IMG/VR virus record: IMGVR_UViG_3300045988_095223
Reading direction: 5' to 3' (one strand)
Origin: a virus
DNA length: 32,195 nucleotides
In this document: positions 1 to 32,195 of the stretch, one piece after another
How positions within the stretch are numbered: the first letter of the stretch is position 1
Layout: every line of letters begins with the position of its first letter
Made by a program: the position numbers and the translations under genes
Notes under the pieces: model-generated
The model's database searches: none
What the model was told of the DNA's origin: nothing
Seen by the model: only the letters and a program-made list of their open reading frames with translations

Positions 1-62
1 AGAGCATTAATTTTATTTTCTGTACTTGTATAAGCATTTTTAAACCTTTTTAACGAGCATTC
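1..62. repeat. 62-bp terminal sequence identical to 32134..32195 (window ends overlap; unit genome length 32,133 bp)
   Basis: Direct character-by-character comparison: agagcattaattttattttctgtacttgtataagcatttttaaacctttttaacgagcattc occurs at both ends. Confidence 0.95.
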
Positions 63-425
63 TTTATCTGCTAGTCTATTTATACTATCTTTGCAGAAAC
101 GAGTTCCTAGAGCCTCAAAATAAGCCATAGCGGGTGCTTTCCCATCCCTTTCAGTATCCCAATTCTTTCTTTCTTCGGTTGTTTTTATTGCTCTATCTAT
201 TTCTATTTGTGTTTTTAATTCTATTATGTCTTTGGTAAGTCTTGCTATTACTTCTCCTATTAAGTAATTAAGATTAGAATAAACCTCTATATTATGAGCA
301 TAGAAATACATTGTATTAGGTTCATCTATAATGTTTTTAAATACTTCTTGATACATACTAGCCAATTCTTTTTCACTTATCCTTTTTATATTAAAGGGAT
401 TGAATAAAAATAATTTTTCTTCCAT
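1..425 (-). CDS. Hypothetical protein, 5' part of a gene that runs off the window start and continues at 32088..32133 (156 aa once circularised)
   Basis: ATG at 425..423 opens a frame to position 1. The same frame continues through the repeated end to a TAA at 32088..32090 (425 + 46 = 471 nt = 157 codons). No recognisable motif. Confidence 0.6.
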   Translation of the reverse strand, partial: MEEKLFLFNPFNIKRISEKELASMYQEVFKNIIDEPNTMYFYAHNIEVYSNLNYLIGEVIARLTKDIIELKTQIEIDRAIKTTEERKNWDTERDGKAPAMAYFEALGTRFCKDSINRLADKECSLKRFKNAYTSTENKINA

Positions 426-446
426 TTACTCATCACTCTCTACTTT

Positions 447-803
447 CTAACTAATAATTCCATTTTTTCTTAATGTTTTTAAATCCTCTGTTAATTCTTT
501 TTGAAATTTTTCCATATCTTTTGTAAACTCTGCTATATTCCAACTATCGCACCACCAACTATCATAAGGTGTTTTTATTTGAACATAAGGGTATATTTCA
601 GTTCCACAAAAACAACATCTTTCTAAATTTATTGATAAATCGAAACTACCGCCGCAACAACTATAACTTTTATAAAATGATGTTGAATTTATTTCAACAG
701 GTCTATGAATACTATCATAATATTTACTAAAACCCATATCATTTAATAATTTCATTGTTTCTTCTGTCAAATGTGTTATTTTAGGTTTACTATTTCTTAA
801 CAT
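447..803 (-). CDS. Hypothetical Cys-rich protein
   Basis: ORF track, 118 aa; CC..CCFC cysteine clusters; start overlaps the upstream stop. Confidence 0.5.
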   Translation of the reverse strand: MLRNSKPKITHLTEETMKLLNDMGFSKYYDSIHRPVEINSTSFYKSYSCCGGSFDLSINLERCCFCGTEIYPYVQIKTPYDSWWCDSWNIAEFTKDMEKFQKELTEDLKTLRKNGIIS

Positions 804-1060
804 TATCTCACCACCTTTAATATATCTAATAATTCACTCGGCTTGCTTTCTTCTTCAAACCAATCATTTGCACCATGTGTCCAATCTCGAACCCATTCTA
901 TTGCTTTATCTATTGTTCTTTTATATACATCTCTTGTTTGTATTATATCATCTCTAGTGCTTGTTTCATAAATGATAAACTCTGCTACTTCATCTGGAAT
1001 ATCATAATCTTTACCATTTATATTTATTTTTCCTTTACTTAATTTAATATTATATTTCAT
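803..1060 (-). CDS. Hypothetical protein
   Basis: ORF track, 85 aa; TAATG start/stop coupling with the upstream small ORF. Confidence 0.5.
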   Translation of the reverse strand: MKYNIKLSKGKININGKDYDIPDEVAEFIIYETSTRDDIIQTRDVYKRTIDKAIEWVRDWTHGANDWFEEESKPSELLDILKVVR

Positions 1061-1218
1061 TATTTCCCTCCTTTTATTTTTTGTACCTTTTCAAGCATAG
1101 CCATTACTAAGAATGATGTCTTGCTTTGGCCTGTCAACTTTGTTGCTTTTTCTAATTCATTAAACTCCCATTCAGAAAGCCTAATATTTAATACTCTTGT
1201 TTTTGTTTTCTTTCTCAT
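1060..1218 (-). CDS. Ribbon-helix-helix (CopG/Arc-like) DNA-binding protein, 52 aa, not in the ORF track
   Basis: Hand translation: MRKKTKTRVLNIRLSEWEFNELEKATKLTGQSKTSFLVMAMLEKVQKIKGGK. It shows a beta-strand/helix/helix pattern typical of RHH. AGGAGA Shine-Dalgarno lies 5 nt upstream, and the stop overlaps the next ATG (TAATG). Confidence 0.5.
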   Translation of the reverse strand: MRKKTKTRVLNIRLSEWEFNELEKATKLTGQSKTSFLVMAMLEKVQKIKGGK

Positions 1219-1226
1219 ATTATCTC

Positions 1227-1433
1227 CTATCTACAATATTGGTCATATAATTCACAATATTGATTTTTATATTCTTTTAAATTATCAATTTCTTCTTGTT
1301 GTTTTTCTATTTCTGCATAATAATCTTCTAATTTATCAACTAATTCCTCAACAGATACTAAATCTTGATTTTTAAATATATCATTTAATACACCACTATT
1401 AATATCTTTTAAATTAATATATACTTCGTTCAT
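1227..1433 (-). CDS. Hypothetical coiled-coil protein
   Basis: ORF track, 68 aa, in an operon-like tight array. Confidence 0.45.
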   Translation of the reverse strand: MNEVYINLKDINSGVLNDIFKNQDLVSVEELVDKLEDYYAEIEKQQEEIDNLKEYKNQYCELYDQYCR

Positions 1434-1696
1434 TATCTAAACCTCCTTTTCTTTCTTGTTATTTCCTCTCTTTTTAATCTATCACATTCTTCTTTACTTT
1501 TTACTTTAACAAACATATCATTAGGTAAAGTACATCCATATTTCTTTATCTGATATTTTTCTATTTCTATTATCAATTCTTCTAAATATTTGAAATTTCC
1601 ATGTTCTTTTTTAAAATTCTTTCTAAATGTATCTCTATTTGGTAAACATTTATCTTTATACAAATTAAAGTAAAAATTCAATTTAAACTCTTCCAT
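1433..1696 (-). CDS. Hypothetical basic protein
   Basis: ORF track, 87 aa. Confidence 0.45.
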   Translation of the reverse strand: MEEFKLNFYFNLYKDKCLPNRDTFRKNFKKEHGNFKYLEELIIEIEKYQIKKYGCTLPNDMFVKVKSKEECDRLKREEITRKKRRFR

Positions 1697-2289
1697 TATT
1701 TCCCTCCTAATTCTTTATAATATTCCCAAATAAACCCACCTGCTGTTCTATTGTAATGTTTGCAGCAAAAAGTAATGTTGTTATGTAAAATGCCTAATTC
1801 TCTTTCAATATCCATCGTACTATTCCAAACCTTTATAACTTCACCATTTTTGTTTTTTTGAATAATTTTCTTTGATTTTCTTTTGCCATTATTACTGCTT
1901 GCTTTTCTCACATTCTCACATAATCCATTATCCCATGCATATCTAACATTTTGTTTTTGACTACACCATTCTAGATTTTCAATTCTATTATCATTTTTAA
2001 TTCCATTAATATGATTTATACAAGAATAGTTATTTGGATTAGGAATAAAGGCTTGTGCTATTATTCTGTGCAAAAATAAATTTTTTCTTATTCCATTTTT
2101 ATCTGTTAACTTTACATATTTATAGCCCAATTTATGTGTTCCTATTGATATATATTTATTAATTTCTTTTTCTTCTATCTCCTTTTTATTTATATTGTAT
2201 TTTTTGTTTTTTATTTTCTTTACATTACCTAAATTACTAATTTGATATAATCCTTCGTATCCTTTTATATCTTTCCATATTTCTTTCAT
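1696..2289 (-). CDS. Free-standing HNH homing endonuclease (NUMOD4-like N-terminus plus HNH_3-like core)
   Basis: WKDIKGYEGLYQISNLGNV at the N-terminus. HRIIAQAF...INHINGIKNDNRIENLEWCSQKQN forms an HNH core. Paralogous to the intron ORF at 4841..5389. Confidence 0.75.
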   Translation of the reverse strand: MKEIWKDIKGYEGLYQISNLGNVKKIKNKKYNINKKEIEEKEINKYISIGTHKLGYKYVKLTDKNGIRKNLFLHRIIAQAFIPNPNNYSCINHINGIKNDNRIENLEWCSQKQNVRYAWDNGLCENVRKASSNNGKRKSKKIIQKNKNGEVIKVWNSTMDIERELGILHNNITFCCKHYNRTAGGFIWEYYKELGGK

Positions 2290-2297
2290 ATAACCAC

Positions 2298-2945
2298 CTA
2301 TTTTGCTAACTCATTATAATATTTATAAACTCCGCTTACCCAATATTGATTAAGGTTGTTAGGGTCATTATCTGCTCCGATAGGAGCGTATTTAGCACTA
2401 ATCTCTTCGATAACATCTAATCCTAAATCTATATACTTTGTCTTTAAATTATTTACAAAAAACTCTATCCCCTCATCTAAACTACTAAAATTCATTAAAC
2501 TACCATTTTTAAAGTTTCCACCCACATTATTTTTTTCTTTAAATGCTACTGATGTATATTTGCCTGTTTCATGCATTGATATAGCAACTGCTAATTTCCA
2601 ATCAACGCCATAATCTTGTGCCACTTTCTTAATTTTGCAAGATACTTCATCTAAAGTACATTCATTTGACAAATCTTCTATTTTTTCCAAACTCTCTAAT
2701 TCGGCATTTTTTTGTGATTTAAGAGACTTTTCTTCTTCTTGGTCTATTTGTATTACTTCTTTGTTTTCATTTGTTTCTGCTTTAGCAATTAAGTCTGAGC
2801 ATATAAATAAGTTACTATATACAAGTCCACACATAAAACCTATGAAAAATAGTATCAAAACCTTTTTAACCTTACCCCATAATTTGTTTATTTCTTTTTT
2901 TCTTTTATAACTTTTTCTAGTTGTTACCTCTTTATTCTTTTTCAT
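2298..2945 (-). CDS. Membrane-anchored peptidoglycan hydrolase (glucosaminidase/LytD-like domain)
   Basis: N-terminal TM segment (VLILFFIGFMCGLVYSNLFI). C-terminal VDWKLAVAISMHETGKYTSVAFKEKNNVGGNF resembles the Glucosaminidase family. Confidence 0.5.
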   Translation of the reverse strand: MKKNKEVTTRKSYKRKKEINKLWGKVKKVLILFFIGFMCGLVYSNLFICSDLIAKAETNENKEVIQIDQEEEKSLKSQKNAELESLEKIEDLSNECTLDEVSCKIKKVAQDYGVDWKLAVAISMHETGKYTSVAFKEKNNVGGNFKNGSLMNFSSLDEGIEFFVNNLKTKYIDLGLDVIEEISAKYAPIGADNDPNNLNQYWVSGVYKYYNELAK

Positions 2946-2962
2946 CTTTAATTTCCTTTCTT

Positions 2963-3169
2963 TTATTTAAATTTATCCTTGAAATAATTATAATTCAATG
3001 TAAATACTTCAATTGCTAATACTAATATAAATACTCCAAACCATGTTAAGGTTGTTAATTCTTTGCTTATAAATGGATATACAAGTATCATATACATATA
3101 TTTAAGTATTACTCCAGCACTTGCAAATAGTCCTAATGCATTCCCTATTGGTACGATTATCTTTTTCAT
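2963..3169 (-). CDS. Small integral membrane protein (2 TM)
   Basis: ORF track, 68 aa, two hydrophobic stretches. Confidence 0.5.
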   Translation of the reverse strand: MKKIIVPIGNALGLFASAGVILKYMYMILVYPFISKELTTLTWFGVFILVLAIEVFTLNYNYFKDKFK

Positions 3170-3255
3170 TATATTCTTTCTCCTTTCTTAACTTCATAAT
3201 ATTCATATAAATCTCTATCTAAATTATCTCTTAACCATCTAATTATCTTTTTCAT
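3169..3255 (-). CDS. Possible 28-aa micro-ORF
   Basis: Hand translation MKKIIRWLRDNLDRDLYEYYEVKKGERI. TAATG coupling at both ends. Confidence 0.25.
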   Translation of the reverse strand: MKKIIRWLRDNLDRDLYEYYEVKKGERI

Positions 3256-3407
3256 TATTCTTTACCCCCTATCATTAAACTATACTTAGGTGTATATTCC
3301 TTACCAGTCATTTTATTGTAAATGAATACTATTTCATTACCACTTAATACTGGTATATAACCTTTCTTATTTACTAACTTTTCAACTTTCTTAATTTCTT
3401 TTTTCAT
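3255..3407 (-). CDS. Hypothetical 50-aa protein, not in the ORF track
   Basis: Hand translation MKKEIKKVEKLVNKKGYIPVLSGNEIVFIYNKMTGKEYTPKYSLMIGGKE. AAAGGTGG Shine-Dalgarno upstream. Confidence 0.4.
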   Translation of the reverse strand: MKKEIKKVEKLVNKKGYIPVLSGNEIVFIYNKMTGKEYTPKYSLMIGGKE

Positions 3408-3452
3408 TCTAACCACCTTTTCTTTTTTATATCTTTAAACTGAGGAGAACTT

Positions 3453-3587
3453 TTAGTTCTCACTCAATTTTCTAATTATGTTGTCTGCCATTATGAACTC
3501 TTCATATTTGCCAGTTCCTTGTGTAAGAAATCTTGTTAATAATGTTATTATCAAATTAATTTCTTCTTTAGTTAATTTTTCCATCAT
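3453..3587 (-). CDS. Hypothetical 44-aa protein, first gene after the 3616..3645 promoter
   Basis: Hand translation MMEKLTKEEINLIITLLTRFLTQGTGKYEEFIMADNIIRKLSEN. AAGGAGAA Shine-Dalgarno upstream. Confidence 0.4.
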   Translation of the reverse strand: MMEKLTKEEINLIITLLTRFLTQGTGKYEEFIMADNIIRKLSEN

Positions 3588-3615
3588 TTGTTCTCCTTTC
3601 CTTAATTACAATATA

Positions 3616-3645
3616 ATTATAACATAATGTATTTACAATTGTCAA
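3616..3645 (-). promoter_or_regulatory. Sigma-A type promoter: -35 TTGACA (3645..3640), 18-nt spacer, extended -10 TGTTATAAT (-10 at 3621..3616)
   Basis: Minus strand reads TTGACAattgtaaatacattatgtTATAAT. It lies directly after the late-operon terminator and before a Shine-Dalgarno plus ATG. Confidence 0.65.
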
Positions 3646-3651
3646 TACATT
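3626..3651. promoter_or_regulatory. 26-bp near-perfect palindrome (24/26) overlapping the -35 box; candidate operator
   Basis: aatgtatttacaattgtcaatacatt compared with its reverse complement aatgtattgacaattgtaaatacatt. Confidence 0.5.
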
Positions 3652-3700
3652 TTAATAATTTTTTTTAATTTTTTTACATTTTCTTTATAAACCCTTATAA

Positions 3701-3734
3701 AATAAAGAAAAAAGAGTTAATGTTTTTTAACTCT
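3701..3734 (-). terminator. Rho-independent terminator ending the late (structural/lysis) operon
   Basis: Minus strand: AGAGTTAA-aaaaca-TTAACTCT followed by tttttctttatt. The stem overlaps the stop of the 3717..4037 ORF. Confidence 0.65.
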
Positions 3735-4037
3735 CTTTAATATTTTACCTACATTTAGGTAATATTCTTCATTTGGAGGTTGCATACTTTCATTTAATTC
3801 TCTAAATAAATTATTTAATTCATTATATGCTTGTAAATCTATTCTTTCAATTCTATGCAAGTCCTCATGAGATTTCTCTATTAATAAAGCATAATTAGAT
3901 ATATTATTATCTCCTCCATATACCCTTTTAAATATATGATGCCTTGTTAAAGGTGTATTTCTATATATCTTATAGCCCATCCAATCTCTTTCTTTTGTTT
4001 TATAGATTTTAAGCATAATCTTAACATCTTTATTCAT
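3717..4037 (-). CDS. Small HNH endonuclease
   Basis: LTRHHIFKRVYGGDNNISNYALLIEKSHEDLH fits the H-N-H beta-beta-alpha metal motif. Confidence 0.6.
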   Translation of the reverse strand: MNKDVKIMLKIYKTKERDWMGYKIYRNTPLTRHHIFKRVYGGDNNISNYALLIEKSHEDLHRIERIDLQAYNELNNLFRELNESMQPPNEEYYLNVGKILKRVKKH

Positions 4038-4040
4038 CTT

Positions 4041-4724
4041 TTATTTTCCAATATACATTGAGAATGTTGTTATAGGTTTCTTTGGTACCCCCGCGTACCC
4101 ATCAAATCCTTTGGCTTTTATCAAGTCTTTTTGATAAGGATATCCATTTACTCTATAATAAGCATATTGGTAAGGTCTAATATTGTCTGGTGTATAATAG
4201 TAACATTCTACTAACGATATAGGGTCTCCATTACCAGCCCAACCAGACATATAGTTATCTATATCGCAGTCAGTTATCCAGCCTAAGGTTTTTCCACTTA
4301 CTGTAGTTACCCTATATTTAATTCCACCTTTATCTACTCTGATGGCAAGCCCAATTATAGGGCTTCCCTCATAGCCAGCATAATCTTCTAAGTTTTTAAC
4401 TTCTGGAAGCCAACCATGTTTTTGTGTTTTAACTCTATAATAAACATTAACTTCATTTGAAACAGGGTTATCTTCTAATTTAGCCTTTATCATATTTAAG
4501 AACCTATCCCAACCTTTATCCATTGTTCTATGAGGGCAATATTTTTTATCAGGTGCATAATCATAATGTCTTTTTACTACTGATATATCCCAACCATATT
4601 TTTTAAGTAAATCTGCTATTAATTCGGCTGCATTTTCTTCTGCTTTGTCAAATCTTTCTCCACCAGATTTAGAATAACATATTTCTATTGCTATAGTTGT
4701 TCTGTTGCCTGGACCATTACCATC
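4041..4724 (-). CDS. Endolysin exon 2: C-terminal half of the N-acetylmuramoyl-L-alanine amidase (Amidase_2/PGRP) domain plus ChW-like cell-wall-binding repeats
   Basis: DGNGPGNRTTIAIEICYSKSGGERFDKAEENAAEL...KKYCPHR continues the amidase fold begun in exon 1. Repeats such as YRVKTQKHGWLPEVKNLEDYAGYEGSPIIGLAIRV resemble Clostridial hydrophobic-W repeats. Exon 1 (228 nt) + exon 2 (684 nt) = 912 nt, in frame. Confidence 0.85.
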   Translation of the reverse strand, partial: DGNGPGNRTTIAIEICYSKSGGERFDKAEENAAELIADLLKKYGWDISVVKRHYDYAPDKKYCPHRTMDKGWDRFLNMIKAKLEDNPVSNEVNVYYRVKTQKHGWLPEVKNLEDYAGYEGSPIIGLAIRVDKGGIKYRVTTVSGKTLGWITDCDIDNYMSGWAGNGDPISLVECYYYTPDNIRPYQYAYYRVNGYPYQKDLIKAKGFDGYAGVPKKPITTFSMYIGK

Positions 4725-5580
4725 CATTTGTATTCAACACAGGTCGTTAATCTGTGTTCGTTCTTTTACGAACTGCTTTATGTTTCCATAAAGATTAGAC
4801 TATATCATTATCCTTTTTCAAGGATACTCTCCATTTCCACTCACTTGAGTGTACTCCCTTTCGGGATAGTCGTTGAACCTTCATATTGTTTCCATATATA
4901 ACCATAAGCGGTTTTTCTTTTTCCTCTTATACATCTACCTATATTGCCACTGATATTTTTATCTTTGCCTAAATGTATCAATGCTTCCCTACAAGTATCG
5001 TATATTTTTATTAAATTGCCTTGTAAATCATATTGTGCTATTCCATATTTAACTTCGTTAGTTAAATTATTGTTTATTGCATGTATTCTATTTTCTTTAT
5101 GTGTTACCCACTCTAAATTATTTAATTTATTATTTTTTTTATTACCATCTATATGATTTATTTCTTCTTTTTGTTCTTGACTAGAAAAAGCCAGCATTAC
5201 TAATCTGTGAACTTTTGGACATTTATATAAAGAATTAGTTCCTCTTAAATCATAATATAAATATCCGCTACTATCAACCGATGGTTTCATAAATCTTTTT
5301 CTACATGGAGTGTATAATCTGCCATCATCATAAATAAAATATCCTTTGCAATTTTCAAATCCGTTTACTTCGCTTAATTCTTTTTTCATATTACCACCAA
5401 ATTAATTATACTACAATTGGCATAATTTGTCAACTTAGTGATGGAAACAATATGCTTGGTTGCTGATTGCCCATTGTACATACTTTAGATTTTTACACTT
5501 TGGTACTAAAGCCTTTAGGGTGTTCCAGCAATTAAAAGAGTTTTCTTATACTATTGCTAATATAAGGAGCAATTTTGTTT
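4725..5580 (-). mobile_element. Group I self-splicing intron (about 856 nt) in the endolysin gene, carrying an HNH homing endonuclease ORF
   Basis: Exon 1 ends in U (..GCG AGU|) and the intron ends in G (..CAAAUG|GAU). GCUC, 10 nt into the intron, can pair with exon GAGU to give the U.G wobble of P1. Conserved core strands are AACGACUAU (4874..4866) and GAUAUAGUCUAAUC (4806..4793), where GACUAU/AUAGUC forms a P7-like pairing. Confidence 0.85.
4841..5389 (-). CDS. Intron-encoded HNH homing endonuclease (HNH_3-like)
   Basis: HRLVMLAFSS...INHIDGNKKNNKLNNLEWVTHKENRIHA. It lies wholly inside the endolysin interruption, and its 3' end overlaps the ribozyme core strand AACGACUAU. Confidence 0.8.
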   Translation of the reverse strand: MKKELSEVNGFENCKGYFIYDDGRLYTPCRKRFMKPSVDSSGYLYYDLRGTNSLYKCPKVHRLVMLAFSSQEQKEEINHIDGNKKNNKLNNLEWVTHKENRIHAINNNLTNEVKYGIAQYDLQGNLIKIYDTCREALIHLGKDKNISGNIGRCIRGKRKTAYGYIWKQYEGSTTIPKGSTLK

Positions 5581-5808
5581 ACTCGCATGCCAACCATTCC
5601 TATCAAGTGGAAGTCCTTGCACTATTTCTTTGTCATCAACAGCATAGTGGAAAGATGTTTCATAGTTATTATTTGTCATATATGCTATTTCGTTTCTAGC
5701 ACTCGCATCATTAGCAGTATTATGTACTGTTATTCCTTTTGGTGTCATTTCATAAGGGCATTTTATACCCCATTTACTTTCTGGTACTAATCTCTTTATT
5801 ATTTCCAT
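5581..5808 (-). CDS. Endolysin exon 1: N-terminal part of the Amidase_2 domain
   Basis: MEIIKRLVPESKWGIKCPYEMTPKGITVHNTANDASARNEIAYMTNNNYETSFHYAVDDKEIVQGLPLDRNGWHAS closely parallels PlyG/PlyL-type amidases (recalled: ..ITVHNT.ND..A.NE..YM..N....SFH.AVDD......P..RNAWACGDGNGSGN). The ORF-track tail KQNCSLY is intron read-through. Confidence 0.85.
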
Positions 5809-5813
5809 ATTAT

Positions 5814-6065
5814 CTACTCTCCTTTTATTAATTTCTCTAAATTATGGAATATGTCATATGTGCCACCTGCGATTATTCCACTTAGAGCAATAGCAACCTT
5901 AAAATCTTTAGTTACTACCCACTCTATTAAAGCAACTATCAATCCAACCGCAATATTCTGCATTGGTATTAATTTATTATTTAATTTAGTATGCTTCTTT
6001 GATATAACACCTAATACCCAAGTTACTATGACAGTTACCAAACTTATTAATGTACTTAATTCCAT
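5814..6065 (-). CDS. Holin (83 aa from MELSTL..)
   Basis: Two to three TM segments and a charged C-terminus, immediately upstream of the endolysin. AGGGAGG Shine-Dalgarno lies 8 nt before the ATG at 6065; the ORF-track start at 6074 is a GTG inside the upstream gene. Confidence 0.7.
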   Translation of the reverse strand: MELSTLISLVTVIVTWVLGVISKKHTKLNNKLIPMQNIAVGLIVALIEWVVTKDFKVAIALSGIIAGGTYDIFHNLEKLIKGE

Positions 6066-6067
6066 TC

Positions 6068-6274
6068 TTAACACCTCCCTTTCAATTCACTAATTTCTTC
6101 TTTTATATACTTAACATCATCTTCTAAGCGATATGTTCTTTCTACCACAGTATTATGTTTCTCTACTTTTTTTTCAAGTTGATTAATTCTATACTTGATT
6201 AAATTCATTCCAGCAAAGGAACCTATACAAGTACCTAAAAATGATATAAGTGCTACTATTATTGTATCGTTCAT
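6068..6274 (-). CDS. Membrane-anchored coiled-coil protein of the lysis cassette (XhlA-like role is possible)
   Basis: N-terminal TM (IIVALISFLGTCIGSFAGMNLI) followed by a heptad-like charged region. Positioned just before the holin. Confidence 0.4.
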   Translation of the reverse strand: MNDTIIVALISFLGTCIGSFAGMNLIKYRINQLEKKVEKHNTVVERTYRLEDDVKYIKEEISELKGRC

Positions 6275-6286
6275 ATTTCCTCCTTT

Positions 6287-6835
6287 TTAATCTGTTGTTT
6301 TTGTATATAATAGTGTTATATATTTAGTCCAACTAGTATTCCATCCGCCTGTTGTAAATATATATATATTCTCTTTATTTACATAAGCATAACAATTATC
6401 AGTAAAATTTCCAGCATAACCAATAATAGGTAAACTATAAGATGTTCCTGTTGTCTCTGTGAAATACGAATTGCCATAATCAACATTTATTTCATCTACA
6501 TTGGCTATCTCATGTGGTACTGTGAAAGAACCACTTATAGTTGTTTTAAATGTAATTGTCTTTCTATATCGTGGCTTTCCAAACCAAGTTCCTATAATAG
6601 TTTCTTCCGAAGAATACATTCTCATATTTTTACTATTTGTATTTGTTTCATTCAGTGCTTCTACTAAATTAGATTTATTAGTAGTATTCAAATTACTTAA
6701 TAAACCCATATTATCATCATTTGTATTAACTACATCTTTTATTTCATTTAAATCTGTGGCATTGCACTTATTTACATCTGGTATGTCAGAATTAACATTT
6801 AATGCTACCTTATCTTCATATGTTATTTTAGCCAT
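6287..6835 (-). CDS. Putative tail fibre / receptor-binding accessory protein
   Basis: Last structural gene before lysis. N/T-rich and predicted beta-rich. Call rests on position only. Confidence 0.3.
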   Translation of the reverse strand: MAKITYEDKVALNVNSDIPDVNKCNATDLNEIKDVVNTNDDNMGLLSNLNTTNKSNLVEALNETNTNSKNMRMYSSEETIIGTWFGKPRYRKTITFKTTISGSFTVPHEIANVDEINVDYGNSYFTETTGTSYSLPIIGYAGNFTDNCYAYVNKENIYIFTTGGWNTSWTKYITLLYTKTTD

Positions 6836-6848
6836 TTTATCTCCTCCT

Positions 6849-8777
6849 TTATACTATTTCTACCATTTGAGTAATGTTGTAGAATTTACCTATTTCAAAT
6901 GTTGAAGTTATCGTCTGATAAACTGTATTTTCATCGTTGCTTATTATTTGTAAGTTTGTTATTTCTTTTGGTACATATATATCAAAGTCATACATATAAC
7001 TTGTATCGCTGATTTTATCTATTTGTATAGGATTTAATTGTATTATATTGCTTGTGTCATCAGAATAATTGAATTTTAATTTTAATGCTTTAGTATTATC
7101 ATAATCGGTTGTTTCCGATATACTATTATTTAGTCTGCTTGCTCCTATTGGATTAAGTACAGAATTAGTTTCATCATTATCATTTCTTATTTGCAAAGTA
7201 TTAATGAAGTTTATATTTAATGTTTCATAAATATTTTTAACAATAGTCTGATTATTGCTTATCAATATAGAATTAGTTTTACCTAGCAAATCTTCTTTTG
7301 ATATAATATCATCATTTAAATAAGTGTTTGGTATTTCAATTGTGCTTTGTGTTGTTCTTCCGCTTATTGTTTTATTATATAAATTTCTTGCAAATATTGG
7401 TATATTTGAATTGTTATATAATATTCCAGAGTTAGGAACCATACTATCTATATTTTGATAAGGTAGTCCATTATAGTTGCTTTCATTATATATCTCTAGT
7501 GTTGAATATAATTTGTTCCACAACTGGAATTGATAATTATATAAATTAAATTGTTTTGTTACATTGTAAAAAACTATCGGATTAGGAATAGGTTGGTTAA
7601 TATTATCTTTCTCAACTAAATAAACTTGATTATTCGTTATTCTTCCTATATATAAGGTATAAGTAGAGGTGTTTGTAAAACATAACATGAATACACTTAC
7701 ATCGTTTCCTCTTATACTCATACCCAAGCCCCCATAATCTTGTCCCTCTGTATAATTATTTATTATGAATTGATTATTGTATATTTCTACTACGGCATTA
7801 TCTTTTATATTAAATATTTGATATAGAGCGTATAAGTCTGTATTCGGTCCGCTATCTTTTACTTGATGTATGATAGCATAGAAATTATCTTTTTGTTTTA
7901 TTTTTGCTATAGACCTAACAAATGATTCACTATAATCTATAATTTTTATGGAAGTAAGTGAAATATTATCTCCATTTTTATTATATACATTTAGTTTTTC
8001 ATCACTTGCAAAACCTATCATTTGGAAATCAAGATTATTCTGACTATCCCAATTCTGCCATATATCAATTACTGCATAAGAAACACTACTGCTAAAACTA
8101 CTATCACTTTCAAATAATTTCCAATCATTCTCTGTTCCTACATTTATAGTAAGTTCCACTGCAATAGGCAATCTTCCTGTTGATGTTGTATTTGTTCCTC
8201 CAAACAAATAGTTACCACCGCCTATTCTTCTTCGTATGAAATTATAATTATAATTATTTAAATTACTAGGAAATTCATAAGATTTCTTAATTATTAATTT
8301 ATATTCTGTATCGCTAGGCAATTTAACAGTAGGATTGTTTAGTAAAAGAAATCTTAAAGTTCCTACTCCTGCACCATGCCTTTCTATTGCCATTAAATTA
8401 CCAGTTTCATCAACTTCTAAATTCTGTAATCTGTCTATATTTACACCACTTGAATATTTTGTAATTACTTGTATTAAATTAAAACTAACATCTACGATAG
8501 CAATATAACCAGTTAAATCTCTATTTACATCATCAACAACACCATAAATTAATGTTTTATCTAGTCCTTCATCACTTGCATTCCTACTTTGTACTGAGCC
8601 ATATATGTATAATCTATATACTTCATGACCTTGATTTTTTAATTCTGCTTTTAAATTATCAGTAAAGTTATTAGTTGTTTCTTTTATTTCTTCTATAGTA
8701 GGATTGTTTTCTCCAATTTCTATTTCATATTTTCCGCATAAATAGGCTATAATCTTATTCTTAAAATCTTCTGTCAT
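6849..8777 (-). CDS. Large distal tail protein (tail-associated / receptor-binding candidate)
   Basis: 642 aa, directly downstream of the Dit-like gene. N-rich beta-type sequence. Positional inference. Confidence 0.4.
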   Translation of the reverse strand: MTEDFKNKIIAYLCGKYEIEIGENNPTIEEIKETTNNFTDNLKAELKNQGHEVYRLYIYGSVQSRNASDEGLDKTLIYGVVDDVNRDLTGYIAIVDVSFNLIQVITKYSSGVNIDRLQNLEVDETGNLMAIERHGAGVGTLRFLLLNNPTVKLPSDTEYKLIIKKSYEFPSNLNNYNYNFIRRRIGGGNYLFGGTNTTSTGRLPIAVELTINVGTENDWKLFESDSSFSSSVSYAVIDIWQNWDSQNNLDFQMIGFASDEKLNVYNKNGDNISLTSIKIIDYSESFVRSIAKIKQKDNFYAIIHQVKDSGPNTDLYALYQIFNIKDNAVVEIYNNQFIINNYTEGQDYGGLGMSIRGNDVSVFMLCFTNTSTYTLYIGRITNNQVYLVEKDNINQPIPNPIVFYNVTKQFNLYNYQFQLWNKLYSTLEIYNESNYNGLPYQNIDSMVPNSGILYNNSNIPIFARNLYNKTISGRTTQSTIEIPNTYLNDDIISKEDLLGKTNSILISNNQTIVKNIYETLNINFINTLQIRNDNDETNSVLNPIGASRLNNSISETTDYDNTKALKLKFNYSDDTSNIIQLNPIQIDKISDTSYMYDFDIYVPKEITNLQIISNDENTVYQTITSTFEIGKFYNITQMVEIV

Positions 8778-8786
8778 AATTACCTC

Positions 8787-10277
8787 CTAACTTTTAAATG
8801 GAGCATTGAGTGTGCAATTTAAGACATTATCTCCAATAGCAGTAATCTCACTAATAGTCAAATTATTATATATAATATTTGCCGAATTTTCTATATCAAT
8901 ATTTCTTGTTATACTCTCGCCCTCTTGAATATTGCCACTTGCTTTATTCCTTTGATTATCAAACCAATTTATTGCTCTTTCACTATTGAACGAACTAGAT
9001 AATTCATAAGTATAGAATATCTTTTCTTGGTCTGTGGTATTTATTACTTTTATTTCTTTTCTTTTTACCATATAATCTTGTATTAAATCATCAATAGGGG
9101 CTTCAAAGTGTACTATCTGTCCGATGCTGTAAACATCTTTATCATCAATTACTACCTTTAAATTAACTTCTGCACTACCTTTATATTTAATATATGATTG
9201 TCCTACCTTATCAAGTTCTGCACTTGAAAGAACATCATTTCTATTCTCATACCTTGATATTATGCCTTTTCTTCCTGTTTGATTTGCTATTCTGTCTACT
9301 TCATCATTATTATACACTATTTGCCTACCTTTTACAAGAGGTTGATAAACTACTTGTATTTGAGTACCAGCAATATAACTAGCATCAGTTTCAATTTGAT
9401 TTTTTCCTGGTGTATAATAGAAATCTGCTTCTATTCCTATATCTTTATTTGCTTTTGTTGTAAATGTCTTAAAAACACCATTAACACTTATGTTCCGCAT
9501 ATTACCTATATTAGAAGCAGTTAAAAAATTATTGTCATATCCATTAGCAATTAGTATTTCTGTATAATTTATACTAGCATATACTTCATCTGATTGCATT
9601 ATTTGTTTATTTCTATAATCTCTACTTCCATAATTGAAAAAAATATCATTTATATTATTCTCTTCAAACCAAGCAACATTATATTCAATATTCTTTCCTC
9701 TTGCCATTAATGTAGGGTCATAAAAGTCAATAGCAACCTTATCTTCATCAATAAGCCTTGTAAACCATTTAGAGCCTGTTATATCTGCTAAATATTGAAA
9801 TACATCATAGGCAGTTTTATTCTGAGTTGAATAAGCACCAATTATATCATCAGCACCAAATATATTAATATTCCCTAGCACGAAGCCATAATCTTTGATT
9901 GCATCTATTATCATCTCTATTGCTTCTGTTATAGTCTTATTGTTTATAACAAAGTCTAAAGTCTCTCCCTCACTAAGCAAAGTTTTAAAATCTAATATTT
10001 GTAAACTACAAAAGTGAGGATATCTAGGATTAAGACTTATATTACCCGAATTTTTTACTACTCCGCAAAAAACAAGAACATCATCTTTATATATCTTACA
10101 TTTTGAATAATCTTTTGGATAATAAAATCTTGAAGTATAATTTTTATCGTTTTCCCAACTTTTTGGATAGCAATTATTGAGAATGGTAGAGGAAGTAGTA
10201 AGTATTTCCTCTGTTATAGTAAACTCTTTATTGCATACTACTTCTTCATTATTTATTAACATCTTTAATCTACTCAT
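8787..10277 (-). CDS. Distal tail protein (Dit / siphovirus tail family)
   Basis: 496 aa immediately after the tape measure. The N-terminal region resembles phage tail family proteins. Confidence 0.5.
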   Translation of the reverse strand: MSRLKMLINNEEVVCNKEFTITEEILTTSSTILNNCYPKSWENDKNYTSRFYYPKDYSKCKIYKDDVLVFCGVVKNSGNISLNPRYPHFCSLQILDFKTLLSEGETLDFVINNKTITEAIEMIIDAIKDYGFVLGNINIFGADDIIGAYSTQNKTAYDVFQYLADITGSKWFTRLIDEDKVAIDFYDPTLMARGKNIEYNVAWFEENNINDIFFNYGSRDYRNKQIMQSDEVYASINYTEILIANGYDNNFLTASNIGNMRNISVNGVFKTFTTKANKDIGIEADFYYTPGKNQIETDASYIAGTQIQVVYQPLVKGRQIVYNNDEVDRIANQTGRKGIISRYENRNDVLSSAELDKVGQSYIKYKGSAEVNLKVVIDDKDVYSIGQIVHFEAPIDDLIQDYMVKRKEIKVINTTDQEKIFYTYELSSSFNSERAINWFDNQRNKASGNIQEGESITRNIDIENSANIIYNNLTISEITAIGDNVLNCTLNAPFKS

Positions 10278-10279
10278 AT

Positions 10280-11492
10280 TTATGCTCCTCCCATTCCATA
10301 ATTATAATCGTTTTTAGAACCACCACTAAATGTTTTAATATTATTAACCATTTGTCCTAATGGGTCTTGTTCCATATTATTATTTACTACTACATTAACT
10401 TGTGGGCTTAAATTAGTGCTTGAACTTCCATATAGGCTAGGAGATAAACTAAACATATCATCAAACATTCCTCCGACTGTTGAATTAACTTGTCCTTTCA
10501 TATCTTCCATACCTTTTTCTAAACCAACCATATTCATCTTACCTATCCAAGCAAACTCTGTTGATGGACTATGTACTCCAAATATTCCTCTGATTTTTTT
10601 CATTATTGAATTACCTATACCTGCTATCTTGTCAAGTACCCAATCTTTAGCAGACTTAATACCATTCCAAAGACCTTGTATTAAGTTTTTACCGCAATCC
10701 CACATCATTCTAGGCATTCCTTTAAAATATTCAATTACATCAACAACAATTTCTTGTACTCTTGCTAGCAATATTGGAATAGCATTTAATATACCAGCAA
10801 TTAAGCCACCTAATAATTTGAAACCAGCCTCTATGAATAAAGGTAAATTATCAATTAAGATAGGTATAGTGCTAATAATAGCATCTATTATAACTGGTAT
10901 CAATGTAGGTAATTGCTCTGCTAATGCTTGAATTATCATAACTAGCCCTTGAATTAATGAAGTAAGTATAACTGGTAGCATATTTGCCAATTCTTGAATT
11001 ATAGTAGGCAACATACCCATTAATATTTGAATAATACCAGGTAATGCTTGAACTAGCCCCATTATTAATGTTGATGTTCCTTGTATTAGTGCTGGTAATA
11101 CCGCTTGAAGTAAAGGACCAATTAAAGGTATTAAATTATTCAATAAAGTAGTTAAGCCTGTTATTATTTGAGGTGCCATTTTTATTATAGCATTTGATAT
11201 ATTTGTTCCTGCGGTAGTAAAGGTACTTATTACTTCTTCAATTCCACCCGCACCACTTAAGAAATTACTAAATGCTGACTTCGCACTATTTATTGAACCG
11301 CTTATAGTAGTAGAGGCTTCTTTCGCTGTCGTTCCTGTTACATCTAATTCTCCTTGAATTACATGAATAGCATTAAACACATCATTTAAATTAGAAATGT
11401 CGTAATGTACTCCCGATATTTTTTCAGCATCTGATAGTAATCTTTCCATTTCTGTTTTTGTTCCGCCATAGCCAAGTTTCAAATTATCTAAC
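10280..11492 (-). CDS. Tape measure protein exon 2
   Basis: Begins (M)LDNLKLGYGGTKTEMERLLSDAEKISG.., the second half of the conserved TMP motif. It is followed by long hydrophobic/helical repeats (LIPLIGPLLQAVLPALIQG...). Confidence 0.85.
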
Positions 11493-11879
11493 CATTTACA
11501 CCCCTAGTTTCCTAGTACTTTAACACTTATTTAAAAGTGGGATTAGACTATATCTTTATCTCAAACTTCCAATCTTTTTTATTTCCTTTTTTATAATATC
11601 TTCCATATTCAATATTGCAAGTTAGATATTATATATTTGAGATAGTATGCACTTCCAATATCGTATCAATAGATATTGTACTGAGTAACGAACTCATAGT
11701 CGTTTGACCTTCCTATTTCTAGGCTTGGCACTGGATAACCATATCTTTTGGACTTAGGCTTCCCCAGTTAGCAAGATTATCTAAATAAGTCATTTCCTCC
11801 TTATATTTTAATCTCACACCCTTGATAAGGTTCACATACACTTACTTAATTATTACTAATTAAGCAGACATTAATTTTT
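11493..11879 (-). mobile_element. Group I self-splicing intron (387 nt, no full-length ORF) in the tape measure gene
   Basis: Exon 1 ends ..UAU ACG AU| (U) and the intron ends ..GUAAAUG| (G). Splicing yields ACG AUG UUA GAU = T M L D, and 482 + 1213 nt = 1695 nt, in frame. It has the same core strands as the endolysin intron: AACGACUAU (11704..11696) and GAUAUAGUCUAAUC (11554..11541). Confidence 0.85.
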
Positions 11880-12361
11880 ATCGTATAATTCTGCTTAGCG
11901 AAACCTTGATAAGCGTTTTGAATATTCTCAATGGCAGTGCCGAATTTATTTGAGTTGTCAGCCATATCTTGAATAGCCATGTCGCCGACTTTGGCTGCTT
12001 CCGCAGTATCTCCGCCTAGGCTTTGCAACAAACTAGCACTAAATGAAGTTATTTGCTCCATATATTTATTAGCATCTATTCCTGCTGTCATATAAGCCTT
12101 TTTAGAGTTTTCTATAACTGTATCGGCACTATCTTTGAAAAGTGTTTCAACACCACCGATATTCTGCTCTAAATCAGCAACACCTTGCAAGGCATCTTTG
12201 CCAAGCCCTAATAAAGAACTACCTACTTTTTCAATAGCACTAGACATTAAGTTACCAATAGCAACAGTACTCGCTTTCAATTTACCAGCGACACCATTAG
12301 TCTTTTTTTCTAGGTCTTTATCATCTCCTTTAAACTTGAAGATGACTTCTCCTCCATTCAT
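11880..12361 (-). CDS. Tape measure protein exon 1
   Basis: ..NIQNAYQGFAKQNYT is the first half of the conserved TMP motif AYQGFAKQNYTMLDNLKLGYGG. The ORF-track tail IKINVCLISNN is intron read-through. Confidence 0.85.
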
Positions 12362-12377
12362 TTATTCCACCTCCTTA

Positions 12378-12414
12378 TTATAAAATAAAGGGCTGGGCTT
12401 TTAACCCAACCCTT
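12378..12414 (-). terminator. Strong stem-loop / intrinsic terminator between the major tail protein and tape measure genes
   Basis: Minus strand: AAGGGTTGGG-ttaaaag-CCCAGCCCTT (10 bp including one G.U) followed by tattttat. Confidence 0.6.
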
Positions 12415-12420
12415 ATAGGT

Positions 12421-12894
12421 TTATCCTGTTACAACTTCTCCTTTACCAGTTACAACAATAGTCAATGCAAACTCGCCACTATCTTCGGCAGGACCGCCTA
12501 AATCACTAAAGTTCAAAGTGCAAGGTACTTTATATTTAGTATAAGTCAATGCTCCTTCTTGAACTCCTGTTAATAATTCAAATTGTACTAATTGATTATT
12601 AAATTGAGCAACAGTACCATCTTTGATTAAAGTATGTAAATTACCTAATATAGCAGTAATAGCAGCATTATTCATGTCAATTTTAACAGTGGTATCAATA
12701 GATATGGCAGCACCAGTGATTAAACTTCTTTGAATGGCATCGCACCAAACATACCAGTCTTGTTGCTCGAAATCAGTTGTCAAACCAACTTCGGTAGTTG
12801 TACACATAGCAGTAAATGCAGGTACTGCACTAGTACCAGTATTTAAACCTAAGTTTTTGATGACTTCTCTATTATTTACATAAAATTCATTCAT
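12421..12894 (-). CDS. Major tail protein
   Basis: 157 aa, directly upstream of the tape measure, followed by a terminator hairpin. Composition is typical of siphovirus tail tube proteins. Confidence 0.6.
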   Translation of the reverse strand: MNEFYVNNREVIKNLGLNTGTSAVPAFTAMCTTTEVGLTTDFEQQDWYVWCDAIQRSLITGAAISIDTTVKIDMNNAAITAILGNLHTLIKDGTVAQFNNQLVQFELLTGVQEGALTYTKYKVPCTLNFSDLGGPAEDSGEFALTIVVTGKGEVVTG

Positions 12895-12909
12895 ATTTAC
12901 ACTTCCTTT

Positions 12910-13359
12910 CTATAAATCTTTTTCATAAATCTTACTTATAATACATTGTAAGGTTGAATTATACCCAACTCTTCTGATATCCATGTACTCTATTGCTTGT
13001 GGATTAACATATTGAGTAAATATAATTTGCCACCTTTCCAATTTATTAGTTTCTTTATTTTCAACTTCTATTCTTTCCGATTTTCCTATTAGATTACCTA
13101 TTAATAAAGATAATTCTTTACACTCTTTAATTGTAAGTCCATATATGTCAACCATATAATAATTATACATAGGCAATATATCGCCATAGAATACTTGTTT
13201 TTGTCCGCTTTGTTCTTGCACGACTATTACCCTACTATCATTATCATTTGTTGAATATTCGGCTTTTATTTTCCATTTGTCAGTGGTATAGCCACTAACT
13301 ATGTTTTGAAGATATTTAATTAAGATTAATTGTTTCTTTTCTAATAATTCTCTTGTCAT
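12910..13359 (-). CDS. Neck / tail-completion protein
   Basis: Position between the head-tail connectors and the major tail protein. Confidence 0.4.
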   Translation of the reverse strand: MTRELLEKKQLILIKYLQNIVSGYTTDKWKIKAEYSTNDNDSRVIVVQEQSGQKQVFYGDILPMYNYYMVDIYGLTIKECKELSLLIGNLIGKSERIEVENKETNKLERWQIIFTQYVNPQAIEYMDIRRVGYNSTLQCIISKIYEKDL

Positions 13360-13715
13360 TTCAATTCATTCTCCTTTATAGCAATTCCAACGATACTCTT
13401 TTTTTGCTTAGTATATATTTCTTGATACCATTTACCAAAAGTACCAGGTTCAGTCCAATTAGTAGTATTAGGCATAACCCATACATATTTGGCATAGTTA
13501 GTATAAGAACCTATATAATAATCTCCATTACTTCCTCTAACTCCTGCTGCCATTGAGGTTTGTCTCATGTGGACAACTCCTTTTCTTCTTGACATAGGAA
13601 TATGAGGAAATGTTCTATCAAGTGTCTGCCTTGCTATTGCATACATTATCTTATCAGAAGCCTCTAATACTTCCTTTTTCTTTCCTGGATACCAATTTAC
13701 TTTAACATCAGCCAT
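13356..13715 (-). CDS. Neck / head-tail joining protein (minor capsid protein-like)
   Basis: Position only; ATGA overlap with the downstream gene. Confidence 0.4.
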   Translation of the reverse strand: MADVKVNWYPGKKKEVLEASDKIMYAIARQTLDRTFPHIPMSRRKGVVHMRQTSMAAGVRGSNGDYYIGSYTNYAKYVWVMPNTTNWTEPGTFGKWYQEIYTKQKKSIVGIAIKENELK

Positions 13716-14035
13716 TATTTAACCACTATAATCTTATTCTCTACTCTATTAAATATCCAACTATCTTGAACTTTTAACACCGTATGGACTTTATTATCAG
13801 CATATTTGCCTAGATAAATTATTTGGTCTCCTACTTTTACATCAACAAGCCTTCCAACTTGATAATAACCAGTAGCCTCAGGCACTGTATAAATACCGAA
13901 CCTTATAGCACTTTCGCAATCATAAGGGCAACATTTAATTGTGATTTCTTTATAATTAGTATCATCAAACACTTCATCATTTTCATCACGATTAAATTGC
14001 CTTAATGTTGCTTTCATACCATTTACTAGAAACAT
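13715..14035 (-). CDS. Head closure / head-tail joining protein (106 aa from MFLVNG..)
   Basis: The ATG at 14035 sits 1 nt after the upstream TAA. The ORF-track N-terminal extension to 14116 overlaps the upstream gene by 80 nt and is unlikely to be real. Confidence 0.4.
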   Translation of the reverse strand: MFLVNGMKATLRQFNRDENDEVFDDTNYKEITIKCCPYDCESAIRFGIYTVPEATGYYQVGRLVDVKVGDQIIYLGKYADNKVHTVLKVQDSWIFNRVENKIIVVK

Positions 14036-14036
14036 T

Positions 14037-14417
14037 TTATTCGCCTCCAAATGGTATAGTAAGAGCCATATTGCTAGACATTGGTGTACCTCTATATAGA
14101 TATCCATTATTAGCAAGTATTCTTAGCGCTAAAGTAGAATAATCAGTCTTTAAAGGGGAACTCATTGTTCCTGCTTTTATATCTTTATCAAAATCAACAA
14201 ATGGAATATCGTGTTCTAATACGAACCTCATTTGTTCCATAGAAGCATTTTTAATAGGCAAAGGGACACTAATTGCATTCCAACTAGCATCCCTATATCT
14301 TAAGCCTATTTGTGAGAAAATTACCTCACATACTGCTTCTATCTGCCAAGTTGAAATATCAGCATTTGAGTATTCGGGATATTTATTCTCGAACTCCTCT
14401 TTTGTGAAAAACTGCAT
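14037..14417 (-). CDS. Head-tail adaptor (connector) protein
   Basis: First gene after the capsid gene; size and position typical of gp6-like adaptors. Confidence 0.45.
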   Translation of the reverse strand: MQFFTKEEFENKYPEYSNADISTWQIEAVCEVIFSQIGLRYRDASWNAISVPLPIKNASMEQMRFVLEHDIPFVDFDKDIKAGTMSSPLKTDYSTLALRILANNGYLYRGTPMSSNMALTIPFGGE

Positions 14418-14436
14418 TTTCCCACCTCATTTCTAT

Positions 14437-15591
14437 TTAGGCAATTACTATATCGCCACTAAAGGCATCAGAGTAGTTACCATATTTATCAATACCATAC
14501 ACAGAAACATGATAATTTCCTGCTTCAATAGGTGTACCTGTGATAGCACCAGTTGTAGGGTTAAGTGTTAATCCTGCTGGTAAACCACCTGCTTCAAACT
14601 TCTCAACATCAGTTCCACTAAATGGAGTAGTTTGAGTATATTCTTGTGCATGAGTTCCTGCATCGAATGAACCTGCAGATACGATAGGTAGAGTTTCAAC
14701 CAATTTAATTACTGCTTCAGGTCTTACTACTTTTGCTCCGAACATAACATTTCCCTCAACAACGAAGTATCCTGGGTATCCAGGGAAGTTACCATTGTAT
14801 TGAGCAAATGAACTCCAGAATGTATCACCAACTGTACCAACTTCATTAGCGAAGTATCCAACTACATTTGTATCTTTACCTTCTTTATCTTTTTCTATTA
14901 CATTACTATTGATTTGGAATACACTAACACCATAAGCATTAGCAACTTGTCCCATATCAACACCTTCAACACCTGCTCTTGTTTCATATTTAAGAATTGA
15001 TGTTAAACTTGATACAAAGTAAGCATAAGCATTTGAACTTAGTCCTAATAGATATCCATCATAGATGTTTCTATCGAATAATTTAGATTTTAAATCATTA
15101 ATTAATTCAATAGTTTCAGTTCCAGTTGATGGAGCCCATTTAGTACATTGACCATCTGTATAAGCCATTGAACCATCTTGAGGTCCTGTAATATCAGCAT
15201 TTAATTTATTAAAGCCATATACATCGATTTGTCTAGAGATTTGAGCCTCTTTTAATTCGATTTGCCCTTCGATTGCTCTTTCAATACCACTACCCATCAC
15301 TATTGGACTTACTCTAAATGAATAATCCATAGGTAATTCAGTTAAGTCAACTTTTACTGAATTGTAAGTAGCAAGTTCATTTGTAATTCCTCCTTGTGCG
15401 ATTTCTACATTATTTCTTACATTTAATGCAGTGTCTAATTGCTTAACAATCTCAATAATTGGAGTGCCAGTTCTTCCAACTTCAAACCATCTTCTGTCTA
15501 GCATTTTATAGAATTGAGAATTGTAAAGTAAATTAGCATAAGTTCTTTTCATTAAACCTTGTAGGTCTAAATTTACTCCTGTAAAATTCAT
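14437..15591 (-). CDS. Major capsid protein with a C-terminal Ig-like (He_PIG / cadherin-like) domain
   Basis: 384 aa following the scaffold gene. The C-terminal GGLPAGLTLNPTTGAITGTPIEAGNYHVSVYGIDKYGN is the classic putative-Ig motif. Confidence 0.7.
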   Translation of the reverse strand: MNFTGVNLDLQGLMKRTYANLLYNSQFYKMLDRRWFEVGRTGTPIIEIVKQLDTALNVRNNVEIAQGGITNELATYNSVKVDLTELPMDYSFRVSPIVMGSGIERAIEGQIELKEAQISRQIDVYGFNKLNADITGPQDGSMAYTDGQCTKWAPSTGTETIELINDLKSKLFDRNIYDGYLLGLSSNAYAYFVSSLTSILKYETRAGVEGVDMGQVANAYGVSVFQINSNVIEKDKEGKDTNVVGYFANEVGTVGDTFWSSFAQYNGNFPGYPGYFVVEGNVMFGAKVVRPEAVIKLVETLPIVSAGSFDAGTHAQEYTQTTPFSGTDVEKFEAGGLPAGLTLNPTTGAITGTPIEAGNYHVSVYGIDKYGNYSDAFSGDIVIA

Positions 15592-15631
15592 AATTTCTTC
15601 CTCCTTTTCTTTCCTCTATATTTAACTAAAA

Positions 15632-16189
15632 TTACTTAGTTACAGGTATCATTAAATCTTTAATACTAGTACCTCTTGTTATCTTTATATCTTTACCAGT
15701 ATTAGCATTGTTTCCATTTACTCCGCCCTCATTAGGTGCTTGTGTAAATGGTATGTTGTTTTTCTTTTCTGCTTCTGGGAAATATGTATTTTTAAATCTA
15801 GTTACTATTCCTTCAATTGCCTTATCATCATCTTTTTCATCAGCATAAAGACTATTTCTTAACTTAACTACTTCATCAAAATTTTCCTCTTTAAATCCTT
15901 TTTTAACAAGTTTATTCTCTAGACTTAATCTAGTCATCTTATCATTTGTTTCACTTAAAGTTTTAACAGTATTATTGTAGTTAGTTTCTAGGCTTGTATA
16001 GTCTCCTTGAAGTTTAGTATAATCTTCTTTCTTTACATATCCTGAATAATCAGCCTTAGGAATATCGCTATTCTTTGTATAGCCTTTATAAAGGTCTTTT
16101 TCCATAGCAGAAACATCTAGGTCATCATTACTTATAGTAATATCTTTATTTTTTAGATATTTAGTAATATCAAAATTCATATTTATCAT
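15632..16189 (-). CDS. Scaffolding protein
   Basis: Acidic, helical 185-aa protein between the minor head protein and the capsid gene. Confidence 0.6.
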   Translation of the reverse strand: MINMNFDITKYLKNKDITISNDDLDVSAMEKDLYKGYTKNSDIPKADYSGYVKKEDYTKLQGDYTSLETNYNNTVKTLSETNDKMTRLSLENKLVKKGFKEENFDEVVKLRNSLYADEKDDDKAIEGIVTRFKNTYFPEAEKKNNIPFTQAPNEGGVNGNNANTGKDIKITRGTSIKDLMIPVTK

Positions 16190-16258
16190 TCTCCTTTTTT
16201 AGAAGTGATAAAAGTGTGTCGCGACTGCTAATCTTTTATAGACTTAATAGCAATTGGT

Positions 16259-17233
16259 CTATTTATTTAATTCTTTTATAGTAGCATTTATCTTTTTTAT
16301 TTTAGCATTTGTTTTATCTACCTCACTTCCATTTCCTAAATTTTCATATATCTTTTTATCATTTTTTAATTTAGTTCTTTTTAGTTGTAGGGCTTGTATC
16401 TTTTGCTTTTTTTCATAATCTTCTTGCCACTCATCAGAATTATAATCATTTTCTTGTATCTGGTCTTTATCCCAATATATAGTCCATTGGTGTCTGCAAT
16501 TAGGATGGCCTACACCGCCAGCAATTGCTTCTTCTTGTGGATAATATCTAACACCATCAGAAGTATATCCACTTCCTCCATTTTTGTCATATACCTTACC
16601 TTGATAAGGCATACATAAAGGACAAGCAAATGTATGGGCTGGTAAGTATAAAAGTTCTTTCTCTAATAAATTAGCATCGTACATTGTTCTATTCCATCCT
16701 GCATGATTGAGATTAGTATTATAAAGCATTGAATTATAATCGGCAATGTTGTGCCAACTTCTTACACTTCCATCTTTATTATGGTATGGTATAGTTGCTT
16801 GCACTTCATCATATTTAATTACTAATTTAGATAAATAACTTTCTCTATCTATATAACTTTTGTTTGCTGTTTTTCTTCTGCCTTTATAATATTCATCAAT
16901 GTTATATTTATATTTCTTCTCTACATTTTGGAATACTTTTTCACTTGCTAATTCATATATTTGCTTATATTCGGCATCGGGGTTTATTATTTTATTTCCC
17001 TCTAAATCTCTAGCCATTATCATATCTTCGAGTTCTTTTATTCTTTCAGCCATATATTTATGGTTTACCTTTTCCCATATCTTTGCTGTTTCTTTTTTAA
17101 ACTCTGCTAGAGTTTTATTCTTATATAGGTAATCGAAGAATACTCGTTTAGTTTCATACATTAGTTTATAATATTCATTCTTTGAATAGTAAGCACTATC
17201 TTCTATAAATAAACTAAATGGGTCTTTCTTCAT
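16259..17233 (-). CDS. Minor head protein (SPP1 gp7 / Mu F-like head morphogenesis protein)
   Basis: ..ACPLCMPYQGKVY...GHPNCRHQW motif. Start/stop are coupled to the portal gene. Confidence 0.7.
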   Translation of the reverse strand: MKKDPFSLFIEDSAYYSKNEYYKLMYETKRVFFDYLYKNKTLAEFKKETAKIWEKVNHKYMAERIKELEDMIMARDLEGNKIINPDAEYKQIYELASEKVFQNVEKKYKYNIDEYYKGRRKTANKSYIDRESYLSKLVIKYDEVQATIPYHNKDGSVRSWHNIADYNSMLYNTNLNHAGWNRTMYDANLLEKELLYLPAHTFACPLCMPYQGKVYDKNGGSGYTSDGVRYYPQEEAIAGGVGHPNCRHQWTIYWDKDQIQENDYNSDEWQEDYEKKQKIQALQLKRTKLKNDKKIYENLGNGSEVDKTNAKIKKINATIKELNK

Positions 17234-18597
17234 TATACTTCTCCAAACTTAACTTGTATTGCTTCTTCTTCCTCTTTGTTAGCATTGATTAATTCTTCTA
17301 TTAATTTACTATTCTTACCTACATAGTCATCATCAATTAACTTGTTAAGTATAGGCGTTATTATTTTAGCTTTTACACTATATGGAACACTCCCAACACT
17401 TTGAATTCTTCCTAATACTTGAAGTTTCTTCATATCATTGAATTTTTCATTTGCTCCATAATCCCAATTTAACTCAGTAGGTATTAGATTAACCTGTATA
17501 TTGTTCGCTTGCTGTGCTTTAACAACATTTTCTAGTAAATGATTTATTTGAGGCTCTATTTGTGTTTTTATTGCCTCAATAGTCATATCAGAATTATTCT
17601 TGCTTAAATCTATGCTATCAACATTCTGATAAGCATCTTTTTCATAACCAAATGTTGCAGGACTTAGTCCAGCCATTTGAATTACTTGATAATCGCAAAA
17701 CTTAAACGAACTAATATATTCATTAAATCTAATATTTCCTTGTAAAAACTCAAATAATTGATGGTCTTTATCGCCAGGTAATAAGGTAAAGTAATCTGCT
17801 AATTTACCAACACTTAATGTATCTACTTTGTAGTGATTAGAAGCAGGTTGCCAATTAGTTACTATATCTCCGCTTTGATAATGTTGACTTGTTACTATCT
17901 TAGTTTTGGTCTTTTCTATTTCATCAACAAATGTGTTGAATATTTCCATTTCTTCATTTAAGAACTTTTTACTATCTTTAAAGAAATTCTGACCTATATC
18001 TATATTAATTAAATTTTCATAATTTAATATGTATTTAGGAATATAATCATTGCCAGTTCTTAGATTGAATGTTCCTAAATCAACAGGTATTAACTTGCCG
18101 CCTTTATCTTCTTTAAATGCTTCCATAGTCATATAAGTAATACCATTCTCTAACTTAATATTTCTATGAAGTTCGTATATATCTTCTTTAGTAACAAACT
18201 CTTGTATGATAGTACCACTTATTACTTTGTCATATTTTTGTACTAAATCATGTATATCTGATTTCTTGATGCACTCTAGATATATTTTATTATCAAATTT
18301 ATTTATTAATATAAAACTTTCTTCTTCATATACTGCTAATTCTAGGCTCTCTTTAAGTGTAGGCATCAACCAGTTTATTGATAACCCCTCTGTCTGCGTT
18401 ACTAAGTCTGAACCAAATATTTGATTAACTATATATGTAGCAACTTTTTTGCCACTAGGAGCAATTATATAGTCGTTTTTCTTATAAATATTAGGCTTTC
18501 CATTAGTTATACCAGGTTGAGTTACTGTTGCCTCTACTCTTATATATGGAGCCTCTAAATAGTTGTATGCTGATTTTAATCTTACTTGATTATTCAT
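17233..18597 (-). CDS. Portal protein
   Basis: 454 aa, located between the terminase region and the Mu F-like gene. Confidence 0.7.
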   Translation of the reverse strand: MNNQVRLKSAYNYLEAPYIRVEATVTQPGITNGKPNIYKKNDYIIAPSGKKVATYIVNQIFGSDLVTQTEGLSINWLMPTLKESLELAVYEEESFILINKFDNKIYLECIKKSDIHDLVQKYDKVISGTIIQEFVTKEDIYELHRNIKLENGITYMTMEAFKEDKGGKLIPVDLGTFNLRTGNDYIPKYILNYENLINIDIGQNFFKDSKKFLNEEMEIFNTFVDEIEKTKTKIVTSQHYQSGDIVTNWQPASNHYKVDTLSVGKLADYFTLLPGDKDHQLFEFLQGNIRFNEYISSFKFCDYQVIQMAGLSPATFGYEKDAYQNVDSIDLSKNNSDMTIEAIKTQIEPQINHLLENVVKAQQANNIQVNLIPTELNWDYGANEKFNDMKKLQVLGRIQSVGSVPYSVKAKIITPILNKLIDDDYVGKNSKLIEELINANKEEEEAIQVKFGEV

Positions 18598-18944
18598 TTA
18601 ATATCAACTCCTTCATATATTAGAGTTTCAATATGAGCCTCTCTTTTCTTTTCATCAGTCAATTTATATTTATAACTTTGAACTACTATTTGTACCTTTC
18701 TATTAGTTCCTAGTAAATGTTTCATGCCTCTTACTTTTACTACATAGAACTTACCCATAGGAGCGAAGTCTTTATCTATCTTTTTTTTATCTATACATTG
18801 ACCATTTAAATATAAATATAAAGTCCATTTCTTCTTATTTATTAGATATTTTTTAAATTTTTGCACTTTTTCTACAATTTTATCAATAATAATAGTAAAA
18901 ATGGTACTTAAATTATCAATCAAATTATTGAATAGAGTTCTCAT
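18594..18944 (-). CDS. Hypothetical protein (116 aa from MRTLFNN..)
   Basis: GAAAGGAG Shine-Dalgarno before the ATG at 18944. The ORF-track extension to 18983 runs into the terminator T-tract. Confidence 0.45.
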   Translation of the reverse strand: MRTLFNNLIDNLSTIFTIIIDKIVEKVQKFKKYLINKKKWTLYLYLNGQCIDKKKIDKDFAPMGKFYVVKVRGMKHLLGTNRKVQIVVQSYKYKLTDEKKREAHIETLIYEGVDIK

Positions 18945-18968
18945 TTTTAACTCCTTTCTATGTGTATA

Positions 18969-19006
18969 AATAATAAAAAACATATAGTTATCTCTTTAAC
19001 TATATG
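18969..19006 (-). terminator. Rho-independent terminator immediately downstream of the 19053..19081 promoter
   Basis: Minus strand: CATATAGTTA-aagaga-TAACTATATG (perfect 10 bp) followed by ttttttattattt. Confidence 0.7.
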
Positions 19007-19052
19007 CTTCTTATGTTTACGACACACTTTTTCGCACTTTTCTATCTCTTAA

Positions 19053-19081
19053 ATTATAGCATAATTATTTATTATTGTCAA
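19053..19081 (-). promoter_or_regulatory. Consensus sigma-A promoter: TTGACA, 17 nt, TGcTATAAT
   Basis: Minus strand: TTGACAataataaataattatgcTATAAT. It overlaps the stop of ORF 19065..19280. Confidence 0.7.
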
Positions 19082-19280
19082 CATCTCTTTTATAACTTCT
19101 AATATGTATGTAATGAGTAGGGTATATCTCATATACTTCTATCATTTTACACTTAGGGCAAGGATATTCTATTACCAGTGGAGTTTCTACTTCTATTCCC
19201 ATTTTCTTTAGATTTTTATAATATTCTTCAATTTCTATTTTAAATAAATATCTTTTTGTAGATTTACATCTAATCTCCAT
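19065..19280 (-). CDS. Small zinc-ribbon-like protein
   Basis: 71 aa, with CPKC plus an upstream Cys. Confidence 0.4.
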   Translation of the reverse strand: MEIRCKSTKRYLFKIEIEEYYKNLKKMGIEVETPLVIEYPCPKCKMIEVYEIYPTHYIHIRSYKRDVDNNK

Positions 19281-19294
19281 ATATTCAACTCCTT

Positions 19295-20671
19295 TTATAC
19301 CACTGGCGCTCTATCAGTTTCTTTAAACTCTATTATGATATACCTTAAGGCATCTATGTGGTCATCAAACTCTTTTACATAGGCTTCTTTACCACTTTTA
19401 GCACTTGCCTTTAAGTCATATCTATAACTTTCTAATTCAAGCATTCCATCATCTTTGCCACTATAAACTAATTCGCCACTATCAGTTATATGTTTAATTG
19501 CTTTTTGTTTATATATAAGCAGATATCCTTTATAGAACAAAGATTGCATATATTGAACTCCCTCAACTACATCATCTAAGCTTTTATTGATTAATGTATG
19601 TGATATATTATCAGCAATTAACCTGTTATGGAAATGAGCGGCAGCACTATCTAATACCATAGTGGTAATAGGCACTTGCCCATATTCACTTTTTAGATAC
19701 AATAAGAATAATCTTAGTTGCTTACTAAAATATTCGGTTGTAGGGTTATCTTGTTCTTCTTTAGCATTATGATAGTAATACTCTAACCTTATTAATACCC
19801 ATTTCTTATTTACTTTGTCATAAGCAAGAGCAATAGGTACAAAGGCAGTTGCATGAACTGAACCATAGTCTATACCTATTCCTATTTCTCTAAAAGCATA
19901 ATTATCAAGACTATCTATAACATTTATAATATTGAATACTCTACCAGTAGCAAGTATCCATCTATTAAATATCTTTTGTTCTCTTAGATTTCCAGGGGGG
20001 AACATTTCTAATACCTTTCGCATTGCTTCTTCTGTTTTTATTTTAGGATTATCATAAGGAAAAAACGAATAATGCTTAGCATAGGGCTTTTTATCTATGT
20101 AGTCAATCTTGTATGGGTGATTTTCTCCACCTTCAACATTGAATGAATGTATAGTCTTTAAATAAGGGTGGTCTGCGTAAGATACTTGTCTACCAGGGAA
20201 TTCATTGAATGGCTCTTGTAAATTATCTTGTGAGTATATTCTAGCACTTTCATCTATCCACTCAAATATCAAAGGTTTACCTAGTATCTTGTTAAATGCA
20301 AGCACATTATTAAAACCAAAGAAATAATATCTAATATTATATATTTCTAGATACTTTTCATCAGTCTGCCACCTTAATATATAATCTTTGCCTTTTGTTA
20401 GACCCATATCATCTAGAAACTTTTTTAAAGGTTCTAAGATGTTACCTTTTAATGTCTCTAAACTCCAACCAGTTATAGAACCAAAATAAGTTTCATTTGG
20501 ATTATAGTTATACAAGGCTTGTGCATATAATATACAACCTAAACATATATCAAAGGTCTTGCCGCTTTGCGTACTTCCTAATACATATATTTCAGTTAGA
20601 TTAGGGGTAAGTATATCATTTAGTAGTTGACTTTGCTTTTTTGATAGTGTTAGATTTAGACTTGTTTCCAT
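19295..20671 (-). CDS. terL: Terminase large subunit (PBSX/Terminase_3-like)
   Basis: Walker A VLGSTQSGKT near the N-terminus. 458 aa. C-terminal acidic nuclease-type residues (FDDHIDALRY). Confidence 0.8.
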   Translation of the reverse strand: METSLNLTLSKKQSQLLNDILTPNLTEIYVLGSTQSGKTFDICLGCILYAQALYNYNPNETYFGSITGWSLETLKGNILEPLKKFLDDMGLTKGKDYILRWQTDEKYLEIYNIRYYFFGFNNVLAFNKILGKPLIFEWIDESARIYSQDNLQEPFNEFPGRQVSYADHPYLKTIHSFNVEGGENHPYKIDYIDKKPYAKHYSFFPYDNPKIKTEEAMRKVLEMFPPGNLREQKIFNRWILATGRVFNIINVIDSLDNYAFREIGIGIDYGSVHATAFVPIALAYDKVNKKWVLIRLEYYYHNAKEEQDNPTTEYFSKQLRLFLLYLKSEYGQVPITTMVLDSAAAHFHNRLIADNISHTLINKSLDDVVEGVQYMQSLFYKGYLLIYKQKAIKHITDSGELVYSGKDDGMLELESYRYDLKASAKSGKEAYVKEFDDHIDALRYIIIEFKETDRAPVV

Positions 20672-20852
20672 TTTCCAACTCCCTATCTATTTCTTCAATT
20701 CTCTGAGTAGTCTTTCCTTGACACTCGTTGCTTTCTATATCTTTAATGATTAATTCTCTCTTTTCTAATTTTAGTTTCTCTTCGGTAGATACAATCAAGC
20801 CATTGCTATCTTTGATTAAATATCTATCTTCTCTTAATTTAATAAACTCCAT
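20616..20852 (-). CDS. Hypothetical protein
   Basis: ORF track, 78 aa; overlaps the terL start by 56 nt. Confidence 0.35.
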   Translation of the reverse strand: MEFIKLREDRYLIKDSNGLIVSTEEKLKLEKRELIIKDIESNECQGKTTQRIEEIDRELENGNKSKSNTIKKAKSTTK

Positions 20853-20861
20853 ATTTACCTC

Positions 20862-21104
20862 CTATTTAAGTCTAAATACTTGTCCATTATCAGAATACAT
20901 ACCATATCCATTGCCTAAGTCTTTATATACTCTTCCATTATTTAATTTGATTTTACTTTCCGCTGTTTTCGGAATGTTAGGCATAGCCTTAACAAACTTA
21001 GTAGGTACTTCTACTTTTTCATCTTGAACTTGTGGATTAACTGGCTTATTATCTAAACTAATAACATCTACCTTTTTCTTTCCAGTGTTACTTTTTTTTG
21101 CCAT
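20862..21104 (-). CDS. Hypothetical basic protein (80 aa from MAKKSNTG..)
   Basis: AAAGGAGG Shine-Dalgarno lies 7 nt before the ATG at 21104. The track's upstream GTG extension lacks a Shine-Dalgarno. Confidence 0.45.
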   Translation of the reverse strand: MAKKSNTGKKKVDVISLDNKPVNPQVQDEKVEVPTKFVKAMPNIPKTAESKIKLNNGRVYKDLGNGYGMYSDNGQVFRLK

Positions 21105-21575
21105 TTCTGACACCTCCTTTTTCTTTTTAGTGTTATTAAACACTACACTAATAATATGTCTAGTTTTCCAAAGTAGTTAGCCTGTTAGAAATATAGTGCC
21201 ATAATGGCGAACCTAACTACACTTCCATATTATCAGTGTACTGCTTAATAGATACTGTACCAATGATATATACTATTCATAGTGGAACTATGGACTTCAA
21301 TCTATATCATCAGTACACTACCTACCAGCAGTGCTTATTGTCTATAAAGATGACTTCTACATCAATTTCTTGATTTACTCCATTTTGGAACACATTTATA
21401 GACTACTAGTATTTATAAGCACCATAGAATAGATAAGGACTATGTTTTCCCATTGTTCTATTGATTTATATAGTCAACCTCATAGAACAGGTTATGATAA
21501 TTATCTACTCTATGCTACTTATAAAGGTAACATGCAAGGAAATTGTAAAACACTTTTTCCACTGCATTAATTATA
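21105..21575 (-). other. 470-nt ORF-free, comparatively GC-rich, hairpin- and repeat-dense region between DUF1064/terS and terL (structured RNA and/or packaging site)
   Basis: No ORF on either strand. There is a nested inverted repeat (AGTGTACTG at 21235..21243 with CAGTACACT at 21311..21319). The motif ATAGAA(C/T)A occurs at 21424..21431 and 21482..21489, and inverted at 21454..21461. Confidence 0.5.
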
Positions 21576-21598
21576 CTATATTACTTCTACAAAGTCTA
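21570..21598 (-). promoter_or_regulatory. Candidate promoter: TAGACT, 17 nt, TATAAT, at the 3' end of the DUF1064 gene
   Basis: Minus strand: TAGACTttgtagaagtaatatagTATAAT. It reads into the ORF-free region. Confidence 0.35.
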
Positions 21599-21974
21599 TA
21601 TCAGGATAATTTGCTAATAACATTTTTATTTTAAGCCTATATACCTTGTCTTTTGCTGTTATAGGGCTTTTAACATCCTCAACTATATATTTACCCTTTT
21701 CATTATCAAAATACTTAAAGTCGGCTTTATAATAGGTTTTAGGATATGTTTTGCCTTTATAATAAATTGTATCTAATAATAAGAACTTTGGTTGTAGTTC
21801 TAAATCTTTTATTATTCCTGCTCTTTCTAGTTGCTTTAAAGTGATATATCTAGATTTTTCTTTTTTACTATCAAACTTTATTCCATTATAGATAACCTTT
21901 TTATTATAATATTTATTATTATTGCATAATTTTCCATTTATAACATTAGTGTTCTTTATTATCATATAACACAC
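21576..21974 (-). CDS. DUF1064-family protein (PD-(D/E)XK-like nuclease fold)
   Basis: YNKKVIYNGIKFDSKKEKSRYITLKQLERAGIIKDLELQPKF...YKADFKY...IVEDVKS matches the DUF1064 pattern. The true start may be the ATG at 21965. Confidence 0.6.
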   Translation of the reverse strand: MCYMIIKNTNVINGKLCNNNKYYNKKVIYNGIKFDSKKEKSRYITLKQLERAGIIKDLELQPKFLLLDTIYYKGKTYPKTYYKADFKYFDNEKGKYIVEDVKSPITAKDKVYRLKIKMLLANYPDIDFVEVI

Positions 21975-22335
21975 TCTCTAATTTACTATTATCTACTACT
22001 TCCATTTTAATAGTAGGCATTACTCTCATTTCTCCTGTTGTTTCAACTTTATCAGTTTGTCCTAGATATTGTTTTCCTAGAAATATAGCCATTGTAGGAT
22101 TTTTTTCTGCTAATTTCCATTGAGTTCTACGAAGTGATATTTGACCTTTGCCTCTTTTTATCTTAAATACTTCCGAAAATGTAGTTCCATAAGTTTTCTT
22201 GCACCAACTATTTAAAGTATCATCTTCGACACCAAAGAAATCACATATTTCTAATAAAGTACATTGAAGTCCACATAAATTTTCAAATTGTTTCTTATCA
22301 ATTTTATCCTGTGCTGGTGTATCTCCTTTTACCAT
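21946..22335 (-). CDS. terS: Terminase small subunit (HTH type)
   Basis: FENLCGLQCTLLEICDFFGV..TLNSWCKKTYG..FSEV...KGKGQISLRRTQWKLAEKNPTMAIFLGKQYLGQTD matches a pattern recalled from Firmicute phage small terminases. Confidence 0.6.
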   Translation of the reverse strand: MVKGDTPAQDKIDKKQFENLCGLQCTLLEICDFFGVEDDTLNSWCKKTYGTTFSEVFKIKRGKGQISLRRTQWKLAEKNPTMAIFLGKQYLGQTDKVETTGEMRVMPTIKMEVVDNSKLESVLYDNKEH

Positions 22336-22355
22336 AATATCACTTCCTTTTTATT

Positions 22356-23156
22356 TTAATATAATCCCCATTCTGCAAACTTTTCAAAGCCGCCAATTTT
22401 ATTTATGTAATTTCTTGCTATTTCTACTATTTCTGCATAAGGTTTGCCATCAATAGTATTATCTCCAATAGCACAACATAATTCTACTACTTTACCTGTT
22501 TCTTGTGCTTTTAAGAAAGCATAGATATTTACTGATACATCGGCTTTAGATAAATCTTTACCGTGAAGCCCTCCTCCAGTAACACTTTGTGCCATATCAG
22601 AGCCTAACTTTCTGTTGGTTGCCCCACTATCTACATCAGTACCACCAGTCCAGTCGCCTAATGGATTTACTATTACTTTATCTACAAACCCATTATACAT
22701 CTCTTGTAGTTCCTCGGTTTTAGCATTACTTTGGCATATTATGAATTTATCATCTGTTAATATGTACTTTCCATCACAATGATATTTATTATATATGTTT
22801 CTTGCTTCTATACTAATTGTCTTTTCGTTTTCAGTTAAAGGAACACCTTTAAATATTCCATTATCGCCGCATCTTATTTCTTTACTTTGATTTTCTGCTA
22901 AGTGTTTATCTTGTTTTACTATTTTTATATTCCATTTCCAATTATCGATTTTGGTTATTCTCTTGGCAATATCTCTTATTTCTTTTTTAGAATAATTAAC
23001 ACTTGTTTCTATAATAACACTACAATTATTATGTCCTATAAGTACCTCAACTGCTACTTTAGGATTTTCTTCTTTTGTATAAGCAAGGTCAACTATTGCT
23101 CCTGCTATTCTATCAGCCACTTTATCTGGATGGCTAGGGTTTACTTTTTCTATCAT
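22356..23156 (-). CDS. metK: Miniature S-adenosylmethionine synthetase (MetK-like, 266 aa)
   Basis: SHPDKVADRIAGAIVD parallels GHPDKIADQISDAVLD. GDNGIFKG parallels GDQGLMFGYA. NPLGDWTGGTDVDSGATNRKLGSDMAQSVTGGGLHGKDLSKADVS parallels [46 protein letters not shown]. Confidence 0.75.
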   Translation of the reverse strand: MIEKVNPSHPDKVADRIAGAIVDLAYTKEENPKVAVEVLIGHNNCSVIIETSVNYSKKEIRDIAKRITKIDNWKWNIKIVKQDKHLAENQSKEIRCGDNGIFKGVPLTENEKTISIEARNIYNKYHCDGKYILTDDKFIICQSNAKTEELQEMYNGFVDKVIVNPLGDWTGGTDVDSGATNRKLGSDMAQSVTGGGLHGKDLSKADVSVNIYAFLKAQETGKVVELCCAIGDNTIDGKPYAEIVEIARNYINKIGGFEKFAEWGLY

Positions 23157-23158
23157 TT

Positions 23159-24655
23159 TTATTCTCCTTTATTTAACAATACAGCCTTTTCTCCTGTAAA
23201 ATTTTCCCATCTTTGTATTATTACATCGACCCATTTTGGTTCTAACTCCATTAAGTATGATTTTCTGTTCAATTGTTCACAAGCAATTAATGTTGAACCT
23301 GAGCCGCCAAATACATCAAGGACTATTTCTTTTTCTCTACTGCTTGATTTTATTGCTCTACTACATAATGCTATTGGCTTTGGTGTTGCGTGTCCACCAG
23401 CACTTTTTCTTTCTTCTCCGCTTGTTGTATTAAAATGCCACACATTATTTTGATTGTCGTGGGTATTGTCAAAATATGCTCTTAGTCGGTCATACTCTGT
23501 TCTTAGTTGGTCATACGATTTTTTAAACGCTTCAACATTGTGTTCTTTGGCCCAATTTTGAAATTTAATATAAACATCTTCGGTTGGTAAATTCCACTGA
23601 CTTTTGCTTGTCCAGTGGTCTCTCGATTTATCACTATGTCCAGCAATCATTTTCATTGTTGGAATATCCCAACCACATTTTTTTCTTTCACTTAACAAAT
23701 ATGTTCTAATCGGCTCATATTCTTCCCAATACATATCGCTGTTTAATGTTAAACACTGAATGCCTTTTACGACAAATAAACACTTTTCATCGGCAATAGG
23801 ATACATTTTAAAATTGCTACTTAATTGTCCTTGTCCGTTTCCTTTATCCCAAGTTAATAAATTTCTAAAAGTAATTTTATTTTGTTTTATCATCGGCTTT
23901 AAAATGTTACTGTAAATATCCATTAATGGTTCATCAATGCCCCAACAATACCAACTTCCGTTGTCTTTAGAATAATCTAATGTTAACGGTATCCATTTTT
24001 TATTAAATTCTAATAAATCATCATAATTTAGATTGTCATTTAATACCCCATCTTTTTCTTTTTTCATTCCATAAGGTGGGTCAGTAAATACCATATCTGC
24101 TTTATTACCGTCCATTAGTTTTTCAACATCTTCTTCACTTGTACTATCTCCACACATTAATCTATGGTTTCCTAATTGGTATATATCTCCTAATTTTGCT
24201 TTAGGTTCTTCAGGTGGTTCAATGTCAAAGTCGTCTTCTATAACTTCTTGTTCTTCTTCAACTTGAAATATGTCATCTAATTCATCAACTTCAAACCCTG
24301 TTAATTCTAAATCAAAGTCGAGTTCTTTTAAGTTTTCTAATTCAATTTTTAAAAGTTCTTCATCCCATCCAGCATTTAAAGCCATTTTATTATCAGCTAT
24401 TATGTATGCTTTCTTTTGTGCCTCGGTTAAGCCCTGTAAAATAATACAAGGTACTTCTTCCATTTTTAATTTCTTGCTTGCTAATAATCTTCCATGTCCT
24501 GCTATTATGTTGTCTTTTTCATCAATTAAAAGTGGATTAGTAAAGCCGAACTCATTTATACTTGCGACTATTTGATTTACTTGCTCTTCGCTATGAGTTC
24601 TCGAGTTGTTTATGTATGGTATTAATTCATCAACTTTCTTATAAACTATTTCCAT
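23159..24655 (-). CDS. ParB-like N-terminal domain fused to a beta-class DNA methyltransferase (N6A/N4C family, DPPY type)
   Basis: The N-terminus IIAGHGRLLASKKL is ParB/sulfiredoxin-like. Motif IV is FTDPPYG and C-terminal motif I is VLDVFGGSGSTLIACEQL. Confidence 0.8.
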   Translation of the reverse strand: MEIVYKKVDELIPYINNSRTHSEEQVNQIVASINEFGFTNPLLIDEKDNIIAGHGRLLASKKLKMEEVPCIILQGLTEAQKKAYIIADNKMALNAGWDEELLKIELENLKELDFDLELTGFEVDELDDIFQVEEEQEVIEDDFDIEPPEEPKAKLGDIYQLGNHRLMCGDSTSEEDVEKLMDGNKADMVFTDPPYGMKKEKDGVLNDNLNYDDLLEFNKKWIPLTLDYSKDNGSWYCWGIDEPLMDIYSNILKPMIKQNKITFRNLLTWDKGNGQGQLSSNFKMYPIADEKCLFVVKGIQCLTLNSDMYWEEYEPIRTYLLSERKKCGWDIPTMKMIAGHSDKSRDHWTSKSQWNLPTEDVYIKFQNWAKEHNVEAFKKSYDQLRTEYDRLRAYFDNTHDNQNNVWHFNTTSGEERKSAGGHATPKPIALCSRAIKSSSREKEIVLDVFGGSGSTLIACEQLNRKSYLMELEPKWVDVIIQRWENFTGEKAVLLNKGE

Positions 24656-24657
24656 AA

Positions 24658-24882
24658 TTACCTCTCATTTAATTTTTTTGCTAATTCATAGTTTTTTTCA
24701 TATAATTGTGTTAATTCTTTTTGTAATTTTTTATTTTCTTCTTTTAATCTATCTACTTTGTCTGAATAAAAAGAAAGCAAATTAAAATCTGAGTTACTAT
24801 TATTTATTACTGAATTATATCTATCTTGTAATTTCTTTAATTTTTCTTTTAATATTTTATTTTCTTTATACACTTTAAACAT
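24658..24882 (-). CDS. Hypothetical coiled-coil protein
   Basis: ORF track, 74 aa. Confidence 0.4.
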   Translation of the reverse strand: MFKVYKENKILKEKLKKLQDRYNSVINNSNSDFNLLSFYSDKVDRLKEENKKLQKELTQLYEKNYELAKKLNER

Positions 24883-24883
24883 A

Positions 24884-25297
24884 TTAAACCAACTCTGCCA
24901 TTTCTAATGTTTCTTTATTTAACTCTTCAACTAATTTTAATGCTTCTTCTTTTAAATTAAATGCTTTAGTTAATCCTAGCCCATTTTTAACTACCCATAC
25001 TTGACTTACTTCTACTTTGGCATCTATAATAGTACCTTTATCTTTTTCTTTTTTAGTCTTAGTATATTTATCAACAGGTTTAGTAATTGTAATCTTATTA
25101 TATTCAACATCCTTGTCAATTATCATTTCAAATAATGCTTTCTTATAACTTATTTCATCCAATTCCATATACTCGACATTACATAATAATTGACCTGTTG
25201 GTATTAGCATATAATTTCCTTTTTCGTCTTCGTATTTTGCTATTTCTTTTGTTAGTTTTGACACATTTTTATTAAACTTAATTAAATCTCTTTCCAT
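24884..25297 (-). CDS. Hypothetical protein
   Basis: ORF track, 137 aa. Confidence 0.45.
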   Translation of the reverse strand: MERDLIKFNKNVSKLTKEIAKYEDEKGNYMLIPTGQLLCNVEYMELDEISYKKALFEMIIDKDVEYNKITITKPVDKYTKTKKEKDKGTIIDAKVEVSQVWVVKNGLGLTKAFNLKEEALKLVEELNKETLEMAELV

Positions 25298-25299
25298 TT

Positions 25300-25689
25300 T
25301 TATTTTCCTCCTAATTGACTTGTTTCTTTTAATCTTCCTTTTAAATTATCAAACACTTCTTTTGTAGGTATAAATATCTGAGGTATCTGATTAATTCTTC
25401 TTAATTCTCTCCAATACTTTCGCTCTTCTTTATCTTTTATACTTGCTATGTTTATTGTTCTTGATTTTATAATATCATACAAAGGTTCGGTTTTAGGTAC
25501 ACTTCCTAATTTCTTTTTAAATTCAAACAAACCTAATTGCATAAACTCTTTATATGGGATGTTTTCATATCTACTACAATAAAAAGCATAGGCTTGGTCT
25601 AAATCTTCTTGATAAGCAAAGCAAAATATTGTTTTGTTGCTTGCTTTTTTACTATAATTATTCTTTATTTCCCTCGCTGGGAGTATCAT
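25300..25689 (-). CDS. Hypothetical protein; possible Gp15-like (tail-chaperone-associated family) similarity, unverified
   Basis: YKEFMQLGLFEFKKKLGSVPKTEPLYDIIKSRTINIASIKDKEERKYWRELRRINQIP loosely recalls the Phage_Gp15 pattern. Overlaps the upstream ORF by 32 nt in the +1 frame. Confidence 0.3.
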   Translation of the reverse strand: MILPAREIKNNYSKKASNKTIFCFAYQEDLDQAYAFYCSRYENIPYKEFMQLGLFEFKKKLGSVPKTEPLYDIIKSRTINIASIKDKEERKYWRELRRINQIPQIFIPTKEVFDNLKGRLKETSQLGGK

Positions 25690-26128
25690 CTAGTCCTTTA
25701 CTAATAATCTGTCCTAATTTAGAACTAAATAATTGTAGTTGCATAGGCTGTTCTGCTTCTGGTATGTTATCAATACCCATATCATCAAATAAGTCTTTTA
25801 TATTCTTGCCGAATAATTTTTCTATCATTTCATTTAATATGATGGCCTCTTCTAATTGAATATAAAACTTTTCATATTCTTGATAGTTAGTTTCATCATA
25901 AGTTATATGACCTTTTCCATCATCTTTTTTAATTATAAGGTCATTTTTTGTTATTCCTTGTTTACTTAATTCTTTATACATATTAAGCCTTGCTGTTGCT
26001 ACTATTCCTTGCAATTTTTCAGCCATTTCAATTGTTCTTTTGAACTCAATAGATACTTTTTTTTTATCTTTGCTAGTATATACTAATTTGTAAGTATCTA
26101 AATCAACTTTAATAAATTCATATTTCAT
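25658..26128 (-). CDS. Hypothetical acidic protein (from MKYEF..)
   Basis: GGAGG Shine-Dalgarno before the ATG at 26128. First gene after the 26301..26329 promoter and its leader. Confidence 0.45.
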   Translation of the reverse strand: MKYEFIKVDLDTYKLVYTSKDKKKVSIEFKRTIEMAEKLQGIVATARLNMYKELSKQGITKNDLIIKKDDGKGHITYDETNYQEYEKFYIQLEEAIILNEMIEKLFGKNIKDLFDDMGIDNIPEAEQPMQLQLFSSKLGQIISKGLDDTPSEGNKE

Positions 26129-26300
26129 TTTATCCTCCAATTCTAAAAAAGTTAGAAATTATCAAACTCACTAAAGACAAACTCATAATTTCTCAAGATT
26201 TTAAGGGAGAACAAAGACACAGCTCATGTGATTACGGTAATATATGTATTTAAAAGAAAATAATTTAGTTTTTACTTGTTCTCCTACTCTTCCACCTACT

Positions 26301-26329
26301 ATTATAGCATAATTATTTTTTTATTGCAA
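26301..26329 (-). promoter_or_regulatory. Sigma-A promoter: TTGCAA, 17 nt, TGcTATAAT
   Basis: Minus strand: TTGCAAtaaaaaaataattatgcTATAAT. It shares the 17-mer AATAATTATGCTATAAT with the 19053..19081 promoter and is followed by an ORF-free leader of about 160 nt. Confidence 0.6.
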
Positions 26330-26504
26330 CTAAATTATTACATCTTATGCAATATACTTCATTTTTGCTATTAGTCATAAATAAACTTTTTTTATGACAC
26401 TTAGAGCATATTCCTTTTGGTTTTTTATTATATGTATTTCTTATTTCTTTTAATTTTTGTTTTTCTTTTTCTCTTAATATTTTTCTTTCATTATTTTGGC
26501 TCAT
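26313..26504 (-). CDS. Small zinc-ribbon protein
   Basis: CSKC..17 aa..CIRC. Confidence 0.45.
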   Translation of the reverse strand: MSQNNERKILREKEKQKLKEIRNTYNKKPKGICSKCHKKSLFMTNSKNEVYCIRCNNLVAIKK

Positions 26505-26818
26505 TATATTCTTCTTCCTTTCACTTTTTTTGGCATTTCATATATTTTTGCACTTCCGCAAGTAAGAACTACTTCTTCGTTTTTTTCTATGGGCATAAAA
26601 TCTGAACCAATTAATTCATCTTGTATTTCATCCAATATTTCAATTGCTCTTTCTTTTGTTTCATATTCGCCTAATATTTCATTGTCATAATAATTATAAA
26701 ATCCAATTAATATATTTGCTTCTACTGTTTCATTTTCTACTAATTTATAATTTTGGTATTGTATTCCTTTTATATTTAATAATACTTCTTTATCTTGACT
26801 TCTTATCCACAATTCCAT
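26504..26818 (-). CDS. Hypothetical protein
   Basis: ORF track, 104 aa; ATGA coupling. Confidence 0.45.
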   Translation of the reverse strand: MELWIRSQDKEVLLNIKGIQYQNYKLVENETVEANILIGFYNYYDNEILGEYETKERAIEILDEIQDELIGSDFMPIEKNEEVVLTCGSAKIYEMPKKVKGRRI

Positions 26819-26830
26819 TATTTTTCCTCC

Positions 26831-27037
26831 TTATTCAACATAATTATCATAAATTGTCACAACACAATCTATTTTTTTATCCTTTTCTTTGCAAATATTA
26901 ATAATAGTTTTGTCTGTTTCAATAATCAATGAATGATAAATTTTTAATAATTCTTCAAGAGTGTTTATTTCCTTAACTTCTCTATAATTCCAATCACTCG
27001 CTTTTTCTATTACTGCTTTCATACTTATTCTCCTCAA
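26831..27037 (-). CDS. Hypothetical protein
   Basis: ORF track, 68 aa. Confidence 0.4.
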   Translation of the reverse strand: MRRISMKAVIEKASDWNYREVKEINTLEELLKIYHSLIIETDKTIINICKEKDKKIDCVVTIYDNYVE

Positions 27038-27258
27038 TAATATTCTTCTAAATATTCGCTAAGTTTTTTAAAACCAAAATCTTGATAATCGGTATTATTT
27101 ATTTCTTCAACATATTTCTTTAACACTCTATAATCTTCTTCTGGTATTTCTTCATAAGAATAAACATAATTTTTAATTTCACTTTCTTTTGAATAAATAA
27201 CACCTATATTGCATATTCCATAATCATTGGTCTTACTTTTTACGATAAAATGTTTCAT
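27034..27258 (-). CDS. Hypothetical protein
   Basis: ORF track, 74 aa. Confidence 0.4.
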   Translation of the reverse strand: MKHFIVKSKTNDYGICNIGVIYSKESEIKNYVYSYEEIPEEDYRVLKKYVEEINNTDYQDFGFKKLSEYLEEYY

Positions 27259-27268
27259 ACTTATTCTC

Positions 27269-27532
27269 CTATTCTATGTTATTAATTAATTCAATTACTT
27301 TTTTCTTGCTAAGATTTCCTTTTGTATTATCTATTACTTTTTTTATTTTTTCTTTAAACTCTGGAATAATAAAATCTTTTGTGTTTTCAATTTTGTCAAT
27401 AGCAATTTTTTCTCTGATTAAACAATTATTTTTTTCTTCATTAAGTTGAGCGATTTCTTTATCTTTTCCAGTTAGTTTATTTCCTAACTCATCAATTCTT
27501 TTTAAATATTCTTCAATTTCTTCTTTACTCAT
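27269..27532 (-). CDS. Hypothetical coiled-coil protein
   Basis: ORF track, 87 aa. Confidence 0.4.
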   Translation of the reverse strand: MSKEEIEEYLKRIDELGNKLTGKDKEIAQLNEEKNNCLIREKIAIDKIENTKDFIIPEFKEKIKKVIDNTKGNLSKKKVIELINNIE

Positions 27533-27824
27533 TTATTCCACCTCTTTTAACATATTTAATGCTTCTTCTATGTATTGTTCTATGTAAACTTCTCCCCCTT
27601 CTGCTTGTATCTAATTCATGAAGCCCCTTTTTTAATTCTTCTATTGCTTTATCAATCACTTTTTTTAATTGTTGGTTTTCTTGTTGTAAATCTTCTATGA
27701 ATTTTAATAATATATATATTTCAGCATAAGTAATATCGCTGTCTCCTATAAATTCATAAGAACCGCTTTTTACTAATGAATTATTTTGTAAGATTTTAAT
27801 AGTTTCTTTTACTTCCTCATTCAT
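27525..27824 (-). CDS. Hypothetical protein
   Basis: ORF track, 99 aa. Confidence 0.4.
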   Translation of the reverse strand: MNEEVKETIKILQNNSLVKSGSYEFIGDSDITYAEIYILLKFIEDLQQENQQLKKVIDKAIEELKKGLHELDTSRRGRSLHRTIHRRSIKYVKRGGINE

Positions 27825-27915
27825 CTTTCCACTCCTTAATCATTAAAATAAAATTTATTATTGCTATAATACCAATAACCCCCCAGAATATTAATGGTAT
27901 ATATAATATAAGCAT
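27817..27915 (-). CDS. Possible 32-aa hydrophobic peptide, not in the ORF track
   Basis: Hand translation MLILYIPLIFWGVIGIIAIINFILMIKEWKDE. AGGAGG Shine-Dalgarno upstream. Confidence 0.35.
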   Translation of the reverse strand: MLILYIPLIFWGVIGIIAIINFILMIKEWKDE

Positions 27916-27925
27916 TTAATCCTCC

Positions 27926-28129
27926 TTACCATTTATAAGTCCACATTAGATATAATACATAAATTAATATTGTTGCTAAAACCAATAGATTGACTATAAT
28001 TAAATATGCTTTTATATCTTCTTGTTTATTCTTTTTTAATATTCTTAATTGTTCTCTTTCTGTCTTACTTGTAGGAAATTCTTTTTTTAATTTCCACATT
28101 TGATATTTGCTTATTTTTTCTGGTTTCAT
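27926..28129 (-). CDS. Small membrane protein (C-terminal TM)
   Basis: ORF track, 67 aa, with LIIVNLLVLATILIYVLYLMW. Confidence 0.4.
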   Translation of the reverse strand: MKPEKISKYQMWKLKKEFPTSKTEREQLRILKKNKQEDIKAYLIIVNLLVLATILIYVLYLMWTYKW

Positions 28130-28638
28130 TTAATCCTCCTAAAATCTTTGCAGGCCTCTGTATTTTTTGTTATTCTTATTTTTCTATATCTACAATAATA
28201 TGTCGGTATCGTATTTCCTTTTATTTGCCTTTTTTCTAATAATCTGCAATTTTTACATCTATCTTTTATTTCTTTTTTCTCTTCTGATATTATAATTTTT
28301 TCTCTAAGGCTATTTTTTTTATCATATTTAAGTGTTTTCATTAACTCGGTAATACTTGTTATGTTTTCTTTTTTAATTAAATATGACCTACAAAATTGTT
28401 TTATTTGGTCTCTTAATGAAATATCTTTACCATTATCTAATGCTCGATGACATTTAATACACAACATAGCCCCATTCTCTTTGCAACCTTTTCCACCATG
28501 TGCTCTTGATAAGAATATATGTGCTATTTGTAATGCTCCATTATTTCCACAAAAGACACACCTATTATTATCTCTTTTTTTTATATATTTTCTTGTTTCT
28601 TTATCAAACTCACACCATTGACTTCTTATACTCATCAT
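28126..28638 (-). CDS. HNH endonuclease-domain protein with a Cys-rich C-terminal extension
   Basis: CVFCG...IAHIFLSRAHGGKGCKENGAMLCIKCHRALD, then CKNC...CRY...C. Confidence 0.6.
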   Translation of the reverse strand: MMSIRSQWCEFDKETRKYIKKRDNNRCVFCGNNGALQIAHIFLSRAHGGKGCKENGAMLCIKCHRALDNGKDISLRDQIKQFCRSYLIKKENITSITELMKTLKYDKKNSLREKIIISEEKKEIKDRCKNCRLLEKRQIKGNTIPTYYCRYRKIRITKNTEACKDFRRIK

Positions 28639-28835
28639 CTTACCTCTTCAAAAAAGTCTTTTATTTCAGCATTACTATCTATACTTTTTGTTATAGCATA
28701 CGCTGTTGTTTTTTTGCATAATGTTGCTTGATTATATATACTATTCATATACTGCCTAGTTATTCCAACTTCTTCTGCTATTTTTGCTTGATTTAATTTT
28801 ATTTTATCAAGCTTTTCTTTTTTAAATCTATACAT
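28635..28835 (-). CDS. XRE-like helix-turn-helix regulator
   Basis: LNQAKIAEEVGITRQYMNSIYN is a typical HTH_3 core. Confidence 0.55.
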   Translation of the reverse strand: MYRFKKEKLDKIKLNQAKIAEEVGITRQYMNSIYNQATLCKKTTAYAITKSIDSNAEIKDFFEEVR

Positions 28836-29058
28836 CTTCTTCTTCCTTCCTCTTTAGAATATATTTTTTAAAACTGCAAGTTTTACCATAAATATTCTTT
28901 TTTGTTACCCATTCTTCGTCAAACTCTATTCCATACTTATGTTTTATCTCAAAAATTCTGGCACTTAACCTAGTTATAAATAACTTTGAATAACTTTCAT
29001 AAGTAGTTATGCTTCCATGTTCATTTAAATATTTAATTATCATTTCGTTTTGTGTCAT
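28828..29058 (-). CDS. Winged-helix DNA-binding protein
   Basis: IIKYLNEHGSITTYESYSKLFITRLSARIFEIKHKYGIEF is a pattern common to small phage wHTH proteins. Confidence 0.5.
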   Translation of the reverse strand: MTQNEMIIKYLNEHGSITTYESYSKLFITRLSARIFEIKHKYGIEFDEEWVTKKNIYGKTCSFKKYILKRKEEEDV

Positions 29059-29231
29059 TATATTTTGTTCTCTCTTTCTAAATATTCTTTTAACTTAGGG
29101 TCATATTCTGATAATATTTTCAATGCTGTCTGATAATTGTTATAAAGAATTTTATTTTCTTTTTTTGTTTTAATTAAATCATACACTAAAACTGCTATAG
29201 TAAATATACTTAATATAATTAATTCTTCCAT
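29058..29231 (-). CDS. Small membrane protein (57 aa from MEELIIL..)
   Basis: GGAGG Shine-Dalgarno before the ATG at 29231. The track's earlier start overlaps the upstream small ORF. Confidence 0.4.
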   Translation of the reverse strand: MEELIILSIFTIAVLVYDLIKTKKENKILYNNYQTALKILSEYDPKLKEYLERENKI

Positions 29232-29389
29232 TATTTTCCTCCATATATACATTTATCATATATTCCAATGCTATTTGTTATTACTGAGCCGCCTTTTTCT
29301 ATGCAATTATTTTTTTGGATATTTCTTATAAATATCGCTATAACTAACATTATGATTATAATTATTGTTTCTACTGAATACTTATTCAT
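29231..29389 (-). CDS. Small membrane protein, 52 aa, not in the ORF track
   Basis: Hand translation MNKYSVETIIIIIIMLVIAIFIRNIQKNNCIEKGGSVITNSIGIYDKCIYGGK. Overlapping start/stop at both ends. Confidence 0.4.
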   Translation of the reverse strand: MNKYSVETIIIIIMLVIAIFIRNIQKNNCIEKGGSVITNSIGIYDKCIYGGK

Positions 29390-29981
29390 TTTTTTTATCC
29401 TCCAAATATTCTTTTACTAATTTCATTGCCATTTCTTCATTTACTGGCAATTTATAGAACTTTCTTTTTTCTTCTCTTAAATGTGTACCACTTACAAATG
29501 ATAATGGCATGTGATAACTTTGCTCATAGGCTATCTTATAAAGGTTAGTTTGATATGCTACATATTCTTTATCAAAAGTGGCTGTTCTTTTAAAATCATT
29601 TACTCCTCTTTCGCCATTCATTTCTATTATCTGGTCTAATCTACCTACTGCTACTGGAACATCATCTAGAAACAAGATTACTGGTATCTCTGAGGCTATT
29701 ACTTGCCATTTATAATGTTTCTTTAAGAATATGTAATTTTGAAGCTCTCTATTATTAAGGTCATTTATACCATCTTCTTCATAATCTTGAATTGCTTGGT
29801 GCATTTCAGTACCTCTTTGGCTTGCTACTTCAAGTATTCTTTCATCTACCCCTTGATACTTATTTCCAAATTTCTTTTTTAATATTGTTGTTATAGAGGG
29901 AAGAATAATTCCATTACATATATAAAGATGACTATCTTCCCAATATTCTATAACATAATTACCTATAGTCCAAGTTTGCAT
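29382..29981 (-). CDS. PD-(D/E)XK family exonuclease (recombination partner of ERF)
   Basis: RGTEMHQAIQ...GRLDQIIE...VNDFKRT fits a D..(D/E)xK arrangement. Adjacent to the annealase gene. Confidence 0.5.
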   Translation of the reverse strand: MQTWTIGNYVIEYWEDSHLYICNGIILPSITTILKKKFGNKYQGVDERILEVASQRGTEMHQAIQDYEEDGINDLNNRELQNYIFLKKHYKWQVIASEIPVILFLDDVPVAVGRLDQIIEMNGERGVNDFKRTATFDKEYVAYQTNLYKIAYEQSYHMPLSFVSGTHLREEKRKFYKLPVNEEMAMKLVKEYLEDKKNE

Positions 29982-30295
29982 TATTTAATCTTGATTACTA
30001 ATGAACCTTTAACTGGTGTGAATTCTACATAAGTATCATATAAATCAGGTAAATCTTTTTTAAACTTTGCTGTTCTAAATGTTTCTCTTTCTGTTGGTGC
30101 TTTGTAAGTAATACTAATCTTTTCATTTTCTAATTTTAAGATATTTTTATCTTCCATTTCTTTTAATAAGATTTCTCTTATCTTTTCTTTTTTCTCTTTT
30201 ACTTTTTTTTCTTCTTCATCAATCATTTTTAATGCTGATATAACCGCATCTGTTAGTTGATAATTATCTTCTTTTTTTTCTATTAAATCGTTCAT
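29981..30295 (-). CDS. Hypothetical protein of the recombination module
   Basis: ORF track, 104 aa; ATGA-type coupling on both sides. Confidence 0.4.
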   Translation of the reverse strand: MNDLIEKKEDNYQLTDAVISALKMIDEEEKKVKEKKEKIREILLKEMEDKNILKLENEKISITYKAPTERETFRTAKFKKDLPDLYDTYVEFTPVKGSLVIKIK

Positions 30296-30969
30296 TACTT
30301 GTCCTCCTTTTTCGCAAATAATTTACTTAATATTTCACTTGCTTTATTAATAGACATATCTTCTAACTTTTCAAGGTTATTTATTTCTAGTAATTTAGTT
30401 AAATTTTCGCCTTGATAATATTTTTGTATAAGTTCTATTTGCTTAGGGCTTATCTTTGCATTGCCTACTTGTTTAGTTGCTATCTTGTAGCCATTTTCTG
30501 GACTTGCCTCTTTATCGGGGTCATCTCCAGTGCTTAACTTGTATGCTTTCATAAGTGCATATTTGTCTGCGTATGTCATTGCTTTTCCTGGTGCTTTGTC
30601 GCCTGTGTCTAAGCCATCTCCATAAACTATTGTTTCAATAAACTCACTAGGATTGTCTATATTAACAAATCTATAAGTAGTTTCTATTCTCATAAATAAT
30701 GTATTAGTTTTAGTTATACTTCCATTATATTCACTTTCTTTTATTAAAGTATCTCTATCAATTACTTCTCTTTTTACTGGATAACTATAAATTCTATATT
30801 TCTTTTCAATAGGCTTAACACCATCTAATACATCTCTTTCTGATACTGCTTTATAACTTCTTGTTTTATTTATTTCTACAGTCAATCCTTTTTCTATAAC
30901 CCCTATTTCTTCTGTTATTAATGACATCTTTTCATAGATGTTCATCTTTTTAATCTCTTCTTCTTTCAT
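30295..30969 (-). CDS. ERF-family single-strand annealing protein
   Basis: YGDGLDTGDKAPGKAMTYADKYALMKAYKLSTGDDPD is the ERF signature region. Confidence 0.7.
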   Translation of the reverse strand: MKEEEIKKMNIYEKMSLITEEIGVIEKGLTVEINKTRSYKAVSERDVLDGVKPIEKKYRIYSYPVKREVIDRDTLIKESEYNGSITKTNTLFMRIETTYRFVNIDNPSEFIETIVYGDGLDTGDKAPGKAMTYADKYALMKAYKLSTGDDPDKEASPENGYKIATKQVGNAKISPKQIELIQKYYQGENLTKLLEINNLEKLEDMSINKASEILSKLFAKKEDK

Positions 30970-30999
30970 TTTCTTTGTTCTCCTTTCATTTTCTTCTTA

Positions 31000-31028
31000 A
31001 TTATACACCCTATTTTAATTTTTGTCAA
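31000..31028 (-). promoter_or_regulatory. Consensus sigma-A promoter: TTGACA, 17 nt, TATAAT
   Basis: Minus strand: TTGACAaaaattaaaatagggtgTATAAT, in the 74-nt gap between the DnaD-like and ERF genes. Confidence 0.6.
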
Positions 31029-31043
31029 CTATGTTTTACATTT

Positions 31044-31832
31044 TTATTTAAAATCTTTTAATAATTTTTCCATTTCATTATTTTCATTAATTTCTACTTC
31101 TTCTTTTTTTACATCAACATCAAACCATTCGGGCTTATGTTCTATTTTTTTATTTCTTATTTTAAATTTTTTTTCATCTTCTTGTGCTTGTTGCGCTGTT
31201 GTTATAGAATTATTTTTATAATTAACCAATATTGTATTTATATATTTTACATTATATTTTCCATTTAATACTGCTTGTTTAATTGCATATCTAGTTAATT
31301 CATTATCATTCCATTCTTTTATCATTTCAATTTCAATACCATTTAATGTTCTCCCAAAGTTTCGTTCTAAGAAGTCATAAATTGTGTCTTGCTTTTTTTG
31401 CCCTATACACTCTACTATACTATTCTCTTCTATACTATTCTTTACTATACTATTCTCTTCTCGGTTGCCAATTGGTATACCAAAGTCTTTTTTTAGTTCA
31501 TACTCTTCATTTTCTTCTATAGTTAGTAATGATTTTTCTTTTAAATATTTTGTTTGATGGTATCTATCTTTTCTTAAATAATTATTAATTCTCCAATGCT
31601 TAATTACTATAACGCCTGTTTCAAATGGTATTATAAATCTTTTTGCTATTAATAATTTTAAATCATCTTCTTTTTTTCCTGTCATTCGCATTATTGATTT
31701 CCAATTATCGACAAATCCATCATCATCAGCCTCCATAGACAAATGGAAATATAAGTTTTGAGTGCTATCAGGCATTTCTAAGAAATTATCGTTATTAGTT
31801 ATTGTTTTATCGAACATTCTTTTTTGTGCCAT
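31044..31832 (-). CDS. Replisome organiser (phage replisome-organiser N-terminal region plus DnaD C-terminal domain)
   Basis: MFDKTITNNDNFLEMPDSTQNLYFHLSMEADDDGFV is the N-terminal signature. YDFLERNFGRTLNGIEIEMIKEW...YINTIL is the DnaD-like repeat. Confidence 0.7.
   Translation of the reverse strand: MAQKRMFDKTITNNDNFLEMPDSTQNLYFHLSMEADDDGFVDNWKSIMRMTGKKEDDLKLLIAKRFIIPFETGVIVIKHWRINNYLRKDRYHQTKYLKEKSLLTIEENEEYELKKDFGIPIGNREENSIVKNSIEENSIVECIGQKKQDTIYDFLERNFGRTLNGIEIEMIKEWNDNELTRYAIKQAVLNGKYNVKYINTILVNYKNNSITTAQQAQEDEKKFKIRNKKIEHKPEWFDVDVKKEEVEINENNEMEKLLKDFK
31416..31460. repeat. Three tandem 15-bp repeats (candidate origin iterons) inside the replisome organiser gene
   Basis: TATACTATTCTCTTC / TATACTATTCTTTAC / TATACTATTCTCTTC on the plus strand. 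They encode the ENSIV-KNSIE-ENSIV linker. Confidence 0.6.
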
Positions 31833-31990
31833 TATTTTTCCTCCTTTTTAACTGGTACTAATTTTATGGTTTCATCATCATAAAACTCTAAATAGAATGC
31901 ACTGCCATATTTATCGATTATAAATTGTGGTATTATAATTCTATTTTTAGTCTTATCTGCTTTTTTCATAAATCTAAATAATAGTTTCAT
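31832..31990 (-). CDS. AbrB/SpoVT-type small DNA-binding regulator, 52 aa, not in the ORF track
   Basis: Hand translation MKLLFRFMKKADKTKNRIIIPQFIIDKYGSAFYLEFYDDETIKLVPVKKEEK. It follows the RIxIPxxI..G..xxL pattern. It is the first gene after the 32020..32048 promoter, with TAATG coupling to the DnaD-like gene. Confidence 0.5.
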   Translation of the reverse strand: MKLLFRFMKKADKTKNRIIIPQFIIDKYGSAFYLEFYDDETIKLVPVKKEEK

Positions 31991-32019
31991 TTTCTCGCCT
32001 ACCTTTCATATCTAACTCA

Positions 32020-32048
32020 ATTGTACCACCTTTAAAGGTACCTGTCAA
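32020..32048 (-). promoter_or_regulatory. Sigma-A promoter: TTGACA, 17 nt, TACAAT, with a 12-bp perfect palindrome ACCTTTAAAGGT (32028..32039) in the spacer
   Basis: Minus strand: TTGACAggtacctttaaaggtggTACAAT. Confidence 0.65.
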
Positions 32049-32050
32049 TA

Positions 32051-32081
32051 TATAAAAAGAAGAAATATTTTTTAATATCTC
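32051..32081 (-). terminator. Weak AT-rich intrinsic terminator after the wrap-around gene
   Basis: Minus strand: GAGATATT-aaaa-AATATTTC followed by ttctttttatatat. Confidence 0.4.
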
Positions 32082-32087
32082 CACCCT

Positions 32088-32195
32088 TTAATTATTAAAT
32101 TCTTCAAACTTTATACTTTCCATTTTCTTTTTTAGAGCATTAATTTTATTTTCTGTACTTGTATAAGCATTTTTAAACCTTTTTAACGAGCATTC
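32088..32195 (-). CDS. 3' end of the wrap-around gene whose 5' part is at 1..425
   Basis: Same frame through the 62-bp overlap, ending ..NALKKKMESIKFEEFNN then TAA at 32088..32090. Confidence 0.6.
   Translation of the reverse strand, partial: ECSLKRFKNAYTSTENKINALKKKMESIKFEEFNN
32134..32195. repeat. Second copy of the 62-bp terminal overlap
   Basis: Identical to 1..62. Confidence 0.95.

What the first reader, a model, noticed from the sequence alone, without database searches (positions are those of the whole stretch)
4041..5808. Endolysin gene interrupted by a group I intron that carries an HNH homing endonuclease
The ORF track shows two fragments of a single Amidase_2 (PlyG/PlyL-like) endolysin.

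- The fragment at 5557..5808 ends ..LDRNGWHA followed by a junk tail.
- The fragment at 4041..4727 begins MDGNGPGNRTTIAIEICYSKSGG.
- In intact homologues these are contiguous (recalled PlyG: ..RNAWACGDGNGSGNRQSISVEICYSKSGG).
- The roughly 856 nt between them contain an HNH_3-type endonuclease ORF (4841..5389) flanked by non-coding sequence.

The proposed junctions obey group I rules.

- The 5' exon ends in U (GCG AGU|) and the intron ends in G (CAAAUG|GAU).
- GCUC, 10 nt inside the intron, can pair with exon GAGU to give the U.G wobble.
- A GACUAU/AUAGUC P7-like pairing is present, with the familiar GAUAUAGUC element.
- Joining 5581..5808 to 4041..4724 gives an in-frame 303-aa protein reading ..NGWHAS-DGNGPGN..

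Lysis would therefore depend on RNA self-splicing. The insertion sits in the catalytic core, as expected for a homing target.
Basis: partly seen in the sequence, partly recalled or inferred. Interest (0 to 1): 0.8.

Follow-up and report, generated by a model that had tools for sequence, protein, structure and literature searches.

The report
Group I intron splitting phage endolysin
The phage's cell-wall-cutting enzyme gene is interrupted by a self-splicing RNA intron that carries its own DNA-cutting "homing" enzyme, which is a real feature but a relative of the well-known intron in the lysin gene of Staphylococcus phage K.

Summary

- **Layout (minus strand):** exon 1 is 5808..5581, an 856-nt insertion is 5580..4725, and exon 2 is 4724..4041.
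- **Spliced product:** joining the exons gives a 303-aa Amidase_2 endolysin. It aligns without a gap to PlyG and PlyL, and its junction peptide is identical to three intron-less alleles.
- **Intron fold:** the insertion has a complete group I fold (P1-P9.2, U.G at the 5' splice site, terminal G). Covariation across seven introns supports it: 86.6% of cells paired against 33-40% in controls.
- **Endonuclease:** the I-HmuI-like HNH gene lies in the P6 loop. A perfect 14-bp P6a helix closes the loop, and a perfect sigma-70 promoter precedes the gene.
- **Rfam:** there are only split, sub-threshold hits. The validated phage K lysK intron behaves the same way.
- **Closest relative:** the phage K lysK intron sits at the homologous codon (WHTG|DGTG), and I-KsaI is 49% identical to this HNH.
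- **Other carriers:** two further metagenomic lysins carry introns at the same site, and their guide sequences co-vary with the exon.
- **Mobility:** a Ser codon swap (TCT to AGT) exactly at the junction suggests co-conversion by homing.

It is a new member of a known kind. A second, ORF-less intron splits the tape-measure gene.

The parts
5581..5808 (-). Endolysin exon 1 (76 codons, MEIIK...NGWHAS). It ends in U at 5581.
   Evidence: Pfam Amidase_2 profile 3-69. Gap-free alignment to PlyG and PlyL residues 1-76.
4725..5580 (-). Group I intron, 856 nt, IA2-like (P7.1 and P7.2 present), with the HNH gene in the P6 loop.
   Evidence: RF00028 partial hits. Homology to Rfam-verified introns. Covariation. 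Homology to the phage K lysK intron.
4041..4724 (-). Endolysin exon 2 (DGNGPGN...MYIGK plus stop): the rest of the amidase domain and a C-terminal domain with no family match.
   Evidence: Pfam Amidase_2 profile 67-130. Continuous in 148 homologues.
5567..5584 (-). P1. Exon GAGU plus intron AA (5584..5579) pairs with the internal guide UUGCUC (5572..5567), with a U.G wobble at the splice site.
   Evidence: Rfam places model position 10 (the splice-site U) at 5581. The guide co-varies with the exon in L162, L074 and phage K.
5545..5566 (-). P2 hairpin (CUUAUAUU/AGUAUAAG). It contains the in-frame stop TAG (5559..5557) that ends the exon 1 reading frame before the core.
5535..5541 (-). P3 5' strand ACUCUUU, pairing with 4832..4826.
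   Evidence: Covariation ACUCU/AGAGU, ACCUC/GAGGU, AAUCC/GGAUU.
5460..5531 (-). P4-P5-P4' domain (P4 UUGCUG/CAGCAA, P5 CCC/GGG with an extension). It lies within the 89-nt stretch (5543..5455) that is 89% identical to Bacillus phage Internexus DnaB intron 2.
5441..5459 (-). P6 (CC) and the P6a 5' strand CAUAUUGUUUCCAU.
   Evidence: 14-nt, 100% complementary inverted repeat with 4895..4882. 0 of 500 shuffles reach 14 nt.
5405..5433 (-). Perfect sigma-70 consensus promoter TTGACA-17-TATAAT for the HNH gene, inside the P6 loop. An RBS GGUGG follows at 5398.
   Evidence: 12/12 match. It is one of four perfect matches in the window, all on the coding strand, against 0.08 expected. Equivalent promoters occur in the phage K and L074 introns.
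4841..5389 (-). HNH homing endonuclease gene (182 aa, I-HmuI/I-KsaI family). Its last ~18 codons overlap P6a', P6', P7, P7.1 and P7.2.
   Evidence: Pfam HNH_3, NUMOD1 and I-HmuI_NUMOD-like. PDB 1U3E E 1e-7. I-KsaI 49% identity, E 3e-52. 115 Staphylococcus phage lysin-intron HNHs are the best hits.
4878..4895 (-). P6a 3' strand AUGGAAACAAUAUG and P6' (GG).
4866..4871 (-). P7 5' strand GACUAU, preceded by J6/7 UUCAAC.
   Evidence: Invariant in all seven aligned introns.
4838..4865 (-). P7.1 (CCC-GAAA-GGG) and P7.2 (CACUC-AAGU-GAGUG).
   Evidence: P7.2 covaries: CACUC/GAGUG, CAUCU/AGAUG, GGGUC/GACUC.
4826..4832 (-). P3 3' strand GGAGAGU.
4810..4825 (-). P8 hairpin AUCCUU-GAAA-AAGGAU.
   Evidence: RF00028 hit 4825..4778. 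Covariation.
4798..4803 (-). P7 3' strand AUAGUC, within the J8/7-P7' element AAUGAUAUAGUC.
4736..4793 (-). P9 (CUUUAUG-GAAA-CAUAAAG), P9.1 (GUUC/GAAC) and P9.2 (AACACAG/CUGUGUU).
   Evidence: 79-86% identical to Silviavirus introns. Strong covariation in P9 and P9.2.
4725..4725 (-). Terminal G (omega-G) at the 3' splice site, in the conserved ending GAAUA-N5-G|GAUGG.
   Evidence: The position is conserved with Silviavirus introns 1 and 2, L162 and phage K.

Best explanation
The endolysin gene of this ~32-kb siphovirus-like phage from an uncultured low-GC gut Bacillota host is interrupted by a mobile group I intron. The insertion point is between codons 76 and 77 of the Amidase_2 catalytic domain.

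Shown by sequence analysis:
- The intron RNA can form P1 (exon GAGU.AA with guide UUGCUC, U.G at the splice site), P2, the P3/P7 pseudoknot, P4-P6, P7.1, P7.2, P8 and P9-P9.2, and it ends in G.
- An I-HmuI/I-KsaI-type HNH endonuclease gene with its own consensus promoter and RBS sits in the P6 loop. A 14-bp P6a helix closes that loop and brings the ribozyme core together.
- Exon ligation restores exactly the residue spacing seen in intact amidases.

Inferred by homology to the phage K lysK intron and to group I chemistry in general:
- Exogenous GTP attacks after U5581, then the 5' exon attacks after G4725.
- This yields an mRNA for the 303-aa lysin. Neither exon alone has a full active site: H29 is in exon 1, and E90, H129 and C139 are in exon 2.
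- Lysis therefore depends on splicing.
- The exon 1 reading frame stops 8 codons into the intron, inside P2. This keeps ribosomes out of the core.

Inferred for mobility:
- In mixed infections the HNH enzyme nicks or cleaves intron-less lysin alleles near the conserved WH(A/T/S)(S/G)|DG(N/T)G coding sequence.
- Recombinational repair then copies the intron in, together with a few flanking exon bases.
For: - **Junction:** the spliced protein aligns gap-free to PlyG and PlyL (E 5e-54). Amidase_2 forms a single 79-bit domain. 148 homologous loci are continuous across the site, and L082-L084 have the identical junction peptide.
- **Ribozyme, Rfam:** RF00028 partial hits with the splice-site U placed at 5581.
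- **Ribozyme, homology:** 79% over 152 nt to a Silviavirus intron that scores 87 bits in Rfam. 89% over 90 nt to Internexus intron 2, which scores 67 bits.
- **Ribozyme, covariation:** 74-pair model with 86.6% of cells paired against 33-40% when slid. 42 pairs change on both sides against 9-18. 0 of 500 shuffles reach the observed values.
- **P6a:** 14-bp perfect helix, reached by 0 of 500 shuffles.
- **Same site elsewhere:** L162 has a homologous intron (HNH 69% aa). L074 and L075 have a different intron. Phage K lysK has a homologous intron (HNH 49%, E 3e-52).
- **P1 covariation with the exon:** GAGUAA/UUGCUC (window), GGGUAA/UUGCCC (L162 and phage K), CAGGUAA/UUGCCUG (L074).
- **Mobility:** over the amidase-domain coding sequence the window and L082 differ at about 7 positions. 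Four of these are at -4, -3, -2 and +6 from the junction (TCT to AGT, GGA to GGT).
- **Promoter:**
- **Precedent for function:** the Kayvirus lysin is split by an intron encoding I-KsaI, and full-length lysin was detected by LC-MS/MS (PMC5618024).
Against: - RF00028 does not reach its gathering score, either in the whole window or locally. The validated phage K intron also fails it.
- No RNA or protein data exist for this phage, so splicing, its efficiency, and any need for a chaperone are untested.
- The NUMOD DNA-binding domain hits are below the Pfam cut-offs.
- No convincing P10 pairing with the 3' exon was found by eye.
- The internal promoter is absent from the L162 homologue, so it is not essential to the element.
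- The covariation model was derived from the window sequence. That inflates the contrast with the slid controls.
Confidence: 0.9

Rival explanations
1. The insertion is a non-splicing mobile HNH cassette that has broken the lysin gene. The phage either makes two polypeptides that assemble into a split amidase, or it is a defective copy with a dead lysin.
For: Both fragments appear as ORFs, and the second starts with ATG. Rfam finds no intron at its curated threshold.
Against: - The ATG at 4727..4725 is formed by the intron's last three bases. No Shine-Dalgarno sequence lies upstream.
- The homologous phage K intron ends ..AAUCG and has no ATG there.
- The non-coding flanks are conserved as RNA helices with compensatory changes, not as protein.
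- The 14-bp P6a helix has no explanation under this model.
- The rest of the genome looks intact.
Confidence: 0.04
2. It is a group I intron, but one that splices poorly or conditionally. It may need a host or phage factor, so splicing would act as a timer or brake on lysin production rather than being neutral.
For: - P1 is short (6 bp), with no obvious P10.
- The ORF's 3' end overlaps P6a' through P7.2, so translating the HNH gene would compete with ribozyme folding.
- The lysin is a late, dose-sensitive product.
Against: - There is no direct evidence.
- The same overlaps occur in the phage K intron, and that phage lyses normally.
- All core helices are intact.
Confidence: 0.05
3. The interruption is an intein, a group II intron or an assembly chimera.
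For: None beyond the presence of an endonuclease ORF inside a gene.
Against: - The exon 1 frame meets a stop 8 codons into the insert, and the HNH ORF is in a separate translation unit with its own RBS. That excludes an intein.
- The core motifs are those of group I, not group II.
- Independent contigs (L162, L074, L075) and more than 100 Staphylococcus phage genomes carry insertions at the same codon. That excludes a chimera.
Confidence: 0.01

Closest known systems
Kayvirus (Staphylococcus phage K, G1, 812, ISP...) lysK group I intron encoding the HNH endonuclease I-KsaI
   Same: - The insertion point is the homologous codon of the Amidase_2 domain: phage K IAWHTG|DGTGANSGN against the window's NGWHAS|DGNGPGN.
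- Size is similar, 876 against 856 nt.
- P1 has the same form (GGGU.AA/UUGCCC).
- The HNH gene lies in the P6 loop, closed by a P6a helix made from the same sequence block (..AAUAUUGUUU / AAACAAUAUU..).
- A sigma-70-type promoter and an RBS precede the HNH gene.
- The ORF ends in ..GNIGRCI(K/R)G(E/K)RKTAYGYIWKQY.
- The 3' end is UUGAAUA-N-G|GAUGG.
- The HNH proteins are 49% identical over their full length.
   Different: - The host gene is a two-domain PlyG/PlyL-like lysin: an N-terminal amidase plus a C-terminal domain with no family match. LysK is CHAP-amidase-SH3b.
- The phage is a ~32-kb siphovirus-like gut phage, not a 140-kb Herelleviridae myovirus.
- Intron nucleotide identity reaches only about 70-79%, and only in pieces.
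- The window's P3-P6 5' part is instead 89% identical to a Bacillus phage DnaB intron, so the intron is mosaic.
- The window's HNH ORF runs 16 codons further, into P7.2.
Twort orf142-type / Silviavirus tandem group IA2 introns (ORF-less)
   Same: The 3' half has the same architecture: P7.1, an identical P7.2, P3', P8, J8/7-P7', P9, P9.1 and P9.2. Identity is 79-86%.
   Different: Those introns lack an ORF, sit in a structural gene as tandem copies, and have short P6 hairpins.
[quoted passage not shown] 2000, J Virol 74:611; cited in PMC11878797, paper not held)
   Same: A lysin gene of a phage of low-GC Gram-positive bacteria is interrupted by a group I intron that is sporadically distributed among related phages.
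   Different: I could not compare the insertion site or the intron class, because the paper and its sequences were not examined here.
I-HmuI (SPO1 DNA polymerase intron HNH nicking endonuclease, PDB 1U3E)
   Same: HNH_3 catalytic motif plus NUMOD-like C-terminal modules. Sequence match E 1e-7 over residues 6-111.
   Different: The host gene and intron are different. Nicking activity and the target site of the window enzyme are unknown.

Membership tests
Group I self-splicing intron (RF00028) | The 5' exon ends in U, paired with G of an internal guide sequence (P1) | tested here: met
   U5581 pairs with G5570 in GAGUAA/UUGCUC. Rfam aligns the splice-site U to 5581. The guide co-varies with the exon in L162, L074 and phage K.
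Group I self-splicing intron (RF00028) | The intron ends in G (omega-G) and exon ligation restores the reading frame | tested here: met
   G4725 is the last base. The 303-aa product aligns gap-free to PlyG and PlyL and is identical at the junction to L082-L084.
Group I self-splicing intron (RF00028) | Conserved core: P3-P8 with the P3/P7 pseudoknot and the J8/7-P7 G-binding region | tested here: met
   All helices were located. 86.6% of cells are paired, with 42 doubly changed pairs across 7 introns, and controls are far lower. P7 is invariant.
Group I self-splicing intron (RF00028) | Score at or above the Rfam gathering threshold (50 bits) | tested here: not met
   30.5 and 16.8 bits as two pieces. 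The validated phage K lysK intron also fails, at 33.4 and 23.7 bits. The cause is the ORF-bearing insert in the P6 loop (545 nt between the P6a arms), which the model cannot span.
Group I self-splicing intron (RF00028) | GTP-dependent self-splicing | not testable with these tools
   This needs in-vitro transcription and splicing, or RT-PCR.
HNH (I-HmuI/I-KsaI-type) homing endonuclease | HNH catalytic motif above the curated threshold | tested here: met
   Pfam HNH_3 at 37.6 bits, cut-off 24.8. 1U3E E 1e-7.
HNH (I-HmuI/I-KsaI-type) homing endonuclease | C-terminal NUMOD-type DNA-binding modules | tested here: inconclusive
   NUMOD1 scores 21.1 bits (cut-off 22.8) and I-HmuI_NUMOD-like 19.3 bits (cut-off 27). 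The C-terminal half is, however, the part best conserved with I-KsaI.
HNH (I-HmuI/I-KsaI-type) homing endonuclease | Cleaves or nicks the intron-less allele and promotes homing | not testable with these tools
   The evidence is circumstantial only. The intron is sporadically distributed: among the 161 loci retrieved with the lysin, 148 were continuous across the site and only L074 and L075 were split there (L162 came from the separate HNH search). A 4-base exon difference hugs the junction.
Kayvirus lysK intron / I-KsaI lineage | Insertion at the WHxG|DGxG codon of the Amidase_2 domain | tested here: met
Kayvirus lysK intron / I-KsaI lineage | Homologous endonuclease in the P6 loop | tested here: met
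   49% identity, E 3e-52, full length. The best hits in the isolated-phage collection are 115 Staphylococcus phages; wherever the listed records annotate the surrounding gene it is the endolysin. P6a is formed from the same sequence block.

The most novel reading that the evidence does not exclude
The WH(A/T/S)(S/G)|DG(N/T)G coding sequence of Amidase_2 endolysins may be a cross-family homing hotspot. At least two distinct intron/HNH lineages use it: the window/L162/phage K type and the L074 type. The free-standing I-HmuI-like HNH genes that sit immediately upstream or downstream of the lysin in intron-less relatives, and at 1696..2289 in the window, may target the same lysin sequence. That would capture the transition between free-standing and intron-borne endonucleases (intron-less or collaborative homing) within one phage family.
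Probability: 0.15. Interest if true: 0.5.

Novelty: new member of a known kind. Interest (0 to 1): 0.3.

Why it matters
- **Annotation:** gene callers will report this lysin as two fragments plus an HNH gene. The real product is a 303-aa PlyG-like amidase, which matters for anyone mining gut-phage endolysins.
- **Spread of the element:** the phage K lysK intron/I-KsaI lineage, known from Staphylococcus myoviruses, also occupies the same catalytic-site codon in small phages of uncultured gut Bacillota. It therefore moves across phage families.
- **Mobility:** the co-conversion-like Ser codon swap at the junction, against an otherwise ~98.5% identical intron-less allele (L082), is a clean natural record of a recent invasion.
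- **Limits:** none of this changes current understanding of phage introns.

Tried and rejected
- **Rfam, whole window:** nothing at the gathering threshold or at E<=1. Only small-region searches showed the partial hits.
- **ORF-deleted intron:** I could not give a custom ORF-deleted intron to Infernal. I replaced that test with a hand model, MAFFT alignment A1 and pair counting.
- **Alignment quality:** MAFFT misaligned P1, P2 and P7.1 for some introns, so those helices score lower.
- **L076:** first flagged as split. It is only cut by its contig end and is continuous across the site.
- **Exact-match search:** the intron's first 25 nt gave 0 hits in viral contigs.
- **L074:** hand-modelling of its P2/P3 was ambiguous and was not pursued.
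- **P10:** I looked for pairing with the 3' exon by eye and found none convincing.
- **Literature:** Foley et al. 2000 (PMC111580) is not held. The 2014 review PMC3984707 does not mention lysin introns.
- **PHROGs:** no family for ORF 3717..4037 or for several structural ORFs.
- **Other introns:** a motif scan for further introns found only the lysin and TMP sites.
Full report
**1. Observation**

All features lie on the minus strand. ORF 5808..5557 ends ..LDRNGWHASKQNCSLY*. ORF 4727..4041 begins MDGNGPGNRTTIAIEICYSKSGG. ORF 5389..4841 (182 aa) lies between them.

Pfam places exon 1 on Amidase_2 profile positions 3-69 and exon 2 on positions 67-130. It calls the middle ORF HNH_3 (37.6 bits, cut-off 24.8), with weak NUMOD1 and I-HmuI_NUMOD-like matches. 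A Phage_holin_5_2 holin (6074..5814) lies immediately upstream.

Joining 5808..5581 to 4724..4041 is in frame and gives 303 aa.

**2. The junction is exact**

- The spliced protein aligns to PlyG (2L47, E 5e-54) and PlyL (1YB0) with no gap across ..RNGWHAS|DGNGPGNR...
- Amidase_2 becomes a single 79-bit domain.
- Scans of genome and viral collections with the spliced lysin returned 161 loci. In 148 of them the homologue is continuous across residues 76/77.
- The three closest intron-less alleles (L082 at 89%, L083 at 83%, L084 at 82% amino-acid identity) encode LDRNGWHASDGNGPGNRT, identical to the predicted ligation product.
- H29 lies in exon 1, and E90, H129 and C139 lie in exon 2. The E90A mutant of PlyL is visible. 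The roles as zinc ligands are from my memory of the PlyL structure. On that basis neither fragment has a complete active site.

**3. The insert is a group I intron**

*Rfam.* There is no hit at the gathering score on the whole window. On 4650..5650, RF00028 matches 4825..4778 (P8, J8/7, P7', P9; 30.5 bits, E 1e-5). It also matches 5590..5380 (16.8 bits, E 0.14), with the model's splice-site U on 5581.

*Why the hits are split.* Internexus DnaB intron 2 is a full 67-bit RF00028 hit. Its P3-P6 part is 89% identical to window 5543..5455, and its P6 is a 16-nt hairpin (CCAAG-6 nt-UAAGG). The window has about 570 nt at that point, between the two P6 strands.

*Control.* The phage K lysK intron is annotated as a join, and its spliced product has been seen by LC-MS/MS (PMC5618024). 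It gives the same split, sub-threshold hits, 33.4 and 23.7 bits.

*P6a.* A 14-nt, 100% complementary pair (5454..5441 with 4895..4882) lies directly against P6 and P6' and encloses the promoter and most of the ORF. None of 500 dinucleotide shuffles gives a perfect pair of 14 nt or more anywhere in the region.

*Homology of the 3' part.* The 3' 152 nt are 79% identical (E 2.5e-31) to a Silviavirus (Twort-like) intron that scores 87 bits in Rfam.

*Covariation.* I aligned the window core, with the P6a loop removed, to two Internexus and four Silviavirus introns (A1). I then mapped my 74-pair model (P1-P9.2, with P7 as a pseudoknot) onto the alignment.

| Measure | Model | Slid controls |
|---|---|---|
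| Cells paired | 86.6% | 33-40% |
| Pairs changed on both sides | 42 | 9-18 |

No shuffle out of 500 reaches the observed pairing, double changes or covariation score. The model came from the window sequence, which favours it over the slid versions. The six other sequences nevertheless carry most of the compensatory changes.

P7.1 and P7.2 lie between P7 and P3', which indicates an IA2-like intron.

**4. Independent introns at the same codon**

- **L162** (a 63-kb viral contig) has an Amidase_2 lysin split at ..NAWHSG|DGNGTGN.. by an 803-nt homologue of the window intron. Identity is 76% at nucleotide level over the ORF and 3' core, and the HNH is 69% identical.
- **L074 and L075** (Firmicutes CAG:321 and a related MAG) are split at ..GWHAG|DGNGKGN.. 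by an 824-nt intron. Its only detected nucleotide similarity to the window intron lies within the HNH ORF, and its HNH is different (37% identical).
- **Phage K** lysK is split at ..IAWHTG|DGTGANSGN.. by an 876-nt intron. Joining the exons gives the 495-aa LysK.

In each case the guide sequence matches its own exon:

| Element | Exon end + intron start | Guide |
|---|---|---|
| Window | GAGUAA | UUGCUC |
| L162, phage K | GGGUAA | UUGCCC |
| L074 | CAGGUAA | UUGCCUG |

This is covariation across the splice site. L162 also shows compensatory changes in P2, P4, P8, P9 and P9.2.

**5. The endonuclease**

- The ORF matches I-HmuI (1U3E, E 1e-7).
- It is 49% identical over its full length to I-KsaI (E 3e-52).
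- Its best matches among isolated phages are 115 Staphylococcus phages. Where the listed records annotate the surrounding gene, it is the endolysin.
- A perfect TTGACA-17-TATAAT (5433..5405) and a GGUGG RBS precede it.
- Only four perfect matches to that promoter consensus occur in the window. All are on the coding strand, against 0.08 expected.
- Phage K (TTGACA-17-TATACT) and L074 (TTGACA-17-TATAAT) have an equivalent promoter. L162 does not.
- The last ~18 codons of the ORF overlap P6a', P6', P7, P7.1 and P7.2.

**6. Evidence for mobility**

Over roughly the first 470 nt of the coding sequence (the amidase domain), the window and L082 differ at only about 7 positions. Four of these are at -4, -3, -2 and +6 from the insertion point: GCA TCT|GAT GGA in L082 against GCG AGT|GAT GGT in the window.

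- The Ser codon change TCT to AGT alters three adjacent bases (the Ala third position and the first two Ser positions). These are exactly the bases that pair with the guide.
- The Ser switch itself needs two base changes that cannot be made one at a time without changing the amino acid. Import of a short donor exon tract together with the intron (co-conversion) is therefore the simplest explanation.
- The intron is rare at this site: only L074 and L075 among the 161 lysin-derived loci, plus L162 found through the HNH search.
- The intron is mosaic. Its 5' core is Internexus-like. Its ORF and 3' part are related to L162 and phage K. P7.1-P9.2 are Silviavirus-like.

These points fit a mobile element.

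**7. Mechanism**

*Shown:* the fold, the splice-site rules, exact restoration of the reading frame, and an intact HNH gene with expression signals.

*Inferred:* GTP-initiated two-step self-splicing yields the lysin mRNA, so lysis depends on it. The stop codon at 5559..5557 inside P2 halts ribosomes before they reach the core. The HNH enzyme nicks or cleaves intron-less alleles during mixed infection, and repair copies the intron in.

**8. Comparison and novelty**

A phage lysin gene split by a group I intron that encodes an HNH endonuclease is documented for Kayvirus (PMC5618024). Lysin or amidase introns are also listed for phages K, G1 and PH15 (PMC2504315, Table 3) and reported for S. thermophilus phages (Foley 2000, cited in PMC11878797).

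The window element belongs to the same lineage as the phage K intron and sits at the same codon. It is therefore a new member of a known kind. What is new is limited to three points:
- the host phage and lysin type;
- the mosaic make-up of the intron;
- the clean co-conversion signature.

**9. Context and side findings**

The window is a ~32-kb siphovirus-like genome with all genes on the minus strand. It encodes a DnaD-like loader, Erf, an exonuclease, a ParB-methyltransferase, TerL, portal, TMP, holin and lysin.

*Second intron.* The tape-measure gene is split by a second, ORF-less group I intron at 11879..11493.
- RF00028 gives a full-length alignment at 36 bits, E 1.2e-7.
- Ligation gives ..GFAKQNYT-M-LDNLKLGYGG...
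- That peptide aligns as one gapless piece to 362 phage tape-measure proteins.
- TMP introns are known in B. cereus prophages (PMC2504315).

*Free-standing HNH genes.* I-HmuI-like HNH genes lie at 2289..1696 in the window. In intron-less relatives they lie directly beside the lysin.

**Verdict**

My confidence is 0.9 that this is a spliced group I intron carrying an HNH homing endonuclease. Interest is 0.3.

Noticed in passing
window 11493..11879 (-), between TMP ORFs 12361..11846 and 11482..10280: A second, ORF-less group I intron (387 nt) splits the tape-measure gene. RF00028 gives a full-length alignment at 36 bits, E 1.2e-7 (below gathering). Joining 11880|11492 gives ..AKQNYT-M-LDNLKLGYGG.., which aligns gaplessly to 362 phage TMPs.
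   Followed up: yes
window 1696..2289 (-) and 28126..28638 (-): Two further free-standing HNH endonuclease genes. The first (phrog_59, E 1e-41) is 38% identical to the HNH of the L074 lysin intron.
   Followed up: partly
L082 2460-2993; L121 2490-2987; L027/L032/L085 3992-4510; L083 1516-2022; L090/L091 4003-4503: In intron-less relatives, a free-standing I-HmuI-like HNH gene sits immediately upstream or downstream of the lysin gene. The lysis module is a hotspot for this endonuclease family.
   Followed up: partly
L074 3229..4052 (also L075): An 824-nt group I intron with its own HNH gene and a TTGACA-17-TATAAT promoter occupies the same lysin codon. Its only detected nucleotide similarity to the window intron lies within the HNH ORF, and its HNH is different. 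Its guide is matched to its own exon (CAGGUAA/UUGCCUG).
   Followed up: partly
L162 2368..3170 (IMGVR_UViG_3300011008_002676): A homologous intron (76% nt, HNH 69% aa) sits at the same codon of a different lysin in a 63-kb phage contig. It lacks the internal sigma-70 promoter and has a short P5.
   Followed up: yes
window 5455..5543 vs L081 2501-2590; window 4731..4882 vs L080 2730-2881: The lysin intron is mosaic. P3-P6 is 89% identical to Bacillus phage Internexus DnaB intron 2. P7.1-P9.2 is 79-86% identical to Silviavirus introns. The ORF is related to L162 and phage K.
   Followed up: partly
window 31028, 19081, 5433, 3645 (-35 start, minus strand): Four perfect TTGACA-N16-18-TATAAT promoters, all on the coding strand, against 0.08 expected by simulation. 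They probably define the transcription units of this phage.
   Followed up: partly
window 3717..4037 (-): A 106-aa ORF just downstream of the lysin is 92-96% identical in related phages. That is more conserved than the lysin itself, yet it matches no Pfam or PHROG family. It contains an RHHI...N...H-like motif.
   Followed up: partly
window 4041..4560 (-), lysin residues ~160-303: The C-terminal (presumed wall-binding) domain has no Pfam match. It is much more divergent from L082-L084 than the nearly identical amidase domain, which suggests domain shuffling.
   Followed up: no
L080 2242-3395 (Staphylococcus Silviavirus PV360683) and L081 692-2781 (Bacillus phage Internexus): L080 has four tandem ORF-less group I introns within ~1.2 kb. 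The Internexus DnaB gene has two introns, and Internexus annotates the exons as separate helicase genes.
   Followed up: no

What the first reader, a model, noticed from the sequence alone, without database searches (positions are those of the whole stretch)
4725..5580. The two introns are paralogues: same ribozyme core, one with and one without a homing endonuclease
- Both introns contain the identical 9-mer AACGACUAU (4874..4866 and 11704..11696).
- Both contain the identical 14-mer GAUAUAGUCUAAUC (4806..4793 and 11554..11541).
- Both terminate in AAAUG|G.
- Both begin with an A-rich 10-nt stretch (AAACAAAAUU versus AAAAAUUAAU) before the putative internal guide sequence.

This points to one intron lineage occupying two unrelated late genes (tail and lysis) in a 32-kb genome. 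In the endolysin copy, the endonuclease ORF's 3' end runs into the core strand AACGACUAU, so translation and ribozyme folding may compete. The pair offers a natural with-ORF versus without-ORF comparison for intron mobility.
Basis: seen in the sequence. Interest (0 to 1): 0.65.

Follow-up and report, generated by a model that had tools for sequence, protein, structure and literature searches.

The report
Two unrelated-lineage phage group I introns
This small phage carries two real self-splicing group I introns, one in its lysis gene and one in its tail gene. The sequences they share are the standard catalytic-core motifs of nearly all phage introns of this type, so they are independent arrivals from two known intron lineages, not copies of each other.

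Summary

**Interpretation: only partly holds.**
- Both elements are group I introns of the phage IA type. Each has P7.1 and P7.2, and covariation supports both structures.
- The shared motifs lie in homologous elements. The 9-mer is J6/7 plus the 5' strand of P7 (element R). The 14-mer is J8/7 plus the 3' strand of P7 (element S).
- R and S are family-wide. They recur in T4 td and nrdB and in almost every other phage intron I fetched.
- Beyond R and S the two introns do not align.

**Intron 1 (endolysin)**
- It is T4 td/nrdB-like, with an HNH homing endonuclease gene in the P6 loop.
- It has a same-site orthologue in another phage.
- It is absent from the closest relatives of this phage.

**Intron 2 (tape measure gene)**
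- It belongs to a different clade, found at the same tape-measure site in Lactococcus and Streptococcus phages.
- That clade has two extra hairpins between P3 and P4 and carries its endonuclease gene in the P8 loop.
- The window copy has lost the endonuclease gene by deletion. Near-identical relatives carry intact, frameshifted and fully deleted versions.

**Verdict:** new members of known kinds. Interest is moderate to low.

The parts
5581..5808 (-). Endolysin exon 1 (76 codons, ends ...GCGAGU; U at -1)
   Evidence: In frame with exon 2. The Amidase_2 match spans the junction. One-piece tblastn hits to intron-less lysins.
4725..5580 (-). Intron 1: 856-nt group I intron, T4 td/nrdB-like IA2 clade, carrying a homing endonuclease gene
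   Evidence: - Rfam Intron_gpI partial hits of 30.5 and 16.8 bits, both below the gathering score.
- Intron-less alleles in L017, L020, L022 and L029 join exactly at its ends.
- Same-site orthologue in L036 with compensatory changes in P1, P2, P4, P8, P9 and P9.2.
- The 3' domain structure is 95.2% paired, with 25 of 37 pairs covarying.
4041..4724 (-). Endolysin exon 2
5567..5572 (-). Intron 1 internal guide sequence (UUGCUC). GCUC pairs with exon GAGU, giving the U-G wobble at the splice site.
   Evidence: Read directly from the sequence. L036 shows the compensatory pair GGGU/GCCC.
5405..5433 (-). Perfect TTGACA-17-TATAAT promoter-like site inside L6, upstream of the endonuclease gene's GGTGG Shine-Dalgarno sequence and ATG
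   Evidence: 12 of 12 consensus matches; positions. Function is inferred, not shown.
4841..5389 (-). Homing endonuclease gene (182 aa), HNH_3 with weak NUMOD1 and I-HmuI-like matches, lying in the P6 loop. Its last 48 nt (4888..4841) overlap the 3' strand of P6, J6/7, P7, P7.1 and part of P7.2; the UGA stop is in P7.2.
   Evidence: Pfam: HNH_3 37.6 bits, above cut-off; NUMOD1 and I-HmuI_NUMOD-like below cut-off. 69% aa identity to the endonuclease in L036. Structure map.
4866..4874 (-). Intron 1 element R: J6/7 plus the 5' strand of P7 (AACGACUAU)
   Evidence: R pairs with S to form P7 (PMC3984707).
4838..4865 (-). Intron 1 P7.1 (CCC-GAAA-GGG) and P7.2 (CACUC-AAGU-GAGUG), the hallmark of subgroup IA
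   Evidence: Covariation. The 23-mer containing P7.2 occurs in 75 IMG/VR loci.
4793..4806 (-). Intron 1 element S: the 3' part of J8/7, the 3' strand of P7, and J7/9 (GAUAUAGUCUAAUC)
4737..4793 (-). Intron 1 P9, P9.1 and P9.2. The P9.2 loop AUUAACGAC is identical to that of T4 td.
11880..12361 (-). Tape measure gene exon 1 (ends ...UAUACGAU, codon phase 2)
11493..11879 (-). Intron 2: 387-nt group I intron of the 'tape-measure-site' clade, a derivative that has lost its endonuclease gene by deletion
   Evidence: - Rfam Intron_gpI 36 bits. The short form in L022 scores 43.5 bits. Both are below the gathering score of 50.
- The same site is occupied in Lactococcus phage 38502, in Str-PAP-1, and in the ~32-kb relatives whose intron I extracted.
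- Family structure is 97.3% paired, with 31 of 85 pairs covarying.
10280..11492 (-). Tape measure gene exon 2
11773..11830 (-). Intron 2 extra hairpins between P3 and J3/4-P4. I call them P3.1 (CCUU-AUC-AAGG) and P3.2 (GAGAUUA...UAAUCUU). Intron 1 lacks them.
   Evidence: Both hairpins covary (helices 3 to 6). The motif also occurs in the site-1 intron of relatives and in Enterocloster phage CB457P2.
11696..11704 (-). Intron 2 element R (J6/7 plus the 5' strand of P7)
11657..11695 (-). Intron 2 P7.1 (GAGU-UCGUU-ACUC) and P7.2 (AAUAUC-UAUUGAUAC-GAUAUU). Their sequences and loops differ from those of intron 1.
   Evidence: Covariation; comparison table.
11558..11643 (-). Intron 2 P8 (AUCUCAAA/UUUGAGAU) enclosing the remnant of a deleted HNH endonuclease gene. 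The ORF leader and the last 22 codons (11613..11548, IEYGRYYKKGNKKDWKFEIKI*) survive; the stop codon UAG lies in the 3' strand of P7.
   Evidence: L027 has the intact 160-aa NUMOD4+HNH_3 ORF here. L029 has a frameshifted copy. L017 and others have a clean hairpin. The window lacks 456 nt relative to L029.
11541..11554 (-). Intron 2 element S (J8/7, the 3' strand of P7, J7/9)
11502..11541 (-). Intron 2 P9 and P9.1, Twort/K-like recA-intron type; there is no P9.2
   Evidence: About 91% identity over the last 66 nt to Staphylococcus K-like and Twort introns. Covariation.

Best explanation
The window holds two independent self-splicing group I introns of the phage IA2-type family. They share the subgroup's catalytic architecture because all such introns do. 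They come from two different, widely dispersed clades and reached this genome separately by homing or horizontal transfer.

**Intron 1 (endolysin)**
- It is a T4 td/nrdB-like intron.
- Its HNH endonuclease gene sits in the P6 loop, has its own consensus promoter, and overlaps the ribozyme core at its 3' end.
- It looks like a recent gain.

**Intron 2 (tape measure gene)**
- It belongs to a clade that targets the conserved QNYT|MLDNLKLGYGG site.
- That clade has two extra hairpins between P3 and P4 and normally carries an HNH endonuclease gene in the P8 loop.
- In this genome a 456-nt deletion has removed the endonuclease gene, leaving an immobile but structurally intact ribozyme.

**Shown versus inferred:** boundaries, structures, covariation, relatives, presence/absence and deletion states are shown. 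Splicing, endonuclease activity and direction of transfer are inferred.
For: **Boundaries and splicing logic**
- fix the boundaries.
- Both introns have U at -1 paired to an internal-guide G, and a terminal G.

**Structures**
- Intron 2 family: 97.3% of pairs formed and 31 of 85 pairs with compensatory changes. Slid controls give 31 to 42% paired.
- Intron 1 clade, 3' domain: 95.2% paired and 25 of 37 pairs compensatory.

**Motifs are generic**
- R and S occur in nearly every fetched phage intron, including T4 td and nrdB.

**Separate clades**
- blastn between the two introns finds only the R and S blocks.
- By identity, intron 2 ranks 30th of 35 for intron 1.
- Identity is 59% on the common alignment, lower than intron 1 versus the T4 introns.
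- The two are sisters in 0 of 200 bootstraps. The six-intron core group of intron 1 excludes intron 2 in 200 of 200. The 7-taxon intron 2 clade is recovered in 147 of 200.
- All 75 IMG/VR loci carrying intron 1's P7.2 23-mer match intron 1's 3' half. Only 2 match intron 2.

**Same-site relatives**
- L036 has intron 1 in its lysin: 72% nt identity across the intron, 69% aa for the endonuclease. The host lysin is only 45 to 64% aa identical.
- Lactococcus phage 38502 and Str-PAP-1 have intron 2 at the same tape-measure site.

**Recent gain of intron 1**
- Relatives that are 85 to 99% identical to this phage lack it.
- Against L029, 4 synonymous changes lie at -4..+6 around the insertion site and none in the other ~70 flanking nt.

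**Decay series of the intron 2 endonuclease gene**
- Intact in L027, frameshifted in L029, partly deleted in the window and L020, fully deleted in L017 and others.

**Literature**
- Phage 'IA2' is heterogeneous, with distinct branches (PMC11878797).
- ORFs that overlap the core are a known arrangement (PMC3984707).
Against: - Neither intron reaches Rfam's gathering score of 50 bits. The best scores are 30.5, 36 and 43.5.
- Subgroup assignment rests on P7.1/P7.2 and on homology to td, nrdB and Twort introns, not on subgroup-specific models.
- P1 of intron 2 is short: three exon pairs (G-C, A-U and the U-G wobble) plus one intron A-U pair.
- The alignable core is short (138 to 160 columns), so deep branching order is weakly resolved. 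The intron 2 clade has 74% bootstrap support.
- The cores look mosaic. L019 and similar loci combine intron 2's P6-P7 with intron 1-type P7.1 and P7.2. 'Lineage' therefore applies to modules, not necessarily to whole introns.
- No RNA data show splicing.
Confidence: 0.85

Rival explanations
1. The two introns are paralogues: one intron lineage spread within this genome from one late gene to the other, one copy keeping and one losing (or never gaining) the endonuclease ORF.
For: - Identical 9-mer and 14-mer, far above chance for this window.
- Both are IA-type introns with the same order of core elements and a similar P6 design (CC-AAG-stem ... stem-AA-GGU).
- Both endonuclease genes are HNH_3.
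Against: - The motifs are family-wide R and S elements.
- Nothing else aligns between the two.
- Identity is 59%, at or below intron 1 versus introns of E. coli, Staphylococcus and Prevotella phages.
- They are never sisters in the tree.
- P2, the P3-P4 region, P5, P7.1, P7.2, P8 and P9 all differ.
- The endonuclease gene sits in L6 in one and L8 in the other.
- Intron 2's own ORF-bearing form exists in L027 and is unlike intron 1's endonuclease.
- Published true paralogues are 80% identical overall and 90 to 92% in the core (PMC2504315).
Confidence: 0.04
2. Collaborative (trans) homing. The intron 1 endonuclease also cuts the intron-less tape-measure site and mobilises ORF-less intron 2.
For: Trans homing of ORF-less or defunct introns is known in T4-like phages (PMC3984707). 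Both insertion sites have T|G at the junction.
Against: - The two target sites match at only 5 of 20 positions around the junction (my comparison of the sequences).
- Intron 2's lineage has its own cognate endonuclease gene (L027).
- Every close relative whose TMP intron I extracted carries intron 2, and the four that cover the lysin (L017, L020, L022, L029) lack intron 1.
Confidence: 0.03
3. One or both elements are decayed, non-splicing insertions, so the lysin or tape measure gene is a split pseudogene or is expressed as separate polypeptides.
For: Rfam scores are below the gathering threshold. GenBank records for similar phages annotate the halves as separate CDSs.
Against: - All core helices are intact and are maintained by compensatory changes in relatives.
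- Both host genes are essential late genes, and their reading frames are restored exactly by splicing.
- Intron 2 is conserved in the 14 close relatives whose intron I extracted.
- The low Rfam scores are explained by the ORF in L6 (intron 1) and by the P3.1/P3.2 and P8 insertions (intron 2).
Confidence: 0.05

Closest known systems
Phage T4 td and nrdB group I introns (subgroup IA2; I-TevI, I-TevIII)
   Same: - Intron 1 shares R, P7.1, the P7.2 loop CAAGUG, S, P9, P9.1 (GCAGUUC..GAAC) and the identical P9.2 loop AUUAACGAC.
- The ORF lies in the P6 loop, as in td.
- The I-TevI stop codon UAA is the J6/7 of td, so that ORF also abuts the core.
   Different: - The host gene is a lysin, not td or nrdB.
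- The endonuclease is HNH, not GIY-YIG.
- The ORF overlaps much further, through P7, P7.1 and into P7.2.
- Identity is only 61 to 67% over the 3' domain.
Tape-measure-gene introns of Lactococcus phage 38502 (KX160204) and Streptococcus phage Str-PAP-1 (NC_028666, second intron)
   Same: - Same insertion site as intron 2 (QNYT|xLDNLKLGYGG).
- Same architecture, including P3.1 and P3.2.
- About 74 to 81% nt identity over the parts that align by blastn.
- HNH gene in the P8 loop, ending in the 3' strand of P7.
   Different: They keep the endonuclease gene; the window copy has lost it. Their P9 region is longer.
Group I introns in the tape measure gene of Bacillus cereus-group prophages (Tourasse and Kolsto 2008, PMC2504315)
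   Same: - Several introns at three sites in the most conserved part of the tape measure gene.
- IA1 and IA2 types.
- Copies lacking an endonuclease gene.
- Genuinely paralogous introns at neighbouring sites. The parallel here is intron 2 and the site-1 intron of relatives.
   Different: Different phages and hosts. I did not compare sites or sequences directly. Those paralogues are 80 to 92% identical, unlike intron 1 versus intron 2.
Staphylococcus Twort / K-like phage introns (Twort orf142 introns; K-like recA-like gene intron)
   Same: The last 66 nt of intron 2 (S, P9, P9.1) are 89 to 92% identical in most of these records. They cluster on the intron 2 side of the tree.
   Different: The 5' halves, P7.1, P7.2 and host genes all differ. 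I did not check these introns for P3.1 and P3.2.
Streptococcus thermophilus phage lysin-gene intron and its deletion derivatives (Foley et al. 2000; cited from my own knowledge, not read here)
   Same: A group I intron in a phage lysin gene, and a population of derivatives with the ORF deleted.
   Different: Different lysin family and site, not tested. In this window the deletion series is in the tape-measure intron, not the lysin intron.

Membership tests
Group I intron (Rfam RF00028 Intron_gpI) | Score at or above the Rfam gathering threshold (50 bits) | tested here: not met
   - No hit at the gathering threshold.
- Intron 1 scores 30.5 bits (E 1.6e-5) and 16.8 bits.
- Intron 2 scores 36 bits (E 2.5e-7).
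- The short form of intron 2 in L022 scores 43.5 bits.
- The shortfall is explained by the ORF in L6 and by the lineage-specific insertions.
Group I intron | 5' splice site after a U that pairs with G of an internal guide (P1); terminal G at the 3' end; exact restoration of the reading frame | tested here: met
   - Intron 1: GAGU|/GCUC, with the compensatory GGGU/GCCC in L036.
- Intron 2: CGAU|/GUC, a short P1.
- Terminal G at 4725 and 11493.
- Frames are restored.
Group I intron | Conserved core helices P3 to P9, with the P3/P7 pseudoknot, supported by covariation | tested here: met
   - Alignment A1 (intron 2 family): 97.3% paired, 31 of 85 pairs compensatory, including P3.
- Alignment A2 (intron 1 clade, P7 to P9.2): 95.2% paired, 25 of 37 compensatory.
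- The 5' half of intron 1 is supported only by comparison with L036 and Internexus.
Group I intron | Self-splicing with a guanosine cofactor | not testable with these tools
   Needs in vitro transcription and splicing, or RT-PCR.
Subgroup IA2 (phage type) | P7.1 and P7.2 hairpins between P7 and the 3' strand of P3 | tested here: met
   Present in both introns, with covariation.
Subgroup IA2 (phage type) | Best match to a subgroup-specific model (GISSD IA2 versus IA1 or IA3) | not testable with these tools
   Only the single Rfam model is available. Intron 1 is clearly homologous to T4 td and nrdB, which the literature classes as IA2. Intron 2 clusters with Twort-like introns. PMC11878797 reports that phage 'IA2' is heterogeneous.
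Paralogous intron pair (recent common origin within a genome or population) | High identity across the ribozyme, with differences concentrated in P1/P10 and the periphery (benchmark: 80% overall and 90 to 92% in the core, PMC2504315) | tested here: not met
   Only 22-nt and 20-nt blocks align. Identity is 59% on the 3' domain alignment. The two are never sisters.
HNH homing endonuclease (Pfam HNH_3) | HNH_3 domain above the Pfam cut-off | tested here: met
   Intron 1 ORF: HNH_3 37.6 bits against a cut-off of 24.8. NUMOD1 and I-HmuI-like NUMOD matches are just below their cut-offs. L027 intron 2 ORF: NUMOD4 47.1 bits plus HNH_3 44.2 bits.
HNH homing endonuclease | Site-specific nicking or cleavage of the intron-less allele | not testable with these tools
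   Indirect support only: presence/absence polymorphism and substitutions clustered at the junction.

The most novel reading that the evidence does not exclude
The tape-measure-site clade that includes intron 2 carries a conserved two-hairpin module inserted between the 5' strand of P3 and J3/4-P4. Covariation supports both hairpins. The motif is GAAC-hairpin-GGUGUG-variable hairpin-GCUAAC.

- Standard group I and IA2 diagrams do not show this module.
- A full-text search for the names P3.1 and P3.2 together with 'group I intron' found no description of it.
- It could mark an undescribed structural sub-branch of phage IA introns.
- Separately, this ~32-kb phage group offers a population snapshot of the homing cycle: gain, intact endonuclease gene, frameshift, partial deletion, full deletion. 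It also has up to three introns within 99 nt of mature tape-measure mRNA.
Probability: 0.3. Interest if true: 0.45.

Novelty: new member of a known kind. Interest (0 to 1): 0.3.

Why it matters
**Annotation.** Both late genes, the lysin and the tape measure gene, must be joined across introns that Rfam misses at its curated threshold. Public records of similar phages annotate the halves as separate genes.

**Method.** An identical 9 to 14-mer shared between two group I introns is not evidence of paralogy, because the R and S core elements are shared across the whole phage IA family.

**Biology.** The useful material is not the pair inside this genome. It is the set of near-identical relatives, which show:
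- the lysin intron present or absent, with a junction-restricted substitution tract;
- the tape-measure intron with an intact, frameshifted, partly deleted or fully deleted endonuclease gene;
- neighbouring tape-measure sites occupied by further introns.

This is a ready-made natural series for studying intron gain, endonuclease decay and the overlap between ORF and ribozyme. All of these phenomena are already known in principle.

Tried and rejected
- **Rfam at the gathering threshold, and at E <= 1 over the whole window:** no hits. Only region-limited scans gave sub-threshold Intron_gpI hits.
- **First P3 for intron 2:** I initially took the strand next to P4 (AAUCUUGC, as in the Rfam alignment). 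I rejected it because that strand is the 3' half of a covarying local hairpin (P3.2). The 3' strand of P3 (GCAUAC) instead pairs with GUAUG about 60 nt upstream, with a compensatory U-A to C-G change.
- **Third AACGACTAT at 18469..18477 as a possible third intron:** rejected. It lies in a continuous ORF with no S element, and relatives are collinear there.
- **Megablast against the phage collection:** no close relative of the phage itself. Relatives came from IMG/VR pattern scans instead.
- **Host:** not resolved. One 92 to 95% identical contig is binned as 'Bacilli bacterium' MAG291. Intron 2's P6-P7 32-mer also occurs in Clostridioides, Romboutsia and Terrisporobacter genomes, which otherwise do not match the window.
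- **MAFFT global alignment of the window intron 2 against L029:** it misplaced the deletion. I read the breakpoint from BLAST coordinates and the sequences.
- **Not built:** a custom covariance model or a subgroup classifier.
Full report
**1. The observation**

All genes here are on the minus strand.
- The 9-mer AACGACTAT lies at 4866..4874 and 11696..11704. A third copy lies at 18469..18477. The expected number by chance is 0.09.
- The 14-mer GATATAGTCTAATC lies only at 4793..4806 and 11541..11554. The expected number by chance is 0.00.
- Both introns end AAAUG|G and begin with an A-rich decamer.
- The third 9-mer sits in an uninterrupted ORF with no partner motif, and relatives are collinear there. 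I treat it as chance.

**2. Are these introns, and where are their ends?**

*Endolysin.*
- Joining 5808..5581 to 4724..4041 gives a 303-aa protein. Its Amidase_2 match (residues 21 to 141) spans the junction at residue 76.
- The protein aligns in one piece to intron-less lysins of Bacillus and Paenibacillus phages.
- Four IMG/VR relatives of this phage (L017, L020, L022, L029) have an uninterrupted lysin that joins exactly at 5581|4724. L029 is 98.8% identical in exon 1. It reads NGWHAS|DGNGPGNRTTIA, as predicted for the spliced window gene.

*Tape measure gene.*
- Joining 12361..11880 to 11492..10280 gives ...FAKQNYT|MLDNLKLGYGGTK....
- This aligns in one piece to many intron-less tape measure genes.

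*Rfam.*
- Rfam's single group I model gives only sub-threshold hits: 30.5 and 16.8 bits for intron 1, 36 bits for intron 2, and 43.5 bits for a shorter allele of intron 2. The gathering score is 50.

**3. Structure of intron 1 (5580..4725, 856 nt)**

Elements in 5' to 3' order:
- P1: exon GAGU pairs with the internal guide GCUC.
- P2, P3 and P4-P5.
- P6: CC-AAG-CAUAUUG ... CAAUAUG-AA-GG. The P6 loop holds a perfect TTGACA-17-TATAAT site (5433..5405), a GGTGG Shine-Dalgarno sequence, and a 182-aa ORF (5389..4841). The ORF matches HNH_3, with weaker NUMOD1 and I-HmuI-like matches below Pfam's cut-offs.
- J6/7 and P7 (AACGACUAU).
- P7.1 (CCC-GAAA-GGG) and P7.2 (CACUC-AAGU-GAGUG).
- The 3' strand of P3, then P8.
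- J8/7 and the 3' strand of P7 (GAUAUAGUC).
- P9, P9.1 and P9.2.

Evidence for this structure:
- A 63-kb IMG/VR phage (L036) has the same intron and endonuclease gene at the same lysin site (WHSG|DGNG). Nucleotide identity is 72% and the endonuclease is 69% identical. There are compensatory changes in P1 (GGGU/GCCC), P2, P4, P8, P9 and P9.2.
- On a 10-sequence alignment of the 3' domain, 95.2% of cells pair and 25 of 37 pairs show changes on both sides. Slid controls give 32 to 46% paired.

Overlap of the ORF with the core:
- This arrangement is known (PMC3984707, Fig. 2b). That review states that expression of such ORFs is tightly controlled so as not to disturb folding.
- In T4 td, the I-TevI stop codon is itself the UAA of J6/7.

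**4. Structure of intron 2 (11879..11493, 387 nt)**

I aligned 13 distinct members of its family. The proposed structure is 97.3% paired, and 31 of 85 pairs have compensatory changes. Slid controls give 31 to 42% paired.

Features specific to this clade:
- The 5' strand of P3 (GUAUGUG) pairs with UGCAUAC downstream of P7.2. In the 38502 group this pair becomes GUACG/CGUAC.
- Two covarying hairpins lie between P3 and J3/4-P4. I call them P3.1 and P3.2.
- P7.2 has a 9-nt loop, UAUUGAUAC.
- P8 is AUCUCAAA/UUUGAGAU and encloses about 70 nt.
- The 3' end is a P9/P9.1 pair of the Twort/K-like type. There is no P9.2.

**5. What the shared motifs are**

- The 9-mer is J6/7 plus the 5' strand of P7. 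This is the classical element R.
- The 14-mer is J8/7 plus the 3' strand of P7 plus J7/9, and contains element S.
- R pairs with S to form P7, the most conserved helix of group I introns (PMC3984707).
- They are also generic. AACGACTAT with at most 1 change, and GATATAGTCT.. with at most 3 changes over the 14-mer, occur in these introns:
  - T4 td and T4 nrdB;
  - all four AR9 terL introns;
  - two Lak-B2 introns and three V1SA20 introns;
  - EF1, Twort, Romulus, PSD2002, Internexus and C41431;
  - both Str-PAP-1 introns.
- The exact 14-mer also occurs in Lactococcus phage 38502, Lak-B2 and V1SA20.

**6. Are the two introns specifically related?**

No.
- blastn between them finds only the 22-nt P6'-J6/7-P7 block and the 20-nt J8/7-P7' block.
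- I compared two fixed core blocks across 36 introns.
  - Intron 1's nearest neighbours are L036 (0.86), Lak-B2 (0.83) and EF1 (0.82).
  - Intron 2 ranks 30th of 35 for intron 1, at 0.64.
  - Intron 2's nearest neighbours are its same-site family (0.77 to 0.99), then Romulus and Twort (0.75).
  - The shuffle baseline is 0.44 +/- 0.11.
- On a common alignment, intron 1 is 59% identical to intron 2 over 138 columns. It is 67% identical to T4 nrdB and 61% to T4 td.
  - Of the 81 identical columns, 58 are conserved across the clade.
  - Only 9 are private to the pair, and all 9 are A or T.
- In a neighbour-joining tree of 32 introns the two are never sisters (0 of 200 bootstraps). A group holding intron 1's six-intron core group and excluding intron 2 appears in 200 of 200. 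The 7-taxon intron 2 clade appears in 147 of 200.
- Intron 1's P7.2 23-mer occurs in 75 IMG/VR loci. All 75 match intron 1's 3' half, and only 2 match intron 2.
- The endonuclease genes differ in position (L6 versus L8). The proteins share only 35% identity over 96 aa. Pfam detects NUMOD4 only in the intron 2-lineage protein and weak NUMOD1/I-HmuI-like matches only in intron 1's.
- For comparison, genuinely paralogous tape-measure introns in B. cereus prophages are 80% identical overall and 90 to 92% in the core (PMC2504315).
[quoted passage not shown] That fits the picture here.

**7. Histories**

*Intron 2.*
- It sits at the same site (QNYT|xLDNL) in Lactococcus phage 38502 and in Str-PAP-1. 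In both it carries an HNH gene in the P8 loop, ending at the UAG within the 3' strand of P7.
- In near-identical ~32-kb relatives the same intron exists in four states:
  - an intact 160-aa NUMOD4+HNH_3 gene (L027);
  - a frameshifted copy (L029);
  - a 456-nt deletion that keeps the ORF leader and the last 22 codons (this window, 11613..11548; L020 is similar);
  - a clean P8 hairpin (L017, L018, L021, L022, L024, L033, L034).
- The natural with-ORF versus without-ORF comparison is therefore within the intron 2 lineage.

*Intron 1.*
- It is absent from L017, L020, L022 and L029.
- Against L029, four synonymous substitutions lie at -4..+6 around the insertion site (GCGAGT|GATGGT versus GCATCT|GATGGA). 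There are none in the other ~70 flanking nt.
- That pattern fits a short co-conversion tract, or matching to the internal guide, after a recent gain. This is an inference.
- Its P3-P5 module is 89% identical to an intron in Bacillus phage Internexus, whereas the orthologue L036 has a different P5. The intron is therefore mosaic.

**8. Context**

- Relatives carry further tape-measure introns, between window positions 11957/11956 and between 11471/11470.
- The first is an intron 2-like paralogue with P3.1 and an L8 HNH gene.
- The second is a 233-nt element with a different P7.
- Three insertion sites therefore fall within 99 nt of mature mRNA.
- Multi-site tape-measure introns are already described for B. 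cereus prophages (PMC2504315).

**9. Verdict**

These are two independently acquired members of two known phage intron clades. Splicing, endonuclease activity and direction of transfer remain inferred.

Noticed in passing
window 18469..18477 (-): A third exact AACGACTAT. It lies inside the continuous 454-aa ORF 17233..18597 with no S-element partner, and relatives are collinear there. Most likely chance, although the 9-mer is expected only 0.09 times per window.
   Followed up: yes
window 5405..5433 (-); L029 and L027 intron 2 endonuclease leader; L022 site-1 intron: A perfect TTGACA-17-TATAAT lies inside intron 1, just upstream of the endonuclease gene's Shine-Dalgarno sequence and ATG. The endonuclease genes of the intron 2 lineage have TTGCAA-17-TATAAT or TTGACA-17-TATAAT. 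In the window's intron 2 only the -35 half survives the deletion. The intron-borne endonuclease genes appear to carry their own promoters.
   Followed up: partly
relatives L017, L020, L021, L022, L024, L033, L034; equivalent to window 11957/11956 and 11471/11470: The tape measure gene of close relatives holds up to three introns within 99 nt of mature mRNA, separated by exons of 77 and 22 nt.
- Site 1 holds an intron 2-like paralogue of 364 to 865 nt. Its HNH gene is intact in L022 and deleted in L020 and L034.
- Site 3 holds a 233-nt element with P7 ACGCAUA/UAUGCU that Rfam did not detect.
- The window has GGC (C at -1) at site 3, while intron-bearing alleles have GGT.
   Followed up: partly
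window 5581..5584 and 4719..4724 compared with L029 13867..13947: Compared with the intron-less lysin of L029, four synonymous substitutions lie within -4..+6 of the intron 1 insertion site, and there are none in the other ~70 flanking nt. This looks like a short co-conversion tract or adaptation to the internal guide.
   Followed up: partly
window 5455..5543 (-); L015 1501..1590; L009 1501..1590: The P3-P4-P5 module of intron 1 is 89% identical to an intron in the DnaB-like helicase gene of Bacillus phage Internexus, and 85% to an AR9 terL intron. The same-site orthologue L036 has a different, shorter P5. This suggests modular (mosaic) evolution of the ribozyme.
   Followed up: partly
window 11773..11830 (-); L012 ~2720; L020, L022 and L034 site-1 introns: The module GAAC-hairpin(AUC loop)-GGUGUG-variable hairpin-GCUAAC between P3 and P4 recurs in several introns, including one in Enterocloster phage CB457P2. 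I know of no standard group I diagram with hairpins at this position. A full-text search for the names P3.1 and P3.2 found nothing relevant.
   Followed up: partly
L019, L023, L025, L030 (IMG/VR phage contigs of 117 to 193 kb): These contain the exact 32-nt P6-J6/7-P7 of intron 2. In L019 and L023, the two I examined, the P7.1/P7.2 region that follows is intron 1-type rather than intron 2-type. This suggests chimeric cores, or convergence of P6.
   Followed up: no
L003 (Streptococcus phage Str-PAP-1, NC_028666) 360..2250: The tape measure gene carries two introns separated by a ~60-nt exon. The first is td-like and holds a 206-aa ORF annotated 'homing endonuclease'. The second is intron 2-like and holds an HNH ORF. 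The record annotates separate CDSs and no introns. Lactococcus phage C41431 has a td-like intron 7 codons downstream (LKLG|YGG).
   Followed up: partly
L032 (IMG/VR 3300031853_001041) 6476..6666 and ~1900..2470: This 8.7-kb contig carries both an intron 2-type tape-measure intron and, about 4.5 kb away, an intron 1-like 3' half (74% identity). The host gene of the second was not identified.
   Followed up: no
L171 (JAEDNL010000018.1, 'Bacilli bacterium' MAG291): A 23.5-kb MAG contig is 92 to 95% identical to window 10534..18605 and carries the short-P8 form of intron 2. This is the only host hint, and it could be a binning artefact.
   Followed up: no

Follow-up and report, generated by a model that had tools for sequence, protein, structure and literature searches.

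A predicted self-splicing group I intron that lost its homing-endonuclease ORF by deletion lies in the most conserved block of a phage tape measure protein gene

The window, that is, the whole 32,195-nt stretch of the IMG/VR virus record IMGVR_UViG_3300045988_095223 that was analysed, carries on its minus strand, to which all coordinates below refer, a gene in two pieces. As listed in the initial annotation, the upstream open reading frame (ORF 11846..12361) ends in NAYQGFAKQNYT followed by the tail IKINVCLISNN and a stop, and the downstream one (ORF 10280..11482) starts at a TTG codon with M-KLGYGGTKTEMERLL. Exon 1 occupies 12361..11880 (482 nt, from the ATG at 12361 to a final U at 11880, and collinear with an intron-less relative, phage contig L003, up to that base), and exon 2 occupies 11492..10280 (1213 nt including the stop, with G at 11492 as the first base). 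The 3' end of exon 1 reads UAUACGAU at 11880, and that of the insert reads GUAAAUG at 11493. The proposed joining of 11880 to 11492 was confirmed base for base to be in frame: 482 + 1213 = 1695 nt encode an intact product of 564 aa with QNYT-M-LDNLK across the junction. More than 40 uninterrupted protein clusters match this product with 95-99% identity along 100% of its length. The product also matches PHROG 6900, 58, 3981 and 991 (E 1e-46 to 6e-69) with profiles that cover both exons and span the junction, and tblastn searches found matches on annotated tape measure proteins (TMPs) in 366 phage records, while a Pfam search with the spliced protein matched no family. Large ORFs of 496 and 642 aa lie directly downstream. 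Family similarity and a tail-module position upstream of the distal tail genes point to a tail TMP as the gene product.

A key question is where exactly the gene is interrupted. The comparison with an intron-less TMP gene suggested in the initial annotation could be made with L003, which is 95% identical to the window over ~ 15 kb, lacks exactly 11879..11493 and reads TATACCATGTTAGAT at the empty site. The net insertion is exactly 387 nt, and the spliced window sequence aligns to L003 without gaps. Many independent contigs, which stem from different samples, have near-identical inserts of 313-316, 387-388 and 842-843 nt at this very base. Removal of the inserts leaves an intact in-frame TMP in all checked contigs of the lineage, which carry one to three introns; only L179 gave no such frame, and we put this down to a failure there of the crude script used for removal. 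Human-gut metagenomes are the source of the related contigs, one of which is part of a 'Bacilli bacterium' MAG. The idea that the junction falls inside the most conserved block of the TMP also held: among 54 diverged full-length homologues, the top 16-aa windows start at residues 150-158 and span M161, and the most conserved 16–24 residues contain the splice junction. The stretch described as one continuous block in many Firmicute phage TMPs, GFAKQNYTMLDNLKLGY, is indeed uninterrupted in 101 of the best 120 homologues. The exon position -3 is occupied by G in all 28 intron-bearing alleles and by C, T or A in all 11 intron-less ones, which is consistent with a G-C pair in P1, with co-conversion during homing, or with both.

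The insert itself (11879..11493, 387 nt) is best read as a group I intron of probable IA2 architecture without a homing-endonuclease ORF, and its terminal G (omega-G) lies at 11493. No long ORF is present, as had been stated: each of the three frames is interrupted by stops, no ATG ORF exceeds 24 aa, and there is one GTG ORF of 40 aa. The last 66 nt of the intron (J8/7, the P7 3' strand, P9, P9.1 and omega-G) are 91% identical to the intron 3' ends of Staphylococcus Twort-like phages, and these matches stop exactly at the terminal G, 11493. The splice-site rules are satisfied, with U (11880) closing exon 1, G (11493) closing the intron, and one guide allowing both P1 and P10. The core strands CAAACGACTA (11706) and GATATAGTC (11554) both recur in the endolysin insert, at 4876 and 4806, in agreement with the likeness to that insert noticed previously. 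The fold of the insert has an energy of -85.3 kcal/mol (z = -3.15), which was equalled by none of 100 shuffles. Megablast of the window against a phage collection returned no close relative and matched intron cores only.

The Infernal check proposed in the initial annotation was borne out in part: in a 581-nt search the insert aligned to the full RF00028 model (1-253) with 36.0 bits and E 1.5e-7, but this score is below the gathering score of 50 bits. Whole-window Rfam scans, both at the gathering threshold and at E <= 1, gave no RF00028 match, which was seen only when a short stretch was scanned. The 50-bit cut-off is passed by L134, a 283-nt homologue at the same site, with 52.9 bits. The window copy falls short because its P8 loop is long and because Rfam aligns P3' and P8 to wrong segments. 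We rejected the Rfam placement of P3' at GGAAGAU (11598..11592) and of P8 in the A-rich leftover, since the related intron L006 lacks GGAAGAU and the true P8 (UAUCUCAAA / UUUGAGAUA) covaries.

To count pairings and covariation, 18 same-site introns were aligned (alignment A1), with slid partners and shuffles as controls. In this alignment, 95.0% of the cells pair, versus 36-41% with the partners slid, and compensatory changes are found in 42 of 93 pairs, a number that 0 of 500 shuffles reached; the covarying helices are P3, P4, P5, P6, P7.1, P7.2, P8 and P9.1. The core helices P3-P8, the P3/P7 pseudoknot and the R/S elements are all present in the named structure, and 28 distinct introns from this site speak for a group I structure with IA2 architecture. 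The internal guide sequence 5'-UAAUGUC-3' (11867..11873) was read from the sequence. Its GUC (with U10) forms P1 with exon GAU/A, including a U.G wobble at the splice site, and UGUC is invariant in 18 of the 18 aligned introns; its UAAU forms P10 with GUUA of exon 2. Three exon bases alone pair with the guide in P1, as is also the case in the Azoarcus intron. An alternative P1 guide, GUGUAUGUG (11841..11833), was rejected: it does not pair with the splice-site U and represents the P3 5' strand instead.

Downstream of P1, the P2 hairpin CUUAAUUA-GUAA-UAAUUAAG (11845..11864) has a GNRA loop and compensatory changes in 5 of 8 pairs. The P3 5' strand, GUAUGUG (11833..11839), pairs with the 3' strand UGCAUAC (11645..11651) in 100% of the cells, with compensatory changes in 4 of 7 pairs. 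The P4-P5-P5a-P6-P6a domain spans 11707..11768. P7 is invariant and consists of GACUAU (11696..11701), within the conserved R element CAAACGACUAU, and AUAGUC (11546..11551), in the S element AAGAUAUAGUC. Between the P7 5' and P3 3' strands (11656..11695), both stems that mark the IA2 subgroup are present and covary, namely P7.1 (GAGU/ACUC, 11695..11683; 2 of 4 pairs compensatory) and P7.2 (CAAUAUC/GAUAUUG, 11678..11656; 5 of 7). P8 (11557..11644; 6 of 9 pairs compensatory) encloses a 70-nt loop that is the leftover of an endonuclease cassette. P9.0 (CCC/GGG), P9 (ACUU/AAGU) and P9.1 (CUAG-GAAA-CUAG, with 3 of 4 pairs compensatory) occupy 11501..11541.

The layout around P3 deserves separate consideration. 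The best-supported P3 5' strand (11839..11833) lies 62 nt upstream of the usual place of P3 and is separated from J3/4 (UAAC, 11770..11767) by two extra hairpins at 11771..11831. Hairpin X (11831..11818) shows compensatory changes in 1 of 5 pairs and hairpin Y (11817..11771, inner stem 11804..11785) in 6 of 9, and both appear in the single-sequence MFE fold. Among the matches listed, the X motif occurs in just 3 of 122 other phage introns that share the P6-P7 core. The core topology is not fully settled, because a short, 5-bp P3 can also be drawn at the canonical position. In this alternative 94% of the cells pair, covariation is not possible, and 5 of 18 sequences break the pairing, at an alignment column that takes part in the covariation of Y.

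The history of the insert can be read from its relatives. The window intron aligns with the 842-nt intron of contig L140 except for one 455-nt internal deletion. The L140 intron encodes a 160-aa protein with NUMOD4 and HNH_3 domains (Pfam), and in the full-length relatives this HNH ORF is located in the P8 loop. The window intron has no functional homing endonuclease; the last 20 codons alone remain, with their stop (EYGRYYKKGNKKDWKFEIKI, 11548..11610), and positions 11611 and 11610 flank the deletion scar. Independent ORF deletions are found in L006 (388 nt) and L136 (314 nt), where P8 is likewise intact. The window copy arose from an 842-nt mobile intron with a NUMOD4-HNH homing endonuclease in the P8 loop, and a single 455-nt deletion took out some 140 codons together with the ribosome-binding site. 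The intron should therefore still be able to splice, while being unable to home alone, and its spread would depend solely on recombination or on endonuclease that co-infecting relatives with full-length copies provide. Folding could be slower than in the tidier 314-nt derivatives because of the 70-nt AU-rich leftover in the P8 loop.

Full-length HNH-bearing introns occupy the identical codon in Lactococcus phage 38502 (KX160204), Streptococcus phage Str-PAP-1 (KP208803) as well as in contigs attributed to Ileibacterium valens and Companilactobacillus nodensis. In the two phages the insertion point is the same as in the window (TAYACGAU before it, GUURGAUAA after it), and the introns belong to the same family (74-81% core identity) with the same P1/P10 guide. 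They are 859-864 nt long and have an intact 163-aa HNH ORF, unlike the ORF-less 387-nt window intron. In GenBank, both phages are annotated with split TMP CDSs and endonuclease genes (one HNH gene in 38502, two in Str-PAP-1) and with no intron, and our literature search found no report of an intron in either of them. Str-PAP-1 has a second intron of the GIY-YIG type 59 nt upstream, and relatives of the window phage contain introns at as many as three sites in a 100-nt stretch of the TMP gene.

Taken together, the insert is very probably a group I intron that is predicted to self-splice from the TMP transcript and that represents a deletion derivative of the 842-nt mobile intron. The initial reading of a group I intron with the junction 11880/11492, without a functional ORF and within the most conserved block is supported at the sequence level, owing to the intron-less allele, the same-site homologues, the structural covariation and the full-length RF00028 alignment. 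From canonical group I chemistry we infer the splicing route; the efficiency of splicing and the present mobility of the window intron are likewise predictions. The late transcript would comprise exon 1, the intron and exon 2, and ribosomes arriving from exon 1 would halt at the in-frame UAA at 11846..11848 (intron nt 32-34), within P2 and ahead of the catalytic core. The RNA would fold into P1-P9, with the guide gripping the end of exon 1 (GAU, with the wobble at 11880) in P1, and a free guanosine bound in P7 would attack 3' of U11880. The terminal G (11493) would next occupy the guanosine site while P10 positions exon 2, and ligation of the exons would yield ACG AUG UUA (T-M-L), so that the 564-aa TMP could be made.

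Could the intron instead be dead, with the TMP made as two polypeptides, a 171-aa N-terminal one and one of ~ 400 aa from an internal TTG or similar, that assemble without splicing? We regard this as very unlikely. Gene callers do predict two ORFs in the window and its relatives, exon-2-only protein clusters exist (P0058-P0063, P0065 and P0070, with up to 196 member sequences), and the two TMP CDSs of 38502, the loss of the endonuclease and the subthreshold RF00028 score would all suit such a scenario. However, helix pairing maintained through 42 compensatory changes and a P8 kept exactly in three independent ORF deletions are unexpected for a decaying insert, the break sits in the best-conserved part of the protein, and every carrier has the G at -3. 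Moreover, the start of exon 2 offers neither an in-frame ATG nor an obvious upstream ribosome-binding site nearby, and the AUG at 11495..11493 is in the wrong frame, with UAA following it. That the 387 nt are an assembly artefact or another type of insertion (IS element, MITE, group II intron, intein or translational bypass element) is hardly credible, even for a single sequence of unknown provenance with an AT-rich region (30% GC), given the same-base inserts across independent contigs, the group I core motifs and structure, and a precise in-frame junction that is explained without terminal inverted repeats or target duplication; an intein is incompatible with stops in every frame, and 387 nt far exceeds the 50-nt hop of T4 gene 60, to our knowledge the only well-studied ribosomal hop, so that artefact, IS element, group II intron, intein and bypass were each considered and rejected.

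The view that introns in TMP genes are not commonly described has to be corrected, since they are already published for Bacillus cereus-group prophages and for Lactobacillus phage JCL1032. Tourasse & Kolsto 2008 (PMC2504315) describe TMP-IVS1, TMP-IVS2 and TMP-IVS3 of the former as TMP-gene group I introns, IVS1/2 of subgroup IA2 and IVS3 of IA1. Like the introns of the window lineage, they occupy several sites per gene, target conserved sequences, in some cases lack a complete endonuclease gene, and have cores resembling Staphylococcus and Bacillus phage introns, while their host TMP is a different and much larger protein (> 1200 aa). The window family differs in that P8 harbours the NUMOD4-HNH ORF and the P3 5' strand is followed by two extra hairpins. 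For Lactobacillus delbrueckii phage JCL1032 (EU409559), Table 3 of PMC2504315 lists one self-splicing intron in the TMP gene, and its splicing was experimentally shown, to judge from the title of Riipinen & Alatossava 2004 (cited in PMC6669764); by description it resembles the window case in that a Firmicute siphophage has a group I intron in a tail-related late gene.

A further parallel comes from the lysin-gene group I intron of Streptococcus thermophilus phages, for which three deletion derivatives are known (Foley et al. 2000, as cited in PMC3952083). According to PMC3952083, these phages combine a full-length endonuclease-bearing intron, ORF-less deletions and intron-less alleles, as the window lineage does, and in both the exon differences cluster beside the insertion site; the S. 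thermophilus intron differs in its host gene, lysin rather than TMP, and in its intron family. The Staphylococcus Twort-like IA2 introns that share the 3' end (Twort orf142, with three introns; the intron of the Romulus/Remus recA-like gene) include several in one gene, as do the window relatives L006, L169 and L177. They differ from the window intron in host genes and ORF position, and the 5' two-thirds of the latter have no detectable nucleotide similarity to them. The literature on Moonbeam, Str01/Str03, Krappator X27 and the cluster J mycobacteriophages mentions introns, none of them in TMP. Thus, group I introns in TMP genes and ORF-deletion derivatives were already known, and the window intron adds another member.

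Two features, the core layout with the X and Y hairpins and the three-site TMP intron hot spot, might both be previously undescribed, a suggestion that we make only tentatively. The covariation-supported X, Y set between the P3 5' strand and J3/4 may define an intron sub-family with an unusual core layout; if this layout is true, a multi-helix junction would join the P3-P8 and P4-P6 domains, where a linker of three nucleotides is usual. An intron hot spot may exist in the conserved N-terminal block of Firmicute siphophage TMPs, with sites at D/N, T-M/L and G/Y within 100 nt, which in some human-gut phages leaves a micro-exon of 22 nt. ORF-less copies may be retained because they shield the site against endonucleases encoded by competing phages.

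The window intron leaves the current understanding of group I introns unchanged. Nevertheless, gene callers split the TMP into two ORFs in the window, 38502 and Str-PAP-1, and the intron escapes Rfam at the default threshold; unless the exons are joined, the length of the TMP and any tail-length estimates derived from it would therefore be wrong. The output of an essential structural protein would thus rely on predicted RNA catalysis. Finally, the lineage forms a natural series of empty sites, full-length HNH introns, three independent ORF deletions and one to three introns within 100 nt, which could be used for studying how introns home and decay and how phages compete with one another in the human gut.

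The tape measure protein (TMP) gene of the window lies on the minus strand and is divided between an upstream ORF (12361..11846), which reads ..NAYQGFAKQNYT and then IKINVCLISNN*, and a downstream ORF (11482..10280), which has a TTG start and reads KLGYGGTKTEMERLL.. The first exon ends at 11880 with the bases ..UAUACGAU, and the second starts at 11492 with GUUAGAUAAU. The 387 nt that separate them (11879..11493, minus strand) end in ..GUAAAUG and contain stops in all frames. Joining the exons gives 482 + 1213 = 1695 nt encoding 564 aa, with ..QNYT-M-LDNLKLGYGG.. over the junction, and the coordinates and arithmetic of the initial annotation proved exact. A strong terminator-like hairpin (12 bp and a T-run; 12388..12414, minus strand) precedes the TMP start codon by 27 nt and separates the gene from a 157-aa ORF upstream, an interval in which no frameshifted tail-chaperone ORF pair was evident.

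Is the TMP a continuous gene into which the 387 nt were inserted? The spliced protein matches uninterrupted 564-aa proteins in more than 40 clusters at 95-99% identity and 100% coverage, GFAKQNYTMLDNLKLGY is unbroken in 101 of the 120 best protein matches, and PHROG tape-measure profiles span residues 10-534, junction included. The protein P0001 is encoded on L003, an intron-less metagenome contig of 32,232 bp that is collinear with the window (21270 to 1) at ~95% identity. Two large gaps are present on the L003 side, one corresponding exactly to 11879..11493 and the other to ~856 nt in the endolysin gene. Once spliced, the window sequence aligns with L003 without gaps, and over the 13 nt flanking the junction on each side the two differ only in a Thr codon (ACG in the window, ACC in L003). 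The insertion had also been proposed to fall within the most conserved TMP block; among 54 full-length homologues (53-71% identity), the top-conserved 16-residue windows of the whole protein start at residues 150-158, and the junction, at M161, indeed falls midway through the best-conserved block.

The group I identity of the insert was assessed with the covariance model RF00028. The insert aligns over the full model (11839..11523 to model positions 1-253, 36 bits, E 1.5e-7, 581 nt searched) but stays below the gathering score of 50 bits, and RF00028 scans of the whole window did not report it. Same-site introns were collected by a pattern over the 3' junction in 29 viral and five genome contigs; with Lactococcus phage 38502, Streptococcus phage Str-PAP-1 and the related contig L006 added, there were 28 distinct introns, all between ..TAYACGAU| and |GUURGAYAA, and the 283-nt copy of L134 scores 52.9 bits, above the Rfam threshold. 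Eighteen of them were aligned with long P8 loops trimmed, the structure was written from the window sequence, and pairs were then counted. Standard pairs occupy 95.0% of 1583 cells, versus 36-41% after the 3' partners had been shifted by 1-3 columns; two-sided changes occur in 42 of the 93 pairs, and none of 500 shuffles matched the observed paired cells, compensatory pairs or covariation score. Compensatory changes were found in P2, P3, P4, P5, P5a, P6, P6a, P7.1, P7.2, P8, P9.1 and two extra hairpins, X and Y, while P1, P7 and P9.0 do not vary. Most of these helices are recovered in the single-sequence minimum free energy fold (-85.3 kcal/mol, z = -3.15), and the presence of P7.1 and P7.2 indicates an IA2 architecture. 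The last 66 nt share 91% identity with the 3' termini of introns annotated in Staphylococcus Twort-like phages, and these matches end exactly at 11493. The full-model alignment, the covariation and the empty site in L003 uphold the proposed group I intron, and it is very likely that the insert is functional, its predicted splicing restoring the 564-aa TMP.

The layout of the core is unusual. In group I introns, the P3 5' strand and J3/4 are normally not separated by an insertion; here, X and Y (11771..11831, minus strand) intervene, with six covarying pairs in Y. The covarying P3 (GUAUGUG, 11839..11833, with UGCAUAC, 11651..11645) is 100% paired, has compensatory changes in four of seven pairs and adjoins P8, as P3 should. 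A competing possibility for the core topology is a short P3, CUU-G-CU with an invariant GGAAG, which can be drawn at the canonical place; 94% of its cells are paired, covariation is impossible, and it is broken in 5 of the 18 sequences, at a column that covaries inside Y instead. The X motif was found in 3 of 122 other phage introns that share the P6-P7 core among the matches listed, two of the three being this intron. The choice between the covarying and the short P3 leaves the group I conclusion unaffected. A 9-mer, UUAGAUAAU, occurs at the start of exon 2 (11483..11491) and again within the intron, immediately ahead of the Y 3' strand (11782..11790, both minus strand); neither 38502 nor Str-PAP-1 has it, so this repeat is probably due to chance in AT-rich sequence.

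The initial annotation described an intron without a full-length ORF, and only 20 terminal codons of an HNH ORF are left. In full-length relatives (833-899 nt), the P8 loop houses a 160-184-aa ORF whose end overlaps the 3' strands of P8 and P7. The intron of L140 (842 nt), from the same sub-lineage, carries an ORF with NUMOD4 and HNH_3, and the window intron equals this intron minus a single 455-nt deletion (scar 11611|11610) that took the ribosome-binding site and ~140 codons and left the remnant EYGRYYKKGNKKDWKFEIKI* (11610..11548, minus strand). Independent deletions gave the L006 intron (388 nt) and a 313-316-nt class, and the separate 283-nt intron represents another sub-lineage. P8 is unbroken in all of these ORF-deleted introns, a pattern expected if the ribozyme is still needed once the endonuclease is gone.

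A second group I intron of 856 nt is present in the endolysin (Amidase_2) gene (4725..5580, minus strand), where exon 1 ends with ..GCGAGU at 5581 and the intron with ..ACAAAUG at 4725. In silico splicing yields WHASDGNG, as in the intron-less L003. This intron matches RF00028 partially (30.5 bits) and harbors an intact 182-aa HNH_3/NUMOD1 ORF (4841..5389, minus strand) extending into the P7 5' strand. The core motifs CAAACGACUA and GAUAUAGUC of the TMP insert (11706 and 11554, minus strand), said to be shared with the endolysin intron, recur at 4876 and 4806 and nowhere else in the window.

A guide sequence, 5'-UAAUGUC-3' (11873..11867, minus strand), is predicted for splice-site recognition. 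In P1, GUC would pair with the last three exon-1 bases, GAU (G-C, A-U and, at the cleavage site, a U.G wobble), and U10 with the first intron base, while UAAU could form P10 with the first four exon-2 bases, GUUA. UGUC does not vary among the 18 aligned introns. Exon position -3 (11882, minus strand), the partner of C13, is G (Thr codon ACG) in 28/28 intron-bearing alleles and C, T or A (ACC/ACT/ACA) in 11/11 intron-less alleles of the lineage, which fits a P1 requirement, co-conversion during homing, or both. Ribosomes arriving from exon 1 would be halted short of P3 at an in-frame UAA (11848..11846, minus strand).

TMP-gene group I introns were already known, contrary to the rarity that had been implied. 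PMC2504315 describes them in prophages of the B. cereus group, where they occupy three sites, are of IA2 and IA1 types and in some cases lack a complete endonuclease gene. It also lists one for Lactobacillus phage JCL1032; self-splicing of the introns of this phage is reported (reference 64 in PMC6669764). For the S. thermophilus lysin intron, PMC3952083 cites a phage population that combines full-length copies, derivatives with deletions and alleles lacking the intron; full-length, deleted and empty alleles likewise coexist in the window lineage.

Occupancy was counted in 25 contigs of this phage lineage (TMP nucleotide identity of at least 84%), at sites A (D|N, 77 nt upstream of B), B (T-M|L, that of the window) and C (KLG|YGG, 22 nt downstream of B). 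Six contigs lack introns, five carry B only, two C only, two A and C, five B and C, and four all three; L007, which begins at site A, is unclassifiable. Removing the inserts gives an intact in-frame TMP in every allele except L179, where the crude removal script failed at the 22-nt micro-exon. Up to three introns are packed within 100 nt of the gene in related gut-phage contigs (L006 3362-3981, L004 2224-3979, L169 and L177), leaving exons of 77 and 22 nt. Twort orf142 is a gene with several introns, a feature common to it and the relatives of the window.

Streptococcus phage MissG1 likewise has its site C filled, by an insert annotated as ncRNA. Str-PAP-1 (L002 1321-2294) has an extra TMP intron with a GIY-YIG-type endonuclease ORF; it follows ..NKMG and precedes the site-B intron by 59 nt, in a region that appears in GenBank as separate CDSs only. 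Contigs attributed to Ileibacterium valens and Companilactobacillus nodensis carry introns at site B, as do Lactococcus and Streptococcus phages. The spread of site-B and site-C introns over the phages of these hosts indicates, from sequence comparison, that the intron family has passed between phages belonging to several Firmicute groups, targeting the conserved TMP block.

Follow-up and report, generated by a model that had tools for sequence, protein, structure and literature searches.

The question raised by this locus is whether a phage protein of only 266 aa that resembles the SAM synthetase MetK is a working enzyme, and why its gene lies directly beside that of a DNA methyltransferase (MTase). 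The window analyzed here is the whole stretch of 32,195 nucleotides of the IMG/VR virus record IMGVR_UViG_3300045988_095223, which belongs to a temperate or siphovirus-like phage of about 32 kb. An earlier note on this DNA, made from its letters alone, had described the pair as a translationally coupled module for genome modification, in which the methyltransferase is provided with a local supply of its methyl donor next to the packaging genes.

As read from the open reading frames, the gene order on the minus strand is ParB-like/beta-class MTase, MetK homologue (hereafter mini-MetK), small terminase and large terminase. The MTase (498 aa) occupies 23159..24655, with its ParB-like N-terminal domain at 24161..24655, and mini-MetK occupies 22356..23156. 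Direct reading bears out the earlier account of both minus-strand ORFs and of the gap between them: the MTase stop codon TAA is at 23161..23159 and the mini-MetK ATG at 23156..23154, leaving 2 nt (AA, 23157-23158). A Shine-Dalgarno-like (SD) sequence, AAAGGAGAA, is read at the same junction (23162..23170, minus strand) within the last three sense codons of the MTase, and its GGAG core is 7 nt 5' of the mini-MetK ATG, inside the MTase 3' end. The ORF at 21946..22335 on the same strand, starting 20 nt past the mini-MetK stop, matches small-terminase PHROGs (phrog_309, 2.8e-9; phrog_606, 6.7e-7), in agreement with the earlier placement of terS after mini-MetK. A DUF1064/Holliday-junction-resolvase-like gene (21576..21974, minus strand; Pfam DUF1064, 3.7e-21; phrog_190, 6e-36) sits between terS and terL. 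With the large terminase gene (19295..20671, minus strand; phrog_2 terL, 1.5e-17) the block of packaging and morphogenesis genes begins; genes for portal, minor head, tape measure and endolysin follow further downstream. The claim of translational coupling stands in part. The 2-nt gap and the internal SD fit such coupling of the MTase and mini-MetK, but all genes of the phage are equally tightly packed on one strand, and the order of the two genes is reversed in most relatives. A promoter/terminator scan found no minus-strand terminator-like site, and promoter-like counts were at the level of shuffled sequence, without excess. The 7-kb region gave no megablast match in the phage collection INPHARED, which therefore contains no close sequenced relative.

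In the MTase, DPPY (motif IV) at aa 192 and FGGSG (motif I) at aa 449 stand in the beta-class order. The protein matches Pfam N6_N4_Mtase PF01555 (117.2 bits, 1.3e-33; cut-off 26.7), phrog_498 'DNA methyltransferase' (7.9e-138) and the PADLOC Type II MTase (1.6e-91); its product is probably m6A. The region of about aa 1-165, with GHGR at aa 53, is matched by several PHROG ParB-like families, of which phrog_620 covers aa 1-164 at 7.6e-61. ParB_N PF02195 reaches 25.2 bits (1.7e-5, aa 19-78), marginally under its cut-off of 26.3, and the precomputed Pfam annotation gives PF02195 for an identical protein. The fusion of a ParB-like domain to a beta-class DPPY methyltransferase, as first described, is thus confirmed by PF01555, the PHROG ParB-like families and the order of the motifs. 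No restriction endonuclease, and no Type II restriction-modification (R-M) arrangement, was found among the larger ORFs of the window, ORFs below 90 aa having been partly scanned. The nucleases among these larger ORFs are limited to HNH-type genes and a recombination exonuclease, and the neighbors of the MTase are small phage ORFs, mini-MetK and terS. Because an endonuclease partner is absent, the MTase is an orphan, as the earlier note had held, and its reading as a defense or R-M system was rejected.

The relationship of mini-MetK to MetK can be seen at several levels of comparison. Pfam PF00438 (S-AdoMet_synt_N) was matched at 47.6 bits (2.5e-12; cut-off 33.1). PF02772 (central) and PF02773 (C-terminal) gave no match at E<=0.01, and the three-domain Pfam architecture was not recovered. 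The TIGR01034 equivalog scored 46.5 bits (E 2.4e-12), below its cut-off of 309.4, with aa 3-69 as the best stretch. The central and C-terminal regions are still detectable by profile search and structure comparison. The whole chain, aa 1-265, aligned to positions 4-336 of 346 of phrog_1569, a family of unknown function (E 3.7e-71, 241 bits). A profile-to-PDB search returned MetK/MAT exclusively, with E down to 6e-22, the best sequence match in the PDB was the Ureaplasma MAT 6RJS, and hhalign against E. coli MetK gave a probability of 96%. As judged by the profile-to-PDB search, the resemblance to MetK is far beyond chance. No model for mini-MetK exists in PADLOC, and a structural search of BFVD gave nothing significant.

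The structure comparison that had been suggested earlier (AlphaFold, Foldseek, hhalign) was carried out and returned a MetK fold with the ATP/methionine-binding residues retained. The AF2 monomer model, built from a 105-sequence MSA, has a pLDDT of 85.9 and a pTM of 0.87, and displays three beta-alpha-beta-beta-alpha-beta-like lobes. The top 50 Foldseek matches in the PDB are all MetK/MAT (E 2e-14 to 1e-12, TMq 0.65-0.76); of the roughly 380 columns in the targets, about 340-360 are covered by the alignments. Confidence is lowest in the active-site and interface-forming loops at aa 171-205 (pLDDT about 58-63). A first model from a 35-sequence MSA of 79-91% identity was discarded (pLDDT 67, pTM 0.45, Foldseek TM about 0.25 to MetK). 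The predicted structure thus points to the three-lobed pseudo-threefold alpha/beta fold in mini-MetK. The contrast in size drawn earlier is correct, E. coli MetK having 384 aa, and about 120 residues fewer than in canonical MetK are present, with strands of the C-terminal lobe among those absent. The statement that large parts of the fold are missing holds for this number of residues only: since the model aligns with MetK along the whole chain, all three lobes appear to be kept but trimmed, no domain is lost, and the catalytic residues remain.

The motifs of mini-MetK are HPDKVAD (aa 9-15), GDNG (97-100), GGTDVDSGATNRK (171-183) and GGGLHGKDLSKAD (194-206). Every residue named in the earlier signature blocks is present; only the spacing of the long motif was slightly off, with 3 and not 4 residues after GG and 10 and not 6 between RK and GGG. 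According to an alignment with E. coli MetK (mature numbering), H9 corresponds to H14, D11 to D16, K12 to K17, E37 to E42, E50 to E55, Q82 to Q98, D98 to D118, D176 to D238, R182/K183 to R244/K245, K200 to K265, D201 to D266, K204 to K269, and D206 to D271. The P-loop GGG (aa 194-196) matches that of E. coli MetK, and K130 is probably the equivalent of K165, an assignment that depends on the alignment. By these equivalences, the residues that define the active site of MetK appear to be present in mini-MetK. In a 25-sequence alignment with a mean column identity of 40%, the catalytic and ligand positions show either no variation or a conservation of at least 90%. The catalytic set is intact in about 30 of the 40 full-length representatives of 50% clusters, and in the clade of the window every catalytic residue is invariant.

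One substitution stands out: the stacking residue F230 of E. coli MetK is W169 in mini-MetK, and this Trp is invariant in the family. It is consistent with a reading that we regard as unlikely, namely that mini-MetK is an active adenosyltransferase of altered chemistry, making a SAM analogue or using a different nucleotide or amino-acid substrate for DNA hypermodification, or an unregulated source of SAM. In the second variant, the enzyme would be product-insensitive and would counter host responses that deplete or limit SAM, not simply feed the MTase; the trimmed lobes may have dropped surface elements that serve tetramerization and regulation in canonical MetKs. Moreover, some relatives have neighborhoods of the hypermodification type, which contain a TET-associated glycosyltransferase, PLP-dependent enzymes, DUF1848 or radical-SAM proteins. 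However, the methionine- and triphosphate-binding residues are canonical (E50/E55, Q82/Q98, D176/D238, K200, K204, D206), the enzyme most often found as partner is a plain N6/N4 methyltransferase with normal SAM as its cofactor, and no known SAM-depleting defense gene was identified at this phage.

The mini-MetK family contains at least 8000 clusters with a uniform length of about 262-272 aa. Bacillota, Bacteroidota and Gardnerella are the hosts of the phages and prophages that carry it, prophages from gut, rumen and clinical isolates are represented, and its members are mostly annotated as 'hypothetical'. No homologue was found among PLSDB plasmids. The dN/dS values of mini-MetK are 0.09-0.30, and it is more conserved than the partner MTase in 94 of 95 loci; mini-MetK is under purifying selection. 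Against mini-MetK being a pseudogene, or a piece of a full-length metK, stand the constant length of the family, its intact termini and these dN/dS values, and this possibility was rejected. In one family member (P0122), an intein-like element, recognized by splice-junction motifs alone, is inserted exactly in the P-loop; Pfam did not recognize this insert. Inteins typically occupy functionally critical sites.

A minority of relatives lack some catalytic residues and nevertheless keep the scaffold and a C-terminal GGFEKLAEWGL motif, from which it follows that the scaffold can persist without catalysis. The active sites of MetK are built from two subunits, and host MetK dimers might in principle be poisoned by taking up a shortened one. 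Mini-MetK might accordingly bind SAM, ATP or methionine, or hetero-oligomerize with host MetK, and thereby sequester SAM or stop host SAM synthesis, with the effect of disabling SAM-dependent defenses such as Type I R-M or BREX. Targeting of MetK and SAM by phages is known (PMC8406200; bioRxiv 10.1101/2023.02.27.530186). We nonetheless give this role for mini-MetK little probability. Binding alone would not need the complete invariance of catalytic residues in the clade of the window, and an identity of 65-74% between mini-MetKs of prophages whose hosts belong to different phyla argues against co-adaptation to the surface of one MetK. Additionally, depletion of SAM would starve the adjacent phage MTase and the linked radical-SAM partners.

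The neighborhoods of mini-MetK were compared in 160 related loci, 80 viral and 80 from genomes, as raw counts. At most of these loci mini-MetK adjoins a SAM-using DNA-modification enzyme, in at least 6 arrangements. Among the viral loci, a ParB/MTase gene is directly adjacent in 52 of 80 (29 upstream, 23 downstream) and within 1.5 kb in a further 10; among the genome loci, it is adjacent in 42 of 80. Terminase_4 is found upstream of mini-MetK in 34 of 71 genome loci, and ParB_N and N6_N4_Mtase downstream in 30 and 28 of 64, respectively. In most relatives the order is terS, mini-MetK, ParB-MTase, and the conserved feature is the adjacency of mini-MetK and the MTase, not the particular junction of the window. 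Where the ParB-MTase is absent, the neighbor is a C5 MTase, a radical-SAM protein or DUF1848, or else an N6/N4 MTase without ParB accompanied by a TET-associated glycosyltransferase. All of these alternative partners are SAM-using or DNA-modifying. No recognizable SAM-using neighbor is present in 13-35% of the loci, and much of the synteny could have been inherited within related prophages instead of arising independently.

The linkage might also be coincidental, if mini-MetK and the MTase were independent 'moron' genes gathered at a hot spot on the terminase side, with mini-MetK acting as a lysogenic-conversion or auxiliary metabolic gene. A few family members do have surroundings that look cellular, with mutL and rplU on either side or with hrcA downstream. 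The MetK of the S. agalactiae prophage 12/111phiA alters aggregation and biofilm of its host, as seen by deletion and complementation (PMC8223999), and a 'SAM synthetase' of undetermined role is an abundant phage gene in digester viromes (PMC13644194). Chance gathering seems improbable to us, because the adjacency recurs in both orders and with at least 4 unrelated classes of SAM-using enzymes, as a random hot spot would not produce. Furthermore, mini-MetK lies within a tightly packed lytic-cycle operon, with the short gap and shared SD arrangement described above, and the scan showed neither a minus-strand terminator-like site nor a promoter excess; a moron expressed on its own would not typically look like this.

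From the conserved residues, the predicted fold, the purifying selection and the recurrent SAM-using neighbors, we consider it fairly likely that mini-MetK is a catalytically competent minimal MAT that supplies SAM to phage DNA modification. The modification-plus-cofactor-supply module by the packaging genes that was first envisaged is supported by the evidence of sequence, profiles, structure prediction and comparative context. In such a module, mini-MetK and the MTase would be co-transcribed, and probably coupled in translation, just upstream of the terminase genes. During infection mini-MetK would turn ATP and methionine into SAM, probably as a homodimer whose active site lies at the subunit interface, as in all MetKs. 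The SAM-consuming DNA modification of the phage would become independent of host SAM homeostasis, and the MTase could fully modify newly replicated genomes before packaging, so that these would be protected from restriction in the next host. When the pair is expressed and what the phage gains from it are inferred. Several findings count against an active enzyme: the TIGR01034 score below its cut-off, the two Pfam domains without a match, the residues that are absent, the low confidence of the active-site loops and the relatives that have lost catalytic residues. By a rough estimate, methylation of about 100 copies of a 32-kb genome would need fewer SAM molecules than the normal cell pool holds, so that it is not obvious why selection would favor a private synthetase.

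A wider reading, which we hold plausible but put slightly short of an even chance, is that the family of about 265 aa represents the smallest functional SAM synthetase scaffold and a general mobile accessory of cofactor supply for phage modification, serving N6/N4 and C5 methyltransferases, radical-SAM enzymes and DUF1848 enzymes alike. To our knowledge, this scaffold is about 30% smaller than any characterized MAT. Mini-MetK would then free phage modification from the control of SAM by the host, or from defenses that limit SAM, possibly in a physical complex with its SAM-using partners, and some Bacillota with reduced genomes may even have taken it over as a gene of their own. If active, mini-MetK would define the smallest catalytic core of an enzyme on which all life depends, and this would be useful to enzymology and to SAM-analogue biocatalysis. 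It would also serve as a simple marker by which DNA-modification cassettes of phages, the uncharacterized radical-SAM and DUF1848 ones among them, can be recognized in genomes, and make it directly testable whether SAM limits phage anti-restriction methylation.

Compared with known systems, the closest reference for mini-MetK is canonical MetK (E. coli, 384 aa; TIGR01034; PDB 1FUG, 7LL3, 7LOO). Both share HPDK, GDxG, D-x-G-x-T-x-RK, the GGGxxGKDxSKxD P-loop and the equivalents of E42, E55 and Q98, as well as the three-lobed fold, predicted in the case of mini-MetK, and a gating-loop segment of similar length. Mini-MetK differs in being phage-borne, in having 266 instead of about 380 aa, with about 120 residues trimmed across all three lobes, and in being found only by the N-terminal Pfam model. 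The orphan ParB-domain MTases of phages (phrog_498; Phi1207.3 orf32, Javan105_0034, ORF20 of Gardnerella phage vB_Gva_AB1) likewise combine a ParB-like N-terminus with PF01555 beside terminase genes and without a cognate endonuclease. Relative to them, the MTase of the window has a somewhat longer target-recognition insert (498 vs about 410 aa) and stands in the reverse order to mini-MetK; it is otherwise unremarkable.

The streptococcal prophage MetKs (Phi1207.3 orf29, 353 aa; 12/111phiA; phi-SsuNJ5/phiNJ3, 345 aa) form a near-full-length lineage whose genes occupy the same region as mini-MetK, between the replication genes and terS and close to the gene of a ParB-domain methylase. They have been proposed to supply the methyl donor for phage methylases (PMC4260502). 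Unlike mini-MetK, they show all three Pfam MetK domains, and they belong to a separate lineage with about 26% identity over 79% of the length; their occurrence at the same position would be an analogous displacement, in favor of a supply of cofactor by mini-MetK as well. The idea that a streptococcal prophage MetK with a '135-aa truncation' belonged to the mini family was dropped, since the 12/111phiA sequence in the supplement of PMC8223999 is canonical-like. The searched literature contained no paper describing the mini-MetK family and no biochemical report on any member of about 265 aa, and the section 'Manipulation of cofactor pools' of a 2025 review (PMC12707154) does not name 'SAM synthetase/synthase' or 'MetK' as a phage-encoded function. 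The T3 SAM lyase (SAMase) is, like mini-MetK, a phage protein; it manipulates the SAM economy of the host and evades restriction and BREX. Unlike mini-MetK, it has an unrelated fold, destroys SAM and inhibits MetK, with which it polymerizes. A private supply of SAM for self-methylation would be the opposite of the T3 strategy, and is barely mentioned in the literature searched.

The two ORFs reported in the earlier note, 23159..24655 (498 aa) and 22356..23156 (266 aa, here termed mini-MetK), are confirmed exactly on the minus strand, including the 2 bases between the TAA of the former and the ATG of the latter. A GGAG core lies within the last codons of the upstream gene, 7 nt 5' of that ATG. 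The 498-aa product (METHYLTRANSFERASE) matched Pfam N6_N4_Mtase with 117 bits, and its DPPY (aa 192) comes before FGGSG (aa 449), the motif order of the beta class. Its N-terminal 165 residues match PHROG ParB-like families (E 7.6e-61) and, marginally, Pfam ParB_N. In NCBIfam, adenine-specific models of the YhdJ and CcrM types came nearest, with scores below threshold, and PADLOC assigned the protein as a Type II methyltransferase. No restriction endonuclease was found near it in domain and PHROG searches of the larger window ORFs. This ParB-MTase is an ordinary member of the common phage orphan ParB-methylases (phrog_498).

When mini-MetK was searched as a single sequence, only the N-terminal MetK domain of Pfam was matched, and the score on TIGR01034 was 46 bits against a cut-off of 309; the protein therefore falls outside curated MetK membership. 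A family profile searched against the PDB matched only MetK/MAT chains (E 6e-22 to ~1e-14), covering profile positions 2-240, and hhalign to E. coli MetK gave 96% probability. In the alignment, equivalents of E. coli H14, D16, K17, E42 (K+ site), E55, Q98 (methionine binding), D118, D238, R244 and K245 are all present, as are the GGG P-loop and K265, D266, K269 and D271. The adenine-stacking F230 is replaced by an invariant Trp, and an invariant DGK motif is probably the counterpart of K165. The catalytic and ligand residues are invariant in family alignments of 35, 25 and 105 members, even at 40% mean column identity. In sequence, mini-MetK is thus homologous to MetK, and its active site is complete.

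A first structure model, built on a shallow alignment, was poor and was replaced after a profile search for more diverse members. With the resulting 105-sequence alignment, the model reached pLDDT 85.9 and pTM 0.87. It consists of three beta-alpha-beta-beta-alpha-beta-like units (residues 2-81, 100-163 and 205-263, the third reduced). The gating-loop segment (82-99) connects these units, together with the loops of the active site (171-205). These two linking segments are the least confident parts of the model, as would be expected of elements ordered only at a ligand-bound dimer interface. The Foldseek comparison proposed in the earlier note returned only MetK/MAT structures from the PDB (E ~1e-14), with query-normalised TM of 0.65-0.76 and alignments over nearly the whole target, so all three lobes are retained and each is pruned. 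The view that large parts of the fold are missing holds for the roughly 120 residues that are gone, but these come from the periphery only.

The mini-MetK family is large. The number of matching clusters at the 90% identity level is at least 8000, and all members among the matches listed there are about 262-272 aa long. At the 50% level there are 207 clusters at E<1e-30 and 1437 at E<1e-3. The family corresponds to PHROG 1569, annotated as 'unknown function'. Phage annotations mostly call it 'hypothetical protein'; one, that of Gardnerella phage vB_Gva_AB1, reads 'S-adenosylmethionine synthetase'. Prophage copies at 65-74% identity exist in Bacillota, Bacteroidota (Prevotella, Bacteroides, Alistipes, Phocaeicola), Gardnerella and a Treponema MAG, and no homologue was found on PLSDB plasmids. 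Comparison with ten homologues gave dN/dS of 0.09-0.30 with dS near saturation, indicating selection on the gene. Of 40 full-length representatives at the 50% level, about 30 have the catalytic set intact, and much of the set is missing from five divergent representatives. That mini-MetK is non-catalytic, or acts as a poison of host MetK, is given little probability.

Several sequences depart from the common form. P0132, P0177, P0195, P0223 and P0267, a divergent minority (35-47% identity), lack several of H9, D11, D98, D176, R182/K183 and the GGG loop. They still have the usual length, the positions that define the fold and the GGFEKLAEWGL motif at the C-terminus, and may be pseudo-enzymes that play another role. 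P0122 (582 aa) has an insertion of about 330 aa exactly within the P-loop, where GGGL|HGKD becomes GGGL-[CLSGDSEY...FEVESHNLVIRHNNKIFITGN]-CGKD. The splice-junction motifs suggest an intein-like element, and Pfam made no intein call on the insert. P0186 (398 aa) and P0205 (415 aa) carry an insertion of about 100 aa past the first beta-hairpin and a Cys-rich C-terminal tail (…CDSCKN and …CKNCKT), with intact catalytic motifs. P0248 (417 aa, predicted) combines an N-terminal C5 cytosine methylase domain with a final stretch of ~83 residues that shares 87% identity with the C-terminus of mini-MetK. A true fusion is one possibility; a frameshift and an assembly artefact are the others.

Neighbourhoods were compared in the best 80 viral loci and in 80 loci of species-representative genomes (L numbers; coordinates are within the locus). 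A same-strand ParB and/or MTase homologue is directly adjacent in 52 of the 80 viral loci (29 upstream, 23 downstream) and within 1.5 kb in another 10; in the species-representative genomes, ParB/MTase is directly adjacent in 42 of 80. The typical block in the genome loci is terS - miniMetK - ParB-MTase, with Terminase_4 upstream in 34/71, ParB_N downstream in 30/64 and N6_N4_Mtase downstream in 28/64. The reversed order, MTase - miniMetK - terS, is found in the clade of the window and in L007, L016, L021 and L074. Among loci having no ParB-MTase, a C5 cytosine methylase adjoins mini-MetK in L049 and L121; radical-SAM proteins with weak scores and a CxxxCxxC motif lie directly upstream in L012:3985-5004, L039:3267-4265 and L087:1089-2393; and DUF1848 (E 2.8e-88), with two stand-alone ParB-like genes after it, is the partner in L059:4160-7264 and L073:3788-6883. 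The DUF1848 and radical-SAM loci look like uncharacterised SAM-dependent phage DNA-modification modules. On the viral contigs L015:2928-6350 and L011:785-1660, the genes flanking mini-MetK encode a TET-associated glycosyltransferase (PF20691, 2.8e-38), an N6/N4 methylase that lacks ParB, and PLP-dependent (PALP) enzymes, which suggests a DNA hypermodification cassette. There are at least six architectures, and SAM-dependent DNA modification is common to all. Mini-MetK is better conserved than its partner in 94 of 95 pairs, in loci chosen by mini-MetK similarity, and some of the synteny must have been inherited and did not arise independently. Coincidental co-location of mini-MetK and the methyltransferase as accessory genes is considered improbable.

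A few loci have no obvious prophage context. In L086:4001-4798 (rumen 'Bacillales' MAG) mini-MetK lies between mutL and ribosomal protein L21, and in L108:4001-4792 (Clostridia MAG) directly upstream of hrcA. HrcA is the downstream neighbour in three loci, which judging by ORF size are probably L108, L111 and L128. In reduced genomes, mini-MetK might serve the cell as its own SAM synthetase.

The window itself is a phage genome (~32 kb, ~28% G+C) that carries essentially every gene on the minus strand. Genes for replication and recombination (DnaD-like loader, Erf, exonuclease) are followed by small ORFs, the ParB-MTase/mini-MetK pair, terS, DUF1064, terL, portal, head, tape measure, tail and endolysin. 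The terS-like ORF (minus strand) starts 20 nt past the end of mini-MetK, and the DUF1064/Holliday-junction-resolvase-like gene (21576..21974, minus strand), placed between terS and terL, overlaps the terS 3' end by 29 nt. Small ORFs over about 900 nt separate it from terL. Three HNH endonuclease genes are present, all on the minus strand (28126..28638, 4841..5389 and 1696..2289). Both of those close to the lysis genes match phrog_59/phrog_959, and they look like paralogous insertions of the homing type on either side of the endolysin region. Because no minus-strand terminator-like site was found in a scan of window 19-28 kb and promoter-like matches there are at shuffle level, the simplest reading is that a single long transcript covers the genes around the pair.

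The best-supported explanation, which we regard as reasonably probable, is that mini-MetK would be an active minimal SAM synthetase, expressed together with the phage DNA methyltransferase beside the packaging genes and securing the cofactor needed to modify the genome. The analysis shows homology, a retained active site, the predicted fold, selection and synteny, and we infer activity, oligomeric state, the time of expression and a gain in fitness. A 32-kb genome seems to need few methyl groups, so the need of a phage for its own synthetase is not self-evident. Altered chemistry or a counter-defence role is unlikely though conceivable. The overall interpretation of the earlier note is supported, with its fold claim corrected. 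Mini-MetK represents a genuine and abundant, uncharacterised lineage in which a well-known enzyme family has been miniaturised, and its functional neighbourhood is conserved.

In the literature searched, which takes in a minority of subscription-journal papers, no study of the biochemistry or structure of the ~265-aa family was found, and this is not proof that none exists. A 2025 restriction-modification review covers SAM destruction by T3, and in a term search of it neither SAM synthetase nor MetK came up as a phage-encoded function (PMC12707154). Among the most abundant phage genes named in a 2026 virome paper is 'SAM synthetase', whose role that paper does not settle (PMC13644194). MetK genes in the same genomic position as mini-MetK are described from streptococcal prophages in two papers (PMC4260502, PMC8223999). 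Orf29 of Phi1207.3 is 353 aa long and matches each of the three Pfam domains, and a supply of methyl groups to phage methylases was suggested by its authors (PMC4260502). Deletion or complementation of the 12/111phiA MetK led to aggregation and biofilm phenotypes (PMC8223999). According to its supplement sequence, the 12/111phiA protein is of the canonical-like type, as is the phi-SsuNJ5 MetK (345 aa, 26% identity to the mini-MetK of the window), and represents a lineage separate from mini-MetK.
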